Shown: positions 1 to 32,000 of the stretch, one piece after another
Position numbering within the stretch: position 1 is the first letter of the stretch
Layout of the letters: each line of letters begins with the position of its first letter
Source: Pirellula staleyi DSM 6068
GTDB lineage: Bacteria > Planctomycetota > Planctomycetia > Pirellulales > Pirellulaceae
Assembly (NCBI GenBank): GCA_000025185.1
Contig: CP001848.1
Location: forward strand, 4,860,001 to 4,892,000
Direction of reading: 5' to 3'
Length of the DNA: 32,000 nt
Program-made: the position numbers and the translations under genes
Notes under the pieces: generated by a model
Databases searched by the model: none
Told to the model about the DNA's origin: nothing
The model's input: only the letters and a program-made list of their open reading frames with translations

Positions 1-114
1 ATTTTTCTAGCGCGGGGCGGGGCACCGGTTCCACCCAAGCAGGTTGCTGAACCGATTGTGCCTACTGCTGGTCCGAAGATGCCACCGCCAAGTGGTGGAA
101 ACCCGTTTAGATAG
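1..114 (+). CDS. 3' end of an unidentified gene (partial, proline-rich C-terminal tail)
   Basis: Frame 1 is open from the window edge to TAG at 112-114 and reads ...APVPPKQVAEPIVPTAGPKMPPPSGGNPFR*. It is too short for a family call. Confidence 0.3.
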   Translation: MFLARGGAPVPPKQVAEPIVPTAGPKMPPPSGGNPFR

Positions 115-124
115 AGCTGTTACG

Positions 125-989
125 CTAGAGCCAGTTATTGACTTTGTCTGTAGATTTTTGCGAGGAGTATGGTGAGGAAGGCGAGCCAGTGGAAGTTGGT
201 GAGCGTGACGGTGAGTCTCTCATAATCACGCGCGAGACGGCGGAAGCGACTCAGCCAACCAAAGGTGCGCTCAACAACCCAGCGGCGTGGCAATAGGACA
301 AAGCCTCGCTTGGTCTCGGTATGTTTTATAACTTGTAATCTTATCGAGGATGCTTCAGCCTGCTCGGCTGCTGCGGCGCCCGTATAGCCTTGATCGACGT
401 ACGCTATCTCCACGTTGCTGCCCGTCACCTCTTGCACTCTCTGCGAGAGGATGGCGACTTGGTCGCGGTCTTGCTCATTGGCTGCAGTGATGTAAACCGC
501 CAGCAGATTTCCCAGTGTATCGACGGCAATATTGGCCTTCGAACCCTTCTTTTTCTTCGCGCCGTCGTATCCCGCGCGGCCTCCACTTTCAGGAGTCGAT
601 TGCAGCGTTCGAGCATCCATGATCACAGCGGTTGGCTGTTCGTCACGTCCTTCCAAAAGACGCACCATCAGCCTGAGGTCTTGCGCAATTTCCTCAAAGA
701 CTCCCGCTTCGAACCAGCGTCGCATTTGTTGATAGACGGCCCGCCACGGAGGCATTTCATGCGGCAGGAAGTCCCACTGGATTCCTGTTTTCACCACGTA
801 GCGCATGGCGTTAAACTGGTCGCGCAGTGAATAGGCGCGCTGCGGCACATCCTCGCGCATGAGGCTTAAGTAAGGGAGCAGGAATTCCCACTCCGCATCC
901 GTTACGTCGCTGGGATACGACTTCCCTGTCGTGTGTTTCATCCCCTAACTACAGCAATTTCAAGCAGATAAGTCAATAACAGGCTCTAG
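125..989 (-). mobile_element. IS5-family insertion sequence (about 865 bp, single DDE transposase ORF)
   Basis: Terminal inverted repeats are ctagagccAgttattgactt (125-144) and the reverse complement of aagtcaataacAggctctag (970-989), matching at 19 of 20 positions. If the element ends are GAGCC.../...GGCTC (128-986), it is flanked by TA on both sides (126-127 and 987-988) inside a CTAG context, as is typical of IS5-family targets. It encloses the transposase ORF 135-941. Confidence 0.85.
135..941 (-). CDS. IS5-family DDE transposase (DUF4096-type N-terminal HTH plus DDE_Tnp_1 core)
   Basis: This is a 268-aa uninterrupted ORF. N-terminal motif: DAEWEFLLPYL...RYVVKTGIQWDFLP. C-terminal motif: RWVVERTFGWLSRFRRLARDYER. 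Both are characteristic of IS5/IS4-superfamily transposases. The ORF is bounded by the IRs. Confidence 0.9.
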   Translation of the reverse strand: MKHTTGKSYPSDVTDAEWEFLLPYLSLMREDVPQRAYSLRDQFNAMRYVVKTGIQWDFLPHEMPPWRAVYQQMRRWFEAGVFEEIAQDLRLMVRLLEGRDEQPTAVIMDARTLQSTPESGGRAGYDGAKKKKGSKANIAVDTLGNLLAVYITAANEQDRDQVAILSQRVQEVTGSNVEIAYVDQGYTGAAAAEQAEASSIRLQVIKHTETKRGFVLLPRRWVVERTFGWLSRFRRLARDYERLTVTLTNFHWLAFLTILLAKIYRQSQ

Positions 990-1101
990 GTGAAGTGAGT
1001 CGGATGCTGCTCGAGGCGACTCCTCGAGTGACCTTGTAAGACGAGCATTGCTGGAGCGCTATCACCACCTTGGTGCTGGGCCGTAACCGATATACTGATC
1101 G

Positions 1102-1971
1102 ATGTCAGTGGAGGGGCCTGTGTCCGAAGCAACAACTACAAACAGTGGCAAAGAAACCATTGGGGGTGTCGCGCCCAAACGAATCCAGTTTTTCGCAAGC
1201 TACTCGGATGTGTTTCAAGGCCCCCATTTCACCCACAATCTAATCTACATATCGATCGCAATCTTTATCCCAGTTCTCAATCAAGTTCTGCTGCTGGGAT
1301 ATCTTTATGAGACGATCGAATTGAAGTTTCGCGGCCTCACCGCAAGCTATGAGAAATTTGAGTTTCGCCATTTCAACCGCTACCTCCGACGTGGCGTTTG
1401 GCCTTACCTCATCATTCACATTCTTCAAACACTGATGATCCCTGTTTTTCAGATCCTTACACAGACCACGGTCTTTGGGACAATGGCGCTGATGAGGTCC
1501 GACAGGGAAACAGGAATACTAATTGCCGCTATTGTCATCCCCCTCATTGTGCTTGGCTTTATACTCTTCATTTTGTTGATGAGTGTCCTGTTGACGCCGG
1601 TCTATCTAAGAGCTGGATTGTCGCAAGACTTTTCCGAGGGCTTTAAGATTTCCTGGATCCGCGACTTTCTCTCGCGATGCTGGTTAGAAACCTTGATCGC
1701 TAACCTTTTTATGATACTCGTCGGTCTTTTAGGAACCGTAATTGGAATTTTGCTTTTTTGCGTCGGGCTCTTGCCGATCAGTGTGATTTGCTTGCTGGGT
1801 AATGCCGCGATCTTGCTGCAGCTTTATCAACTGTATCTCGCGCGCGGGGGTGAGCCGATCCCCCTCAAGCCGATGGCGACCGACGTTCCGCCGGTCTATC
1901 AGCCTACCGCAGAACCGGGGCTCACTCTGCCGAACTCCGCAGCACCTCCACTTGACCCTGAAGCGACGTAG
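1102..1971 (+). CDS. hypothetical polytopic membrane protein (possibly DUF4013-like) with a proline-rich C-terminal tail
   Basis: This is a 289-aa ORF with several long hydrophobic segments (IYISIAIFIPVLNQVLLLGYLY, ILIAAIVIPLIVLGFILFILLMSVLL, LFMILVGLLGTVIGILLFCVGLLPISVICLLG). The family assignment is from memory only. Confidence 0.7.
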   Translation: MSVEGPVSEATTTNSGKETIGGVAPKRIQFFASYSDVFQGPHFTHNLIYISIAIFIPVLNQVLLLGYLYETIELKFRGLTASYEKFEFRHFNRYLRRGVWPYLIIHILQTLMIPVFQILTQTTVFGTMALMRSDRETGILIAAIVIPLIVLGFILFILLMSVLLTPVYLRAGLSQDFSEGFKISWIRDFLSRCWLETLIANLFMILVGLLGTVIGILLFCVGLLPISVICLLGNAAILLQLYQLYLARGGEPIPLKPMATDVPPVYQPTAEPGLTLPNSAAPPLDPEAT

Positions 1972-2774
1972 CCCCAGCCCGCACTTTTTGATGCGGCCAG
2001 CCGCCTGCATAAGGGAGCAGCGGGGCTTGTCAAGGAGAAATCGCCTTGGGCACTTCTTGCTTGCAGCTTCTCGCGTTGGAAGTGGACGCTAGGCGAGGCA
2101 TACGAAAATCGTTCAATGTGAACTTCGATCACATTAAGAGCCTGCCTCCACTAACCATGGCAACTACTTCAATGGAAGCCAACGAGGCTCCAGCTGCTTC
2201 TAGCTTCCACCGCTCTTTTGCCCAACCTAAGCACCGAACGACCTCGCCAGAAAAAACTCAAAGGTGAACGATTTCCACGAGGCCTCAGCCTCTCGTGACA
2301 GCTAATCGAGACCAAAGAGCACAAAGACAATCGCAAGCCATTACTAACAATGGACTTACATCTTTAACTGCAAACATTTATCCAGGGGCTAGAGCCTTGT
2401 GGTATTACACCGCAGTCGATTGAAAGCCTGAAGAGGGCAGGACTTCCGCTGGTTCGACCAGCTGGCCAAGTCAACTCGGCTGTTCCTCTAGTGTGAACTT
2501 CAATTCCGCTAGAAGTTTGAACATCGGAGTGCGTTAATTTTAAGCAGCGGCATGGAAGTCGCCCTAGAGCGATGCTACGCACACCACCTAGTAGACGTAC
2601 GTCTTGAAATTCTTTTCCCGCATATTCTCTTAAAAATGCTTGCGGGAACTAGGGCTTACCCGTTCGGCACACTCTTTGCTTTCGACGGGTTATGTACTGC
2701 GGATACGGCTACCCGCCCACCTGGAGTGGCGGGTGTTCGCTCGTGGGAAACCGCAGCCTCGTCTGGAAAGGAAT

Positions 2775-3710
2775 GTGATTGTGACTGTTTTTCGAAGTTG
2801 GAAAAAAGGGTTCACGCTGGTCGAACTGCTGGTGGTGATCGCCATCATTGGGGTGCTTGTGGCACTTCTGCTCCCTGCTGTTCAAGCAGCTCGCGAAGCG
2901 GCTCGTCGTTCTTCGTGCAGCAACAACCTCAAGCAATTGGGTCTCGCGCTCCACAACTACCACGACACGCTCGGTAGCTTCCCTTACGGCTACATGGAAG
3001 TTGGCACGCGTCTGAAGCGCAACTGCTGGTTCCAAGGGGTGCTCCCGTTCATGGAACAGACGGCGATGTACGACAAGTACTCTGCCCTCACGATCGAGTG
3101 GATCATGGACGTTCCTGACACGATCAAAGACATCCCCATCAAAACGATGAACTGCCCATCGGATGGTTCGGGGGGATCTAACTCACAGGGTGCCAACGGT
3201 GGAAACCGTGGTCCTGGCTACGGTGCTCAAGGCAATTATGTCGGCTGCACAGGCGATGGTTTGATGGTTTATGGCACTGCCAACGACGGACTCTTTTTTC
3301 AATTATCGAACAATACTTTCGGTAGCGTGATCGATGGAACGAGCAACTCGCTTGCTTTTGGTGAAGTGATCATTCGCGGCAAGAGCAACACCAATAGCGC
3401 TTGGGGTGACGGCGGATCGTACTGGGGTGGTGCTCGTTGGGGTGGCTATGGTTTCACGACCATGGAAGCTCCTAACACAACGATCGCCGACCAAGTTTAC
3501 CTCTGCAAGTCGACCACTTGGAAAGGTGCCCCTTGCACCTCGATTACGTCGTCCGACACGCAGCGCAACTTCCTTCGCAGCTACCATCCTGCTGGTGCTC
3601 AAGTCGCACTGATCGACGGTAGTACACGCTTTATCTCGAATACTATCAACATCACCACCTATCGCGCTCTAGGTACGATCAACGGTGGCGAAACCTTGGG
3701 TGAATACTAA
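2775..3710 (+). CDS. DUF1559 domain protein with prepilin-type N-terminal cleavage/methylation signal (type II secretion pseudopilin-like)
   Basis: N-terminal motif: [56 protein letters not shown]-terminal motif: [20 protein letters not shown]. The 2640 start in the ORF track adds about 45 implausible residues. GTG at 2775 (or 2781) follows the purine-rich ggaaagga and places the class III signal near the N-terminus. The stop position is certain; the start is approximate. Confidence 0.88.
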
Positions 3711-3740
3711 ACGCCGACACAGCTTGTTGGTTGTTCTCAC

Positions 3741-3769
3741 AGTCCTCAGCATGTTTTGTGCTGAGGACT
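3741..3769 (+). terminator. hairpin downstream of the DUF1559 gene (possible terminator or inter-cistronic stem-loop)
   Basis: A perfect 11-bp stem, agtcctcagca (3741-3751) and tgctgaggact (3759-3769), flanks a 7-nt loop tgttttg. There is no clear T-tract after it. Confidence 0.45.
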
Positions 3770-3838
3770 TATACACCCAACGAGCTTGAACGCTAATTCA
3801 TAAACATGTTCATTTATTGCTATGCGGGAGGTTGTGAC

Positions 3839-4240
3839 GTGCTGCGTAAGTTGATGGGTCTCACGCTGGTTTGCCTCGCGAGCTTTGCTGCAGGATGTTC
3901 CTCAGGAAGCTCCGAAGTGAAGGTGGAAGGGACCGTAATGTTCATGAATACGCCGGTGGAAAGTGGTGAGATTATTTTCATGCCGGAAGATGGCAAATCG
4001 CCGAATGTCGCCACACGGATTGAGCAAGGGAAATATAGTCTCGTTGCGTCACCGGGCCTGAACCGGGTGAGCATCACCGCTTACCGCGAAATTCCAGGCA
4101 AGTTCGACAATTCGAATCCTGGTCAACCGACGCCAATGACCGAAATGTATATTCCGCCTCAATTCAACTCGAACACGACGCTCAAGGTGACGGTCGACGC
4201 AGCTCAGCCGACGCTTGATTTCCCACTCGGCAGCAGCTAG
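3839..4240 (+). CDS. small lipoprotein, carboxypeptidase-regulatory-like fold candidate (common DUF1559 partner)
   Basis: GTG at 3839 lies 8 nt after gggagg (3825-3830). It gives MLRKLMGLTLVCLASFAAGC|SSGSS, a lipoprotein-type signal with a lipobox Cys. The mature part is beta-rich (EVKVEGTVMFMNTPVESGEIIFMPEDG...GKYSL). ATG alternatives at 3806 and 3854 are possible. Confidence 0.75.
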   Translation: MLRKLMGLTLVCLASFAAGCSSGSSEVKVEGTVMFMNTPVESGEIIFMPEDGKSPNVATRIEQGKYSLVASPGLNRVSITAYREIPGKFDNSNPGQPTPMTEMYIPPQFNSNTTLKVTVDAAQPTLDFPLGSS

Positions 4241-4478
4241 TTCGCGTAGAGCTTTCGCCTTGAACTTGGCAGTTATAGTACATGCCCAGTGCTCCGGTGG
4301 AACAATGGTGAGGCACCCTTGGCCGTCTCGTTTCAAACTAGGCGGCCTTGGGTATTTCTTGGCACAGTATCAAGTGCGTAAGCGGGCACCAAATACTGTC
4401 GCAAGCGCCGAGCGGCCAATTCGCTTTGTGTGGCTTGAAATGTTGTGCCGAGTGTGCTGATTGATCGCAGGCTATGCC

Positions 4479-6578
4479 TTAGCCAACGCTTCCTAGATCG
4501 AGCGTTTTCCCATATCGCACCAGTACCATACGTCGCAGTTTTGCGAGCTCTTGCGTGGCCAGTTCCGGTGATTCCAGCAGCATCTGCTGCGCGTCGACAC
4601 GCGCCTTCAGCAAGATCTCGCGATCGCGCACCAGGTCGGCCATGCGGAGCGGTGGCAAGCCATGCTGCTTCGTACCGAGCAAATCGCCGGGACCCCGCAA
4701 TCGAAAATCAATCTCGGCGAGTTCAAAGCCGTCGGTCGATTGCGTGAAGGCAGCGAGGCGCTGCTGGGATTCTTCGGTTGATGGCTGCGCGAAAACACAG
4801 CAGAACCCCGGATGCTGTCCGCGCGTCACGCGCCCACGAAGCTGGTGCAGCTGAGCAAGTCCAAACCGCTCGCCATCTTCGATGGTCATGAGGGTAGCAT
4901 TCGGGACGTCGATTCCGACCTCAATCACCGGTGTCGCAATCAGGACCTGCAATTTTCCCGCTTCAAATCGAGTCAGTATCTCATCCTTTTCGGTCGACGA
5001 CATTTTTCCGTGAAGCATTCCGCAGCGAATCCCCTGGAGTTCTCCCTCTGAGAGTTTTTCATACAAGGTGGTGACCGACTGCGCTTCAATATGCTCCGAC
5101 TGCTCCACCAATGGGGCGATAACATAACCTTGCCGACCTTCGGCCAACCGCTTGCGAAAGAAATTCCACCATCCCTCGCGACGCTCGTCTCCCACGCAGT
5201 AGGTGTTTACCTTTTGACGACCAGGAGGTGTTCCCGTCAGAGTGCTCACCTCGAGATCACCAAACAGTGTCAAGCTGATCGTTCGGGGAATCGGGGTCGC
5301 GGTCATCACCAAGTAGTGTGGATTCTCGCCCGCCCCTTTCAGTGCTGCACGCTGTCGAACTCCAAACTTGTGCTGCTCGTCGATCACCACCAGCCCGAGC
5401 TTGGCAAATGGAAGATCACTTCCGCCCGCTGAAGCCGCGATGGCATGGGTGCCGACGACAATATCGATCTCGCCTTGCTGAATTTTGGCGAGCGTTTGTT
5501 TGCGTTCGCCAGTGGGCATCGAGCCTGTGACGCAAGCTATCCGGACACGACTTGCAGCGAGCCGATCGGCAAGCGTTCGCGCATGCTGACGTGCCAAAAC
5601 TTCGGTGGGGGCCATCAGTGCCGCTTGCCGGCCGTGGGCAACGGTCAGTAGCATGGCAAACATCGCGACCACGGTTTTCCCGCTCCCAACATCTCCCTGA
5701 AGCAGGCGATTCATCGGCCGATCGCGCCCCATATCGGCTGTTATTTCATTGATCACCTGCCGCTGACTTTCGGTGAGCGCAAATGGCAGGAGCCGAGTGA
5801 TGCGGGCATCGATCCGCGCATCGATCGGCATCGGAACTGCTGTGCAATTAGTCTCGAGTCGCGATTTTCGCCAGCAAAGAGCGAGCTGCAGGACCAGCAA
5901 TTCTTGGTAGATGAATCGACGTCGAGCCCCCTCTAACCTCTCTTTTGAAGTCGGAAAGTGTACCTCTAAAGTTGCTTCAGAGATCGGGAGTAAGTCGTGA
6001 GCTTTTCTTAATTCATCCGGAAATACTTCTTCAAGATATTCCGAATACTTTTCCACGACATTTTGCACCATGCGGCGCATCTGCGTTTGCGTAATCCCAT
6101 CGGTGAGCGAGTACACCGGCAAGATTCGCCCGGTGGGAGCATCTTCATCGTCGGCAAGCATCTGGGTCCGAGGGTGAGTGAATTCCCAGCGTAAGCCCTG
6201 TAATTTTGGTGCTCCTGAAACCAGGACGCGACGGCCTGGTTTGTACTTGTCGCGTAAAAATCCCTGGCTGAACCACATGCAGCGAATGTACTGCGTTCCC
6301 TGGCGAACGAGCACGGCGAGCAACGTACGTCCATTGCGGAGTGGGCGGAAATCAACCTCTTCGACCACTCCCACTACGCTCGCCATCACCCCTTCTTCGA
6401 GCTGCGAAACTTCGCGCAGCTCGCTCATATCCTGGTAACTGCGAGGAAAGCAGAAGAGTACGTCGCGCGCGGTGCGGAGCTCGAGACGATGCAAATAAGG
6501 CGCGCGAGCAGGCCCGATCCCACGAATCTCTTCGACAGGAGTTGCCAAAAATTGCGAGGGTGTTTGCCGCGCGTCCAT
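4479..6578 (-). CDS. recG: ATP-dependent DNA helicase RecG
   Basis: The 699-aa ORF has an N-terminal wedge/OB region. Helicase motifs: [14 protein letters not shown] (Walker A), [10 protein letters not shown] (DEQH box), MTATPIPRT, and LHGKMSS..K plus [12 protein letters not shown] (motif VI). The order and length are typical of RecG. Confidence 0.95.
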
Positions 6579-6655
6579 GGCGGCAATATAGCAACTTCTT
6601 ATCTCGCCGCGATCACATCAGAGTGAGCGCAGCATCTGTTTTTCGTGAGCCGCCC

Positions 6656-7255
6656 TTAAGCAGCCCGGCGTGCCTGGTAGAGATAGGGATTCAGGGATGG
6701 ATCGTTATACATCTTCAGCTGACGGTAGGTCTTGTGCTTCTTACGTCCAGCAAAGATGTCGTCGATGAGTTGCTGAGCTGAAGCCGACAAATCGTCGTGC
6801 TGTGCCAGGGCGATGGCCAGTTTGCGTTCGACCCCCTCGACATGCTCGGCCGTGGCGTCGAGGCGATCGCGCTGTTCTTTCAAGTGATAAATCCGAAGTG
6901 CCAGGATCGACAGGCGATCGATCGAGCTTCCCGGAGTTTCGGTGTTCAGCGTGGCGTGTGCTCCTGGACGAATGCCGACGCGATCGACCTCGGCGGTGAT
7001 CATATCGTCGAGTTTTTCGATCCAGTCGTTGCGCTGCTGATTAAATTTGTCGATCGCACGCTTCACTTCAGCGATGCGGGCGTCGGAGACTTCTCGGCTC
7101 CGGGCAATATCTTCTTCGTGCCACAGCTGATAGTTGAAGCTCAGCTGCGTGCAAACGGCCGCCAGGAAACCTTGATACGGATTGTCGATCGCGCGCTGAT
7201 GCCAGCGGGCGACCATAGTGGCGTGGAGCGTAGTAACCTCGGCGATGCGAATCAT
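6656..7255 (-). CDS. DUF4254 domain-containing protein
   Basis: The sequence WHQRAIDNPYQ...CTQLSFNYQLWHEEDIARS...RIAEVKRAIDKFNQQRNDWIEKLD...SIDRLSILALRIYHL matches my recollection of DUF4254. I chose the ATG at 7255 (MIRIAEV...), which gives about 199 aa. The 7390 start in the ORF track adds a non-protein-like extension. Confidence 0.75.
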   Translation of the reverse strand: MIRIAEVTTLHATMVARWHQRAIDNPYQGFLAAVCTQLSFNYQLWHEEDIARSREVSDARIAEVKRAIDKFNQQRNDWIEKLDDMITAEVDRVGIRPGAHATLNTETPGSSIDRLSILALRIYHLKEQRDRLDATAEHVEGVERKLAIALAQHDDLSASAQQLIDDIFAGRKKHKTYRQLKMYNDPSLNPYLYQARRAA

Positions 7256-7560
7256 CCATGACCTCGCGGGCGGGAAACGAACAGGAGAGAGTAAAGCAGA
7301 TGGCTTGTGAGCCGAAGTGTATCGACGAGCGATGTTTTGGGGCAAGCTCGCTTCGCACAGCAGCGCAAGAATTACGGCAACCAGTGTCACTGTTACACGG
7401 CGATTGCCAGAGCTTCTCTAGTCACCGCGGCGCTCGTCGGGTTAAATAGGAGTAGCCCTAAGTCCCCTGGGGACAAACGGTTCACGATGCTGGCACGCTC
7501 GATCGATTCGGAAATCGTGGTCAGCTGATTTCACTTTTACCCTAGAAATTCCGCGTCAGA

Positions 7561-8589
7561 ATGCAGGCTATCATGGCGAGCCCCAGCGGCACGAAGACGA
7601 ACATCGGCTTCTACAGCATCCTGATTCTGACGATCGGTTGCGGGCTAGCACTGCTATCGTTCTCGGGCAGTGGCTTTGTGTTCTCGCAGCGTGCCCCACT
7701 CTCCAAACTCACGCTGAGCGACATTCCTTTTAACGGCGAACGGGCCTACGAGCACCTCAAAACCGTTTGCGCTATTGGGCCGCGAATTTCGGGGACCCAG
7801 GGAATGCTCGACCAACAGGCCTACCTAGTGAAGCATTTTGAATCGATCGGGGGGAAGGTGACGCTCCAATCGTTCGACATTCGTCACCCCGAAACGGGCG
7901 AACGAACGACGCTCGCCAACCTGATTGTCGAGTGGCATCCTGAGCGCGAGGAGCGAATCCTAGTCGCCTGCCACTACGACACCCGTCCCTTTCCCGACCA
8001 AGATCCTAATCCTCGGCTTCGCCGCGAACCTTTCATCGGCGCGAACGATGGGGGAAGTGGCGTGGGACTTCTCTGCGAACTCGGGACGATGATGCCGCAA
8101 TTCGAGAGTAAGTATGGTATCGACTTTGTACTGTTCGACGGCGAAGAGTTGGTCTACGACGATCGCGATAAATACTTTCTCGGCTCGGAGCATTTCTCGA
8201 ACGAATACATTCGCAATCCTCCTCGGCATAAGTACCGCTCGGGAATCTTGCTCGACATGGTGGGAGATGCCGAACTGCAGGTGTTCCGTGAAAGCCTGAG
8301 TATGAGTTGGCCCGAGACACGTCCCATCGTGCTCGACATTTGGAAGACGGCTGAAGACTTGGGGGTGAAAGAATTCATTTCGCGCACGCGTCACGAAATT
8401 CGCGACGACCACCTAGCGCTCCGCAACATCGCCAAGATCCCCACCTGCGATATCATCGACTTCGACTATCCGCGCCCCGGAAATGTGAACTACTGGCATA
8501 CGACCAAAGATGTTCCCGAGAACTGCAGCGCCCTATCGCTCGCGAAAGTGGGCTGGGTGGTCCACGAGTATCTGAAGCGGCTGAAGTAA
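7561..8589 (+). CDS. M28-family metallopeptidase / glutaminyl-peptide cyclotransferase-like protein, membrane-anchored or secreted
   Basis: There is an N-terminal hydrophobic anchor (FYSILILTIGCGLALLSF). Metal-binding-type motifs: ILVACHYDTRP, GANDGGSGVGLLCEL, VLFDGEE, GILLDMVGD, and DDHLAL...YWHTTKD. Confidence 0.85.
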   Translation: MQAIMASPSGTKTNIGFYSILILTIGCGLALLSFSGSGFVFSQRAPLSKLTLSDIPFNGERAYEHLKTVCAIGPRISGTQGMLDQQAYLVKHFESIGGKVTLQSFDIRHPETGERTTLANLIVEWHPEREERILVACHYDTRPFPDQDPNPRLRREPFIGANDGGSGVGLLCELGTMMPQFESKYGIDFVLFDGEELVYDDRDKYFLGSEHFSNEYIRNPPRHKYRSGILLDMVGDAELQVFRESLSMSWPETRPIVLDIWKTAEDLGVKEFISRTRHEIRDDHLALRNIAKIPTCDIIDFDYPRPGNVNYWHTTKDVPENCSALSLAKVGWVVHEYLKRLK

Positions 8590-8676
8590 CCATCAATAAA
8601 TCCGTGGCTGCACTAAGTGCTGCAGAAGCGCACGCGTCACGTATTTCGAGCGAACCACCACTTTGTCGAGACGATC

Positions 8677-9111
8677 ATGCCCCCATCGATCTGGTTTTCT
8701 GTGGGGCTGGTGGCATCGTCGATCTTTCTTATTGCGATGCATCTGGTCACATGGAGAAAAGCGGATCACGGCGCTCTGACCGATGCCGATCAGCTTTTCT
8801 ATCAACAGCAATATCAGCGGCGCACGACGGCAAGCGGACTCCTGGGGATCATCGGGGTGCTCCTCTCGGCGGAGTCGATCCTGGGAGATGCGATTACCAA
8901 ATCGCTGTTTCTCCTCGGGATTGCAAGCGCGGTTTGTGTCACATTGGTCCTCGCGCTTTCTGATTGGCTCGCAACCCGCAAACACTACGAGCAGCATAAG
9001 CGCGACGCAGCCGCCGAGCATGCCTTGCTACGAGCCGAGATCGAGCGTTATCACCGCGAGCAATCCGACCAGCATCGAACTTCATCGGGCGACTCACCTG
9101 ACACACCATAG
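8677..9111 (+). CDS. hypothetical small membrane protein (three predicted TM helices plus a charged C-terminal helix)
   Basis: From ATG 8677 the ORF reads MPPSIWFSVGLVASSIFLIAMHLVTW. Two further hydrophobic stretches follow (LLGIIGVLLSAESIL, LFLLGIASAVCVTLVLALSDWL). No family was recognised. Competing ORFs on both strands look non-protein-like. Confidence 0.6.
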   Translation: MPPSIWFSVGLVASSIFLIAMHLVTWRKADHGALTDADQLFYQQQYQRRTTASGLLGIIGVLLSAESILGDAITKSLFLLGIASAVCVTLVLALSDWLATRKHYEQHKRDAAAEHALLRAEIERYHREQSDQHRTSSGDSPDTP

Positions 9112-9171
9112 ATCATCGGCGTGCGACTGTATTAGCGATATTCCCCTCTTCCCAACGAATCAAACGCTCTC

Positions 9172-10236
9172 ATGACAACCACCTCGAAGTTGTATCGCAT
9201 CGCCGTCTATGGTGGAGATGGCATTGGGGCAGATGTCACGCGCGAGGCTTTGCGTCTGCTTAACGCAGTAGCGCAGCGTCATGCATTTCAACTCGTACTG
9301 ACGGAACTCGATTGGGGCATCGATCACTATCGACGAACTGGAGTCGTGGTCCCCGAAAACTTCCTCGAGATTCTGCGGCCTCACGATGCAATTTTGCTCG
9401 GCGCAGTCGGTTGGCCAGCAGAACTTCCCGACCATGCGACACTCGCCCCCCTCGTTCGCATTCGTCAGGCGTTTGATCAGTATGCGTGCGTTCGTCCCGC
9501 ATGGTTGCTCCCTGGTGTTCCCTGCGTTTTGACGGGGAAATCGGCGGGGGATATCGATTTGGTCGTGATCCGCGAAAATAGCGAAGGGGAATATGTCGAC
9601 CAAGGGGGCTGGCTCCATCGAGGGACCGATCGCGAGGTGGCGATTCAAACAGCGGTTCATTCGCGACGGGGGGTAGCGCGTATTTTGCGCTATGCTTTTG
9701 AGCTCGCGCGAAAGCGCAAACAGAAACTCACAATGGCGACGAAATCGAACGCGCAGCGCTATGCCTACGTGCTGTGGGATAACCTGCTCGACGAAATCGC
9801 GCCCGAGTATCCTGATGTCGCGAGCGAGCGGCAGCACTGCGACGCGCTGCTGATGAACCTGGTGCGCTGGCCCGAGCGATTCGATGTGATCGTGGCGTCG
9901 AACTTGTTTGGCGATCTGCTCACCGATCTAGCGGGACAACTTGCAGGGGGACTGGGCCTGGCTCCTTCCACCAATACCAATCCCGAGCGCAACTTTCCTT
10001 CGATGTTCGAACCGGTGCATGGGAGTGCGCCCGACATCGCTGGAAAAGGAATTGCCAATCCAACCGCTGCCATTCTCTCGGCGGCGATGATGCTAGAGCA
10101 TCTCGGCGAAGTCGCAGCGGCACGAATGATCGAGCAGTCGATCGCCTCGACACTTGCAGCAGGGCATCGTACTCGCGATTTGGGGGGAACACTCTCGACC
10201 ATCGAGTTCACTGATCGAGTGCTCGAGCATCTCTAA
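9172..10236 (+). CDS. isocitrate/isopropylmalate dehydrogenase-family enzyme (tartrate or D-malate dehydrogenase-like)
   Basis: Motifs: YRIAVYGGDGIGADVTREALRLL, LLGAVGWP, DLVVIRENSEGEY, and NLFGDLLTDLAGQLAGGLGLAPS...FEPVHGSAPDIAGKGIANPTAAILSAAMMLEHLG. These are classic beta-decarboxylating dehydrogenase signatures, and the N-terminal pattern resembles tartrate dehydrogenases. Confidence 0.88.
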   Translation: MTTTSKLYRIAVYGGDGIGADVTREALRLLNAVAQRHAFQLVLTELDWGIDHYRRTGVVVPENFLEILRPHDAILLGAVGWPAELPDHATLAPLVRIRQAFDQYACVRPAWLLPGVPCVLTGKSAGDIDLVVIRENSEGEYVDQGGWLHRGTDREVAIQTAVHSRRGVARILRYAFELARKRKQKLTMATKSNAQRYAYVLWDNLLDEIAPEYPDVASERQHCDALLMNLVRWPERFDVIVASNLFGDLLTDLAGQLAGGLGLAPSTNTNPERNFPSMFEPVHGSAPDIAGKGIANPTAAILSAAMMLEHLGEVAAARMIEQSIASTLAAGHRTRDLGGTLSTIEFTDRVLEHL

Positions 10237-10829
10237 TGTGGGCCGCGCGACTTCGCCACAATCTGCTGCTCGAGTGCGAGCAAGCGGCGTTTCATATCGA
10301 GGCCATCGGGAGCGGAGTAGCCACCAATTTTCCCACCACTAGCGACTACCCGATGGCAGGGAACAACCACGGGAAAACGATTGGTGCGCATGACGCTTCC
10401 CACGGCTCGCGAGGCGCGTGGCGAGCCAGCCATCGCCGCCAGATCGGCGTAGGAGCGTGTCTCCCCCAGTGGAATTGCGCGGCAAGCATCGATCACCGTG
10501 CGCGTGAAGGGGGCCAAGTGATCGAGTGCCAGTGGAAGATCGGCAAAATCATCTCGCTTACCAGCGGTGAAAGCAGCGAGGCGTTTAGCAATTTTGGCAA
10601 TCCACTTCGGCGGATTAGTGACGGCAACGGCGGCACTATCTTGTAGCGCAATGGCTGCGGAGCGCCGGCCAAACACCAGCGACGTGAGCTTCGATTCACT
10701 CCAAACGATTGCTGTGTAGCCGAGTTCCGTCTCCAGCACGTACGACCACTGCGGCAATTCACCAGGAAGAGATTCGCGCGACGTTTGCTGCGCCGAAGTT
10801 AACCGGCGACGTTTCGTGATCGTGGACAT
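10233..10829 (-). CDS. ogt: methylated-DNA--protein-cysteine methyltransferase (Ogt/MGMT family)
   Basis: The active-site PCHRVV motif sits in ...RAVGSVMRTNRFPVVVPCHRVVASGGKIGGYS..., preceded by a GETRSYADLA helix-turn-helix region. I chose the ATG at 10829 (MSTITKRRR...). The stop codon overlaps the convergent dehydrogenase stop (10233-10236). Confidence 0.88.
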   Translation of the reverse strand: MSTITKRRRLTSAQQTSRESLPGELPQWSYVLETELGYTAIVWSESKLTSLVFGRRSAAIALQDSAAVAVTNPPKWIAKIAKRLAAFTAGKRDDFADLPLALDHLAPFTRTVIDACRAIPLGETRSYADLAAMAGSPRASRAVGSVMRTNRFPVVVPCHRVVASGGKIGGYSAPDGLDMKRRLLALEQQIVAKSRGPH

Positions 10830-11079
10830 CGAATGCACGCCTGCTCTAGCGGAGAAGGAACGAACCGAAGCGACGTTTCGTGCGTCTTGAAGGGGAGTGA
10901 GAATATTTATTCTATCGCTAGCAGCGCACGCGGAAATGAGGGCCAGCAAGTTTCGCAGCAACTGCCATACTTAACGCTGGCTGATGGTCACTTTGACAGT
11001 AATTGTGGCGTGGTCCTATACTACCTGATTGGTCCTGAGCAAGCAGTCGGACCTAAGCAACTTACCCACGGAGGCAATC

Positions 11080-11820
11080 ATGAACTACCAGTCGTTTTGC
11101 GACGACTACTACATCAACGTGAGTTTGAGCACGGAGATGGACCTGCCTCAATCGCGTGAGACAGTGCTGCATCACTTCGAGCAGATGAAAAAGCACTATC
11201 CGCGCATGCGAAATTTCTTCAGCCGCGAACGAGGTGAACTCGTTCTCGAGGAAGACAAAGACCGTGGCGACTATCGCTGGACCAGCTGCGAGGTCCGTCG
11301 CATTTCGAGTGGCTACGTGAACCCAGTTTCGGTCGAAGAGGCGTTTAAGCAGCATGCTCTGCTGCTCGATATCGCCCCTTACACGCTGTCGGTAAGTCCC
11401 CTCGACTGCGAAACGCTGAGCGTGACTTATGGCTTCGACTTCACCTATCGCGGCAATCATAATCAGCTGCTGCTCAGCGCTCTGGGAATCGCTCCTGCGT
11501 TTGAACGCTTGACCAACATTCCAGGCGCTGGGGTACTCGCTTTCGACCCGTCGATTCAGTTTGCTGTCGACGACGATTGCCGAACGCAGTGTCGATTGAG
11601 TGTCGAATCGCGCACTACCGCCTATCACGTCCGCACGCGCGAGTTTCCCGAGGAACAAGTGAGTGTCTACTTCACCACTCGACGCTATGGGAGCCTCGAA
11701 TCGGGGGAAACCTTTGTGACCACGATGCAGCGACTTTCAGAAATCGCTAGCGAAATCGTCGACAACCACATTCTCGAGCACGTACTTCGGCCCCTGAAGT
11801 CGACCATCGCCATCAGCTAG
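11080..11820 (+). CDS. hypothetical protein (no family recognised)
   Basis: ATG at 11080 is preceded by ggagg (11069-11073). The 246-aa ORF has globular-looking composition and is followed by a strong terminator. The antisense ORF 11062-11658 looks like a shadow ORF. Confidence 0.7.
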   Translation: MNYQSFCDDYYINVSLSTEMDLPQSRETVLHHFEQMKKHYPRMRNFFSRERGELVLEEDKDRGDYRWTSCEVRRISSGYVNPVSVEEAFKQHALLLDIAPYTLSVSPLDCETLSVTYGFDFTYRGNHNQLLLSALGIAPAFERLTNIPGAGVLAFDPSIQFAVDDDCRTQCRLSVESRTTAYHVRTREFPEEQVSVYFTTRRYGSLESGETFVTTMQRLSEIASEIVDNHILEHVLRPLKSTIAIS

Positions 11821-11874
11821 CGCATGTCGCACGGACGAGTAGCGCGGCTCGCAGCAAGAGATGCAAGAAACGAC

Positions 11875-11925
11875 AAACGAGTGGTTGCCAAGCTCGAAGA
11901 AGCAGGCAACCACTCGTTTTGTTTT
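11875..11925. terminator. bidirectional intrinsic terminator between convergent genes
   Basis: A perfect 15-bp stem, aaacgagtggttgcc (11875-11889) and ggcaaccactcgttt (11905-11919), flanks a 15-nt loop. On the + strand it is followed by ttttgtttt. On the - strand it is followed by a moderately T-rich gtcgtttcttgc. Confidence 0.8.
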
Positions 11926-12004
11926 CAGGAAGCTACGAGAGCTTGTGGCTCGTGATCTTGGTGATCGACGAAGCCACAACTGCTATCTCTTAGCGCGACG
12001 CGCT

Positions 12005-13681
12005 CTAACGTCCCCCTCGACCGCCACCACGGCGGCCGCGGCCACCATGCTCGGGTCGGCTGCTGCGGGCTGCGATGTTCCCATCGACGATCGACCCCAC
12101 GGCATCTTCCCAGGTCGGGATTTTCTTATGCAGCGAAAGCTCTTCGCCATGTTCATCGCCGTCGTCATGGTCATCATGATCGAGATCATCACGATCGCGT
12201 GAAACTTCACTACGGCCTGCTTCACTCCGAACAGGCTCACCTCGGCCAGATTCACCTCGACCGCTCGGAGCGCGACGTGGTTCGGGCGATTCGCTACGTC
12301 CCCGGCGCGGCGAGCGACCGGCGTACGAAACGTCGTCCAAATCATCGTCGTCGTCTTCATCGTCGATGCTGCGGCTGGTGGCTGGACGAACTTCACGCGG
12401 TGGTGCGGCACCGGTGGTTTCGCGGTCGCGTCCCCCTCGTCGACGACGACGGCGGCGGCGGCGAACACCTTCGCGAGCTGGTTCTTCATCACGTGCACGA
12501 GCTTCACCAGCGATGGGCAATTCCGTGTCACTTCCATCGTCGACCGGTTCGGCATCTTCATCGATGAAATCGCGGCGAGCAAAGTCGCCCCGCGATTCAC
12601 CACGAACAGGCGCTGGTTCATCGCGGTCGCTAAATCCCCGTTGAGGAAGCACTTCGTCGAGTTCTTCATCCTCAAGCGGTGCGCGGCCTGGTGATGGAAT
12701 TGCATCGCTGACCGGGGCTTCGGCCCCTCCACGTCCACGGCGACCACGCCCACGGCGGCGGCGACGGCGTTTGCGACCCTCGCTCGAATCGTCGCTCGGT
12801 GTGGGAGCATCAGATCCAGCGAGAGGAGCATCGTCGATGCCGTACTCAATCACAGCGCCGGTGGCCACTTCCTCATCGTCATCGACGTAATCGAAGTCAC
12901 GCTTGTCGATATCGCGTTTATCAAGATCACGCTTCTCAAGATCACGGCGCTCGACGTCGCGGCGTTCCAGGTCTCGCTTCTCGAAATCTCGACGCTCGAC
13001 ATCACGTGGTGGACGTGGAGCGCGAGGGGCTTCGCTCGAAACGCGAGGAGCACTTTCAGCAGCAGGAGCTTCATCGCGCCGCACTCGGTCGCGTCCGCGA
13101 CCACGGCCCCGACGGCGTCCTCGAAAATCCTCTTGAAGGTTGGCAGGACCCGGAGCAGGGAACTCGCTGGTGTCCTCATCCCAAACCGACTTCGCAGACG
13201 CTGCTGCGGGCGCTGGCTGAACTGGGGCTGGTGGAGGTGGTGCAACGGGGTGGGATGGAGCCGGGCTAAACCCCGTCAGAGCTGGTGGTGCCTGCGGCGT
13301 CACTGGTGCCTGCTGCAGAGGCTGAGCAGCCAGCATGGCGGCCAAGGGCTCGGGGAGCGGAACAGGTTCCGGCGGAACTTCCAGCCCCAGCTGACCTGCT
13401 AATTGCGACCAGCTGCTGCGTTTGCCAGGAGGTGCGGTCGTGGTTGGCTTGGGCTTTGGTTTGGCGGGAGGAGGTGGAAGTGTCGACGCAATTCGCTGCT
13501 GCGAAACCACTTCGGGCACGTCAGCAACATTTTCAACAGGCACGCTGGCAGAGGGTTCAGCGGCAACAGGTTCGGCAGAAGGGGCCGAGGAAAGTTCGGG
13601 CTGGGTCTGCGAAGCAGGGGCAGCGAGGCCAAAGCTCTCTAGCAAAGAACGCCAGCGGTCAGGTTTTGACGGATCGGGCAT
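12005..13681 (-). CDS. hyper-charged, low-complexity (intrinsically disordered) protein with RD-pentapeptide repeats and an RGG-type tail
   Basis: This 558-aa ORF has a P/A-rich N-terminal half and eight RDxE[KR]-type pentapeptides. It contains poly-R/RG runs (RKRRRRRRGRGRRGRGG, RRRRRRRRGGRDRE) and acidic runs (DDEDDDDDLDD, DDLDHDDHDDGDEHGEE). It ends in GGRGRRGGGRGGR. The long open frame, maintained through repeats, supports coding. Confidence 0.7.
   Translation of the reverse strand: MPDPSKPDRWRSLLESFGLAAPASQTQPELSSAPSAEPVAAEPSASVPVENVADVPEVVSQQRIASTLPPPPAKPKPKPTTTAPPGKRSSWSQLAGQLGLEVPPEPVPLPEPLAAMLAAQPLQQAPVTPQAPPALTGFSPAPSHPVAPPPPAPVQPAPAAASAKSVWDEDTSEFPAPGPANLQEDFRGRRRGRGRGRDRVRRDEAPAAESAPRVSSEAPRAPRPPRDVERRDFEKRDLERRDVERRDLEKRDLDKRDIDKRDFDYVDDDEEVATGAVIEYGIDDAPLAGSDAPTPSDDSSEGRKRRRRRRGRGRRGRGGAEAPVSDAIPSPGRAPLEDEELDEVLPQRGFSDRDEPAPVRGESRGDFARRDFIDEDAEPVDDGSDTELPIAGEARARDEEPAREGVRRRRRRRRRGGRDRETTGAAPPREVRPATSRSIDDEDDDDDLDDVSYAGRSPRRGRSESPEPRRAPSGRGESGRGEPVRSEAGRSEVSRDRDDLDHDDHDDGDEHGEELSLHKKIPTWEDAVGSIVDGNIAARSSRPEHGGRGRRGGGRGGR
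12887..13006 (-). repeat. 15-nt periodic tandem repeat encoding 8 RDxxK/R pentapeptides
   Basis: The translation reads RDVER RDFEK RDLER RDVER RDLEK RDLDK RDIDK RDFDY. I checked the codon phase against the CDS frame. Confidence 0.85.
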
Positions 13682-13930
13682 GAGTTTCCAATGTGAACTA
13701 AAGCTCCGCAGAATTAGCGCGAAGCAGGATGGAAGGCAGAAACGCTTCCGCTAGAGGGCCGCAAGCAAGTGGCCGGGCCAACATCTGTAGCGGGGTCTGC
13801 CGGGTTGACATCGCGGATTATAGCGGTCGCCACGATGGGTGGGAAGTCATTCTGCCAGCAGAGTTTGCAACTAATTTCCACCATCTTTCTCTGACCCCAA
13901 TACCACCCAGATGCGTAGAATCTCAAGACA

Positions 13931-13963
13931 ACCGCTAGCGACCCGCATTTCCCGACCGCTAGC
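13931..13963 (+). promoter_or_regulatory. two copies of accgctagc (each containing the GCTAGC palindrome), 24 nt apart, upstream of the arginine-catabolism pair
   Basis: Identical 9-mers occur at 13931-13939 and 13955-13963, 42-74 nt upstream of ATG 14005. A few such 9-mer pairs are expected by chance in 32 kb, so this is weak. Confidence 0.2.
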
Positions 13964-14004
13964 AGCGCTAAAGCTCCCAGGACTCTCTCCCGAAGGAGTA
14001 TGCG

Positions 14005-15270
14005 ATGAATCGCTCGTCTGGCACCTCAGAAATCCTCCCTTTTTGCGAAACGGTGGAGATTTCGGGGCACATCATCGACAGTTTGCTCCTCCCCAAAGTG
14101 CTCGATCTGATCACTGCCGCCGGGGGTGCATTTCAGATCCGCGACATCACCGTGGGACAGGCTCGCTCCGACGCAAGTTTCGCAAGGATCGAGGTTTCAG
14201 CAGCCTCGAAAGAGCGTCTCGAGCAGATTCTGGCTGCCATCGCCGACCATGGCGCAACAGCCATCCATCAGCACGACGCACGCCTCGTTCCGGCTGATAT
14301 TGCAGCCGCATTTCCCGAGGGATTCTATGCCACCACGAATCAGCAAACGGAAATCCGTATCGCTGGAAAGTGGCTGAACGTCGACAAGCAGGAAATGGAC
14401 TGCGGAATCGTCGTCGCCCCCGACCTGCAATCCGCCGCATGCCGTGCCATGACAGAAATCAACATCGGTGACCTCGTGGTGGTTGGCCATGTGGGGGTGC
14501 GTGTCCATCCGGTTGAACGGAACGCTCGCAAGCATGGCTTTGAGTTCATGAACAGCCCCGTTTCGACAGAAAAACCCAAAGGGGTTGCGATCCGTCAGAT
14601 TGCCGAGGAACTCGTACGTGCCCGGCGCGAGCATGGCCAAACGCTTGTCGTCGGTGGGCCTGCCATCGTCCACACCGGAAGTGCCGAGCACCTCTCCAGC
14701 CTGATAAGACGAGGCTATGTCAACAAACTCTTTGCAGGCAATGCACTGGCAACTCATGATATCGAGCAAGCTTTGTTTGGCACGAGCCTGGGCGTAAGAC
14801 TCGACTGCGGCGATATTGTTGAAGCTGGCCACGAGCATCATTTAAGGTCCATCAACCGCATACGCCGCTGGGGAGGAATTAAGGCTGCTGTCGATGGCGG
14901 ATATCTTAAAAGCGGCATCATGTATGAATGTATTAAGAACAAAATTGAATACATTCTCGCGGGCAGCATTCGCGATGATGGGCCACTCCCTGAAGTGATC
15001 ACCGATACGCTGGAAGCACAGCAGGCCATGCGGCGTGGGATCGCTGGCGTTTCTTTTTGCTTAATGGTCGCCACTACACTCCACTCCATCGCCGTTGGCA
15101 ATCTACTACCGGCCTGGGTCAAAGTAGTTTGCGTCGACATCAATCCTTCGACAGTGATTAAGCTTGCCGATCGTGGATCGTTCCAAACCGTGGGACTCGT
15201 CACCGATGTGGAACCATTTTTCCGGGCATTAGTCGGTGAAATTGACCGAATCGAGAGGGAGACACCATGA
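14005..15270 (+). CDS. TIGR00300 / LOR-SDH-domain protein, putative archaeal-type ornithine cyclodeaminase (AgrE/ArgZ C-terminal-half-like)
   Basis: ATG 14005 is preceded by aaggag (13993-13998). The 421-aa ORF starts ...VEISGHIIDSLLLPKVLDLITAAGGAFQI, and its C-terminal half is Rossmann-like (LVVGGPAIVHTG...ILAGSIRDDGPLPEV). This matches my recollection of the TIGR00300 family. Confidence 0.72.
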   Translation: MNRSSGTSEILPFCETVEISGHIIDSLLLPKVLDLITAAGGAFQIRDITVGQARSDASFARIEVSAASKERLEQILAAIADHGATAIHQHDARLVPADIAAAFPEGFYATTNQQTEIRIAGKWLNVDKQEMDCGIVVAPDLQSAACRAMTEINIGDLVVVGHVGVRVHPVERNARKHGFEFMNSPVSTEKPKGVAIRQIAEELVRARREHGQTLVVGGPAIVHTGSAEHLSSLIRRGYVNKLFAGNALATHDIEQALFGTSLGVRLDCGDIVEAGHEHHLRSINRIRRWGGIKAAVDGGYLKSGIMYECIKNKIEYILAGSIRDDGPLPEVITDTLEAQQAMRRGIAGVSFCLMVATTLHSIAVGNLLPAWVKVVCVDINPSTVIKLADRGSFQTVGLVTDVEPFFRALVGEIDRIERETP

Positions 15271-16142
15271 ACGAATCTCGCCCCCTCTTCGCCCCGCCTC
15301 GCATCCTTATGTGCTCTCCCGAATACTTTGGTATTGAATATGAAATCAATCCCTGGATGAGCCGCTCGCGTCAAGCAGATCGTCAACTCGCACTTCTGCA
15401 ATGGCATGGCTTGGCCGACATGCTGGAGTCGCTGGGAGTTATGATTGAACGCCTTCATCCTGTTGCGAAATTACCTGATTTAGTTTTCACTGCGAATGCT
15501 GCTTTAATCTTTAAGAAGAAAGCGGTTCTTTCACACTTTAAGCATACTGAACGACAGCGTGAAGAGCCACTTTTTCACGACTGGCTTACACAACATGGTT
15601 TTGAGGTCTTATGTCTTCCGGAAGATCATTTTTTTGAAGGGGCAGGTGATGCCCTTTTTGTAGGCGATACCCTTTATGCCGGGTATCGCATCCGAAGTGA
15701 TGTTCGAAGTGAACAGTTGATCGCCGCCTGGCTTGGTTGCCGAGTCCTTGCCGTCGAACTCGTCGACCCTTATTTTTATCATTTAGATACCTGCTTCTGT
15801 CCGCTCTCGACCGATTCGGCGATCTTCTATCCGGGCGCTTTTGATACCTACGGTATCGAAGTGCTGCAAAGCTCCATTCCCCTCTTAATTCCTGTTCGCG
15901 AGGAGGAGGCAAGAGCATTTGCCTGCAATGCAGTGGTGGTCGGAAAGCATGTCATCACCAATACGGGAGCACCTCAACTGCAACGCGACTTGCGAAACGC
16001 AGGCTTCACGCCTCACGAAACTCCGCTGTCGGAGTTTGTTAAAGCAGGGGGGAGTGCCAAGTGTCTCACGCTGAGGCTCGACGGCGAAAATGCGGCGGCT
16101 TGGCGGGAATCGCCAGCGATCTCGCAGCCTGTTTCCCCGTAA
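15267..16142 (+). CDS. guanidino-group-modifying enzyme fold protein (amidinotransferase/DDAH superfamily), putative arginine dihydrolase
   Basis: ATGA overlaps the upstream stop (15267-15270). Motifs: ILMCSPEYFGIEYEINPWM, FEGAGDAL, and YHLDTCFCPL. The C-terminal GGSAKCLTLRL carries the catalytic-type Cys. Confidence 0.8.
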   Translation: MNESRPLFAPPRILMCSPEYFGIEYEINPWMSRSRQADRQLALLQWHGLADMLESLGVMIERLHPVAKLPDLVFTANAALIFKKKAVLSHFKHTERQREEPLFHDWLTQHGFEVLCLPEDHFFEGAGDALFVGDTLYAGYRIRSDVRSEQLIAAWLGCRVLAVELVDPYFYHLDTCFCPLSTDSAIFYPGAFDTYGIEVLQSSIPLLIPVREEEARAFACNAVVVGKHVITNTGAPQLQRDLRNAGFTPHETPLSEFVKAGGSAKCLTLRLDGENAAAWRESPAISQPVSP

Positions 16143-16322
16143 TTCCCTGGACTAACTTCGTCCGGGAGGTCCCCCGCAGAGTGCCTAACGCGTACAATTC
16201 GGCCAGTTTCGTTTTCTGCCGAGACCGAAGGATCGGCTCGTTTGTTTTGCATGTCACTTGATTGTTCTGGCACGTCCAGCGCGACAAGTGGCATTGGCTT
16301 GTGCTCCTAGGAGGTGGTTCCG

Positions 16323-19157
16323 ATGCTCGGTCGCTCATTGTTTTGTTCAGTCACTGCGGCGATTCTGACTTTCTCGCTTGCAAGCAGTGCTCATGCTCGT
16401 GTGGAATCCGAGGCGATGAGTGGAGGCCGCATCAGCGTGGCCCGCATCTCGCTGGCGGCGGCTGACGTCGCTGGCCCTATCGACCCCATGCAAGTTCGTG
16501 TGGTCGACAACGACGGCCGAACCAGCTACCCGGCTGTGGCCGCTGGAACGCTCGGGAAATTTATCGGTCAGCTGCTGGGCGCCACCGAGGACCTTCCCCC
16601 CGGAACGCTCACCGTGACGTTTCTGTTTACGGGCGATCGACCTCTAGAAGTCACTCTTTACACCCCCTCGCCAATTCAGGTAACGATTGTTCCTCGACCG
16701 CCTCGCAACCCTCGCGAGTTTGATCGGCTTGTTGATCGCTGGTGGAAGGACTACCAAGCTCAAGCCAGGGCATCGGGTGAGCGTTCCGATCATCCACCCG
16801 TGGTGTATGACTACTTAGTCGCAATGCTCGCCCAGCGCTACGGTTTGCCGCTCCCCGATAAACAGCCACAAGCTGCCAGTGTGAGCCCGGGACAGCAATC
16901 GCTCGAGCTTTTGCTTGGCATGGAGCGTCTGAAGAGCGAAACCCTGAAGAACACGATGCTGGGGCGGGGCGATTTCACCGAACCAGCCGACATTCTTTTA
17001 CCGGAAGCTTTGCCGAGCGTGGCGCCACCCGTCCCTCCGGTTCCAGCCGATTTGAAGCTCGAAAAAATTGCATCGCACGTTCCCGAAGAGTGTTTTTATG
17101 TTCGCTTCGGCAAGTTCTCGAACTATCTGTGGCTCAACAAATTGCTGGCCGAATATGGGGGCGATATCAGCAGCATGGCGACGCTGCGAAGCTACACCCA
17201 GCCTTTGGGCGATCGCCTGCAAAAGCAACTTTCACTCGAGCAAAATCAACTTGCAGACTTGTTCGGCGACACGGTGATTTCGGATATCGCCATCATCGGC
17301 CGCGATACGTACATGAATGAAGGTGCCGCGATCGGCATCATGTTCGAAGCACGCGATAACGATGTCTTGAGCAACGATTTCTCGACCCAGCGCAAACGGA
17401 CACTTCAGAGAGAAAAAGCGGCCGGTTGTACTCTCGAAAAAGTCACCATCGCTGGTCGAGAGGTTTCTTTCCTTTCGACTCCTGATAACCGCATTCGATC
17501 CTTCTATGCGGTCGACGACAACTATCACCTCGTCACCACCTCGCGGGCCATCGTCGAGCGCTTCTTTGCAGCAGGCAAAGGGGACCGACCACTGGCCGCG
17601 ACCGAGGAATTTCGCTACGCCCGGACTCAAATGCCGCTATCGCGCGGCGACACCATCTTTGTCTACTTCAGTTCGCGATTCTTCGAAGAACTGCTCGGCC
17701 CCCAGTACCAAGTCGAACTCTACAGGCGTTTGCAGTCGGTCACCGACATGGAACTACTGCAACTGGCTCGCCTCGCGGCCGTGGGCGAAGGACTTCCTAC
17801 GGACGAAATGGAAGAACTGGTAGCTGCTGGTCTCTTGCCGCGTGGTTTTGGCCGCCGTCCCGATGGAAGCGGCCCCATCGTCACACCATCAGGAAGCATC
17901 GACTCGCGTCGTGGCGCACGTGGCTTTTTCCTGCCGATTCCAGACGTCGAAATCCGGTCGATCACCGCCTTGGAAGCCTCACGCATCGACGCCTTCTCGC
18001 GTGCCTACACTGCCCAGTGGAAACGGATGGACCCACTCATTGTGGCCATCAATCGCACCGCTCTCGACACGCCCGAAGAAGGGGGCCGAACGCGCGAACG
18101 CATCGTGATCGATGCCAATGTCACACCCCTCGATGAAACCAAATATGGCTCGCTGCTCTCGGTGCTTGGTCCAGCCACCAACGAAATGGTCACTCCGGCC
18201 GCTGGCGACGTAATCACGGCACAAGCATCGGTTCGCGGCGGACTTCTTTTGCCCAGCGTACCGCCTCACTACTTGTTCCTTGGCGTGCAAGATATGGTGC
18301 CGCTGTCCGACATTCGGCCGCAGGGGCTACTTCAAACGCTGCAGTTTTTGAAGACCGTGCCAGGCTACATCGGTGGCTGGCCCAAGCCAGGATTCCTCGA
18401 TGCTTTGCCGTTTAATCTCGGCGGCAGTCGACCCGATGCGTATGGTTTTTCGAAGTTGCCGTTTGGTCTCTGGCGTCGACAAGGGGCTGGATTCTCCGTG
18501 CTCTCCTTCGATCCACAATTGCTGGCCGATGTTACGCCACAGCTGCGCGTGGTCGAGTCCGAGACACCGGCACAAATTCGCTTGCACGTCGGAGACCTCA
18601 GTAGCGCCAAGTTCAGTGCCTGGGTGAGCCGGATGTACGAGCAACGTGCCGCTGAAGCATCGCGAGGCAACGTACACATGCTCCACCTGCTTCATCAGCA
18701 GATGAAGGTGCCGCTGGAAGATTCGCTTGCGGTCACCGAGCAATTGCTCGATGCCACACTAACCTGCCCGCTGGGTGGAAAGTATGAACTTGCGGCTGCT
18801 CCTTCGGGCGAGAAGTACTGGCAAAGTTCAGCCTGGAATCCCGACGTCGAAAAACGCGAGAAACAACCTTATCAAGCGCCGCTCCTCACTTGGTTTCGCG
18901 GTGTCGATGCCCATTTGATTCGTGATGAGTTCGGCATTTCGACGCACCTGGAACTCGACATGGTTCGCCAACCTGTCCCCGAAGATCAAAAGGTGAAAAT
19001 CCCCTCGTTCTTCGACCTGTTTAGTGGTGGTGGCCAGAAAGCAATGAAGCCCAAAAAGAAAGAAAACACCGAAGAACTTCCACCTCCACTTCCCCCCGTT
19101 CCCAAAGCCAGCACGCCGCAGATCGAACCTTCAGCTCCTGGAACGAAGGAATTTTAG
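16323..19157 (+). CDS. large secreted protein of unknown function
   Basis: ATG 16323 lies 8 nt after aggagg (16309-16314). The Sec signal is MLGRSLFCSVTAAILTFSLASSAHA. The 944-aa ORF has a K/P-rich C-terminal tail. No family was recognised. Confidence 0.85.
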   Translation: MLGRSLFCSVTAAILTFSLASSAHARVESEAMSGGRISVARISLAAADVAGPIDPMQVRVVDNDGRTSYPAVAAGTLGKFIGQLLGATEDLPPGTLTVTFLFTGDRPLEVTLYTPSPIQVTIVPRPPRNPREFDRLVDRWWKDYQAQARASGERSDHPPVVYDYLVAMLAQRYGLPLPDKQPQAASVSPGQQSLELLLGMERLKSETLKNTMLGRGDFTEPADILLPEALPSVAPPVPPVPADLKLEKIASHVPEECFYVRFGKFSNYLWLNKLLAEYGGDISSMATLRSYTQPLGDRLQKQLSLEQNQLADLFGDTVISDIAIIGRDTYMNEGAAIGIMFEARDNDVLSNDFSTQRKRTLQREKAAGCTLEKVTIAGREVSFLSTPDNRIRSFYAVDDNYHLVTTSRAIVERFFAAGKGDRPLAATEEFRYARTQMPLSRGDTIFVYFSSRFFEELLGPQYQVELYRRLQSVTDMELLQLARLAAVGEGLPTDEMEELVAAGLLPRGFGRRPDGSGPIVTPSGSIDSRRGARGFFLPIPDVEIRSITALEASRIDAFSRAYTAQWKRMDPLIVAINRTALDTPEEGGRTRERIVIDANVTPLDETKYGSLLSVLGPATNEMVTPAAGDVITAQASVRGGLLLPSVPPHYLFLGVQDMVPLSDIRPQGLLQTLQFLKTVPGYIGGWPKPGFLDALPFNLGGSRPDAYGFSKLPFGLWRRQGAGFSVLSFDPQLLADVTPQLRVVESETPAQIRLHVGDLSSAKFSAWVSRMYEQRAAEASRGNVHMLHLLHQQMKVPLEDSLAVTEQLLDATLTCPLGGKYELAAAPSGEKYWQSSAWNPDVEKREKQPYQAPLLTWFRGVDAHLIRDEFGISTHLELDMVRQPVPEDQKVKIPSFFDLFSGGGQKAMKPKKKENTEELPPPLPPVPKASTPQIEPSAPGTKEF

Positions 19158-19193
19158 TCGCCTCACGAAGATCGGGTGACATCAAGAAACGAA

Positions 19194-19240
19194 AAAGCCG
19201 TCTGAGAGATTCGTGAGAACCTTCAGCCGGCTTTGTTTTG
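19194..19240. terminator. intrinsic terminator between convergent genes (probably bidirectional)
   Basis: The stem pairs aaagccgtctga (19194-19205) with tcagccggcttt (19223-19234) with one mismatch. It is followed by gttttg on the + strand. It is preceded by gaaaaag, which gives a T-run on the - strand. Confidence 0.7.
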
Positions 19241-19296
19241 GCTAGTAGTTAAAACGTGGTGCGATAACGGGTGTCATCGCGTCATGTTTGTTTGCA

Positions 19297-20567
19297 ACTT
19301 AAGCAAACAATTCTTTGATGACCTTGCCACCGTTGGCGATCTTCATCGGACGGCCGCTCTTGCTCGTGAACGTCGTTTCCAGCGAGATCCCCAGCGCCTT
19401 GCAGACCGTTGCCATCACATCTTGCGACGTGTATGGCTCCGTCTCTACGCTTGTCCCATCTGCATTGGTCGAGCCCACGCCAAGGCCACCCTTCATGCCG
19501 GCACCACCCATCACCACGCTCCACGAACGAGCCCAGTGATCGCGGCCTGCACCGCCATTAATACGAGGGGTGCGGCTGAACTCGCCCATCCAAATGATCG
19601 CTGTATCTTCCAGCAAACCACGCTGTTCGAGGTCTTCCACCAGGGCGCTCATCGCGCGGTCCAGAACGGGAAGCTTCTGGTCGGCCAGCGTCGTGAAGAT
19701 GTTCGCGTGGTTGTCCCAACCGCCGAAATCAACTTCCACAAACGGTACACCAGCTTCCACCAAACGGCGGGCCATTAAGCACCCGCGGCCAAAGCCGTCG
19801 TTCCCGTAACGCTCTTGGACTTCCTTCGGTTCCTTCATCACTTTGAACGCTTCCATCTGACTGCTCGTCATCAGGTTCAAAGTCTTCTTCAGGATCTTCT
19901 GGTGGTCTTCCGAAGCGCTACCACGATTCTGCTTGATGAAGTTGTTTTCGATCATGTCCAAAGCAGCCATACGCTGCATCAGACGATCTTCTTTCAAACC
20001 CATCTCGAGGTTGCGAACCTGGCCGTTGCTGTTCACCACAAACGGCGACCAAGCCATGCCGAGGAAGCCAGGACCAACGCTGCCACCACCCACCGATACG
20101 AACGGAGGAATCTCGAGGTCGGCCCGTTGATCGATCAGTTCGTGCGACAGAACAGCACCGTAGCTCGGGTGTTCGATGTTCGGGTTCGGCACGTAGCCGG
20201 TGTGCATGTAGTAGCGGCCACGCATGTGATCCGCTTCACGCGTGCTCATCGAACGCACGATCGACAGCTTGTCCATCACCTTGGCGGTCATCGGCATGTG
20301 TTCGCTGATCTGCACGTCACCAGCGGTGCTGATCGGGCGAAACTGGCCACCGGTCGAAGCGCCGGGCTTCAGATCCCAAATGTCCATCGTGCTCGGACCG
20401 CCGCTCATCCACAGCAGAATCGCCGACTTCTTGTTCTTCTTCAGATCGGCAGCGTGAGCCATCAGGCTGTTGCCAAGCGTCAAGGCTGGAATCGTCATCG
20501 CGGACGCACCAGCCATATGACTCAGAAAATGACGGCGATTCATCCCTTCGGGAAGCAACAGACTCAT
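19297..20567. repeat. 1.27-kb dispersed repeat, copy A (coextensive with the DUF1501 CDS)
   Basis: It aligns to 24282-25552 at a constant offset of 4985 with 18 mismatches and no indels, judged by eye. Confidence 0.95.
19299..20567 (-). CDS. DUF1501 domain protein (sulfatase-like fold) with twin-arginine signal, copy 1
   Basis: The Tat-type N-terminus is [31 protein letters not shown]. Motifs [20 protein letters not shown] and GRDHWARSW are typical of DUF1501. It lies immediately downstream of a DUF1549/DUF1553 gene, the canonical pairing. Confidence 0.92.
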
Positions 20568-20725
20568 GACAATGTCCCCAAGATCTCAACGGACGCGTGA
20601 ACTTACAGATAACGATTGGATCGAAAACTATTCACTTGAGCCACTGCTGGAACTCTTGGCTATTTCAGCGGGAACTTTGCAGAAGTTCCTGAAGAGTCTT
20701 GCGTGGCCTCTTAATCTCTAAACGC

Positions 20726-23161
20726 TCAATGATCTAAAATGAACTCATTGGAATTCAAAAGTGCCCACCAAATATCTTCAACAGCAGCGGCCGGATTGGG
20801 GCCTGCTGAGGCAAGCATCTTTTCAGCTGCTTCGAGCTCGCGTTTGCTTGGACGTCGCGACAAGGCTGCGAGGAACAAATGCTCGACCTTCTCTTGCGGC
20901 GACATTTTGCTTTCGACAACACTTCGCAGCAGACCTTCATCGCGGCTGCTCACGGCACGCTGCATCAGTTCGCCATTCATCATCGCCAGCGACTGGCTCA
21001 TGCTGCCGTTGAAATTGGTTTCCTCTTCTGCGTCGTCGGTCGCCATGTTCCGCTGGAACTGAGCGAGCCAATCGCGCCGAGCAAGTTCAACCTGCGATTG
21101 ACCACCGCTCGACTTCCGCAACTGTGCGGCAATCAGGAGCGACTGGTAAACCTCTTCAGCCTGCATTTGGCGGGCGTAGTAGTGACTGAAGAGTGGAACC
21201 GTTCCAGCCTCGGGAGCATCGACGAGGTTACTGGCGGTGATCTTACTTGACCGCTGGAACGGATCACTGAGGGTGATCCAGCGAATCAGCATTTTCAAAT
21301 CGTGACCACTACGAATGAACTCGTCAGAGAGTCGCTCGAGTAGTTCCGGATGCGTTCCGCTGGCAGCGGCGATGATCTCGGCCTGCTCGGCTTCACTATC
21401 AGCGAGGCGAATGTTCGCGGGATCGAGACTGTTGGGCAGAGCTGCTTGGGGCTGCGACTTGGCGACTGGCTTGTCGGCCAGCGGCACCATGTCGTCGATC
21501 GGGCGGGTGAATCCGTAGCCAAAGAAATGGCTCCAGACACGATTGACCGTGGCTCGCGAGAATTGCTTGCTGGTGACAACTAATCGAGCGAGTTCAGCAC
21601 GACGACGAACCTCGCTGACGAGACCACTGGGGTCGACTTTCGAACCATCGAGGTATTCGGGATAGGCTGCCTTGAGCAAACCGTTGGGAGCCTGGTAGTA
21701 GACTTCGGCTTCGTCGGTGTTGCCACTGCTGCTCACGAAATCGGCATCGACAACGGCTGGCCTGCCCCCGATTTTCGTCAAGCGTGCCTGACGGAAGAAG
21801 GCGTTCATCGACCAATATTGCTGCTGTGTGAAATCGTGTGCTGGGTGATGATGGCACTGCGCACATTGCAGCTGATGCCCGAGAAATACTCGCGAAACTC
21901 GCGCGGTGGCCAGTGTTCCATCACCATCGAGGCTGTCGAGCATGAAGTTCACGGCACCATTGAACTTTTCGCTCCCTGGCTCGCCGGTTCCTTCGGCTGT
22001 AATCAATTCAAAGGCAATCTTGTCGTACGATTTGTTTTTGGCAATCGCATCGCGCAGGTAGAGTTCAAGCCCCTCACGACTCGCAGGACCTTCATCGTCG
22101 CTACCGGTGCTGCGACCAATCAGTGCGGTGGCAAAAATCGTCGCCCAGTAGCGAGAGTATTCATCGCGATACTCCTCAGCCGCGAGCAGACGATCGACTA
22201 GCGCGGCCGACTTGTTTGGCGACTTATCGGCCAGGTGCGTTTCGAGTTCTTTCACGGTCGGAATGCGGCCGAGCAGACGCAGAAAGACGCGCCGGCAGTA
22301 TTCAGCTTCCGTGGCCGTAGGGGAAGGTTCGACTCGATTGGCTTTCCAGGCAGCATCCACGGTTGTGTTGACGAACGAAATCACTTCACCAAGCGACGAT
22401 GGAGAAGCAGCAGGGGGTGGAACGAAGGTTGGATTCTCGAGCGTTTCACTCTGCTGAGCAGGATTGGCCGAAGCAATTTGTGGCGGGCCGTTATCAACCG
22501 TGCCGGGATTCATTCGACCGGGATTCGACGAGCGATCAGGACCGTTTGACGAATTTTTTGTGGACGAATCGCTGGGGGAGTTTGCTAGTTGTGGCTGATT
22601 GGTGCTGCGCTGCGGACGCGACTTGTCGCCCGACTTGACGACTGCAGACTTCTCGCCACCGAGTTTTTCCGTACCCGACTTGTTACCACCACCTGCCACC
22701 GAATTTTCCGAGGGCTGCGATAGTCCCCACCAGGCCACGCCAACAGCAACCAACGCAATAGCTGCCGAAAGGGTGAGAACTGGGACGTAGCTGGTTTTTC
22801 GCGATCGAACGCGAGTCGTGCGGATGGCCGGGGCCACTTGATCAGGCGCGGCGATAGCCTCGGGCTGCGACACCGTGCTGGGAGCGATCGCCATAGCGGG
22901 TACGCTGACCGGCGGTGCCACGAGTGGCGGAGCGATGGGCTGTCCACTCGCACTGAGCGAAGCAGCCACCATGCTGGACATACCAGCCGCGCTTGTCAGG
23001 CCAGCCGCGTTTGTCAGGCCAGCTGAACTGCTCGACTTGGGCGATGCGCCCCGCGCAGCCCACGCCTGGAGAATCCGCGCGGTGAGATCCGGCGGAGTTC
23101 GGTCTGCCAGGATTTCCTCCAGGCAGGCATCCAGGATGGGGTTGTCACGGTCCGGCGTCAT
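20726..23161 (-). CDS. membrane-anchored DUF1549/DUF1553 protein with an anti-sigma-like cytoplasmic N-terminus
   Basis: In this 811-aa ORF, the N-terminal approx. 40 aa (MTPDRDNPILDACLEEILADRTPPDLTARILQAWAA) resemble anti-sigma factor N-domains. A single TM helix follows (YVPVLTLSAAIALVAVGVAWWGL), then a long S/P/N/G-rich linker. The DUF1549-type motif is EAEYCRRVFLRLLGRIPTVKELE. The DUF1553-type motifs are FLGHQLQCAQCHHHP...YWSMNAFF and the C-terminal WWALLNSNEFILDH. Confidence 0.88.
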   Translation of the reverse strand: MTPDRDNPILDACLEEILADRTPPDLTARILQAWAARGASPKSSSSAGLTNAAGLTSAAGMSSMVAASLSASGQPIAPPLVAPPVSVPAMAIAPSTVSQPEAIAAPDQVAPAIRTTRVRSRKTSYVPVLTLSAAIALVAVGVAWWGLSQPSENSVAGGGNKSGTEKLGGEKSAVVKSGDKSRPQRSTNQPQLANSPSDSSTKNSSNGPDRSSNPGRMNPGTVDNGPPQIASANPAQQSETLENPTFVPPPAASPSSLGEVISFVNTTVDAAWKANRVEPSPTATEAEYCRRVFLRLLGRIPTVKELETHLADKSPNKSAALVDRLLAAEEYRDEYSRYWATIFATALIGRSTGSDDEGPASREGLELYLRDAIAKNKSYDKIAFELITAEGTGEPGSEKFNGAVNFMLDSLDGDGTLATARVSRVFLGHQLQCAQCHHHPAHDFTQQQYWSMNAFFRQARLTKIGGRPAVVDADFVSSSGNTDEAEVYYQAPNGLLKAAYPEYLDGSKVDPSGLVSEVRRRAELARLVVTSKQFSRATVNRVWSHFFGYGFTRPIDDMVPLADKPVAKSQPQAALPNSLDPANIRLADSEAEQAEIIAAASGTHPELLERLSDEFIRSGHDLKMLIRWITLSDPFQRSSKITASNLVDAPEAGTVPLFSHYYARQMQAEEVYQSLLIAAQLRKSSGGQSQVELARRDWLAQFQRNMATDDAEEETNFNGSMSQSLAMMNGELMQRAVSSRDEGLLRSVVESKMSPQEKVEHLFLAALSRRPSKRELEAAEKMLASAGPNPAAAVEDIWWALLNSNEFILDH
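22983..23018 (-). repeat. 18-bp tandem repeat (2 full copies plus a partial) in the low-complexity region
   Basis: ccagccgcgcttgtcagg (22983-23000) is followed by ccagccgcgtttgtcagg (23001-23018) and then ccagctg. It encodes the AGLTNAAGLTSAAG stretch. Confidence 0.8.
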
Positions 23162-23253
23162 GGCTCAAAGTTCTCGCTTTTGCTTTTTAGTTGCTTTGCA
23201 GTGAAACACCGCAATGAAACATCATTGTGGATTTCACGATTCAGGTTGATTTA

Positions 23254-23847
23254 TCAGCTCGAGCGACGTTTCGAACTAGCAGAGTTTTCGGTCGCTGCCG
23301 TCTCTGCTGGTCCCGGTCGCTCGTCACTCGTTAATTTATTCTCGACACACGTTTTAAGCTGCTGTTTGGCACGCTGCATTAAATTTTTTGCGCCATGCTC
23401 GGTGATTTCGAGGGCCGTCGCGATTTCATCTCGCGAACGATCACTTCGAAATCGCAACTCCAGAGCCATGCGAGCCCTCTCTGTCAGCCCCTTCAGGCAT
23501 TCCCGCAGAGCATCGAGAGCCGCCTCACCCGAGTCGTTCCCGGCCCAAGTGGTCCAGGTTCGATCGATCTCCTCCACCGCCTCCATTACCACCACTTTGC
23601 CAGCTCGGCGCTGATGGGAAATGAACAGGTTGAGGGCAATCTTCCGCAGGTAGGCTGCCGTCGCAGCAGCATTGATCTCTTGAAACGGACGCTGCAAAAC
23701 ATGCAGGAACGTCTCTTGCGTCAAATCCTCCGCGAGGGCCGACTCGCATCCCAAGGCTCGCAAATAGCGCCAAATCCCCGCCTGATACGTCTTGATCAGA
23801 TCGGCAGGGTTGAAGCTGGTCGCGGATGGCTCGGGGGGAGTCGTCAT
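23254..23847 (-). CDS. ECF-type sigma-70 family RNA polymerase sigma factor
   Basis: The 197-aa ORF has a region 2 (IWRYLRALGCESALAEDLTQETFLHVL) and a region 4 HTH (LRFRSDRSRDEIATALEITEHGAKNLMQRAKQQLKTC). It lies 92 nt upstream of the anti-sigma-like gene. Confidence 0.92.
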   Translation of the reverse strand: MTTPPEPSATSFNPADLIKTYQAGIWRYLRALGCESALAEDLTQETFLHVLQRPFQEINAAATAAYLRKIALNLFISHQRRAGKVVVMEAVEEIDRTWTTWAGNDSGEAALDALRECLKGLTERARMALELRFRSDRSRDEIATALEITEHGAKNLMQRAKQQLKTCVENKLTSDERPGPAETAATENSASSKRRSS

Positions 23848-23917
23848 GACCCAATTACTAAGCGAAGGCCGCCGTTAGATGTACTCAGATGCCGAAAGAA
23901 AAACTGCGCAAAGCATT

Positions 23918-23944
23918 ATTCGCAAAAAACTTAGCTGCGATTCC
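23918..23944 (-). promoter_or_regulatory. candidate ECF-type promoter (GGAAT-N17-CGAAT) upstream of the sigma factor gene
   Basis: The minus strand reads aaaaatGGAATcgcagctaagttttttgCGAATaat about 70-95 nt upstream of ATG 23847. It resembles the GGAAC-N16/17-CGT/TCGA architecture of autoregulated ECF promoters. This is a motif match only. Confidence 0.2.
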
Positions 23945-24133
23945 ATTTTTCGTGATTTCGAGCCCCAATCGACACGAAATCGATCGATTTTCAGAAGAAT
24001 GGCCCACCACGCAACCATTCACCGCTAGATCTATCGTAAATCGAGGCAGACTGCTGCACTACTCGGCGATTTTGGAATGCAAACGTTCGGGAGCAGGCCC
24101 GGAACCGGACCTCAGCCTCCCTGCGCAAAGAAA

Positions 24134-24171
24134 ATCGCGGCCAAGATGACGTTTTGCATCTCGGCCGCGAT
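24134..24171 (-). terminator. intrinsic terminator downstream of the second DUF1553-DUF1501 pair
   Basis: A 9-bp GC-rich stem, atcgcggcc (24134-24142) and ggccgcgat (24163-24171), is followed on the minus strand by tttctttgcgc. The + strand also has ttggttttt after it. Confidence 0.65.
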
Positions 24172-24281
24172 CGTTGGTTTTTAGCTCTGGGCGATGATCT
24201 ACCTTAGGTAGTCTGCCTCACTCAATCGGGCTGATCAGCTCGACTCAGCAGGGCATCACCGCCGTCCATCTCGAAACCGCT

Positions 24282-25552
24282 ACTTAAGCAAACAATTCTT
24301 TGATGACCTTGCCGCCATTGGCGATCTTCATCGGGCGGCCGCTCTTGCTCGTGAACGTCGTTTCCAGCGAGATCCCCAGCGCCTTGCAGACCGTTGCCAT
24401 CACATCTTGCGATGTGTAAGGCTCCGTCTCCACGCTTGTCCCATCTGCATTGGTCGAGCCCACGCCAAGGCCACCCTTCATACCGGCACCACCCATCACC
24501 ACGCTCCACGAACGAGCCCAGTGATCGCGGCCTGCACCGCCGTTAATACGAGGAGTGCGGCTGAACTCGCCCATCCAAATGATCGCTGTATCTTCCAGCA
24601 AACCACGCTGTTCGAGGTCTTCCACCAGGGCGCTCATCGCGCGGTCCAGAACGGGAAGCTTCTGGTCGGCCAGCGTCGTGAAGATGTTCGCGTGGTTGTC
24701 CCAACCGCCGAAGTCAACTTCCACAAACGGTACACCAGCTTCCACCAAACGGCGGGCCATCAAGCACCCGCGCCCAAAGCCGTCGTTCCCGTAACGCTCT
24801 TGGACTTCCTTCGGTTCCTTCATCACTTTGAACGCTTCCATCTGACTGCTCGTCATCAGGTTCAAAGTCTTCTTCAGGATCTTCTGGTGGTCTTCCGAAG
24901 CGCTACCACGATTCTGCTTGATGAAGTTGTTTTCGATCATGTCCAAAGCAGCCATACGCTGCATCAGACGATCTTCCTTCAAACCCATCTCGAGGTTGCG
25001 AACCTGGCCGTTGCTGTTCACCACAAACGGCGACCAGGCCATGCCGAGGAAGCCAGGACCAACGCTGCCACCACCCACCGATACGAACGGAGGAATCTCG
25101 AGGTCGGCCCGTTGATCGATCAGTTCGTGCGACAGAACAGCACCGTAGCTCGGGTGTTCGATGTTCGGGTTCGGCACGTAGCCGGTGTGCATGTAGTAGC
25201 GGCCACGCATGTGATCCGCTTCACGCGTGCTCATCGAACGCACGATCGAAAGCTTGTCCATCACCTTGGCGGTCATCGGCATGTGTTCGCTGATCTGCAC
25301 GTCACCAGCCGTGCTGATCGGGCGGAACTGGCCACCGGTCGAAGCGCCGGGCTTCAGATCCCAAATGTCCATCGTGCTCGGGCCGCCGCTCATCCACAGC
25401 AGAATCGCCGACTTCTTGTTCTTCTTCAGATCGGCAGCGTGAGCCATCAGGCTGTTGCCAAGCGTCAAGGCTGGAATCGTCATCGCGGACGCACCAGCCA
25501 TATGACTCAGAAAATGACGGCGATTCATCCCTTCGGGAAGCAACAGACTCAT
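24282..25552. repeat. 1.27-kb dispersed repeat, copy B (coextensive with the DUF1501 CDS)
   Basis: See copy A. The flanks become unrelated immediately outside the start codon and 2 nt beyond the stop codon. Confidence 0.95.
24284..25552 (-). CDS. DUF1501 domain protein with twin-arginine signal, copy 2 (protein identical to copy 1)
   Basis: From ATG 25552 ([15 protein letters not shown]...) the 422-aa product is identical to that of 19299-20567. The ORF-track extension to 25858 overlaps the upstream gene and is not protein-like. Confidence 0.92.
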
Positions 25553-25688
25553 AAGAAGACTCCGGTAATTCTGGTGGCAGTCGCCGGTAAAGTGACAGCT
25601 GCCTTGGATACTTATTGACTTGAAACTTGTTAGACGTAGTTGACTTGTTTGTCGATGCCGAGCCCCTTTGCAGAGCTCTTCACACCGC

Positions 25689-27443
25689 TTAGTGCTGCAG
25701 GATGAACTCGTTGGTGTTGAGCACCACCCAGAACAGATCTTGAAGTGCAGCGGCTGTATCCCCCTGACGCCAGGTGAGGATTTGATTAGCTGCACGCAGT
25801 TCGGTGTCCGTTGGATTTCGAGCAAGAGCCGCTTGGAACAGATACTCGATCTTCGCACCCGGCTTAAGATTGCTGGTGGCGATGGTCGACAGGAAGCTTC
25901 CCTTATCGAGCTTCGTGGCGTCTTTGATCAGATCGCCATTGAACATCATCAAAGCTTGGGGAATTGTGCCGTTGAAGGTTGTCGATTCGTCACCTTCGTC
26001 GGTACCGAAAGCGATCGTGAACTGACGCATCCATTCGGCTTTGATCTTCTCTTGGTCTTCGTAGTTGCCACGGGTCTTGTGCGCCTGCGTTGCTACGAGA
26101 AGCGATTCATACAGCTGTTCTGCCTGCATCTGACGCAGGTAGAAGTGAGTGAACTTAGGAGTTTCGCCCATCAGCGGATCGTCGGATTTGTTCTTCGAGG
26201 TCACCACGCTGCTCAGCGAATAGGCTTCCGACAGCGTGATCCAGCGGATCAGTTCCTTGAGATCGAAGCTGTTTTGACGAACTTGCTGGCCGAGATAGTC
26301 GAGCAGCACGGGATGCGTCGGGGCATTGTGCGGGCCGAGATCGTCGATTGGCTTGGTGAAACCATAGCCCAGGAAGTGCCCCCACATGCGGTTGGCAATC
26401 GTCTTATCCATGAACTCCGACTTGATGATCAGCTTGGCCAACTCGGTGCGGCGATCGTTGTCTTCGAGATAGCCACTCTTGCTGATCTCGCTGCCATCGA
26501 CGAACACAGGGAAGGCACTCGAGAGAATGCCGTTGCGGAGTTCGTAGTAAAGGATCGCTTCATTAGGATCAGCGCCGGCACCTTCGCCCGCGAAATCTTG
26601 GTTCATCAGCTTGGCGCCAGCGATGTCGCGAGTGCCCGGGACGAATTCGCGAAGTGCACGCGTTTGACGGAAAAAGGCGTTGAATTCCCAGAATTTCTGC
26701 TGTTTCCATTCGTTGAACGGATGGTTGTGGCACTGGGTGCATTGAATCTGCAGCCCCAGGAAGTTCTTGGCCGTCATGGCAGTGGCTTGAGCAGCGTTTT
26801 CGTCGAGCTTCATCACCAAGTAGTTGGTGGCGCCGTTGAAACCTTCACCACCTGGAGCAGTCGAGCCAGTAGCCGAAACAAGCTCATACACCATGCGGTC
26901 GTAAGGCTTGTTGCGAGCAAACGAATCGCGGAGGAATTTCTGCATCCCCGCGCGGCTGATCAGTGTGTCGTCTTCGAGACCACCGTTGCGACCAATCAGA
27001 ATGTTGGTCCAAATCGTGGTCCAGTTGCGGGCGTAATCTTCGGTGTAGGACTCGTCGTAGAGCAGCTTCGAAACCAGCTTCAGTTTCTTGTCGGTTTCGC
27101 GGCTGGCGAGAAAATCGCGGAGTTCTTGGACCGAGGGAATCCGGCCGAGGATGTCGAGGTAGACACGTCGGCACCACTCGCCATCGGTGGCAGGTGGCGA
27201 AGGAGTGAGCTGGTTATCGGTCCAGACTTGCCGGATCTGTTCGTTGATGAACTTCACCTGAGGCATGCCGTAGTCAGGAACAACCGGCCCCGTGGCCGAT
27301 GGTTTGGCGGGCGTTGTCGAGGTGGTTGCCTCTTGCCCCAGCAAAACGCTGGTTGGGGCGGAGAGTAGCAAGGCACATCCCGCCACGAACGTGGCGATAG
27401 GTGTGCGAATCCAGTGGGCGAGAGAAGTTGTCATCTTGGTCAT
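25689..27443 (-). CDS. secreted DUF1549/DUF1553 protein (no anti-sigma domain)
   Basis: The Sec-type signal is ...[26 protein letters not shown]. The DUF1549 motif is [24 protein letters not shown]. The DUF1553 motifs are [16 protein letters not shown]...FWEFNAFF and the C-terminal [14 protein letters not shown]. The start is ambiguous: ATG 27443 was chosen, with TTG 27452 and ATG 27434 as alternatives. Confidence 0.88.
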
Positions 27444-28054
27444 CCTGATCAACTAGCTACCTGACAAGCGTGCTCGACAAGGGACTTACAACAAAGCACG
27501 CTGGCGGTCGTGATGGTGGCCGCACAGAGTGCTCGGTATTTGATGTGTTGGTTATCCGACCAGCCAGCGTTACTAGCAGTAAACTCAGAGTATTTTCGGC
27601 AGCAGGAAACGAACGAATGTCGCTCCCAGCCAACCGAAGTAGAGAAGTCCATCGCTATCTGTAACCTGAAACGTACGTTGCGCTCGGTTGTACTCGCGAA
27701 AGCCCGAATATTTGCCAGCTACTACCGAAAACCGGTACTGCATGGATGCCGCGTGCGACGCTTGCCGCAGGAAGTCCATGGAGAGCCTCGAGAACTTCGC
27801 GCGAGTCGTCCTCAATTGCATCGATAACCGAAAACTTATTTGACGACGTAGCTCAAGAGATTGCAAGCACTTGGAGCAAATTTCACCCTCCCAGGAGGTG
27901 CGTACTTCTGCTGCCGCCTGGAGGGGCAAACGTCGCGGCAAAAAAAGATTTTTTCTTCTTTTCCTGACTACCACCCACAACGCTACTTGTTGATCCCGAA
28001 GTCAGCGGGTGGCATTTGTTCGATTTTGATACAATTGTTGCGAAATTGAACATC

Positions 28055-28370
28055 AAAATAAAACAGGCGAGGTCGCTCGAGCTTCTGTCTCGAGCGCACT
28101 CGCCTGTTGGTTGAAAGTGCTCTTTGGGCAGGGTCTGCACTTTCTCGTCTTAGTCGTGGGCAACCATCGCTTTCGCTGCCAACGACCCAGTTTTGCTTGT
28201 TTTTGGCTAACTGGAGCCCAAAAATACGTTCCGCTTCTTTGTTTCCGCGATCCTCTGCGAGCCTCTCTTAATCCGGCCCCAGCACAAACTTCTCTGTTTT
28301 CGCGAGGATCGCGGTTAGCATCGCTGCGGCGAGCGAATGATCAGTCAGGTTCCAGCTAACTGCTCATGTT
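28055..28370 (-). ncRNA. candidate approx. 315-nt non-coding transcript (sigma-54 promoter to intrinsic terminator)
   Basis: It is bounded by the sigma-54 motif and the 28062-28108 terminator. There is no ORF longer than about 17 codons with an ATG on the minus strand. Internal long-range pairing: ccgcgatcctc (28245-28255) with gaggatcgcgg (28304-28314), plus gcga/tcgc. There is also a gctaac/gttagc hairpin near the 5' end. This is purely predictive. Confidence 0.3.
28062..28108 (-). terminator. strong minus-strand intrinsic terminator
   Basis: The outer 10-bp stem is aacaggcgag (28062-28071) with ctcgcctgtt (28099-28108). The inner 8-bp stem is cgctcgag (28074-28081) with ctcgagcg (28089-28096). 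On the minus strand the hairpin is followed by ttttattttgatg. There is no T-tract on the + strand. Confidence 0.8.
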
Positions 28371-28380
28371 AGCAACTATA

Positions 28381-28396
28381 TGCAAGCGGCGTGCCA
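28381..28396 (-). promoter_or_regulatory. sigma-54 (RpoN) -24/-12 promoter motif
   Basis: The minus strand reads tTGGCACgccgcTTGCAt, that is TGGCAC-N5-TTGCA with canonical spacing. TGGCAC is at 28391-28396 and TTGCA at 28381-28385. It is intergenic, 43 nt downstream of the ABC transporter stop. I checked the TGGCAC/GTGCCA occurrences I could find by eye and none of the others had TTGC at N5. The predicted TSS is near 28370. Confidence 0.5.
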
Positions 28397-28438
28397 AAAG
28401 TACGTGCAGCCGAGCGAAGCGGCACTCAACTTACTCGC

Positions 28439-30418
28439 CTAAGCGACCCGAGCACGCGTGGAACCTGCCGCATGCGATTGCTGCAGACGCAAATAGAGGG
28501 GGCAAGATTTGAGTAGTTGATCGTGCGTCCCTTGGTCGATGATCGATCCCCCATCCATCACCACGATGCGGTCGGCTAGTGCCAATGTCGAGACGCGGTG
28601 GGTGATCATGATGGTCGTTCGACCTTTACGGAACTCTTCGAGCACACGGTGAATCAGCTGCTCGCTTTCGAGATCCACCTGACTTGTGGCCTCGTCGAGC
28701 AGCAGGAACTCAGGGTTCCGCAGAATCGCGCGGGCGAGCAAAATTCGCTGACGCTGCCCTCCGGAGAGATTGCTGCCGCGCTCCCCCACAACGGTTTGAT
28801 AGCCGTCGGTCAGTTTTTCGGTAATGAAGCGATGGGCAAAGGCCTGTTCGGCTGCGGCGATCACTTCGTCATCGGTCGCGCGGGGCGAACCGTAGCGAAT
28901 GTTCGCCAAAATCGTATCGTCGAAGAGGAGGGCGCTCTGAGCCACTACCCCGAGTCGCTTGCGAAGCGAGGGAAGATGCAACTCGCGCAGGTCGAGACCT
29001 GCCATCTTGATCGCTCCCTCCGTTGGATCGTAGAAGCGAGGGAGCAGGTTCAGCAGCGTGCTTTTGCCGCAGCCATTGGGGCCAACCAGCGCAACGGTTT
29101 CGCCAAACGCAATGCTGAGCGAGAGATCGCGCAGCACCTGCGTTTCGCCATCGTAGGAAAACGAAACATTCTCGAGCTTGAGAGCCGGCTTGGCAGGAAT
29201 CGCGCGAATCGCCTTCGGTTTCTGCACCACCGCAACAGGCCGATCGAGCACGTCGAAGATGCGGTCAGCCGACGCATAGCCGCGCTGTAAAAAGTTGATC
29301 ACTTCCGAGAGCTTACGAGCCGGATCGGTCACCCCAGCCAGCAGGGCATAAAACGCCATCAGCGAGCCGAGACTCAGGGGTTCATCCATGATCGGAATCC
29401 CTAGAATCGTGGTCTGCTGATTCATCACCAAGTAAGCGCCGGCGAGCATCGCCAGACTGATAATCACCACCGCCATCAGTTCGATCGTCGCACGCCCAAG
29501 GGCGTTATAGAGCGTGATTCGCATCGATCGGCGATAGGCCAGCTTGTTGTGAGCGTGTAAGCGGCGACGTTCGTAGGCCTCCATGCCAAAGGCACGAACC
29601 GCAAAGATGCCAATCACCGCTTCGCTGATCATGCCGAGCATCGTTTCACTGTCGTCGAGCGCGCGACGATTGGCTCGCTTAATCGAGCGAGAAAGTCGGC
29701 TGACCAGCAAAATCGCTAGAGGAGCCAGTAGCAGCGAAACCACCAGCAATCGCCAGCTGATCATCGCCGCACCCACCAGGCATGCCACAATCTTCAGGGG
29801 CTCGAGCAGCATCCGTCCCAGGAGCATGTTGAGCCCGTGAGCCAGACTCGCTAAGTCGGTGCTAAAACGAGACAAAAGTCCGCTACTGCGGTCTTCACTC
29901 AGATCGGCCACATCGGCTTTCAGGACCGATCGGAACAGGTTTCGGCGGACATCAAAAACGGCGAGCTGACTCAGTCGCTCCACCAGCATCATGTTGGCAA
30001 CGAGGAGCCCATCTTTGATCAGCGTGGCTACGAACAGAATGCCCACGAGCAGCACCAGCGCTTTGAACGAATGGTCGGGCAAGATCCGTTTCAGGGTCGG
30101 CACAATCGCTTGCAGCCAACCTTGCCATCCTTTGGCGTCGTCGAGTTCGTGCAACAGCCGCGCGCGATTGCTGGCATCCGTTTGAGGCAAGGCATCGATC
30201 TGCTGTTGCAGCTGGGCCTGCCGCTGCGATTCGGAGTGAATCAGCGAATCGAGATGAGCGTGAGGTGTATGCGGGCTAAAAGTGAGCTCGATAATCGGCT
30301 TCACCAGCCCGAGATTGAAGCCCCACAGTAGGGCCACGAGCAGCGACGTCACAGCAGCCAGCGCGAAGGTGCCTCGCCTGCGGAGTGCTAAACGGGCAAC
30401 TCGTAAGAAATTCTCCAT
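28439..30418 (-). CDS. ABC transporter, fused permease/ATPase (MsbA-like exporter family)
   Basis: The 659-aa ORF has an N-terminal six-helix-type TMD. NBD motifs: GPNGCGKSTLLNLL (Walker A), LSGGQRQRILLARA (signature), and LLLDEATSQVD (Walker B). Confidence 0.92.
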   Translation of the reverse strand: MENFLRVARLALRRRGTFALAAVTSLLVALLWGFNLGLVKPIIELTFSPHTPHAHLDSLIHSESQRQAQLQQQIDALPQTDASNRARLLHELDDAKGWQGWLQAIVPTLKRILPDHSFKALVLLVGILFVATLIKDGLLVANMMLVERLSQLAVFDVRRNLFRSVLKADVADLSEDRSSGLLSRFSTDLASLAHGLNMLLGRMLLEPLKIVACLVGAAMISWRLLVVSLLLAPLAILLVSRLSRSIKRANRRALDDSETMLGMISEAVIGIFAVRAFGMEAYERRRLHAHNKLAYRRSMRITLYNALGRATIELMAVVIISLAMLAGAYLVMNQQTTILGIPIMDEPLSLGSLMAFYALLAGVTDPARKLSEVINFLQRGYASADRIFDVLDRPVAVVQKPKAIRAIPAKPALKLENVSFSYDGETQVLRDLSLSIAFGETVALVGPNGCGKSTLLNLLPRFYDPTEGAIKMAGLDLRELHLPSLRKRLGVVAQSALLFDDTILANIRYGSPRATDDEVIAAAEQAFAHRFITEKLTDGYQTVVGERGSNLSGGQRQRILLARAILRNPEFLLLDEATSQVDLESEQLIHRVLEEFRKGRTTIMITHRVSTLALADRIVVMDGGSIIDQGTHDQLLKSCPLYLRLQQSHAAGSTRARVA

Positions 30419-30450
30419 CGCTCTTTGCTACTAGCCTCGGGGGTTGAGAT

Positions 30451-30481
30451 CAGATTCGCGAGACGGTTTCTAGCGAATCTG
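30451..30481. other. perfect 9-bp inverted repeat between the CNNM and ABC genes
   Basis: cagattcgc (30451-30459) and gcgaatctg (30473-30481) are separated by a 13-nt spacer. There is no T-tract on the minus strand. It could be an inter-cistronic stem-loop or an operator. Confidence 0.35.
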
Positions 30482-30561
30482 CCCCTTTTGGCCAAGACGA
30501 AACTGAAGTGCCAGCGGCGACTGCATTTGCCAGCTAGCTGGCGATCCGGAATAACAGTCGC

Positions 30562-31908
30562 TTAGTGTGACGAACTCTTCATCGGCTGCTTATAGGGATC
30601 ACCGAGTGGATCCAGCAGCGCTTCGGTAATCTTGCGGCGTCGAACCTTACGCACCTGCGCCCAGATGCCGTCGATCACCACCATATCGCCACCACGGAGC
30701 GGATCTTCGCGGCCAGAATTGAGCCAGTGATCAACCGTCGTTGTCGCCAGGGCAGTTCCCCCGAGTTCCGGACGCTTAAAAACTTCGCGCAGCTGGCCGA
30801 GCATCACGCCGCCACCAACGACCACTTGATGCCCCGAAGGACTAACGTGGCGCGGTAAACGGTCGAATTCATCCTCGATGTCTCCGACCAGTTCTTCAAA
30901 AATATCTTCCTGCGTGATCATGCCGACCACTTTGCCGTCGTCGCCACGCACCAAGGCCAAGTGCAAGTGCTCGGCGATCATGCGACGGAGCGCTTCGCTG
31001 AGGCTCATGTCTCTGGGGAGGCTGATGATCTGACGCACAATTTCGCGTAACACCGGGTTGCCGGGATGCGTTTTCGCAAGCAACACCATGTCCTTAAAAG
31101 TGACATAGCCGATGATCAGCTGCGGATCTCCCTTGGCAATCGTGACGGGAAATCGCGTGTGAAGATCCATGTGCGCGATGACGAGGTTTTCGCTCAGGGG
31201 CGCATCGGCCACCGCCATCACGATGTCGTCTTCCGGCATCATGATGTCTTCAACCTTCATCGTGCTCAGGCGACTCGCTTGCAGAATGATCCGCTCTTCC
31301 TGCATGCCAATCACTTGGCTGGCGCGGAGCAAATTCACCTGCGCACGCAGTTCGTGCAGGCCCGTGGTGTGGTCGTCGGAGTTCTTCGAAGGCAAGAGTT
31401 TCTCGACCACCGCCACGAAAAACTTGGTGCTGTATTCAAACACCAGCACGGCGGGATAGACCATGACATTGAACACCCACATAGCGGGGCTGAACGTCAC
31501 GCAAACCCACTCGCTGTTCTTGATGGCGAGCACCTTGGGAATGAGCTCCCCGACGATGATCGTGACAGCGGAGAGTGGAATCACCACGCAGATGAGCGAC
31601 AGGACGTGGGAAAAGGATTCCGAAACGCCCAAAAACTTTTGAAAGAGAGGGGAGAGTGACTCGTCGGCACTCGCGCCGCTGACAGCGGCAGCCACTGCGC
31701 CGACCAGGGTGATGCCGAGTTGCACCACCGCGAGGCTTCCCTCCATGCGCGACTTCATCCAGAGTGCAGCCGATGCGCCGCGACGTTTGTTTTCGGCCAG
31801 ATTTTTAAGTCGATCGATTCGTACTGATGCCAGAGCTAGCTCGTACGCGGCAAAGAGCGCGTTTAAGAGCAACATGGCAATAATCGTTACCGTTACCGGT
31901 AAACTCAT
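30562..31908 (-). CDS. CNNM/DUF21 transmembrane domain plus CBS-pair protein (TlyC/CorC hemolysin-family)
   Basis: The 448-aa ORF starts with N-terminal DUF21-type helices (VTVTIIAMLLLNALFAAYELALASV...GELIPK). A tandem CBS region follows (VEDIMMPEDDIVM...; MITQEDIFEELVGDIEDEFD). Confidence 0.88.
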   Translation of the reverse strand: MSLPVTVTIIAMLLLNALFAAYELALASVRIDRLKNLAENKRRGASAALWMKSRMEGSLAVVQLGITLVGAVAAAVSGASADESLSPLFQKFLGVSESFSHVLSLICVVIPLSAVTIIVGELIPKVLAIKNSEWVCVTFSPAMWVFNVMVYPAVLVFEYSTKFFVAVVEKLLPSKNSDDHTTGLHELRAQVNLLRASQVIGMQEERIILQASRLSTMKVEDIMMPEDDIVMAVADAPLSENLVIAHMDLHTRFPVTIAKGDPQLIIGYVTFKDMVLLAKTHPGNPVLREIVRQIISLPRDMSLSEALRRMIAEHLHLALVRGDDGKVVGMITQEDIFEELVGDIEDEFDRLPRHVSPSGHQVVVGGGVMLGQLREVFKRPELGGTALATTTVDHWLNSGREDPLRGGDMVVIDGIWAQVRKVRRRKITEALLDPLGDPYKQPMKSSSH

Positions 31909-32000
31909 GGTTTCTCACTAACAGGATCGGGGCGAAAAAGCGGCCGCACTATCACGCGCTTCACCAAATCAAAAGCAATGGCTCGAAGGCACAATGTTTG

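Follow-up and report, generated by a model that had tools for sequence, protein, structure and literature searches.

Introduction

The copies of the tuf genes cluster by genome across species, and a catalogue of long-lasting concerted evolution comprises 26 prokaryotic genes (PMC6053082). [quoted passage not shown] A second described system is that of the DUF1501 and PSCyt/PSD1 modules of Planctomycetes and Verrucomicrobia, which are present as many paralogous modules per genome and whose function is unknown (PMC3542564; Kamneva et al. 2012; Studholme et al. 2004). They are among the most expanded function-unknown families of these bacteria.

Here, we analyzed a window of 32,000 nucleotides, this term meaning the whole stretch of DNA, from the finished genome of Pirellula staleyi DSM 6068 (CP001848.1, positions 4,860,001 to 4,892,000). 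It carries two DUF1501 genes (proteins ADB18406.1 and ADB18409.1, both WP_012912666.1), named D1 and D2, each located 136-158 nt downstream of a PSCyt2+PSD1 gene, named P587 and P811, respectively. Each pair thus forms a DUF1501-PSCyt2/PSD1 module, with a twin-arginine DUF1501 gene adjacent to its partner (Table 1).

Table 1. Features of the locus, in coordinates of the window
Feature	Position	Strand	Basis and remarks
Hairpin, 8-bp stem, across the D2 stop codon	19288..19310	.	Terminator scan, reported on the + strand; arms made of the last D2 codons and of locus-specific downstream DNA
DUF1501 copy 1 (D2)	19299..20567	-	Downstream of the sigma-linked 811-aa partner; lineage-sporadic copy; 18 synonymous differences from D1
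P811-D2 spacer, 158 nt	20568..20725	-	Unrelated to the 136-nt spacer upstream of D1 (25553-25688), shuffle P = 0.29
811-aa PSCyt2/PSD1 (DUF1549/DUF1553) partner of D2 (P811)	20726..23161	-	Pfam domains at 264-459 and 601-696
ECF-type sigma-70 factor, between D1 and P811	23254..23847	-	Pfam Sigma70_r2, r4 and r4_2; NCBIfam sigma70-ECF superfamily above cut-off
Strong intrinsic-terminator-like hairpin (16-bp stem and T-tract)	24133..24172	-	Terminator scan; 112 nt downstream of D1
DUF1501 copy 2 (D1), 422 aa	24284..25552	-	Downstream of the 587-aa partner; widely conserved copy; Pfam PF07394 and protein identical to copy 1
587-aa PSCyt2/PSD1 (DUF1549/DUF1553) partner of D1 (P587)	25689..27452	-	Pfam; signal-peptide-like hydrophobic N-terminal segment; CxxCH motif (QCTQCH)

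Two gene copies, one protein

An earlier note, made from the letters of this DNA, had placed the two copies at a constant offset of 4985 nt without indels, and direct alignment gives the same result. The 18 mismatches that it had counted lie exactly where it had put them, i.e., at copy-1 coordinates 19329, 19332, 19350, 19428, 19434, 19446, 19497, 19557, 19569, 19728, 19776, 19788, 19992, 20052, 20265, 20325, 20340 and 20397. In the minus-strand frame, each of them falls on a third codon position, a pattern with a chance of (1/3)^18 = 2.6e-9 under uniform placement, and the two translations are identical over their 422 residues. The dN/dS calculation that it had proposed yields, by the Nei-Gojobori method, Sd = 18 and Nd = 0, with dS = 0.066 and dN = 0. 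The D1 reading frame of the program-made list runs up to a GTG at 25858; homology and orthologues begin at the ATG at 25552.

The similarity ends at the gene bounds, as had been claimed: identity drops to about 25% (22-35% over the measured intervals) immediately upstream of the ATG and, on the other side, 2 nt after the stop codon. A formal pairwise alignment (blastn, 18700-21000 against 23685-25985) returns one HSP of 1279 nt at 98.4% for the copies and a second one, at 57%, over the 3' ends of the partner genes, and the intergenic flanks align no better than shuffles (P = 0.23 and 0.29). In a plain segmental duplication, the flanks would have been co-duplicated and would show the divergence of the gene; those of D1 and D2 are at random level from the ATG and from stop+2. 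No direct or inverted repeat, target-site duplication or mobile-element signature was found at the borders of D1 and D2, and a mobile element or cassette was rejected as carrier of the copy on account of the missing repeats and target-site duplication. Rfam reports no RNA family within the window.

The earlier note had also seen half of the differences near the 3' end. The count is right, nine of the 18 lying in the last 271 nt (binomial P = 0.007, for a window chosen post hoc); as a cluster, it does not reach significance in a permutation scan (P = 0.22). The copies are identical over the first 170 nt, and divergence is not raised at the 5' extreme. This lack of a 5' excess runs counter to a simple edge-effect model of conversion.

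Both copies match DUF1501 (PF07394) over their full length (Pfam E = 1.3e-105, profile positions 2-390 of 390). The N-terminus of D1 is of twin-arginine type (MNRRHFL), the RRHF motif of the protein being at residues 11-14. A sequence search of the PDB with the protein gave no match. An AF2 model of moderate quality (pLDDT 64, pTM 0.72) was compared to the PDB with Foldseek: the matches at E <= 0.001 are nearly all sulfatases, and are weak (E about 1e-4, TM 0.3-0.35), followed by other proteins of the alkaline-phosphatase superfamily (LtaS/LtaP, YejM and the domain of a colistin-resistance enzyme).

Partner genes and transcription units

The partner genes had been described as homologous and heavily diverged, which holds, P811 and P587 being 40% identical over 578 aa. 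The orthologues of P587 are 56-83% identical across Pirellulaceae; P811 evolves fast, with 35-65% identity to its positional orthologues. The extra N-terminal region of P811, of about 260 aa, begins, as read by eye, with a short cytoplasmic segment, which is followed by a single hydrophobic helix (about residues 125-147) and then by a low-complexity linker. As far as can be judged from sequence, this layout resembles that of an anti-sigma factor; no anti-sigma Pfam domain was found in residues 1-263, even at E <= 1.

The hairpin at 24133-24172 parts a P587-D1 unit from a sigma-P811-D2 unit, and the Pirellula relative L167 has a similar hairpin after its D1. Moreover, the last 25 nt or so of the P811-D2 spacer resemble the equivalent spacer of this relative.

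The same arrangement in other Pirellulaceae

The succession of a P587-type partner, a DUF1501 gene, an ECF sigma factor, a membrane-anchored PSCyt2/PSD1 partner and a second DUF1501 gene is found in at least four other Pirellulaceae lineages, the loci being assigned by the type of the upstream partner and by the sigma gene. About 150 related loci keep the P587-DUF1501-sigma synteny. The sigma factor and a P811-like gene are present without a second DUF1501 in about 60 related loci, a single DUF1501 gene being located between both partner genes. Downstream of their P811-like gene lie MATE-like, Ser/Thr kinase and other genes, and for this reason a divergent DUF1501 that would have stood there ancestrally and been overwritten later is not supported; a DUF1501 gene behind the sigma-linked partner that is 27% identical exists only in L012 and L091.

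The comparison of orthologous loci, suggested by the earlier note, shows that the copies cluster by genome and not by locus in P. staleyi, L164, OZ247499.1 and, in part, L041. The two copies of a genome are mutual nearest neighbours, at 96-99.5% nucleotide identity versus at most 83% to any other genome. Where both copies are available in full, i.e., in P. staleyi, L164 and OZ247499.1, they are 96-98.6% identical, and the P811-linked copies do not group together. The homology is there also limited to the coding sequence plus a ribosome-binding site, leader or terminator. The L164 pair differs by 51 nt and 12 aa, with homology from -17 (the ribosome-binding site) to stop+1. On the complete chromosome OZ247499.1, the copies are 3.26 Mb apart and differ by 52 nt and 4 aa, with homology from -14 to +77, terminator hairpin included.

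Two species pairs inform on the age of the second locus. In L125 and L041, which both carry a D2, the sigma-linked partners are orthologues (71% identity, mutual best matches). The D2 of L041, seen as the 230 nt of its start at a contig end, has 1 mismatch to the D1 of L041 from -79 to +150; it matches this D1 and not the D2 of L125, the D1 genes of L125 and L041 being separated by a dS of 0.79. The second pair is P. staleyi and L167, whose sigma factor and P811 are 88% and 63-65% identical, respectively. The L167 contig runs from the end of a D1 to the start codon region of a D-type gene (MNLEIPGG), 200 nt past the P811 orthologue; the D2 evidence is here 23 nt, also at a contig end, and the leader resembles that of the P. 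staleyi D2. Taken together, these sequence comparisons suggest that the second locus may be older than the similarity of the copies. No closer relative above 88% aa identity was found in GTDB representative genomes and JGI metagenomes, and a search of 5.8 billion proteins for closer relatives returned only a 94% protein (1.3-kb contig) and a 65% P811 orthologue (3.7-kb contig).

Selection, strain variation and tract structure

Strong purifying selection on the DUF1501 protein, part of the earlier proposal, is borne out. The omega between orthologues is 0.04-0.09 among the nearer ones and reaches 0.15 at the greatest distance, with dS saturated, and among six P. staleyi-like sequences the 31 variable sites are all third positions, with a single non-synonymous one. 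The total lack of non-synonymous changes between D1 and D2 is unremarkable at this omega (expected 1.6-2.9; P(0) = 0.05-0.2). Purifying selection alone was rejected as the cause of the D1-D2 identity, the synonymous sites of orthologues being saturated (dS >= 1). Indeed, the paralogues have a dS of 0.066, whereas the P. staleyi gene and its closest orthologues (94% to 84% aa identity) are at 1.0-1.5; selection does therefore not account for the synonymous identity of D1 and D2. In L164 and OZ247499.1, the paralogue dS is 0.14 and 0.18.

Among the six P. staleyi-like sequences, the loci are told apart by only two fixed differences, which lie in the 130 nt next to the 3' end, and they have seven polymorphisms in common. 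The latter come from contigs of short-read metagenomes that are possibly chimeras of the paralogues. The paralogue distance of 18 is close to the orthologue distance of 13-17, and the paralogue pS of 0.063 equals the between-strain divergence at DUF1501 and the flanking genes (pS 0.02-0.06). A raised synonymous diversity of DUF1501 among strains was considered as a sign of conversion and is not supported, pS being 0.046-0.056 in the gene versus 0.02-0.06 in the flanking genes. Thirteen of the 18 differences are private to one copy of the window, all four metagenome sequences carrying the base of the other copy; 10 are singletons when L165 is included.

The OZ247499.1 pair is a mosaic, codons 240-289 holding 19 of its 47 third-position differences (permutation P < 0.002). 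The scan for conversion tracts was not significant in the P. staleyi pair (P = 0.22) or the L164 pair (P = 0.20).

Probable concerted evolution of D1 and D2

We consider that D1 and D2 are probably paralogues that evolve in concert by gene conversion, as do tufA and tufB, on a strongly constrained protein (omega about 0.03-0.09). The earlier note had proposed conversion limited to the coding sequence, or a precise replacement, combined with strong purifying selection; it is supported by several lineages in which the copies cluster by genome, and no significant tract was found within the P. staleyi pair. From these comparisons, we infer the following recombination mechanism and age of D2. One DUF1501 gene would stand behind a soluble PSCyt2/PSD1 gene (D1) and the other behind an ECF-sigma-linked, membrane-anchored one (D2), and non-reciprocal gene conversion, by homologous recombination, would repeatedly overwrite one copy with the other. 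Conversion would be confined to the coding sequence and to any ribosome-binding site, leader or terminator still shared; the identity would stop at the gene bounds because the flanks are non-homologous and conversion runs only within the coding sequence. Purifying selection would purge non-synonymous changes, which would explain why only synonymous differences have built up since the last homogenization. The latter would lie at a dS of about 0.066, a value similar to the distance between P. staleyi-like strains.

The idea that one DUF1501 protein serves two partners agrees with the ancestral-looking layout of the loci having a single DUF1501 gene between both partner genes. We infer that the same Tat-exported protein, with a putative sulfatase/alkaline-phosphatase fold, would work with both partners, and that the two copies would place DUF1501 in two differently regulated transcription units.

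Other origins of the second copy

The main rival is repeated recent duplication, in which a D1 copy would have been newly placed behind the sigma-linked partner in each lineage, the small dS dating this event without any conversion. We regard it as possible, if rather unlikely. On an NJ tree of D1, seven of 54 taxa are D2-positive, and parsimony places a D2-negative state at the root and requires 6 changes; several independent gains (about 5-6) are hence more parsimonious than one old gain followed by many losses; most relatives are without D2. The almost undiverged common segment of L041, which takes in 79 nt of the upstream spacer, is as expected of a young duplication, and neither P. staleyi nor L164 has a significant tract mosaic. 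However, at least five independent insertions at the same position would be required, each of an almost bare coding sequence (extra flank of 0/2, 17/1, 14/77 and 79/? nt, where the neighbouring spacers measure 136-436 nt) and with borders free of target-site duplications, repeats and mobile-element signatures. Moreover, D2 is apparently common to species pairs far more diverged than the copies, and the OZ247499.1 mosaic is incompatible with a single event.

It is doubtful, in our opinion, that a second DUF1501 gene was recruited independently at least five times in Pirellulaceae, almost gene-exact and at the same spot behind the ECF-sigma-linked, anti-sigma-like gene. If true, this would point to an unrecognized recurrent mechanism or selective pressure, e.g., the conserved 3' end of the partner genes acting as a seed for recombination, or a sensor protein strictly needing co-expression with exactly the DUF1501 enzyme that it monitors, and would give a first functional handle on the large DUF1501 family.

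An ectopic replacement by imported DNA, one copy having been overwritten, through homologous recombination, by the DUF1501 allele of another P. staleyi strain (conversion in trans), appears improbable. The 18 differences would then be between-strain polymorphism, which fits the match between the paralogue pS and the divergence of strains and the 13 private differences. This leaves unexplained why the copies were alike enough to recombine at first, and why unrelated lineages show the same pattern. Such a replacement is a variant of concerted evolution by conversion and not an alternative to it.

An assembly or annotation artefact is unlikely, and it is extremely improbable that one real gene was placed twice or that a repeat was collapsed or made chimeric. 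Repeats of about 1.3 kb at 98.6% identity are hard for short-read assemblers, and the edges of the repeat are exactly where several metagenome contigs end (L002 begins at the ATG, and L166 is the coding sequence with about 30 nt on each side). However, the DSM 6068 genome was finished with 8-kb Sanger clones, 454, Illumina polishing and primer walking (error rate below 1e-5), and the 18 differences tell the copies apart. Both junction types are also crossed by metagenome contigs from other samples, four in number, independent and about 99% identical (L001 and L165 run P587-D1-sigma-P811, and L003 runs from P811 through D2 to the downstream DNA). Finally, the same architecture exists in L164, which is a single JGI contig, and in OZ247499.1, which is a complete chromosome.

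Comparison with known systems

Concerted evolution of D1 and D2 would provide a new planctomycete example of a phenomenon already known from the tuf genes. As with tufA and tufB, two full-length copies of a strongly constrained gene lie in different genomic contexts and show about 1% of dispersed, almost all synonymous differences (12 of 1185 nt in Salmonella, 18 of 1269 nt in P. staleyi). The tuf duplication is near universal in the affected clades, whereas the second DUF1501 copy is sporadic (7/54 sampled lineages), a presence and absence among relatives that could serve for studying how such pairs arise and are lost. RecA-dependent conversion was demonstrated experimentally for tuf, whereas conversion of DUF1501 is proposed from sequence comparison. 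The Salmonella tuf genes are inverted and 762 kb apart, while the P. staleyi copies lie 5 kb apart in direct orientation. Finally, unlike tuf, DUF1501 has no known function, and D1 and D2 each go with a partner gene of their own.

Among the 26 genes of Wang and Chen 2018 (PMC6053082), there is no planctomycete gene and no DUF1501. Members of their list are often subunits that need to match the partners of a complex. At least five species were required for inclusion, compared to three genomes with both copies complete, and two to three with partial evidence, for DUF1501.

As in the modules of Kamneva et al. 2012, the twin-arginine DUF1501 gene adjoins one for a PSCyt2/PSD1 protein with a cytochrome-c-like CxxCH motif. 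The paralogous modules described so far are mutually diverged, whereas in P. staleyi a single DUF1501 sequence accompanies two partners that are 40% identical and, unlike in these modules, one partner is ECF-sigma-linked and membrane-anchored. One DUF1501 orthogroup under unusually strong constraint is thus paired with two very different partners, which argues for a physical or functional coupling that tolerates the divergence of the partner but not that of DUF1501, and suggests a model in which the sigma-linked partner would sense, or work with, the same DUF1501 enzyme.

The Two DUF1501 Copies and Their Surroundings

Pirellula staleyi DSM 6068 carries two DUF1501 genes, D1 and D2, each following a PSCyt2/PSD1 partner gene (P587 and P811, respectively), with an ECF sigma factor gene in between. 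The copies align at a constant 4985-nt offset without indels and, as the earlier note had read position by position, differ by 18 mismatches that all fall at third codon positions (2.6e-9 by chance) and leave one and the same 422-aa protein (Nei-Gojobori Sd = 18, Nd = 0, dS = 0.066). Half of the differences (9/18) do lie within the last 271 nt (post hoc binomial P = 0.007), a clustering that is not significant by a scan statistic along the gene (P = 0.22). We also recovered the abrupt limits of the homology: identity drops to the random level from the first base 5' of the ATG and 2 nt past the stop, blastn of both regions returns one 98.4% HSP over the DUF1501 gene and an additional 57% HSP at the partner-gene 3' ends, and the intergenic flanks are no more alike than shuffled sequence (P = 0.23 and 0.29). 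The partners, judged by eye in the earlier note to be well under half identical, share 40% identity across 578 aa; in the extra ~260-aa N-terminal part of P811, a short segment on the cytoplasmic side is followed by one hydrophobic helix and a linker of low complexity.

Features of the DUF1501 locus and nearby reading frames (window coordinates)
Feature	Coordinates	Strand	Remarks
P587	27452-25689	-	PSCyt2/PSD1 (DUF1549/DUF1553); signal-peptide-like N-terminus
Upstream-open D1 frame	24284-25858	-	524 aa, from GTG at 25858; overlaps P587 3' end
Spacer	between P587 and D1	-	136 nt
D1 (DUF1501 copy 2)	25552-24284	-	
Terminator-like hairpin	24172-24133	-	strong; 16-bp stem; 112 nt past D1
ECF sigma factor	23847-23254	-	
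P811	23161-20726	-	PSCyt2/PSD1
Spacer	between P811 and D2	-	158 nt
D2 (DUF1501 copy 1)	20567-19299	-	
Hairpin	19288-19310		8-bp stem, TTGTTTGC-AACTTAA-GCAAACAA; spans D2 stop codon
947-aa ORF	16314-19157	+	convergent on D2
558-aa ORF	12005-13681	-	highly charged, low complexity; poly-Arg/Gly tracts, RRDxEKRD-type repeats

The upstream extension of the D1 frame is probably not translated, since homology with D2 and all orthologues begins at the ATG at 25552. The hairpin past D1 divides a P587-D1 unit from a sigma-P811-D2 unit, and a similar one, at about 75-125 of L167 (a contig from a Pirellula relative), follows the matching DUF1501 gene. The hairpin at the D2 stop codon, built from the last D2 codons and locus-specific downstream DNA, is absent from D1; it might be a terminator for D2 or for the convergent 947-aa gene, which matches no Pfam family and for which no related locus has a counterpart in the same place. 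The 558-aa ORF, from which the GC-rich direct repeats of the window stem, has no Pfam match either.

An assembly artefact is a very unlikely source of the twin copies, because the genome was finished (8-kb Sanger clones, 454, Illumina, and primer walking, with a reported error rate of less than 1 in 100,000; PMC3035237) and the junctions are spanned independently by four contigs, each ~99% identical to the window and recovered from different metagenome samples (L001 and L165, P587-D-sigma-P811; L002, D-sigma; L003, P811-D-downstream). The protein is entered twice for this strain (ADB18406.1 and ADB18409.1, both WP_012912666.1). Several short-read contigs break at DUF1501 CDS boundaries or within ~30-40 nt of them: the first base of L002 is the A of the start codon ATG, L166 has only 36 and 26 nt besides the CDS, and L167 begins 42 nt inside one copy and stops 23 nt into the next. 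Such breaks are expected if, in those organisms as well, DUF1501 is a repeat bounded by its CDS.

Selection on the DUF1501 Protein

The common 422-aa product carries a twin-arginine N-terminus. The only structures that resemble its AlphaFold model, itself of moderate quality (pLDDT 64, pTM 0.72), are those of sulfatases and the alkaline-phosphatase superfamily, with weak matches, and no solved relative is detectable by sequence. Across Pirellulaceae, members of the orthogroup share 71-88% aa identity, with dN/dS of 0.04-0.09 against closer relatives and up to 0.15 against the most distant. At these ratios, 1.6-2.9 of the 18 changes should be non-synonymous, and finding none (P = 0.05-0.2) is not remarkable. 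The earlier note had counted both missing flanks and missing non-synonymous change against a simple recent duplication; the first point stands and the second carries little weight. Selection can be ruled out as the cause of the near-identical synonymous sites, dS against orthologues being saturated (1.0-1.5); these sites must therefore reflect recent common ancestry of both sequences.

Second Copies in Related Loci

Among about 165 related loci, the usual layout is [ABC transporter]-P587-DUF1501-ECF sigma-second PSCyt2/PSD1 gene. No second high-identity DUF1501 was present in 59 of the scored loci, nor in the later L168 and L169; in loci lacking D2, the second partner is followed by MATE-like, kinase, hydrolase, or other genes. 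A second DUF1501 immediately behind the sigma-linked partner was found in P. staleyi, L164, OZ247499.1, L041, L125, L021, and apparently L167. On L164, a JGI contig with both copies, these differ by 51 nt and 12 aa, with homology from -17 (RBS included) to stop+1. In OZ247499.1, a complete 7.8-Mb chromosome with the modules 3.26 Mb apart, they differ by 52 nt and 4 aa, with homology from -14 to +77, terminator hairpin included. The L041 contig ends 150 nt into D2, with 1 mismatch in 230 nt and homology from -79; L125 and L021 are short contigs with D2 only. L167 (sigma 88%, P811 63-65% identity) holds the last 39 nt of a DUF1501, sigma, P811, and then an ATG with MNLEIPGG, which fits the orthogroup N-terminal motif M[NS]LxxPxG; the final ~25 nt of the P. 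staleyi P811-D2 spacer are closer to those of L167 than to the D1 spacer.

The 79-nt leader upstream of DUF1501 in L041 (9827-9905, 14228-14306) is identical at both loci and kept in L125 (about 2370-2452). A hairpin in this leader shows apparently compensatory changes (CGAACGCAgttGCGTTTA vs GGGCGCGttCGCGCCC), and the element may act as a structured leader or as a processing site. One MAG, DASRJP01 (SMAG_U10139), holds two complete P587-DUF1501-sigma-P811-like clusters (L005 and L029), with DUF1501 genes only about 87% identical in nt; here a mixed bin is likelier than a genuine duplication.

Gene Conversion or Repeated Duplication

Three genomes have both copies complete; in each, the copies are mutual nearest relatives (96-98.6% nt identity, others at most 83%), the within-genome covariation that the earlier note proposed to look for, and P811-linked copies from different genomes do not group together. 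The sigma-linked partners of L041 and L125 are clearly orthologous (71% identity, mutual best hits), and D2 of L041 pairs with L041 D1, not with L125 D2 (L125 vs L041 D1, dS 0.79). Divergence of the OZ247499.1 pair is mosaic: 19 of its 47 third-position differences fall in codons 240-289 (permutation P < 0.002). Concerted evolution, with gene conversion homogenizing two copies under strong constraint, explains the data best and agrees with the earlier reading of conversion with purifying selection, which clustering by genome, low dN/dS, and saturated orthologue dS all support. Conversion would be limited to the stretch still homologous, i.e., the CDS with the RBS, leader, or terminator where common to both.

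The main rival is repeated recent duplication of D1 behind the sigma-linked partner. It draws on the presence of D2 in only 7/54 sampled lineages and on parsimony over an NJ tree, which gives 6 changes from a D2-negative root. However, the insertion position is always the same, in four lineages the copied segment nearly coincides with the gene, mobile-element signatures are absent, and D2 appears to be shared by pairs of species whose divergence far exceeds that of the copies. A mixed history, with few gains and conversion after each, is quite possible.

Six P. staleyi-like sequences show 31 variable sites, all third positions and a single one non-synonymous (E252D). Only 2 differences are fixed between loci, both <130 nt from the 3' end, and 7 polymorphisms are common to both; the latter hint at conversion but are only suggestive, since assembly from short reads can fuse near-identical paralogues into chimeric contigs. 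The paralogue distance of 18 is close to between-strain orthologue distances (13-17), and between-strain synonymous divergence of DUF1501 is similar to that of the flanking genes.

Many relatives (e.g., L006, L008, L017, L024, L049, L077-L082) have P587-DUF1501 without sigma or second partner downstream. Recombination between D1 and D2 as direct repeats would remove precisely the sigma gene, the partner after it, and one DUF1501; such deletions could account for some of these loci.

Functional Meaning and Known Systems

DUF1501 and PSCyt/PSD1 modules are abundant and conserved, with unknown function (Kamneva et al. 2012, PMC3542564). As most relatives place a single DUF1501 between both partner genes, and two copies are kept the same where present, one protein probably serves the soluble partner as well as the membrane-anchored, sigma-linked one. 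The terminator-like hairpin past D1 suggests two transcription units, in which case D2 would be co-expressed with the ECF sigma factor and its putative anti-sigma-like partner.

The locus is not a new kind of system. The published list of genes in long-lasting concerted evolution includes no planctomycete or DUF1501 gene (PMC6053082), and D1/D2 fit the criteria of that catalogue. D1/D2 are in the situation of tufA/tufB: a new and well-delimited case of an evolutionary process already known, from a phylum and a gene family that have received little study.

What the first reader, a model, noticed from the sequence alone, without database searches (positions are those of the whole stretch)
19299..23944. 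ECF sigma factor, anti-sigma::TM::linker::DUF1549/DUF1553 fusion and Tat-exported DUF1501: a candidate envelope signalling module
The gene order on the minus strand is ECF sigma (23254-23847), then after 92 nt an 811-aa protein, then after 158 nt a DUF1501 gene.

The 811-aa protein starts with an anti-sigma-like segment (ILDACLEEILADRTPPDLTARILQAW). A single TM helix follows, then an approx. 120-residue S/P/N/G-rich low-complexity linker, then a complete DUF1549/DUF1553 ectodomain.

The second pair in the window (25689-27443 and 24284-25552) has the same ectodomain architecture. However, it has a cleavable signal peptide instead of the anti-sigma/TM/linker part, and no sigma gene.

This suggests that the DUF1549/DUF1553-DUF1501 machinery, whose function is still unknown and which is massively expanded in Planctomycetota, exists here in two versions. 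One is a sensor version wired to transcription and the other is a free periplasmic version. Both share an identical DUF1501 subunit.

The identical subunit could let the sensor copy report on the substrate or occupancy state of the working copy.
Basis: partly seen in the sequence, partly recalled or inferred. Interest (0 to 1): 0.68.

Follow-up and report, generated by a model that had tools for sequence, protein, structure and literature searches.

The report
ECF sigma/anti-sigma switch with paralogue sensor
In Pirellula staleyi, an alternative sigma factor is paired with a membrane protein whose short, previously unclassified N-terminal peptide is always encoded next to that sigma factor, and whose outer domain is a fast-evolving copy of the very DUF1549/DUF1553 protein whose operon carries the sigma factor's predicted promoter; this gives a testable handle on a very large protein family of unknown function.

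Summary
The window is Pirellula staleyi DSM 6068. On the minus strand lie a secreted PSCyt2/PSD1 (DUF1549/DUF1553) protein, DUF1501 copy 1, a terminator, an ECF sigma gene, the 811-aa fusion protein, and DUF1501 copy 2.

**Fusion protein.** It has a 36-residue two-helix N-terminal module, a disordered linker, one N-in TM helix, a second disordered linker, and a well-folded PSCyt2/PSD1 ectodomain with CxxCH.

**N-terminal module.**
- It is the best-conserved part of more than 100 homologues.
- It matches no Pfam or PDB family.
- In 38 of 38 genome loci it directly follows an ECF sigma gene, often with an ATGA overlap.
- This holds in 11 loci where the ectodomain is vWA/YfbK, LRR, FecR or unknown.

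**Promoter motif.** A conserved ECF-type motif, TGAGTAC-N15-GCGTT, precedes the sigma gene. It also precedes the free PSCyt2/PSD1-DUF1501 operon in 13 of 16 cases, including two genomes where that operon is unlinked. Only 1 of about 640 control windows carries it.

**Conclusion.** The conserved unit is a sigma/anti-sigma pair that probably autoregulates and drives the free pair. The second DUF1501 copy occurs in a minority of lineages. It is identical in protein to copy 1, with 18 differences, all synonymous. Sigma binding, the signal, and the shared-DUF1501 idea remain untested.

The parts
27667..27696 (-). ECF-type promoter-like site (CGAGTACAAC-N12-ACGTTTCA), 244 nt upstream of the free PSCyt2/PSD1 gene
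   Evidence: PWM score 15.7 bits. The equivalent site is found upstream of the free gene in 13 of 16 loci, against 1 of about 640 control windows.
25689..27452 (-). Free, secreted PSCyt2/PSD1 (DUF1549/DUF1553) protein, 587 aa, with a signal peptide and CxxCH (QCTQCHNH)
   Evidence: Pfam PSCyt2 4.7e-47 and PSD1 6.2e-33. It is 44% identical to the fusion ectodomain.
24284..25552 (-). DUF1501 copy 1, 422 aa, with a Tat motif (NRRHFL)
   Evidence: Pfam DUF1501 1.3e-105. The AF2 model matches type-I sulfatases (alkaline-phosphatase superfamily) by Foldseek, E about 1e-4. Orthologues are 81-88% identical.
24133..24172 (-). Intrinsic-terminator-like hairpin (16 pairs, 9 of them G-C) after DUF1501 copy 1. 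It separates the free-pair operon from the sigma operon.
23858..23887 (-). ECF-type promoter-like site (TGAGTACATC-N12-TCGCTTAG) that ends 10 nt before the sigma ATG, implying a near-leaderless mRNA
   Evidence: The same motif lies 30-60 nt upstream of sigma in most of the homologous loci. The same -10 variant (TCGCTTAG) is present in the closest relative, L044.
23254..23847 (-). ECF (group 4) sigma factor, 197 aa, with a lineage-specific 24-aa C-terminal tail
   Evidence: Pfam Sigma70_r2 and Sigma70_r4_2. The best NCBIfam match is TIGR02989, below its cutoff. Orthologues are 173 aa and 67-88% identical.
23054..23161 (-). N-terminal module of the 811-aa protein (residues 1-36, MTPDRDNPILDACLEEILADRTPPDLTARILQAWAA). 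This is the proposed sigma-binding (anti-sigma) peptide, predicted to form two helices.
   Evidence: Mean identity to the reference is 67%, against 13% in the linkers. The profile finds 528 clusters (50% identity), and in all 150 listed the match begins within the first ~60 residues (position 1-21 in 146). In 38/38 loci it lies after an ECF sigma gene. It has no Pfam or PDB match. Predicted helices are 8-18 and 27-36.
22721..22792 (-). Single transmembrane helix (residues 124-147), preceded by RTTRVRSRK, giving an N-in topology
   Evidence: Kyte-Doolittle maximum is 2.18. All 104 homologues have one such segment after an R/K cluster. AF2 predicts a helix at 130-145.
20729..22396 (-). PSCyt2/PSD1 ectodomain of the 811-aa protein (residues 256-811) with invariant C433, C436, H437 and H439 (CxxCHxH). 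This is the proposed periplasmic sensor.
   Evidence: Pfam. pLDDT is above 90 over most of the domain. Invariant columns are listed. It evolves faster than the free paralogue: 21-55% against 56-79% identity to P. staleyi.
20718..20747 (-). Weaker promoter-like site (TGAGTTCATT-N12-GCGTTTAG) that overlaps the stop of the fusion gene, upstream of DUF1501 copy 2
   Evidence: 19.8 bits. The -35 half is coded by the conserved C-terminal NEFI residues and has T in place of the otherwise invariant A, so it may be partly fortuitous. A similar degenerate site lies at the same place in L044.
19299..20567 (-). DUF1501 copy 2, identical in protein to copy 1
   Evidence: 18 differences, all synonymous; the identity is confined to the ORF.
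19190..19231 (-). Terminator-like hairpin followed by a U-run, after DUF1501 copy 2
   Evidence: RNAfold gives -17.6 kcal/mol.

Best explanation
The locus is an ECF sigma/anti-sigma signalling unit together with its target operon.

**Resting state.** The 811-aa protein is a single-pass, N-in membrane anti-sigma factor. Its 36-residue two-helix N-terminal module holds the sigma factor at the cytoplasmic face of the membrane. Two long disordered linkers and one TM helix connect the module to a periplasmic PSCyt2/PSD1 domain. That domain is a fast-evolving paralogue of the secreted PSCyt2/PSD1 protein encoded two genes upstream.

**Activation.** A change sensed by the ectodomain inactivates the anti-sigma factor. 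What is sensed is most likely the same ligand, redox state or DUF1501 partner that the free paralogue handles. Inactivation most likely occurs by proteolysis in the disordered linkers followed by intramembrane cleavage, as in other single-pass anti-sigma factors.

**Output.** The freed sigma factor transcribes from TGAGTAC-N15-GCGTT promoters:
- its own sigma/anti-sigma operon (autoregulation);
- the free PSCyt2/PSD1-DUF1501 operon;
- in P. staleyi, possibly the extra DUF1501 copy as well.

**Shown here.** Gene order and translational coupling; the module-sigma association independent of the ectodomain; the membrane topology; the shared promoter motif, also on unlinked target operons; and the rate asymmetry between the sensor and the working paralogue.

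**Inferred.** Physical sigma binding, the nature of the signal, the release mechanism, and any contact with DUF1501.
For: **1. The module is conserved.**
- More than 110 full-length homologues carry xPDRDDPILDACLDEVLGGRTPPDLTARI(M/L)QAWA at residue 1.
- Mean identity to the reference is 67% in the module, 13% in the linkers and 52-57% in the ectodomain.

**2. The module is tied to an ECF sigma gene.**
- A genome-wide pattern scan gave 38 loci. All 38 have an ECF sigma gene immediately upstream on the same strand, and at least 14 show a start/stop overlap (also 20-22, 44).
- Eleven of these loci join the module and a TM helix to other ectodomains: vWA/YfbK_C, LRR, FecR or unknown. Their sigma factors belong to the same family.

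**3. Topology.** All 104 homologues have one TM segment preceded by an R/K cluster. AF2 gives two short helices, disorder, a TM helix, disorder and a confident ectodomain.

**4. Promoter motif.**
- The dyad GAGTA/CGTT occurs upstream of sigma in 19 of 31 loci, against a maximum of 5 in shuffles.
- In a PWM scan of 506 kb on both strands, 46 of 49 hits lie on the cluster strand.
- 13 of 16 free-gene upstream windows score at least 13 bits, although they were not used to build the PWM. Only 1 of about 640 unrelated ORF-upstream windows does.
- In Anatilimnocola sp. NA78 the free pair lies 4.3 Mb from the sigma locus. In A. floriformis it lies on another contig. In both, the only hits in the 13-kb loci sit 174-182 nt upstream of the free gene.

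**5. Window-specific signals.** Sites lie at 27696, 23887 and 20747 on the minus strand. Terminators follow each DUF1501 copy.

**6. Rate asymmetry.** Identity to P. staleyi is 70-86% for DUF1501, 56-79% for the free protein, 46-71% for sigma and 21-55% for the fusion ectodomain.

**7. Literature.** An ECF sigma factor (RB10049) next to a PSD1/PSC2 protein (RB10051) in R. baltica was proposed as its regulator. RB10049 is induced by heat, cold and salt (PMC2754498, citing Studholme 2004).
Against: - No direct test of sigma-module binding was possible, because no multimer prediction was available.
- The module has no detectable similarity to any known anti-sigma domain. No Pfam hit appeared for any of 45 members at E up to 10, and no meaningful PDB hit.
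- The two module helices are predicted at only 49-68 pLDDT.
- Most of the 38 loci are orthologous operons, so 38/38 partly reflects conserved synteny. The independent weight comes mainly from the 11 loci with other ectodomains.
- The PWM was trained on the sigma-upstream sites, so those hits are circular. Only the free-gene sites are independent.
- In P. staleyi itself the sites are weaker than the consensus: the -10 upstream of sigma is TCGCTTAG, and the free-gene site lies 244 nt from the start codon.
- No protease gene lies in the window.
- The ECF group of the sigma factor could not be assigned. TIGR02989 scores below its cutoff, and ECF Hub models were not available.
Confidence: 0.7

Rival explanations
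1. The 811-aa protein is only a sigma-dependent target: a membrane-anchored isoform of the PSCyt2/PSD1 protein co-transcribed with the sigma gene. Its N-terminal peptide would then have some other cytoplasmic role, such as localisation or export, and would not bind the sigma factor. The sigma factor would be controlled in another way, for example at the level of transcription only.
For: The module resembles no known anti-sigma domain. It is only about 36 residues long and is modelled with modest confidence. Several planctomycetal ECF groups are reported to lack anti-sigma factors (PMC7826278, PMC8999054).
Against: The module stays next to a sigma factor of the same family when the ectodomain is replaced by vWA/YfbK, LRR or FecR domains. 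A passive target would not do this. ATGA start/stop coupling points to stoichiometric co-expression. The module is more conserved than the sigma factor itself. The N-in, single-pass layout is the canonical anti-sigma layout.
Confidence: 0.12
2. The module is a sigma-binding regulator that acts positively (pro-sigma), as reported for the FecR N-terminus with FecI. The sigma factor would then be inactive without it. Signalling would deliver an activating fragment instead of relieving inhibition.
For: One relative carries the same module in front of a FecR domain (L040). The module is short, like the N-terminal domain of FecR-type regulators (from established knowledge of FecI/FecR). Its co-expression with sigma is tightly coupled.
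Against: There is no sequence similarity to FecR N-terminal domains: the Pfam scan of the L040 protein found only PF04773. Nothing in the sequence separates negative from positive action.
Confidence: 0.1
3. The sensor ectodomain and the free protein compete for the same DUF1501 subunit, so that DUF1501 occupancy is the signal. On this view P. staleyi keeps two identical DUF1501 genes because both partners must see the same protein.
For: In 14 loci one DUF1501 gene serves a cluster that holds both a free protein and a fusion PSCyt2/PSD1 protein. PSCyt2/PSD1 and DUF1501 are a conserved gene pair (PMC3542564; 10.1101/150078). In 5 loci DUF1501 directly follows the fusion gene with no free paralogue nearby. 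The two P. staleyi copies have 0 non-synonymous and 18 synonymous differences.
Against: - No evidence here or in the papers read shows that PSCyt2/PSD1 and DUF1501 bind each other.
- DUF1501 is so constrained (81-88% identity across genera) that 0 of 18 non-synonymous changes needs no special explanation.
- The sensor ectodomain is only 18-45% identical to the free paralogue in the same locus. A shared interface is therefore not assured.
- Many genomes have sigma-fusion with no DUF1501 nearby (about 10 loci).
Confidence: 0.25
4. The arrangement is a chance juxtaposition of an ECF sigma gene with members of a massively expanded family.
For: PSCyt2/PSD1 and DUF1501 genes are very numerous in Planctomycetes: each domain occurs 41 times in R. 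baltica (PMC2754498).
Against: The arrangement is conserved in 38 of 38 loci across Pirellulales and beyond, with overlapping reading frames and a shared promoter motif.
Confidence: 0.01

Closest known systems
Canonical ECF sigma with a single-pass membrane anti-sigma factor (sigmaE/RseA, sigmaW/RsiW type)
   Same: - Gene order is sigma then anti-sigma, in one operon.
- The anti-sigma factor is N-in with a single TM helix, a cytoplasmic sigma-binding N-terminus and an extracytoplasmic sensor.
- An autoregulated ECF-type promoter with a CGT-containing -10 element sits upstream of the sigma gene.
   Different: - The N-terminal module has 36 residues and two predicted helices. It has no match to zf-HC2, RskA or any other Pfam or PDB anti-sigma domain.
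- About 85 and 107 residues of disordered linker flank the TM helix.
- The ectodomain is a 556-residue PSCyt2/PSD1 domain with CxxCH.
FecI/FecR-type cell-surface signalling and class II anti-sigma factors (CnrY)
   Same: - A short N-terminal sigma-binding peptide is followed by a TM helix.
- In FecR systems the sensor reads the state of a partner protein and not a free ligand.
- One relative of the module is fused to a FecR domain (L040).
   Different: - No FecR domain and no TonB-dependent transducer are present here.
- No sequence similarity to FecR or CnrY N-termini was detected.
- The resemblance to class II anti-sigma domains is in size and layout only.
PSCyt2/PSD1 (DUF1549/DUF1553)-DUF1501 gene pairs of the PVC superphylum (Kamneva et al. 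2012, PMC3542564; He et al. 2017, 10.1101/150078)
   Same: - The window holds the typical pair: a signal-peptide PSCyt2/PSD1 protein with CxxCH followed by a Tat-signal DUF1501 protein.
- Function is unknown in the literature.
   Different: Here one paralogue of the first protein carries an N-terminal sigma-linked module and a TM anchor, and the free pair carries the cognate promoter motif. Those papers do not describe this sigma-linked form.
RB10049 (ECF sigma) / RB10051 (PSD1 + PSC2 protein) of Rhodopirellula baltica (Studholme et al. 2004, as cited in Wecker et al. 2009, PMC2754498)
   Same: An ECF sigma gene lies next to a DUF1549/DUF1553 protein, and the sigma factor was suggested to regulate it.
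   Different: - I could not check whether RB10051 has the N-terminal module or whether RB10049 is orthologous.
- It identifies neither a promoter motif nor a free-pair regulon.
Sensors that are paralogues of the protein they regulate (UhpC for UhpT; yeast Snf3/Rgt2 for Hxt transporters); from general knowledge
   Same: A duplicated copy of a working protein has become a faster-evolving sensor that controls expression of the working copy.
   Different: The output here runs through an ECF sigma factor, and the working protein is a periplasmic protein of unknown activity, not a transporter. This is an analogy only, not homology.

Membership tests
ECF (group 4) sigma-70 family | Only sigma2 and sigma4 domains are present, in a protein of about 170-200 aa | tested here: met
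   Pfam Sigma70_r2 (17-83) and Sigma70_r4_2 (112-164), with no r1 or r3; 197 aa. TIGR02937 sigma70-ECF scores 63 bits, above its 42.9 cutoff.
ECF (group 4) sigma-70 family | Assignment to a named ECF group (ECF Hub classification) | not testable with these tools
   The best NCBIfam subfamily is TIGR02989 (Rhodopirellula/Verrucomicrobium family) at 81 bits, below its 124.55 cutoff. ECF Hub HMMs were not available, and the supplement of PMC7826278 is not held.
ECF sigma/anti-sigma operon | The anti-sigma gene lies immediately downstream of the sigma gene and is co-transcribed, and this arrangement is conserved | tested here: met
   38 of 38 loci, with at least 14 start/stop overlaps (20-22, 44). 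P. staleyi has a 92-nt gap instead.
ECF sigma/anti-sigma operon | Physical binding of the sigma factor by the N-terminal domain | not testable with these tools
   No multimer prediction or experiment was possible.
ECF sigma/anti-sigma operon | An autoregulatory ECF-type promoter upstream of the sigma gene | tested here: met
   TGAGTACWWT-N12-GCGTTYTA lies 30-60 nt upstream of the sigma gene in most of the homologous loci. In the window it is at 23887-23858. This is a sequence motif only; no TSS data exist.
Class I anti-sigma domain (zf-HC2 / RskA, four-helix ASD) | HMM match to zf-HC2 or RskA, about 80-90 residues with four helices | tested here: not met
   No Pfam hit for residues 1-154 at E up to 1, nor for any of 45 modules at E up to 10. 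No anti-sigma chain in PDB matches the profile. Only two helices, 8-18 and 27-36, are predicted before the disordered region.
Class II anti-sigma domain (CnrY-like) / FecR N-terminal domain | A short cytoplasmic peptide (about 30-45 residues) before a TM helix that wraps sigma2 and sigma4 | tested here: inconclusive
   Size and layout agree. No sequence similarity was detected. Binding mode could not be tested.
PSCyt2/PSD1 (DUF1549/DUF1553) proteins | Both Pfam domains score above the gathering threshold, and the CxxCH motif is conserved | tested here: met
   PF07583 at 142.5 bits and PF07587 at 103.9 bits. C433, C436 and H437 are invariant in 104 homologues. Haem attachment was not tested.
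DUF1501 (alkaline-phosphatase/sulfatase superfamily) | Pfam PF07394 match, a twin-arginine signal, and an alkaline-phosphatase-like fold | tested here: met
   PF07394 at 354 bits. The RRHF residues are invariant. All 29 Foldseek PDB matches at E <= 0.001 (rows 1-29) are sulfatases; further alkaline-phosphatase-superfamily members (iPGM, LtaP, 3lxq) follow among the 50 rows listed, at E 1.4e-4 to 2e-3 and probability 0.93-1.0. The model is only moderate (pLDDT 65, TM about 0.3). Catalytic residues were not examined.
Regulated intramembrane proteolysis of anti-sigma factors | Site-1 and site-2 protease cleavage releases the sigma factor | not testable with these tools
   No protease gene lies in the window. 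Long disordered linkers on both sides of the TM helix are compatible with this mechanism but are not evidence for it.

The most novel reading that the evidence does not exclude
The PSCyt2/PSD1 ectodomain of the anti-sigma factor is a decoy paralogue. On this reading it competes with the free PSCyt2/PSD1 protein for the sulfatase-fold, Tat-exported DUF1501 partner, or for their common substrate. The sigma factor would then adjust expression of the working pair to its occupancy. The 36-residue N-terminal peptide would be a new class of ECF anti-sigma domain, used in Planctomycetota in front of many different sensor domains (PSCyt2/PSD1, vWA/YfbK, LRR, FecR). If true, the motif promoter would serve as a ready-made reporter to find the inducer, and thereby the first function, for one of the largest uncharacterised protein families of the PVC superphylum.
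Probability: 0.25. Interest if true: 0.75.

Novelty: new variant of a known kind. Interest (0 to 1): 0.58.

Why it matters
DUF1549/DUF1553 (PSCyt2/PSD1) and DUF1501 proteins are present in dozens of copies per planctomycetal and verrucomicrobial genome. Their function has been unknown since 2004.

This locus supplies three testable handles:
- a dedicated sigma factor;
- a predicted promoter motif that marks the working operon even when it is unlinked;
- a sensor that is itself a copy of the working protein.

A reporter on that promoter, or sigma overexpression, could reveal what induces the system and which genes it controls.

Separately, the N-terminal peptide is a candidate new anti-sigma module. 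It is absent from Pfam, and 528 sequence clusters carry it (always near the N-terminus among the 150 listed). It would improve annotation of ECF regulation in Planctomycetota, where several ECF groups are listed as lacking a known regulator.

Tried and rejected
- **Similarity to known anti-sigma domains.** I ran a Pfam scan of residues 1-154 at E up to 1, a Pfam scan of 45 modules at E up to 10, and a profile search of PDB sequences. Nothing meaningful appeared, apart from synthetic coiled-coil peptides.
- **Solved relatives by sequence.** None were found for the fusion protein or DUF1501.
- **Chance adjacency.** Rejected.
- **DUF1501 duplication including flanks.** Rejected, because alignments of the flanks show no similarity.
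- **Gene-conversion mosaic.**
  - I compared a related strain (L047, 98.4% nt identity). Its copy-1 gene matches window copy 1 at 7 of the 18 variable sites and copy 2 at 11, including a run of 9.
  - My runs test is not significant (z about -1.3), and a simple star-like tree explains the data equally well. I therefore do not claim mosaicism.
  - What can be said is that the divergence between the copies (1.4%) is about the same as the inter-strain divergence (1.3-1.6%).
- **ECF group assignment and prior descriptions.** Jogler 2012 and Wiegand 2020 are not held, and the supplement of Casas-Pastor 2021 is not held. Full-text searches found only the Wecker 2009 remark.
- **Sigma-70-type promoters in 18900-28400.** None were found.
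- **RNA genes.** No Rfam or tRNA hits in the window.

Full report
**Source and observation.** The 811-aa protein is 100% identical to a DUF1549 protein of Pirellula staleyi DSM 6068 (contig of 6.196 Mb). The sigma factor is identical to that genome's "sigma-24, ECF subfamily" protein.
- The sigma factor carries Sigma70_r2 and Sigma70_r4_2.
- The 811-aa and 587-aa proteins carry PSCyt2 (DUF1549) and PSD1 (DUF1553).
- The two 422-aa proteins carry DUF1501.

The two DUF1501 proteins are identical. Their genes differ at 18 of 1269 positions, every one a synonymous third-codon change. The similarity begins at the ATG and ends about 5 nt after the stop, and the flanks are unrelated.

**Anatomy of the 811-aa protein.**
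- Residues 1-36 form a conserved module (MTPDRDNPILDACLEEILADRTPPDLTARILQAWAA).
- Residues 37-123 are an A/S/P-rich segment.
- Residues 124-147 are the only strongly hydrophobic stretch and are preceded by RTTRVRSRK.
- Residues 148-255 are S/P/N/G-rich.
- Residues 256-811 are the PSCyt2/PSD1 domain.

An AlphaFold2 model built on 104 homologues gives two short helices (8-18 and 27-36, pLDDT 49-68), then disorder, a TM helix (130-145), more disorder, and a confidently folded ectodomain with pLDDT mostly above 90. All 104 homologues have one hydrophobic segment after an R/K cluster, so the N-terminus is cytoplasmic and the ectodomain periplasmic. The CxxCH motif (QCAQCHHH) is invariant in the family and is also present in the free paralogue (QCTQCHNH). 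The ectodomain has no solved relative by sequence or by Foldseek.

**The N-terminal module is a sigma-linked unit.**
- More than 110 full-length homologues (40-65% identity) start with xPDRDDPILDACLDEVLGGRTPPDLTARI(M/L)QAWA. The few exceptions look like truncated gene calls.
- The module is the best-conserved part of the protein: 67% mean identity to the reference, against 13% in the linkers and 52-57% in the ectodomain.
- A profile of 45 modules finds 528 clusters (50% identity) among 1.84 billion representatives. In all 150 listed the match begins within the first ~60 residues (position 1-21 in 146 of them).
- A scan of one genome per species with the pattern PPDL[TS][AD]RI[LM][QAE] returned 38 loci. 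In all 38, my ORF and phmmer analysis finds an ECF sigma gene immediately upstream on the same strand. At least 14 have overlapping stop and start codons. The Pfam-annotated contexts agree.
- In 11 of these loci the module and TM helix are joined to other ectodomains: vWA/YfbK_C, leucine-rich repeats, a FecR domain, or unknown domains. Their sigma factors belong to the same family.

The association is therefore between the sigma factor and the module, not between the sigma factor and PSCyt2/PSD1. That is what one expects of an anti-sigma domain.

The module matches no Pfam family and no solved structure. It is not a member of the class I anti-sigma domain family by the tests available. In size and layout it resembles short anti-sigma peptides such as class II (CnrY) or the FecR N-terminus, but that is a resemblance only.

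Four arrangements occur:

| Type | Gene order | Loci |
|---|---|---|
| A | free PSCyt2/PSD1, DUF1501, sigma, fusion | 14 |
| B | sigma, fusion only | about 10 |
| C | sigma, fusion, DUF1501 | L020-L022, L027 (Blastopirellula marina), L031 |
| D | both flanks occupied | L024 and this window |

P. staleyi thus has the common type A cluster plus an extra DUF1501 gene after the fusion gene. In type B genomes the free pair exists elsewhere. In Anatilimnocola sp. NA78 it lies 4.3 Mb from the sigma locus. In A. floriformis it lies on a different contig.

**A shared promoter motif links the sigma factor to the free pair.**
- Dyad enumeration upstream of 31 sigma genes gave GAGTA/AGTAC paired with CGTT in 19 loci, against at most 5 in shuffles. 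The aligned sites read TGAGTAC(A/T)(A/T)T-N12-GCGTT(T/C)TA and lie 30-60 nt before the start codon. This implies very short leaders.
- A PWM built from these sites was run over all loci (506 kb, both strands). Of 49 hits at 13 bits or more, 46 lie on the cluster strand. Besides the sigma genes, they sit upstream of the free PSCyt2/PSD1 gene in type A loci, usually as CGAGTAC.
- In a controlled count, 13 of 16 free-gene upstream windows reach 13 bits. These sites were not used to build the PWM. Among 682 ORF-upstream windows, the only hit outside cluster genes was one.
- In the two Anatilimnocola genomes with an unlinked free pair, the only hits of 11 bits or more in the 13-kb loci lie 174-182 nt upstream of the free gene.

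In the window, the minus-strand sites are as follows:

| Position | Sequence | Location |
|---|---|---|
| 27696-27667 | CGAGTACAAC-N12-ACGTTTCA | 244 nt upstream of the free gene |
| 23887-23858 | TGAGTACATC-N12-TCGCTTAG | ends 10 nt before the sigma ATG |
| 20747-20718 | TGAGTTCATT-N12-GCGTTTAG | overlaps the fusion stop, upstream of DUF1501 copy 2 |

- The closest relative, L044, shares the TCGCTTAG variant at the second site.
- The third site is doubtful. Its -35 half is encoded by the conserved C-terminal NEFI residues, and it has T at the otherwise invariant A.
- Some other loci also have sites before DUF1501 (L004, L026, L029).
- Terminator-like hairpins follow each DUF1501 copy (24172-24133; 19231-19190).

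The simplest reading is two or three sigma-dependent transcription units: the free pair, the sigma-fusion operon, and possibly DUF1501 copy 2.

**Evolution of the parts.**
- Identity to the P. staleyi proteins across the same genomes is 70-86% for DUF1501, 56-79% for the free protein, 46-71% for sigma and 21-55% for the fusion ectodomain. Within a locus the free protein and the fusion ectodomain are 18-45% identical.
- The sensor copy therefore evolves much faster than the working copy, as expected after subfunctionalisation.
- In rough neighbour-joining trees the free proteins form one clade nested among the fusion ectodomains, with the type C fusions L020-L022 and L031 as their nearest relatives. 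This suggests that an anchored, sigma-linked protein followed by DUF1501 may be the older state. The trees are not robust enough to assert it.

**DUF1501.** Orthologues are 81-88% identical across genera. A moderate AF2 model (pLDDT 65, pTM 0.74) matches type-I sulfatases and other alkaline-phosphatase-superfamily enzymes. All 29 Foldseek matches at E <= 0.001 are sulfatases (best 1.4e-4), with probability 0.93-1.0. The twin-arginine motif is invariant. Catalytic residues were not analysed.

**The duplicated DUF1501.**
- The P. staleyi protein clusters with the upstream (free-pair) copies of its closest relatives, L026 and L007.
- A related strain (L047, 98.4% nt identity over 3076 nt) shows the same free-end, DUF1501, 197-aa sigma and fusion-start arrangement. 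Its DUF1501 differs from window copy 1 at 17 sites and from copy 2 at 13, all at third positions.
- The two copies are thus about as diverged (1.4%) as two strains are (1.3-1.6%). The flanks share nothing.
- L044, the next relative, has a DUF1501 3' end upstream of sigma. About 200 nt after its fusion gene there is an ATG followed by MNLEIPGG, which resembles a DUF1501 start. This weakly suggests that a downstream DUF1501 slot predates the event that made the P. staleyi copies identical.
- A recent ORF-wide gene conversion or replacement, followed by strong purifying selection, fits best. The apparent mosaic in L047 is not statistically significant, and the exact ORF boundaries remain unexplained.
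- Given how constrained DUF1501 is, 0 non-synonymous changes among 18 is not in itself remarkable.

**Mechanism.** I commit to the following at about 0.7 for the core.
1. The 811-aa protein is the cognate anti-sigma factor of the adjacent ECF sigma factor.
2. Its N-terminal two-helix module sequesters the sigma factor.
3. Its PSCyt2/PSD1 ectodomain senses a periplasmic condition related to what the free PSCyt2/PSD1-DUF1501 pair acts on.
4. Inactivation, probably proteolytic through the disordered linkers, frees the sigma factor.
5. The sigma factor then transcribes its own operon and the free-pair operon from GAGTAC-N-CGTT promoters.

It has no direct support, and I put it at about 0.25. Direct ligand or redox sensing through the conserved CxxCH site is at least as likely.

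**Comparison with what is known.**
- The system works like a classical ECF sigma with a single-pass anti-sigma pair, and conceptually like FecR-type signalling or sensor-paralogue circuits such as UhpC/UhpT.
- The PSCyt2/PSD1-DUF1501 pair has been described, with function unknown (PMC3542564; 10.1101/150078).
- An ECF sigma factor next to a PSD1/PSC2 protein in R. baltica was noted in 2004. That sigma factor (RB10049) is induced by heat, cold and salt (PMC2754498).
- In the literature available to me I found no description of the N-terminal module, the fused architecture as an anti-sigma factor, the promoter motif, or the free pair as regulon.
- Jogler 2012, Wiegand 2020 and the ECF Hub group descriptions could not be read, so prior description there cannot be excluded.

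**Verdict.** The feature is real. It is a new variant of a known kind of system. Interest is moderate to good, because it makes the function of a very large orphan family experimentally approachable.

Noticed in passing
window 19299-20567 and 24284-25552: The identity between the two DUF1501 genes is confined to the ORF: 18 differences, all synonymous, and unrelated flanks. The divergence between the copies (1.4%) equals the inter-strain divergence seen with L047. The sharp boundaries at the ATG and about 5 nt past the stop are not explained by simple duplication or by ordinary conversion tracts.
   Followed up: partly
window 23254-23325 and the 23162-23253 gap: The P. staleyi sigma factor has a 24-aa C-terminal tail (…NKLTSDERPGPAETAATENSASSKRRSS) and a 92-nt gap before the fusion gene. 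Orthologues are 173 aa and overlap the fusion start by 4 nt. The related strain L047 shares the 197-aa form.
   Followed up: partly
L030, L035, L038, L041, L043 (vWA/YfbK_C); L032 (LRR); L040 (FecR); L025, L028, L039 (unknown): The same N-terminal module and TM helix are fused to unrelated ectodomains, and each lies after an ECF sigma factor of the same family. This makes the module a modular, unannotated anti-sigma-like N-terminus in Planctomycetota.
   Followed up: partly
window 23858-23847, and sigma loci in L001-L031: The promoter motif ends only 3-12 nt before the sigma start codon. The sigma mRNA is therefore probably leaderless or nearly so.
   Followed up: no
window 16314-19157 (+): A 947-aa secreted protein with no Pfam or NCBIfam match is convergent with DUF1501 copy 2. 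A weak motif-like site (CGCGTACAAT-N10-TCGTTTTC) lies at 16189, 125 nt upstream, but its spacer is 2 nt short.
   Followed up: no
window 135-941 (-): IS4/IS5-family DDE transposase (DDE_Tnp_1, DUF4096).
   Followed up: no
window 12005-13681 (-): A 558-aa ORF in a local high-GC stretch (0.61-0.62, against about 0.55 elsewhere) with no Pfam match.
   Followed up: no
window 14005-16142 (+): An ArgZ-like arginine dihydrolase gene and a DDAH/amidinotransferase-like gene overlap by 4 nt and are probably an arginine-catabolic pair.
   Followed up: no
window 2640-3710 (+): A DUF1559 protein with an N-terminal methylation motif (type IV pilin-like). This is another family that is massively expanded in Planctomycetes.
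   Followed up: no
L004 3232, L026 5622, L029 5919: In some type A loci an additional motif-like site lies between the free PSCyt2/PSD1 gene and DUF1501. This hints that DUF1501 can have its own sigma-dependent promoter, as is possibly the case at window 20747.
   Followed up: no

Follow-up and report, generated by a model that had tools for sequence, protein, structure and literature searches.

A predicted sigma-54-dependent small RNA family in Pirellulales with repeated purine motifs and conserved dyads behind its terminator

What is encoded between an ABC transporter gene and a PSCyt2/PSD1 gene on the minus strand of this 32,000-nt stretch of Pirellula staleyi DSM 6068 DNA (the window, in which all positions are counted)? 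The first-pass annotation had seen a sigma-54 promoter motif and a terminator there, delimiting what it called an orphan non-coding unit. It had allowed three readings: a sigma-54-dependent sRNA, a 3'UTR-type sRNA made from a promoter within the ABC operon, or the start of a very long leader for the downstream DUF1553/DUF1501 pair. Analysis of the interval and of related loci indicates that it is very probably an independent sigma-54-dependent sRNA gene, with a predicted start, end and RpoN dependence. The joint claim that the interval is such a gene and also acts in trans through its repeated motifs is less assured, though probable. The unit is not an orphan but belongs to a family of 55 distinct sequences. 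The features of the locus are the following.

28381-28396, minus strand: predicted sigma-54 (RpoN) promoter, with the -24 element TGGCAC at 28396-28391, a 5-nt spacer and the -12 element TTGCA at 28385-28381.
28055-28370, minus strand: predicted sRNA of ~316 nt, a divergent family member, recognized by a hold-out profile match, with no Rfam match and no conserved ORF.
28339-28365, minus strand: 5' stem-loop P1, with a 10-bp stem and the loop CUGGAAC (28355-28349), supported by covariation in five members found by synteny.
28245-28314, minus strand: domain closed by an 11+4-bp helix (28314-28300 / 28260-28245), from the sequence and the minimum-free-energy fold.
28261-28280, minus strand: unit 2, the family signature GGGGCCGG-AUUAAG-AGAGGC, with GGGCC and GGCUC base-paired around a purine-rich loop that is predicted to lie exposed.
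28228-28246, minus strand: purine-rich stretch GGAAACAAAGAAGCGGAAC, in the family-profile alignment a loose counterpart of the family unit 3 box, GGAAC-GAGAAGA-GGC.
28152-28188, minus strand: predicted central hairpin GUCGU-GGCAGC ... GUUGCC-ACGAC, in both the minimum-free-energy and centroid folds, variable in the family.
28113-28144, minus strand: pre-terminator hairpin GAAAGUGC ... GCACUUUC, predicted from folds.
28055-28108, minus strand: intrinsic terminator, a stem at 28108-28062 followed by the U-tract UUUUAUUUU, supported by fold energy and family covariation.
28017-28052, no strand assigned: two TGT-N11-ACA dyads in tandem, TGTTCAATTTCGCAACA and TGTATCAAAATCGAACA, at a spacing of 19 bp, a candidate DNA site for protein binding.
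25689-27452, minus strand: PSCyt2/PSD1 (DUF1549/DUF1553) gene, identified by Pfam, the syntenic partner outside the RNA.

The sigma-54 motif TGGCAC-N5-TTGCA (TGGCACgccgcTTGCA) reported after the ABC stop codon was present at 28396-28381 on the minus strand. It was the sole exact match to TGGCACN5TTGCW in the 32-kb window, with GG and GC exactly 10 nt apart. The motif begins 42 nt past the stop codon (TAG, 28441-28439), and transcription is predicted to start at ~28370, ~12 nt downstream of the -12 GC. The chance expectation was 0.02 matches, in agreement with the earlier estimate of well below one and with the earlier statement that there was no second instance; any match at all appeared in 2 of 100 dinucleotide shuffles. 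This specificity was gone when one mismatch was tolerated (2 matches seen in the window vs 1.2 expected). Transcription would require RpoN holoenzyme and an ATP-dependent enhancer-binding protein, so that the RNA would be made only upon a specific signal. No rpoN or activator gene was found in the window or in any locus carrying the RNA. A related locus, L086, carries a GAF-Sigma54_activat-HTH_8 gene, and tblastn with this activator found no linked activator gene in the window or in the other fetched loci. Sigma-54 regulons, including NtrC-type activators and csrA, have been predicted in Planctomycetia in a survey (PMC12316311).

At the opposite end of the unit, the hairpin at 28108-28062 (-33.2 kcal/mol, z = -8.1) consists of an 8 + 8 bp stem broken by a 2x2 internal loop, and the U-tract behind it ends at 28055. 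This is the strong terminator with an interrupted stem and U-tract that had been described before; its internal loop kept it from being picked up by a simple terminator scan. On the plus strand, a T-tract after the hairpin is absent. The whole unit folded more stably than shuffles, with z = -6.0 for the minus strand and z = -5.3 for the plus strand. The proposed 11+4-bp long-range helix was also present and belongs to the minimum-free-energy fold. The domain that it closes holds a purine box, ACAGAGAAG (28297-28289), as well as unit 2. The helix is identical in L081 and L082 and therefore offers no variation in which covariation could be seen.

At least 55 distinct copies of the unit were found in Pirellulales genomes and metagenomes (many JGI and ENA metagenome datasets), and cultured Anatilimnocola aggregata ETAA8 is among the carriers. 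All 55 have a common layout of sigma-54 promoter, an RNA of 226-316 nt (body about 230-320 nt) and terminator. Most members were drawn with a pattern that fixed GGGGCCGG, AGAGGC and CTCGCCTG, and the invariance of these blocks is partly circular for that reason. The same caution applies to unit 2, which had a single match in the window (0 expected) and is present in all family members, most of them found by fixing GGGGCCGG and AGAGGC. The window copy is peripheral within the family and has a single canonical unit. An nhmmer profile built from 50 other members, with the window copy and its close relatives held out, gave a single match in the window, at 28298-28055 on the minus strand (E = 1.3e-4), with a weak score of 14.5 bits. 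The family signature was likewise found in the window, as GGGGCCGG-N5-8-AGAGGC, CAGGCGAG...CUCGCCUG and the tandem TGT-N11-ACA.

Searches against known RNA families were negative. Rfam 15 at gathering scores gave no match over the whole window. When the threshold was relaxed to E up to 10 for the window and A. aggregata copies, and to E up to 1 for four further members, only meaningless terminator-hairpin hits were returned. ARAGORN detected no tRNA or tmRNA, and for GlmY/GlmZ, Qrr, NrsZ, 6S RNA and RNase P there was neither a gathering-score match in the window nor a relevant sub-threshold match. As judged from these sequence searches, the RNA family is previously undescribed and so far confined to Pirellulales (Planctomycetota).

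Conservation of the promoter was assessed in the 52 family loci with sufficient upstream sequence. The sigma-54 consensus was present in 51, and the remaining locus had TGGCAC-N5-GTGCA. The metagenome search pattern contained no promoter bases, and chance hits to it had the consensus in only 1 of 30 cases. GG-N10-GC was found at the same place in nine copies obtained through protein synteny alone (L001, L002, L004, L005, L081, L082, L085, L172 and L173). In a position matrix of the family promoters, GG and GC were invariant, the spacer was variable, and nothing upstream of -30 was conserved. The first-pass annotation had stated that its finding would fail if motif and hairpin were not conserved in related genomes; both were conserved across the family.

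Covariation among the relatives was assessed by counting pair changes, and the upper terminator stem and the 5' hairpin covaried strongly. The base of the family terminator stem (CAGGCGAG/CUCGCCUG) is invariant and its top variable. Both sides were changed in 10 of 18 pairs (146 cells), pairing was kept in 91% of cells vs 26-46% in controls with the partner slid, and the observed covariation score was reached by none of 500 shuffles. In each of the five members tested, P1 starts at +6 relative to the predicted transcription start. Among the five members found by synteny, 9 of its 10 pairs were changed on both sides, and 96% of cells were paired vs 25-57% with the partner slid.

RNAalifold gave no consensus structure on the family-wide MAFFT alignment, because the variable hairpins align poorly. 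In one subgroup it suggested pairing between a 5' GUUCC and the GGAAC in unit 3, covariation being absent. A pyrimidine 3' arm (YUUYC) ~10 nt ahead of the terminator recurs throughout the family and is visible in the sequences. With the terminator removed, the body had a mean z of -2.2 against shuffles in the sense direction and -1.3 in the antisense direction, and the sense value was the lower one in 44 of 53 members. Promoter, body and terminator are kept as one unit in 55 sequences, with covariation in the terminator and the 5' hairpin, a result that supports the first of the three readings, a sigma-54-dependent sRNA.

The genes around the RNA were then compared among 52 related loci. The PSCyt2/PSD1 gene of the window begins 603 nt beyond the RNA end; after it come DUF1501, an ECF sigma factor and then another pair of genes. 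In 36 of the 52 loci, a PSCyt2/PSD1 orthologue (55-91% amino-acid identity) follows the RNA on the same strand at a distance of 230-760 nt. This fixed position suggests that the RNA and the PSCyt2/PSD1-DUF1501-ECF operon serve a common physiological response.

Such close synteny with the PSCyt2 operon is equally compatible with a role in cis. The RNA could be the short by-product of a leader or attenuator, in which sigma-54 serves a second, conditional promoter of the PSCyt2/PSD1-DUF1501 operon and terminator read-through controls the operon. This explanation survives best among the alternatives, and we consider it unlikely. Part of the earlier leader reading held, in that the RNA almost always precedes the operon, and the same orthologue follows even where the upstream gene differs. 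The U-tract is also interrupted (UUGCAUUUU) in many family terminators, which might permit read-through. However, the operon has its own candidate sigma-70-like promoter, TTGCAR-N17-TAnAAT, at variable distance, as well as conserved leader boxes close to its start codon. Furthermore, the RNA and the dyads persist where there is no co-oriented gene downstream and the next gene is convergent (the L124/L126/L153/L155 group and L100), and in L116 the unrelated speA lies downstream of the RNA. A separate transcription unit is therefore likelier than a leader, and the intervening sigma-70 candidate and the loci without a co-oriented gene likewise set the RNA apart from a riboswitch or attenuator leader. 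The spacer to the operon is poorly conserved and variable in length, and the terminator stem is long (16-18 bp) and GC-rich. A non-systematic look at the folds found no alternative antiterminator pairing. A position-matrix scan of 716 kb for a second sigma-54 promoter of the operon gave just five weak, scattered hits.

The second conserved signal lies beyond the terminator. The tandem TGT-N11-ACA was unique in the window (0 expected), and at least one exact TGT-N11-ACA occurred at a fixed offset past the terminator in 46 of 52 members. Two sites exactly 19 bp apart were present in 23 members, and 358 kb of loci contained no such tandem anywhere else. From its sequence, the element reads better as a 17-bp dyad present in two direct copies; an RNA hairpin formed by the post-terminator palindrome was rejected, the arms pairing at only 8-19 of 19 positions and often being poorly complementary. 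The dyads were also considered as the operator of a sigma-70 promoter at a fixed distance, and such a promoter was found in the L001 clade alone.

Since these dyads are clearly a DNA-level signal, the entire conserved block might be a regulatory region of protein-binding sites for the downstream operon, with promoter-like and terminator-like sequences that make no stable RNA. The lower terminator stem is invariant in sequence, as such a region would allow, and TGT-N11-ACA agrees with the LysR-type T-N11-A box, the only literature use of the term that was found being for such a regulator. We regard this explanation as very unlikely, because pairing-preserving covariation in two separate hairpins points to selection on RNA structure. 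G-U pairs and strand-asymmetric folding favour a sense transcript, the sigma-54 core is invariant, and outside that one clade no sigma-70 promoter keeps a constant spacing to the dyads.

A 3'UTR-type sRNA tied to the ABC transporter operon, arising from an embedded promoter or from mRNA processing, was the second reading offered for the interval. It agrees with the short distance between ABC stop codon and promoter in the window and with the presence of an ABC orthologue upstream in 19 of the 52 loci. Synteny already largely refutes this reading, which we take to be highly improbable: no ABC orthologue was detected upstream in the other 33 loci, glnA (L095/L117) or a divergent SMR gene (Anatilimnocola) can occupy the upstream position, and the ABC orthologues of L003, L083, L084 and L086 have no such RNA behind them. 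The spacing between ABC stop and RNA also varies, from 40 to ~800 nt.

The statement that the interval has no credible ORF was borne out: its longest ATG ORF has 17 codons (MLTAILAKTEKFVLGPD), longer mechanical ORFs that overlap it (26-85 aa) have TTG or GTG starts or lie on the plus strand, and a Pfam scan of two of these gave no match. Although mechanical ORFs of 17-85 codons overlap the interval, the probability that it encodes a small protein is negligible, as the 53 members share no ORF by frame, by start or by sequence, one of them is without any, and distances between conserved blocks and anchors are spread evenly over the three residues with no mod-3 bias.

With an independent sRNA gene as the preferred reading, we examined the motifs through which it could act. 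The RNAs carry 2-5 copies of a purine-rich motif with the consensus GAAGAGGC, and two of the copies come after GGGGCCGG. In 47 of 55 RNAs, AGAGG is found two or more times. The predicted unpaired probability was 0.70 for the purine core vs 0.36 for the whole RNA. The sRNA would work through these repeated, predicted-exposed purine boxes. Tentatively, it could act as a decoy and draw an RNA-binding regulator off purine-rich ribosome-binding regions that resemble the boxes. Pairing of the RNA with pyrimidine-rich RNA targets is a somewhat more doubtful possibility. No complement resembling GCCUCUUCUC was found in the window, and complementary targets were not enriched in the downstream leaders.

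CrcZ is a sigma-54-dependent sRNA of a few hundred nt that has an intrinsic terminator, a repeated single-stranded motif and a fixed neighbour, and it acts as a decoy for the translational repressor Hfq/Crc. The RNA described here resembles CrcZ/CrcY of Pseudomonas (RF01675) in its sigma-54 promoter, its several copies of a short purine-rich motif, its terminator and its fixed genomic neighbour. It differs in the motif itself, which is GAAGAGGC, often after GGGGCCGG, whereas CrcZ has an A-rich AAnAAnAA box. There is no adjoining cbrB or other activator gene, the phylum is different, and the candidate activator sites are downstream rather than upstream of the gene. Membership of the CrcZ/CrcY family was rejected on the motif, on the lack of an RF01675 or any other Rfam match and on the lack of an activator gene nearby.

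The decoys CsrB/CsrC and RsmX/Y/Z likewise have repeated short motifs in the loops of a structured, terminator-ended RNA, and the motif here resembles ribosome-binding regions as theirs does, the PSCyt2 genes of these loci carrying GAGAGGGA or GAAGAGGGG before the start codon. In contrast to CsrB/RsmZ, unit 2 shows no conservation of GGA, the core by which CsrA sites are defined. Membership among the CsrA decoys was rejected, as GGA was not enriched (354 observed vs 423 expected from shuffles) and Rfam gave no match. To our knowledge, Csr/Rsm RNAs are not sigma-54-dependent.

NtrC-family activators bind dyads, GlrR at TGTC-N10-GACA and LuxO at TTGCA-N3-TGCAA. GlmY/GlmZ, Qrr1-5 and NrsZ share their promoter class with the RNA described here, and their NtrC-family activators use dyad sites; NrsZ is also built of repeated modules. 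They differ from it in size and motifs, and Rfam gave no sequence or structure match to them. Their activator sites lie upstream, whereas the sole conserved dyads here are ~300 bp downstream.

Sigma-54 enhancers normally sit upstream of the promoter, and it was there that a search for enhancer-binding-protein sites had been proposed. Across the family, positions -260 to -35 were searched for 4-mer dyads separated by 2-13 nt; none was specific or enriched, and no conserved dyad emerged. The tandem TGT-N11-ACA would then be the best candidate for the activator's binding site, and from its position alone it may be a downstream enhancer of the sigma-54 promoter. An activator bound there would act by DNA looping from ~300 bp downstream. 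Helical phasing between promoter and dyads was marginal (p ~0.05-0.06 without correction for relatedness). In Vibrio cholerae, FlrC sites downstream of the flaA and flgK starts are downstream enhancers of sigma-54 promoters. As with FlrC, the sites here are past the transcription start, and they form tandem dyads with a 6-5-6 geometry like that of NtrC sites. The known downstream sites lie in the transcribed leader, no more than ~100 bp from the start, whereas the candidate described here is beyond the terminator. We know of no sRNA gene with an enhancer behind its own terminator.

These elements can be combined into a speculative module of promoter, RNA, terminator and enhancer. An enhancer-binding protein on the post-terminator TGT-N11-ACA would activate the promoter ~300 bp upstream by looping, and the RNA would be a multi-site decoy for a regulator of GAAGAGGC-type ribosome-binding regions, possibly with a link to nitrogen status. 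We consider the complete module rather unlikely. If true, Planctomycetes would have their first described circuit of global post-transcriptional control. The module would also offer a possible example of an enhancer located behind the terminator of the gene that it activates.

Hints of nitrogen at these loci are the sigma-54 promoter, glnA upstream in one clade and speA downstream in another.

Regulatory RNAs of Planctomycetes are essentially unexplored, and a literature search found no paper on a sigma-54-dependent sRNA in this group. The family is widespread in environmental Pirellulales and has sharply defined boundaries, and it could serve as a handle on sigma-54 control in this lineage. 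It may also give an initial hint of how one conserved member of the large and functionally obscure PSCyt/PSD-DUF1501 gene families is regulated. A direct test is possible in cultured A. aggregata ETAA8, which has a complete genome. Its copy is predicted at CP036274.1 ~657,324-657,587 on the plus strand, with the promoter TGGCACGCCACTTGCT.

The first-pass annotation had described an orphan non-coding unit on the minus strand, delimited by a sigma-54 motif and a strong terminator. Comparison with related genomes showed this sRNA locus to be a conserved, non-coding and structured predicted transcription unit running from sigma-54 promoter to terminator. After deduplication its family comprises 53 distinct RNAs of 226-316 nt and two Anatilimnocola copies, so the unit is no orphan. 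Features of the window and of the related loci (L handles) are as follows.

30418-28439, minus strand: ABC exporter gene (ABC_membrane + ABC_tran)
28396-28381, minus strand: sigma-54 promoter TGGCACgccgcTTGCA, exact TGGCAC-N5-TTGCW
28108-28062, minus strand: terminator hairpin, stem of 8 + 8 bp with a 2x2 internal loop, then UUUUAUUUU
28052-28017, directly past the sRNA terminator: tandem TGT-N11-ACA dyads TGTTCAATTTCGCAACA and TGTATCAAAATCGAACA (minus-strand sequence)
27838-27866, 27690-27695 and 27665-27673, minus strand: candidate sigma-70-like promoter and leader boxes of the PSCyt2/PSD1 operon
27452-25689, minus strand: PSCyt2/PSD1 gene (DUF1549/DUF1553)
19299-23847 and 24284-27452, minus strand: two successive PSCyt2/PSD1 + DUF1501 pairs, with an ECF sigma factor gene (23847-23254) in between
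L172:3186-3475 (CP036274.1 ~657,298-657,587): sRNA of Anatilimnocola aggregata ETAA8, promoter TGGCACGCCACTTGCT at 3186, terminator ~3430-3475
L173:3273-3563 (CP187419.1): sRNA of Anatilimnocola sp. NA78
L095:4907-6346(-) and L117:900-2339(+): glnA (glutamine synthetase), directly upstream of the sRNA in one clade
L116:7845-9770(-): speA (arginine decarboxylase), downstream in place of the PSCyt2 operon

The promoter motif starts 42 nt past the ABC stop codon TAG (28441-28439) on the minus strand. Its consensus bases and exact spacing were as first described, and it was the sole exact match in the whole window, compared with 0.02 in shuffles. With one mismatch allowed, two matches were observed against 1.2 expected; at this chance level the motif by itself is weak evidence.

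ABC orthologues were sought in species-representative genomes and public assemblies, which yielded loci of Pirellulales metagenome-assembled genomes. The unit lay downstream of the ABC gene in seven loci (L001, L002, L004, L005, L081, L082 and L085), with a sigma-54 box (e.g. TTGGCGCGCCCTTTGCA, TGGCACGTCAGTTGCA, CGGCACGCCTCTTGCT), ~260-290 nt containing GGGGCCGG...AGAGGC, and a terminator with the base CAGGCGAG/CUCGCCUG. The ABC orthologues of L003, L083, L084 and L086 came without it. A second bait, the PSCyt2/PSD1 protein, is better conserved than ABC and led to the unit in two cultured, completely sequenced strains, both Anatilimnocola (Pirellulaceae, Pirellulales). Metagenomes were scanned with a pattern that contains no promoter bases, GGGGCCGG-N5-8-AGAGGC-N145-175-CTCGCCTG. 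It matched 85 contigs, 55 of them real copies with a T-rich tail after CTCGCCTG; the remaining 30 were chance matches in GC-rich DNA with no T-tract. Nearly all real copies with enough upstream sequence (51/52) matched.GG[CT][AG][CT]-N5-[TC]TGC at the expected distance, the exception having TGGCAC-N5-GTGCA, and as an internal control the sigma-54 pattern occurred in only 1/30 chance matches. The search itself fixes the three pattern blocks in the metagenome copies, and their independent conservation is shown only in the 10 synteny-found copies. Motif and hairpin are conserved in both kinds of copies.

In the family promoter matrix, GG and GC were present in every copy, TGGCACG and TTGC were nearly invariant and the spacer varied freely; no conservation was seen beyond -30 on the upstream side. 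Conserved boxes around a free spacer would be expected from selection for RpoN binding. A position-matrix scan of the fetched loci found no second sigma-54 promoter downstream of the sRNA. The 32-kb window is devoid of rpoN, csrA, hfq and enhancer-binding protein genes. A gene for a GAF-Sigma54_activat-HTH_8 protein is present at the Pirellulaceae locus L086, and a 2025 survey, which refers back to previous studies of Pirellula sp. strain 1, predicted sigma-54 regulons in Planctomycetia, NtrC/ZraR-type activators and csrA among them (PMC12316311).

The terminator proved as strong as proposed (-33.2 kcal/mol, z = -8.1). Its covariation was tested on 18 nt per arm joined by a dummy loop, in 44 distinct rows. 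Every pair of the upper 10 bp changed on both sides (146 cells); 91% of cells were paired compared with 26-46% when the partner was slid, and no shuffle reached the observed score. The lower 8 bp, CAGGCGAG/CUCGCCUG (window 28099-28106 and 28064-28071), never varied, while the upper stem covaried freely. The 3' arm of this block sat in the search pattern, yet the block was also invariant in the 10 synteny-found copies; conceivably, a protein or a pairing partner recognises it. A 5' hairpin with a 10-bp stem and a conserved YYGGAAC loop was examined in five synteny-found members (window, L081, L085 and both Anatilimnocola). Nine of its 10 pairs changed on both sides, and 96% of cells were paired compared with 25-57% when slid. 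Pairing is thus kept by covariation in both hairpins. The 5' stem starts at +6 of the predicted transcription start in 5/5 members, which supports that start. Relative to shuffles, the mean folding z of the RNA body without its terminator was -2.2 for the sense and -1.3 for the antisense strand, with the sense value lower in 44/53 members. We take this as evidence, by comparison of sequences, that the structure of the predicted RNA is under selection. No family-wide consensus fold of the interior was obtained from a MAFFT alignment because the variable hairpins were not aligned; in one subgroup, a 5' GUUCC may pair with GGAAC of unit 3.

From 5' to 3', the family RNA consists of the 5' stem-loop, whose loop often carries GGAAC or GAAGAGGC, unit 1 (GGGGCCGG-n-ACAGAGAAGAGGC), unit 2 (GGGGCCGG-n4-6-GAAGAGGC), variable hairpins, unit 3 (GGAAC-n-GAGAAGA-n-GGC), a hairpin with YUUYC as its 3' arm, and the terminator. 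AGAGG occurs in at least two copies in 47/55 RNAs. The predicted unpaired probability was 0.70 for the purine core compared with 0.36 for the RNA overall; GGGGCCGG is mostly paired (0.29). The window copy and those of L081/L082 are peripheral members with one canonical unit left, and the 11+4 bp long-range helix, present as originally described, stands in place of unit 1. A profile built without these three copies had its sole match in the window at the sRNA interval (E = 1.3e-4). The interval holds the 17-codon ATG ORF and is overlapped by longer mechanical ORFs, two of which had no Pfam match. Across members, the longest ORFs vary in frame, position and sequence, one member has no ORF at all, and the spacing between conserved blocks spreads evenly over residues mod 3. 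The absence of a credible ORF therefore extends to the whole family, whose predicted RNA is, on these comparisons, non-coding.

Searches of the window against Rfam 15 at gathering scores gave no match, and searches of the sRNA interval at E up to 10 gave only meaningless ones; the other family members, including an Anatilimnocola copy, behaved likewise. No tRNA or tmRNA was found. CrcZ/CrcY are closest in working principle, followed by GlmY, Qrr and NrsZ in promoter class, and CsrB/RsmZ are close in decoy architecture. Membership in any of these was rejected: none of their models matched, the motif differs and GGA is not enriched (354 GGA compared with 423 expected), the last also arguing against a classical CsrA decoy. 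By its features, the predicted RNA is of a known kind but forms a new family. Finding a new sRNA family in bacteria is not unusual. To our knowledge, Planctomycetes are a phylum without described sRNAs, and full-text literature searches brought up no paper on sRNAs that depend on sigma-54 there. As a lead, the family is clean, widespread and open to experiment, its possible novelty being an enhancer behind the terminator.

That candidate enhancer is a 36-bp element in which the 17-bp dyad TGTWKC-AWWWT-GMWACA occurs twice, at a spacing of exactly 19 bp. It begins 11-13 nt after CTCGCCTG, an offset fixed across the family. The tandem dyad is unique in the window (0 expected), and all 23 tandem dyads within 358 kb of fetched loci sit just past the sRNA terminator; at least one exact TGT-N11-ACA occurs at this spot in 46/52 members, and two in 23. 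The halves of the element are often poorly complementary, indicating conservation at the DNA level and thus a protein site. Neither a position matrix nor a dyad search found a conserved element upstream of the sigma-54 promoter, and a sigma-70 promoter keeps a constant distance from the dyads in one clade only. The simplest reading is that the dyads would act as an enhancer ~300 bp downstream of the sigma-54 promoter they serve. NtrC-type activator sites share their 6-5-6 geometry and tandem arrangement. TGT-N11-ACA also fits a LysR-type box, making a LysR-type operator a candidate alternative. Promoter-to-dyad helical phasing was marginal, and loci that lack the PSCyt2 operon have more degenerate dyads.

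Synthesis of the RNA would depend on a signal relayed by an enhancer-binding protein, and the RNA would act in trans through its repeated, exposed purine boxes. These boxes resemble purine-rich ribosome-binding regions of neighbouring PSCyt2 genes (e.g. GAGAGGGA, GAAGAGGGG), a likeness for which we put a decoy role slightly ahead. Our tentative proposal is that the RNA would bind a translational regulator of the RNA-binding type as a decoy; pairing with pyrimidine-rich RNAs comes close behind, and no site complementary to the sRNA was found nearby, in the window and downstream leaders.

The tightest genomic link of the sRNA is to the downstream gene, not to ABC. On the minus strand, CNNM/CBS and ABC exporter genes are followed by 986 nt of intergenic sequence, PSCyt2/PSD1, DUF1501, the ECF sigma factor and a second PSCyt2/PSD1 + DUF1501; such pairs, the ECF gene and a DUF1559/N-methyl protein mark the window as planctomycete. 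A same-strand PSCyt2/PSD1 orthologue (55-91% identity) lies 230-760 nt after the sRNA in 36/52 related loci compared, usually followed by DUF1501, the ECF gene and the second pair, and the paired layout around the ECF gene is kept in L085, L113, L120, L138 and L146. This is the case for the main rival, a cis attenuator of the operon acting by terminator read-through, which we consider improbable. A candidate sigma-70-like promoter, TTGCAR-N17-TAnAAT (window, TTGCAA-N17-TCAAAT; relatives, TTGCAG-N17-TACAAT), belongs to the operon itself, and the leader boxes GAGTAC and CGTTTCAGG are conserved near the operon start; in the window clade the 5' UTR would measure ~400 nt. The distance of promoter and boxes from the sRNA varies, so that two units side by side are more likely than a single long leader; the leader reading first offered is right about the link to the operon, and some read-through may occur. 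The sRNA also occurs where the next gene is convergent (the L124/L126/L153/L155 group and L100) or is speA (L116). A 3'UTR sRNA of the ABC operon is very unlikely, since ABC is the upstream gene in only 19/52 loci, other genes standing there elsewhere, and four ABC orthologues lack the unit. The first suggestion, a sigma-54 sRNA, fits best, with promoter, RNA body and terminator conserved as one non-coding unit.

Both Anatilimnocola strains have a divergent SMR transporter upstream of the sRNA and no ABC gene there; ETAA8_05100 or its orthologue lies downstream, with MCH and ATP-grasp genes, not an ECF sigma factor, after the operon. The glnA and speA neighbours, together with the sigma-54 promoter, hint at a link to nitrogen metabolism. 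In the window, an ArgZ-like arginine dihydrolase gene adjoins a DDAH/amidinotransferase-like gene (14005-16142, plus strand); the pair possibly forms a module for arginine catabolism and seems to have no connection with the sRNA. The mechanical DUF1501 ORF (24284-25858) overlaps the end of PSCyt2/PSD1, and its Pfam match begins only at residue 149, so its true start is probably further downstream. An IS4/IS5-type DDE transposase lies at the window edge (135-941, minus strand). A further sigma-54-like site, CGGCACACTCTTTGCT (2665-2680, plus strand), has one consensus mismatch and reaches 19.3 bits against the family promoter matrix, and falls at the start of a DUF1559/N-terminal-methylation gene (ORF 2640-3710), whose true start is probably further downstream.
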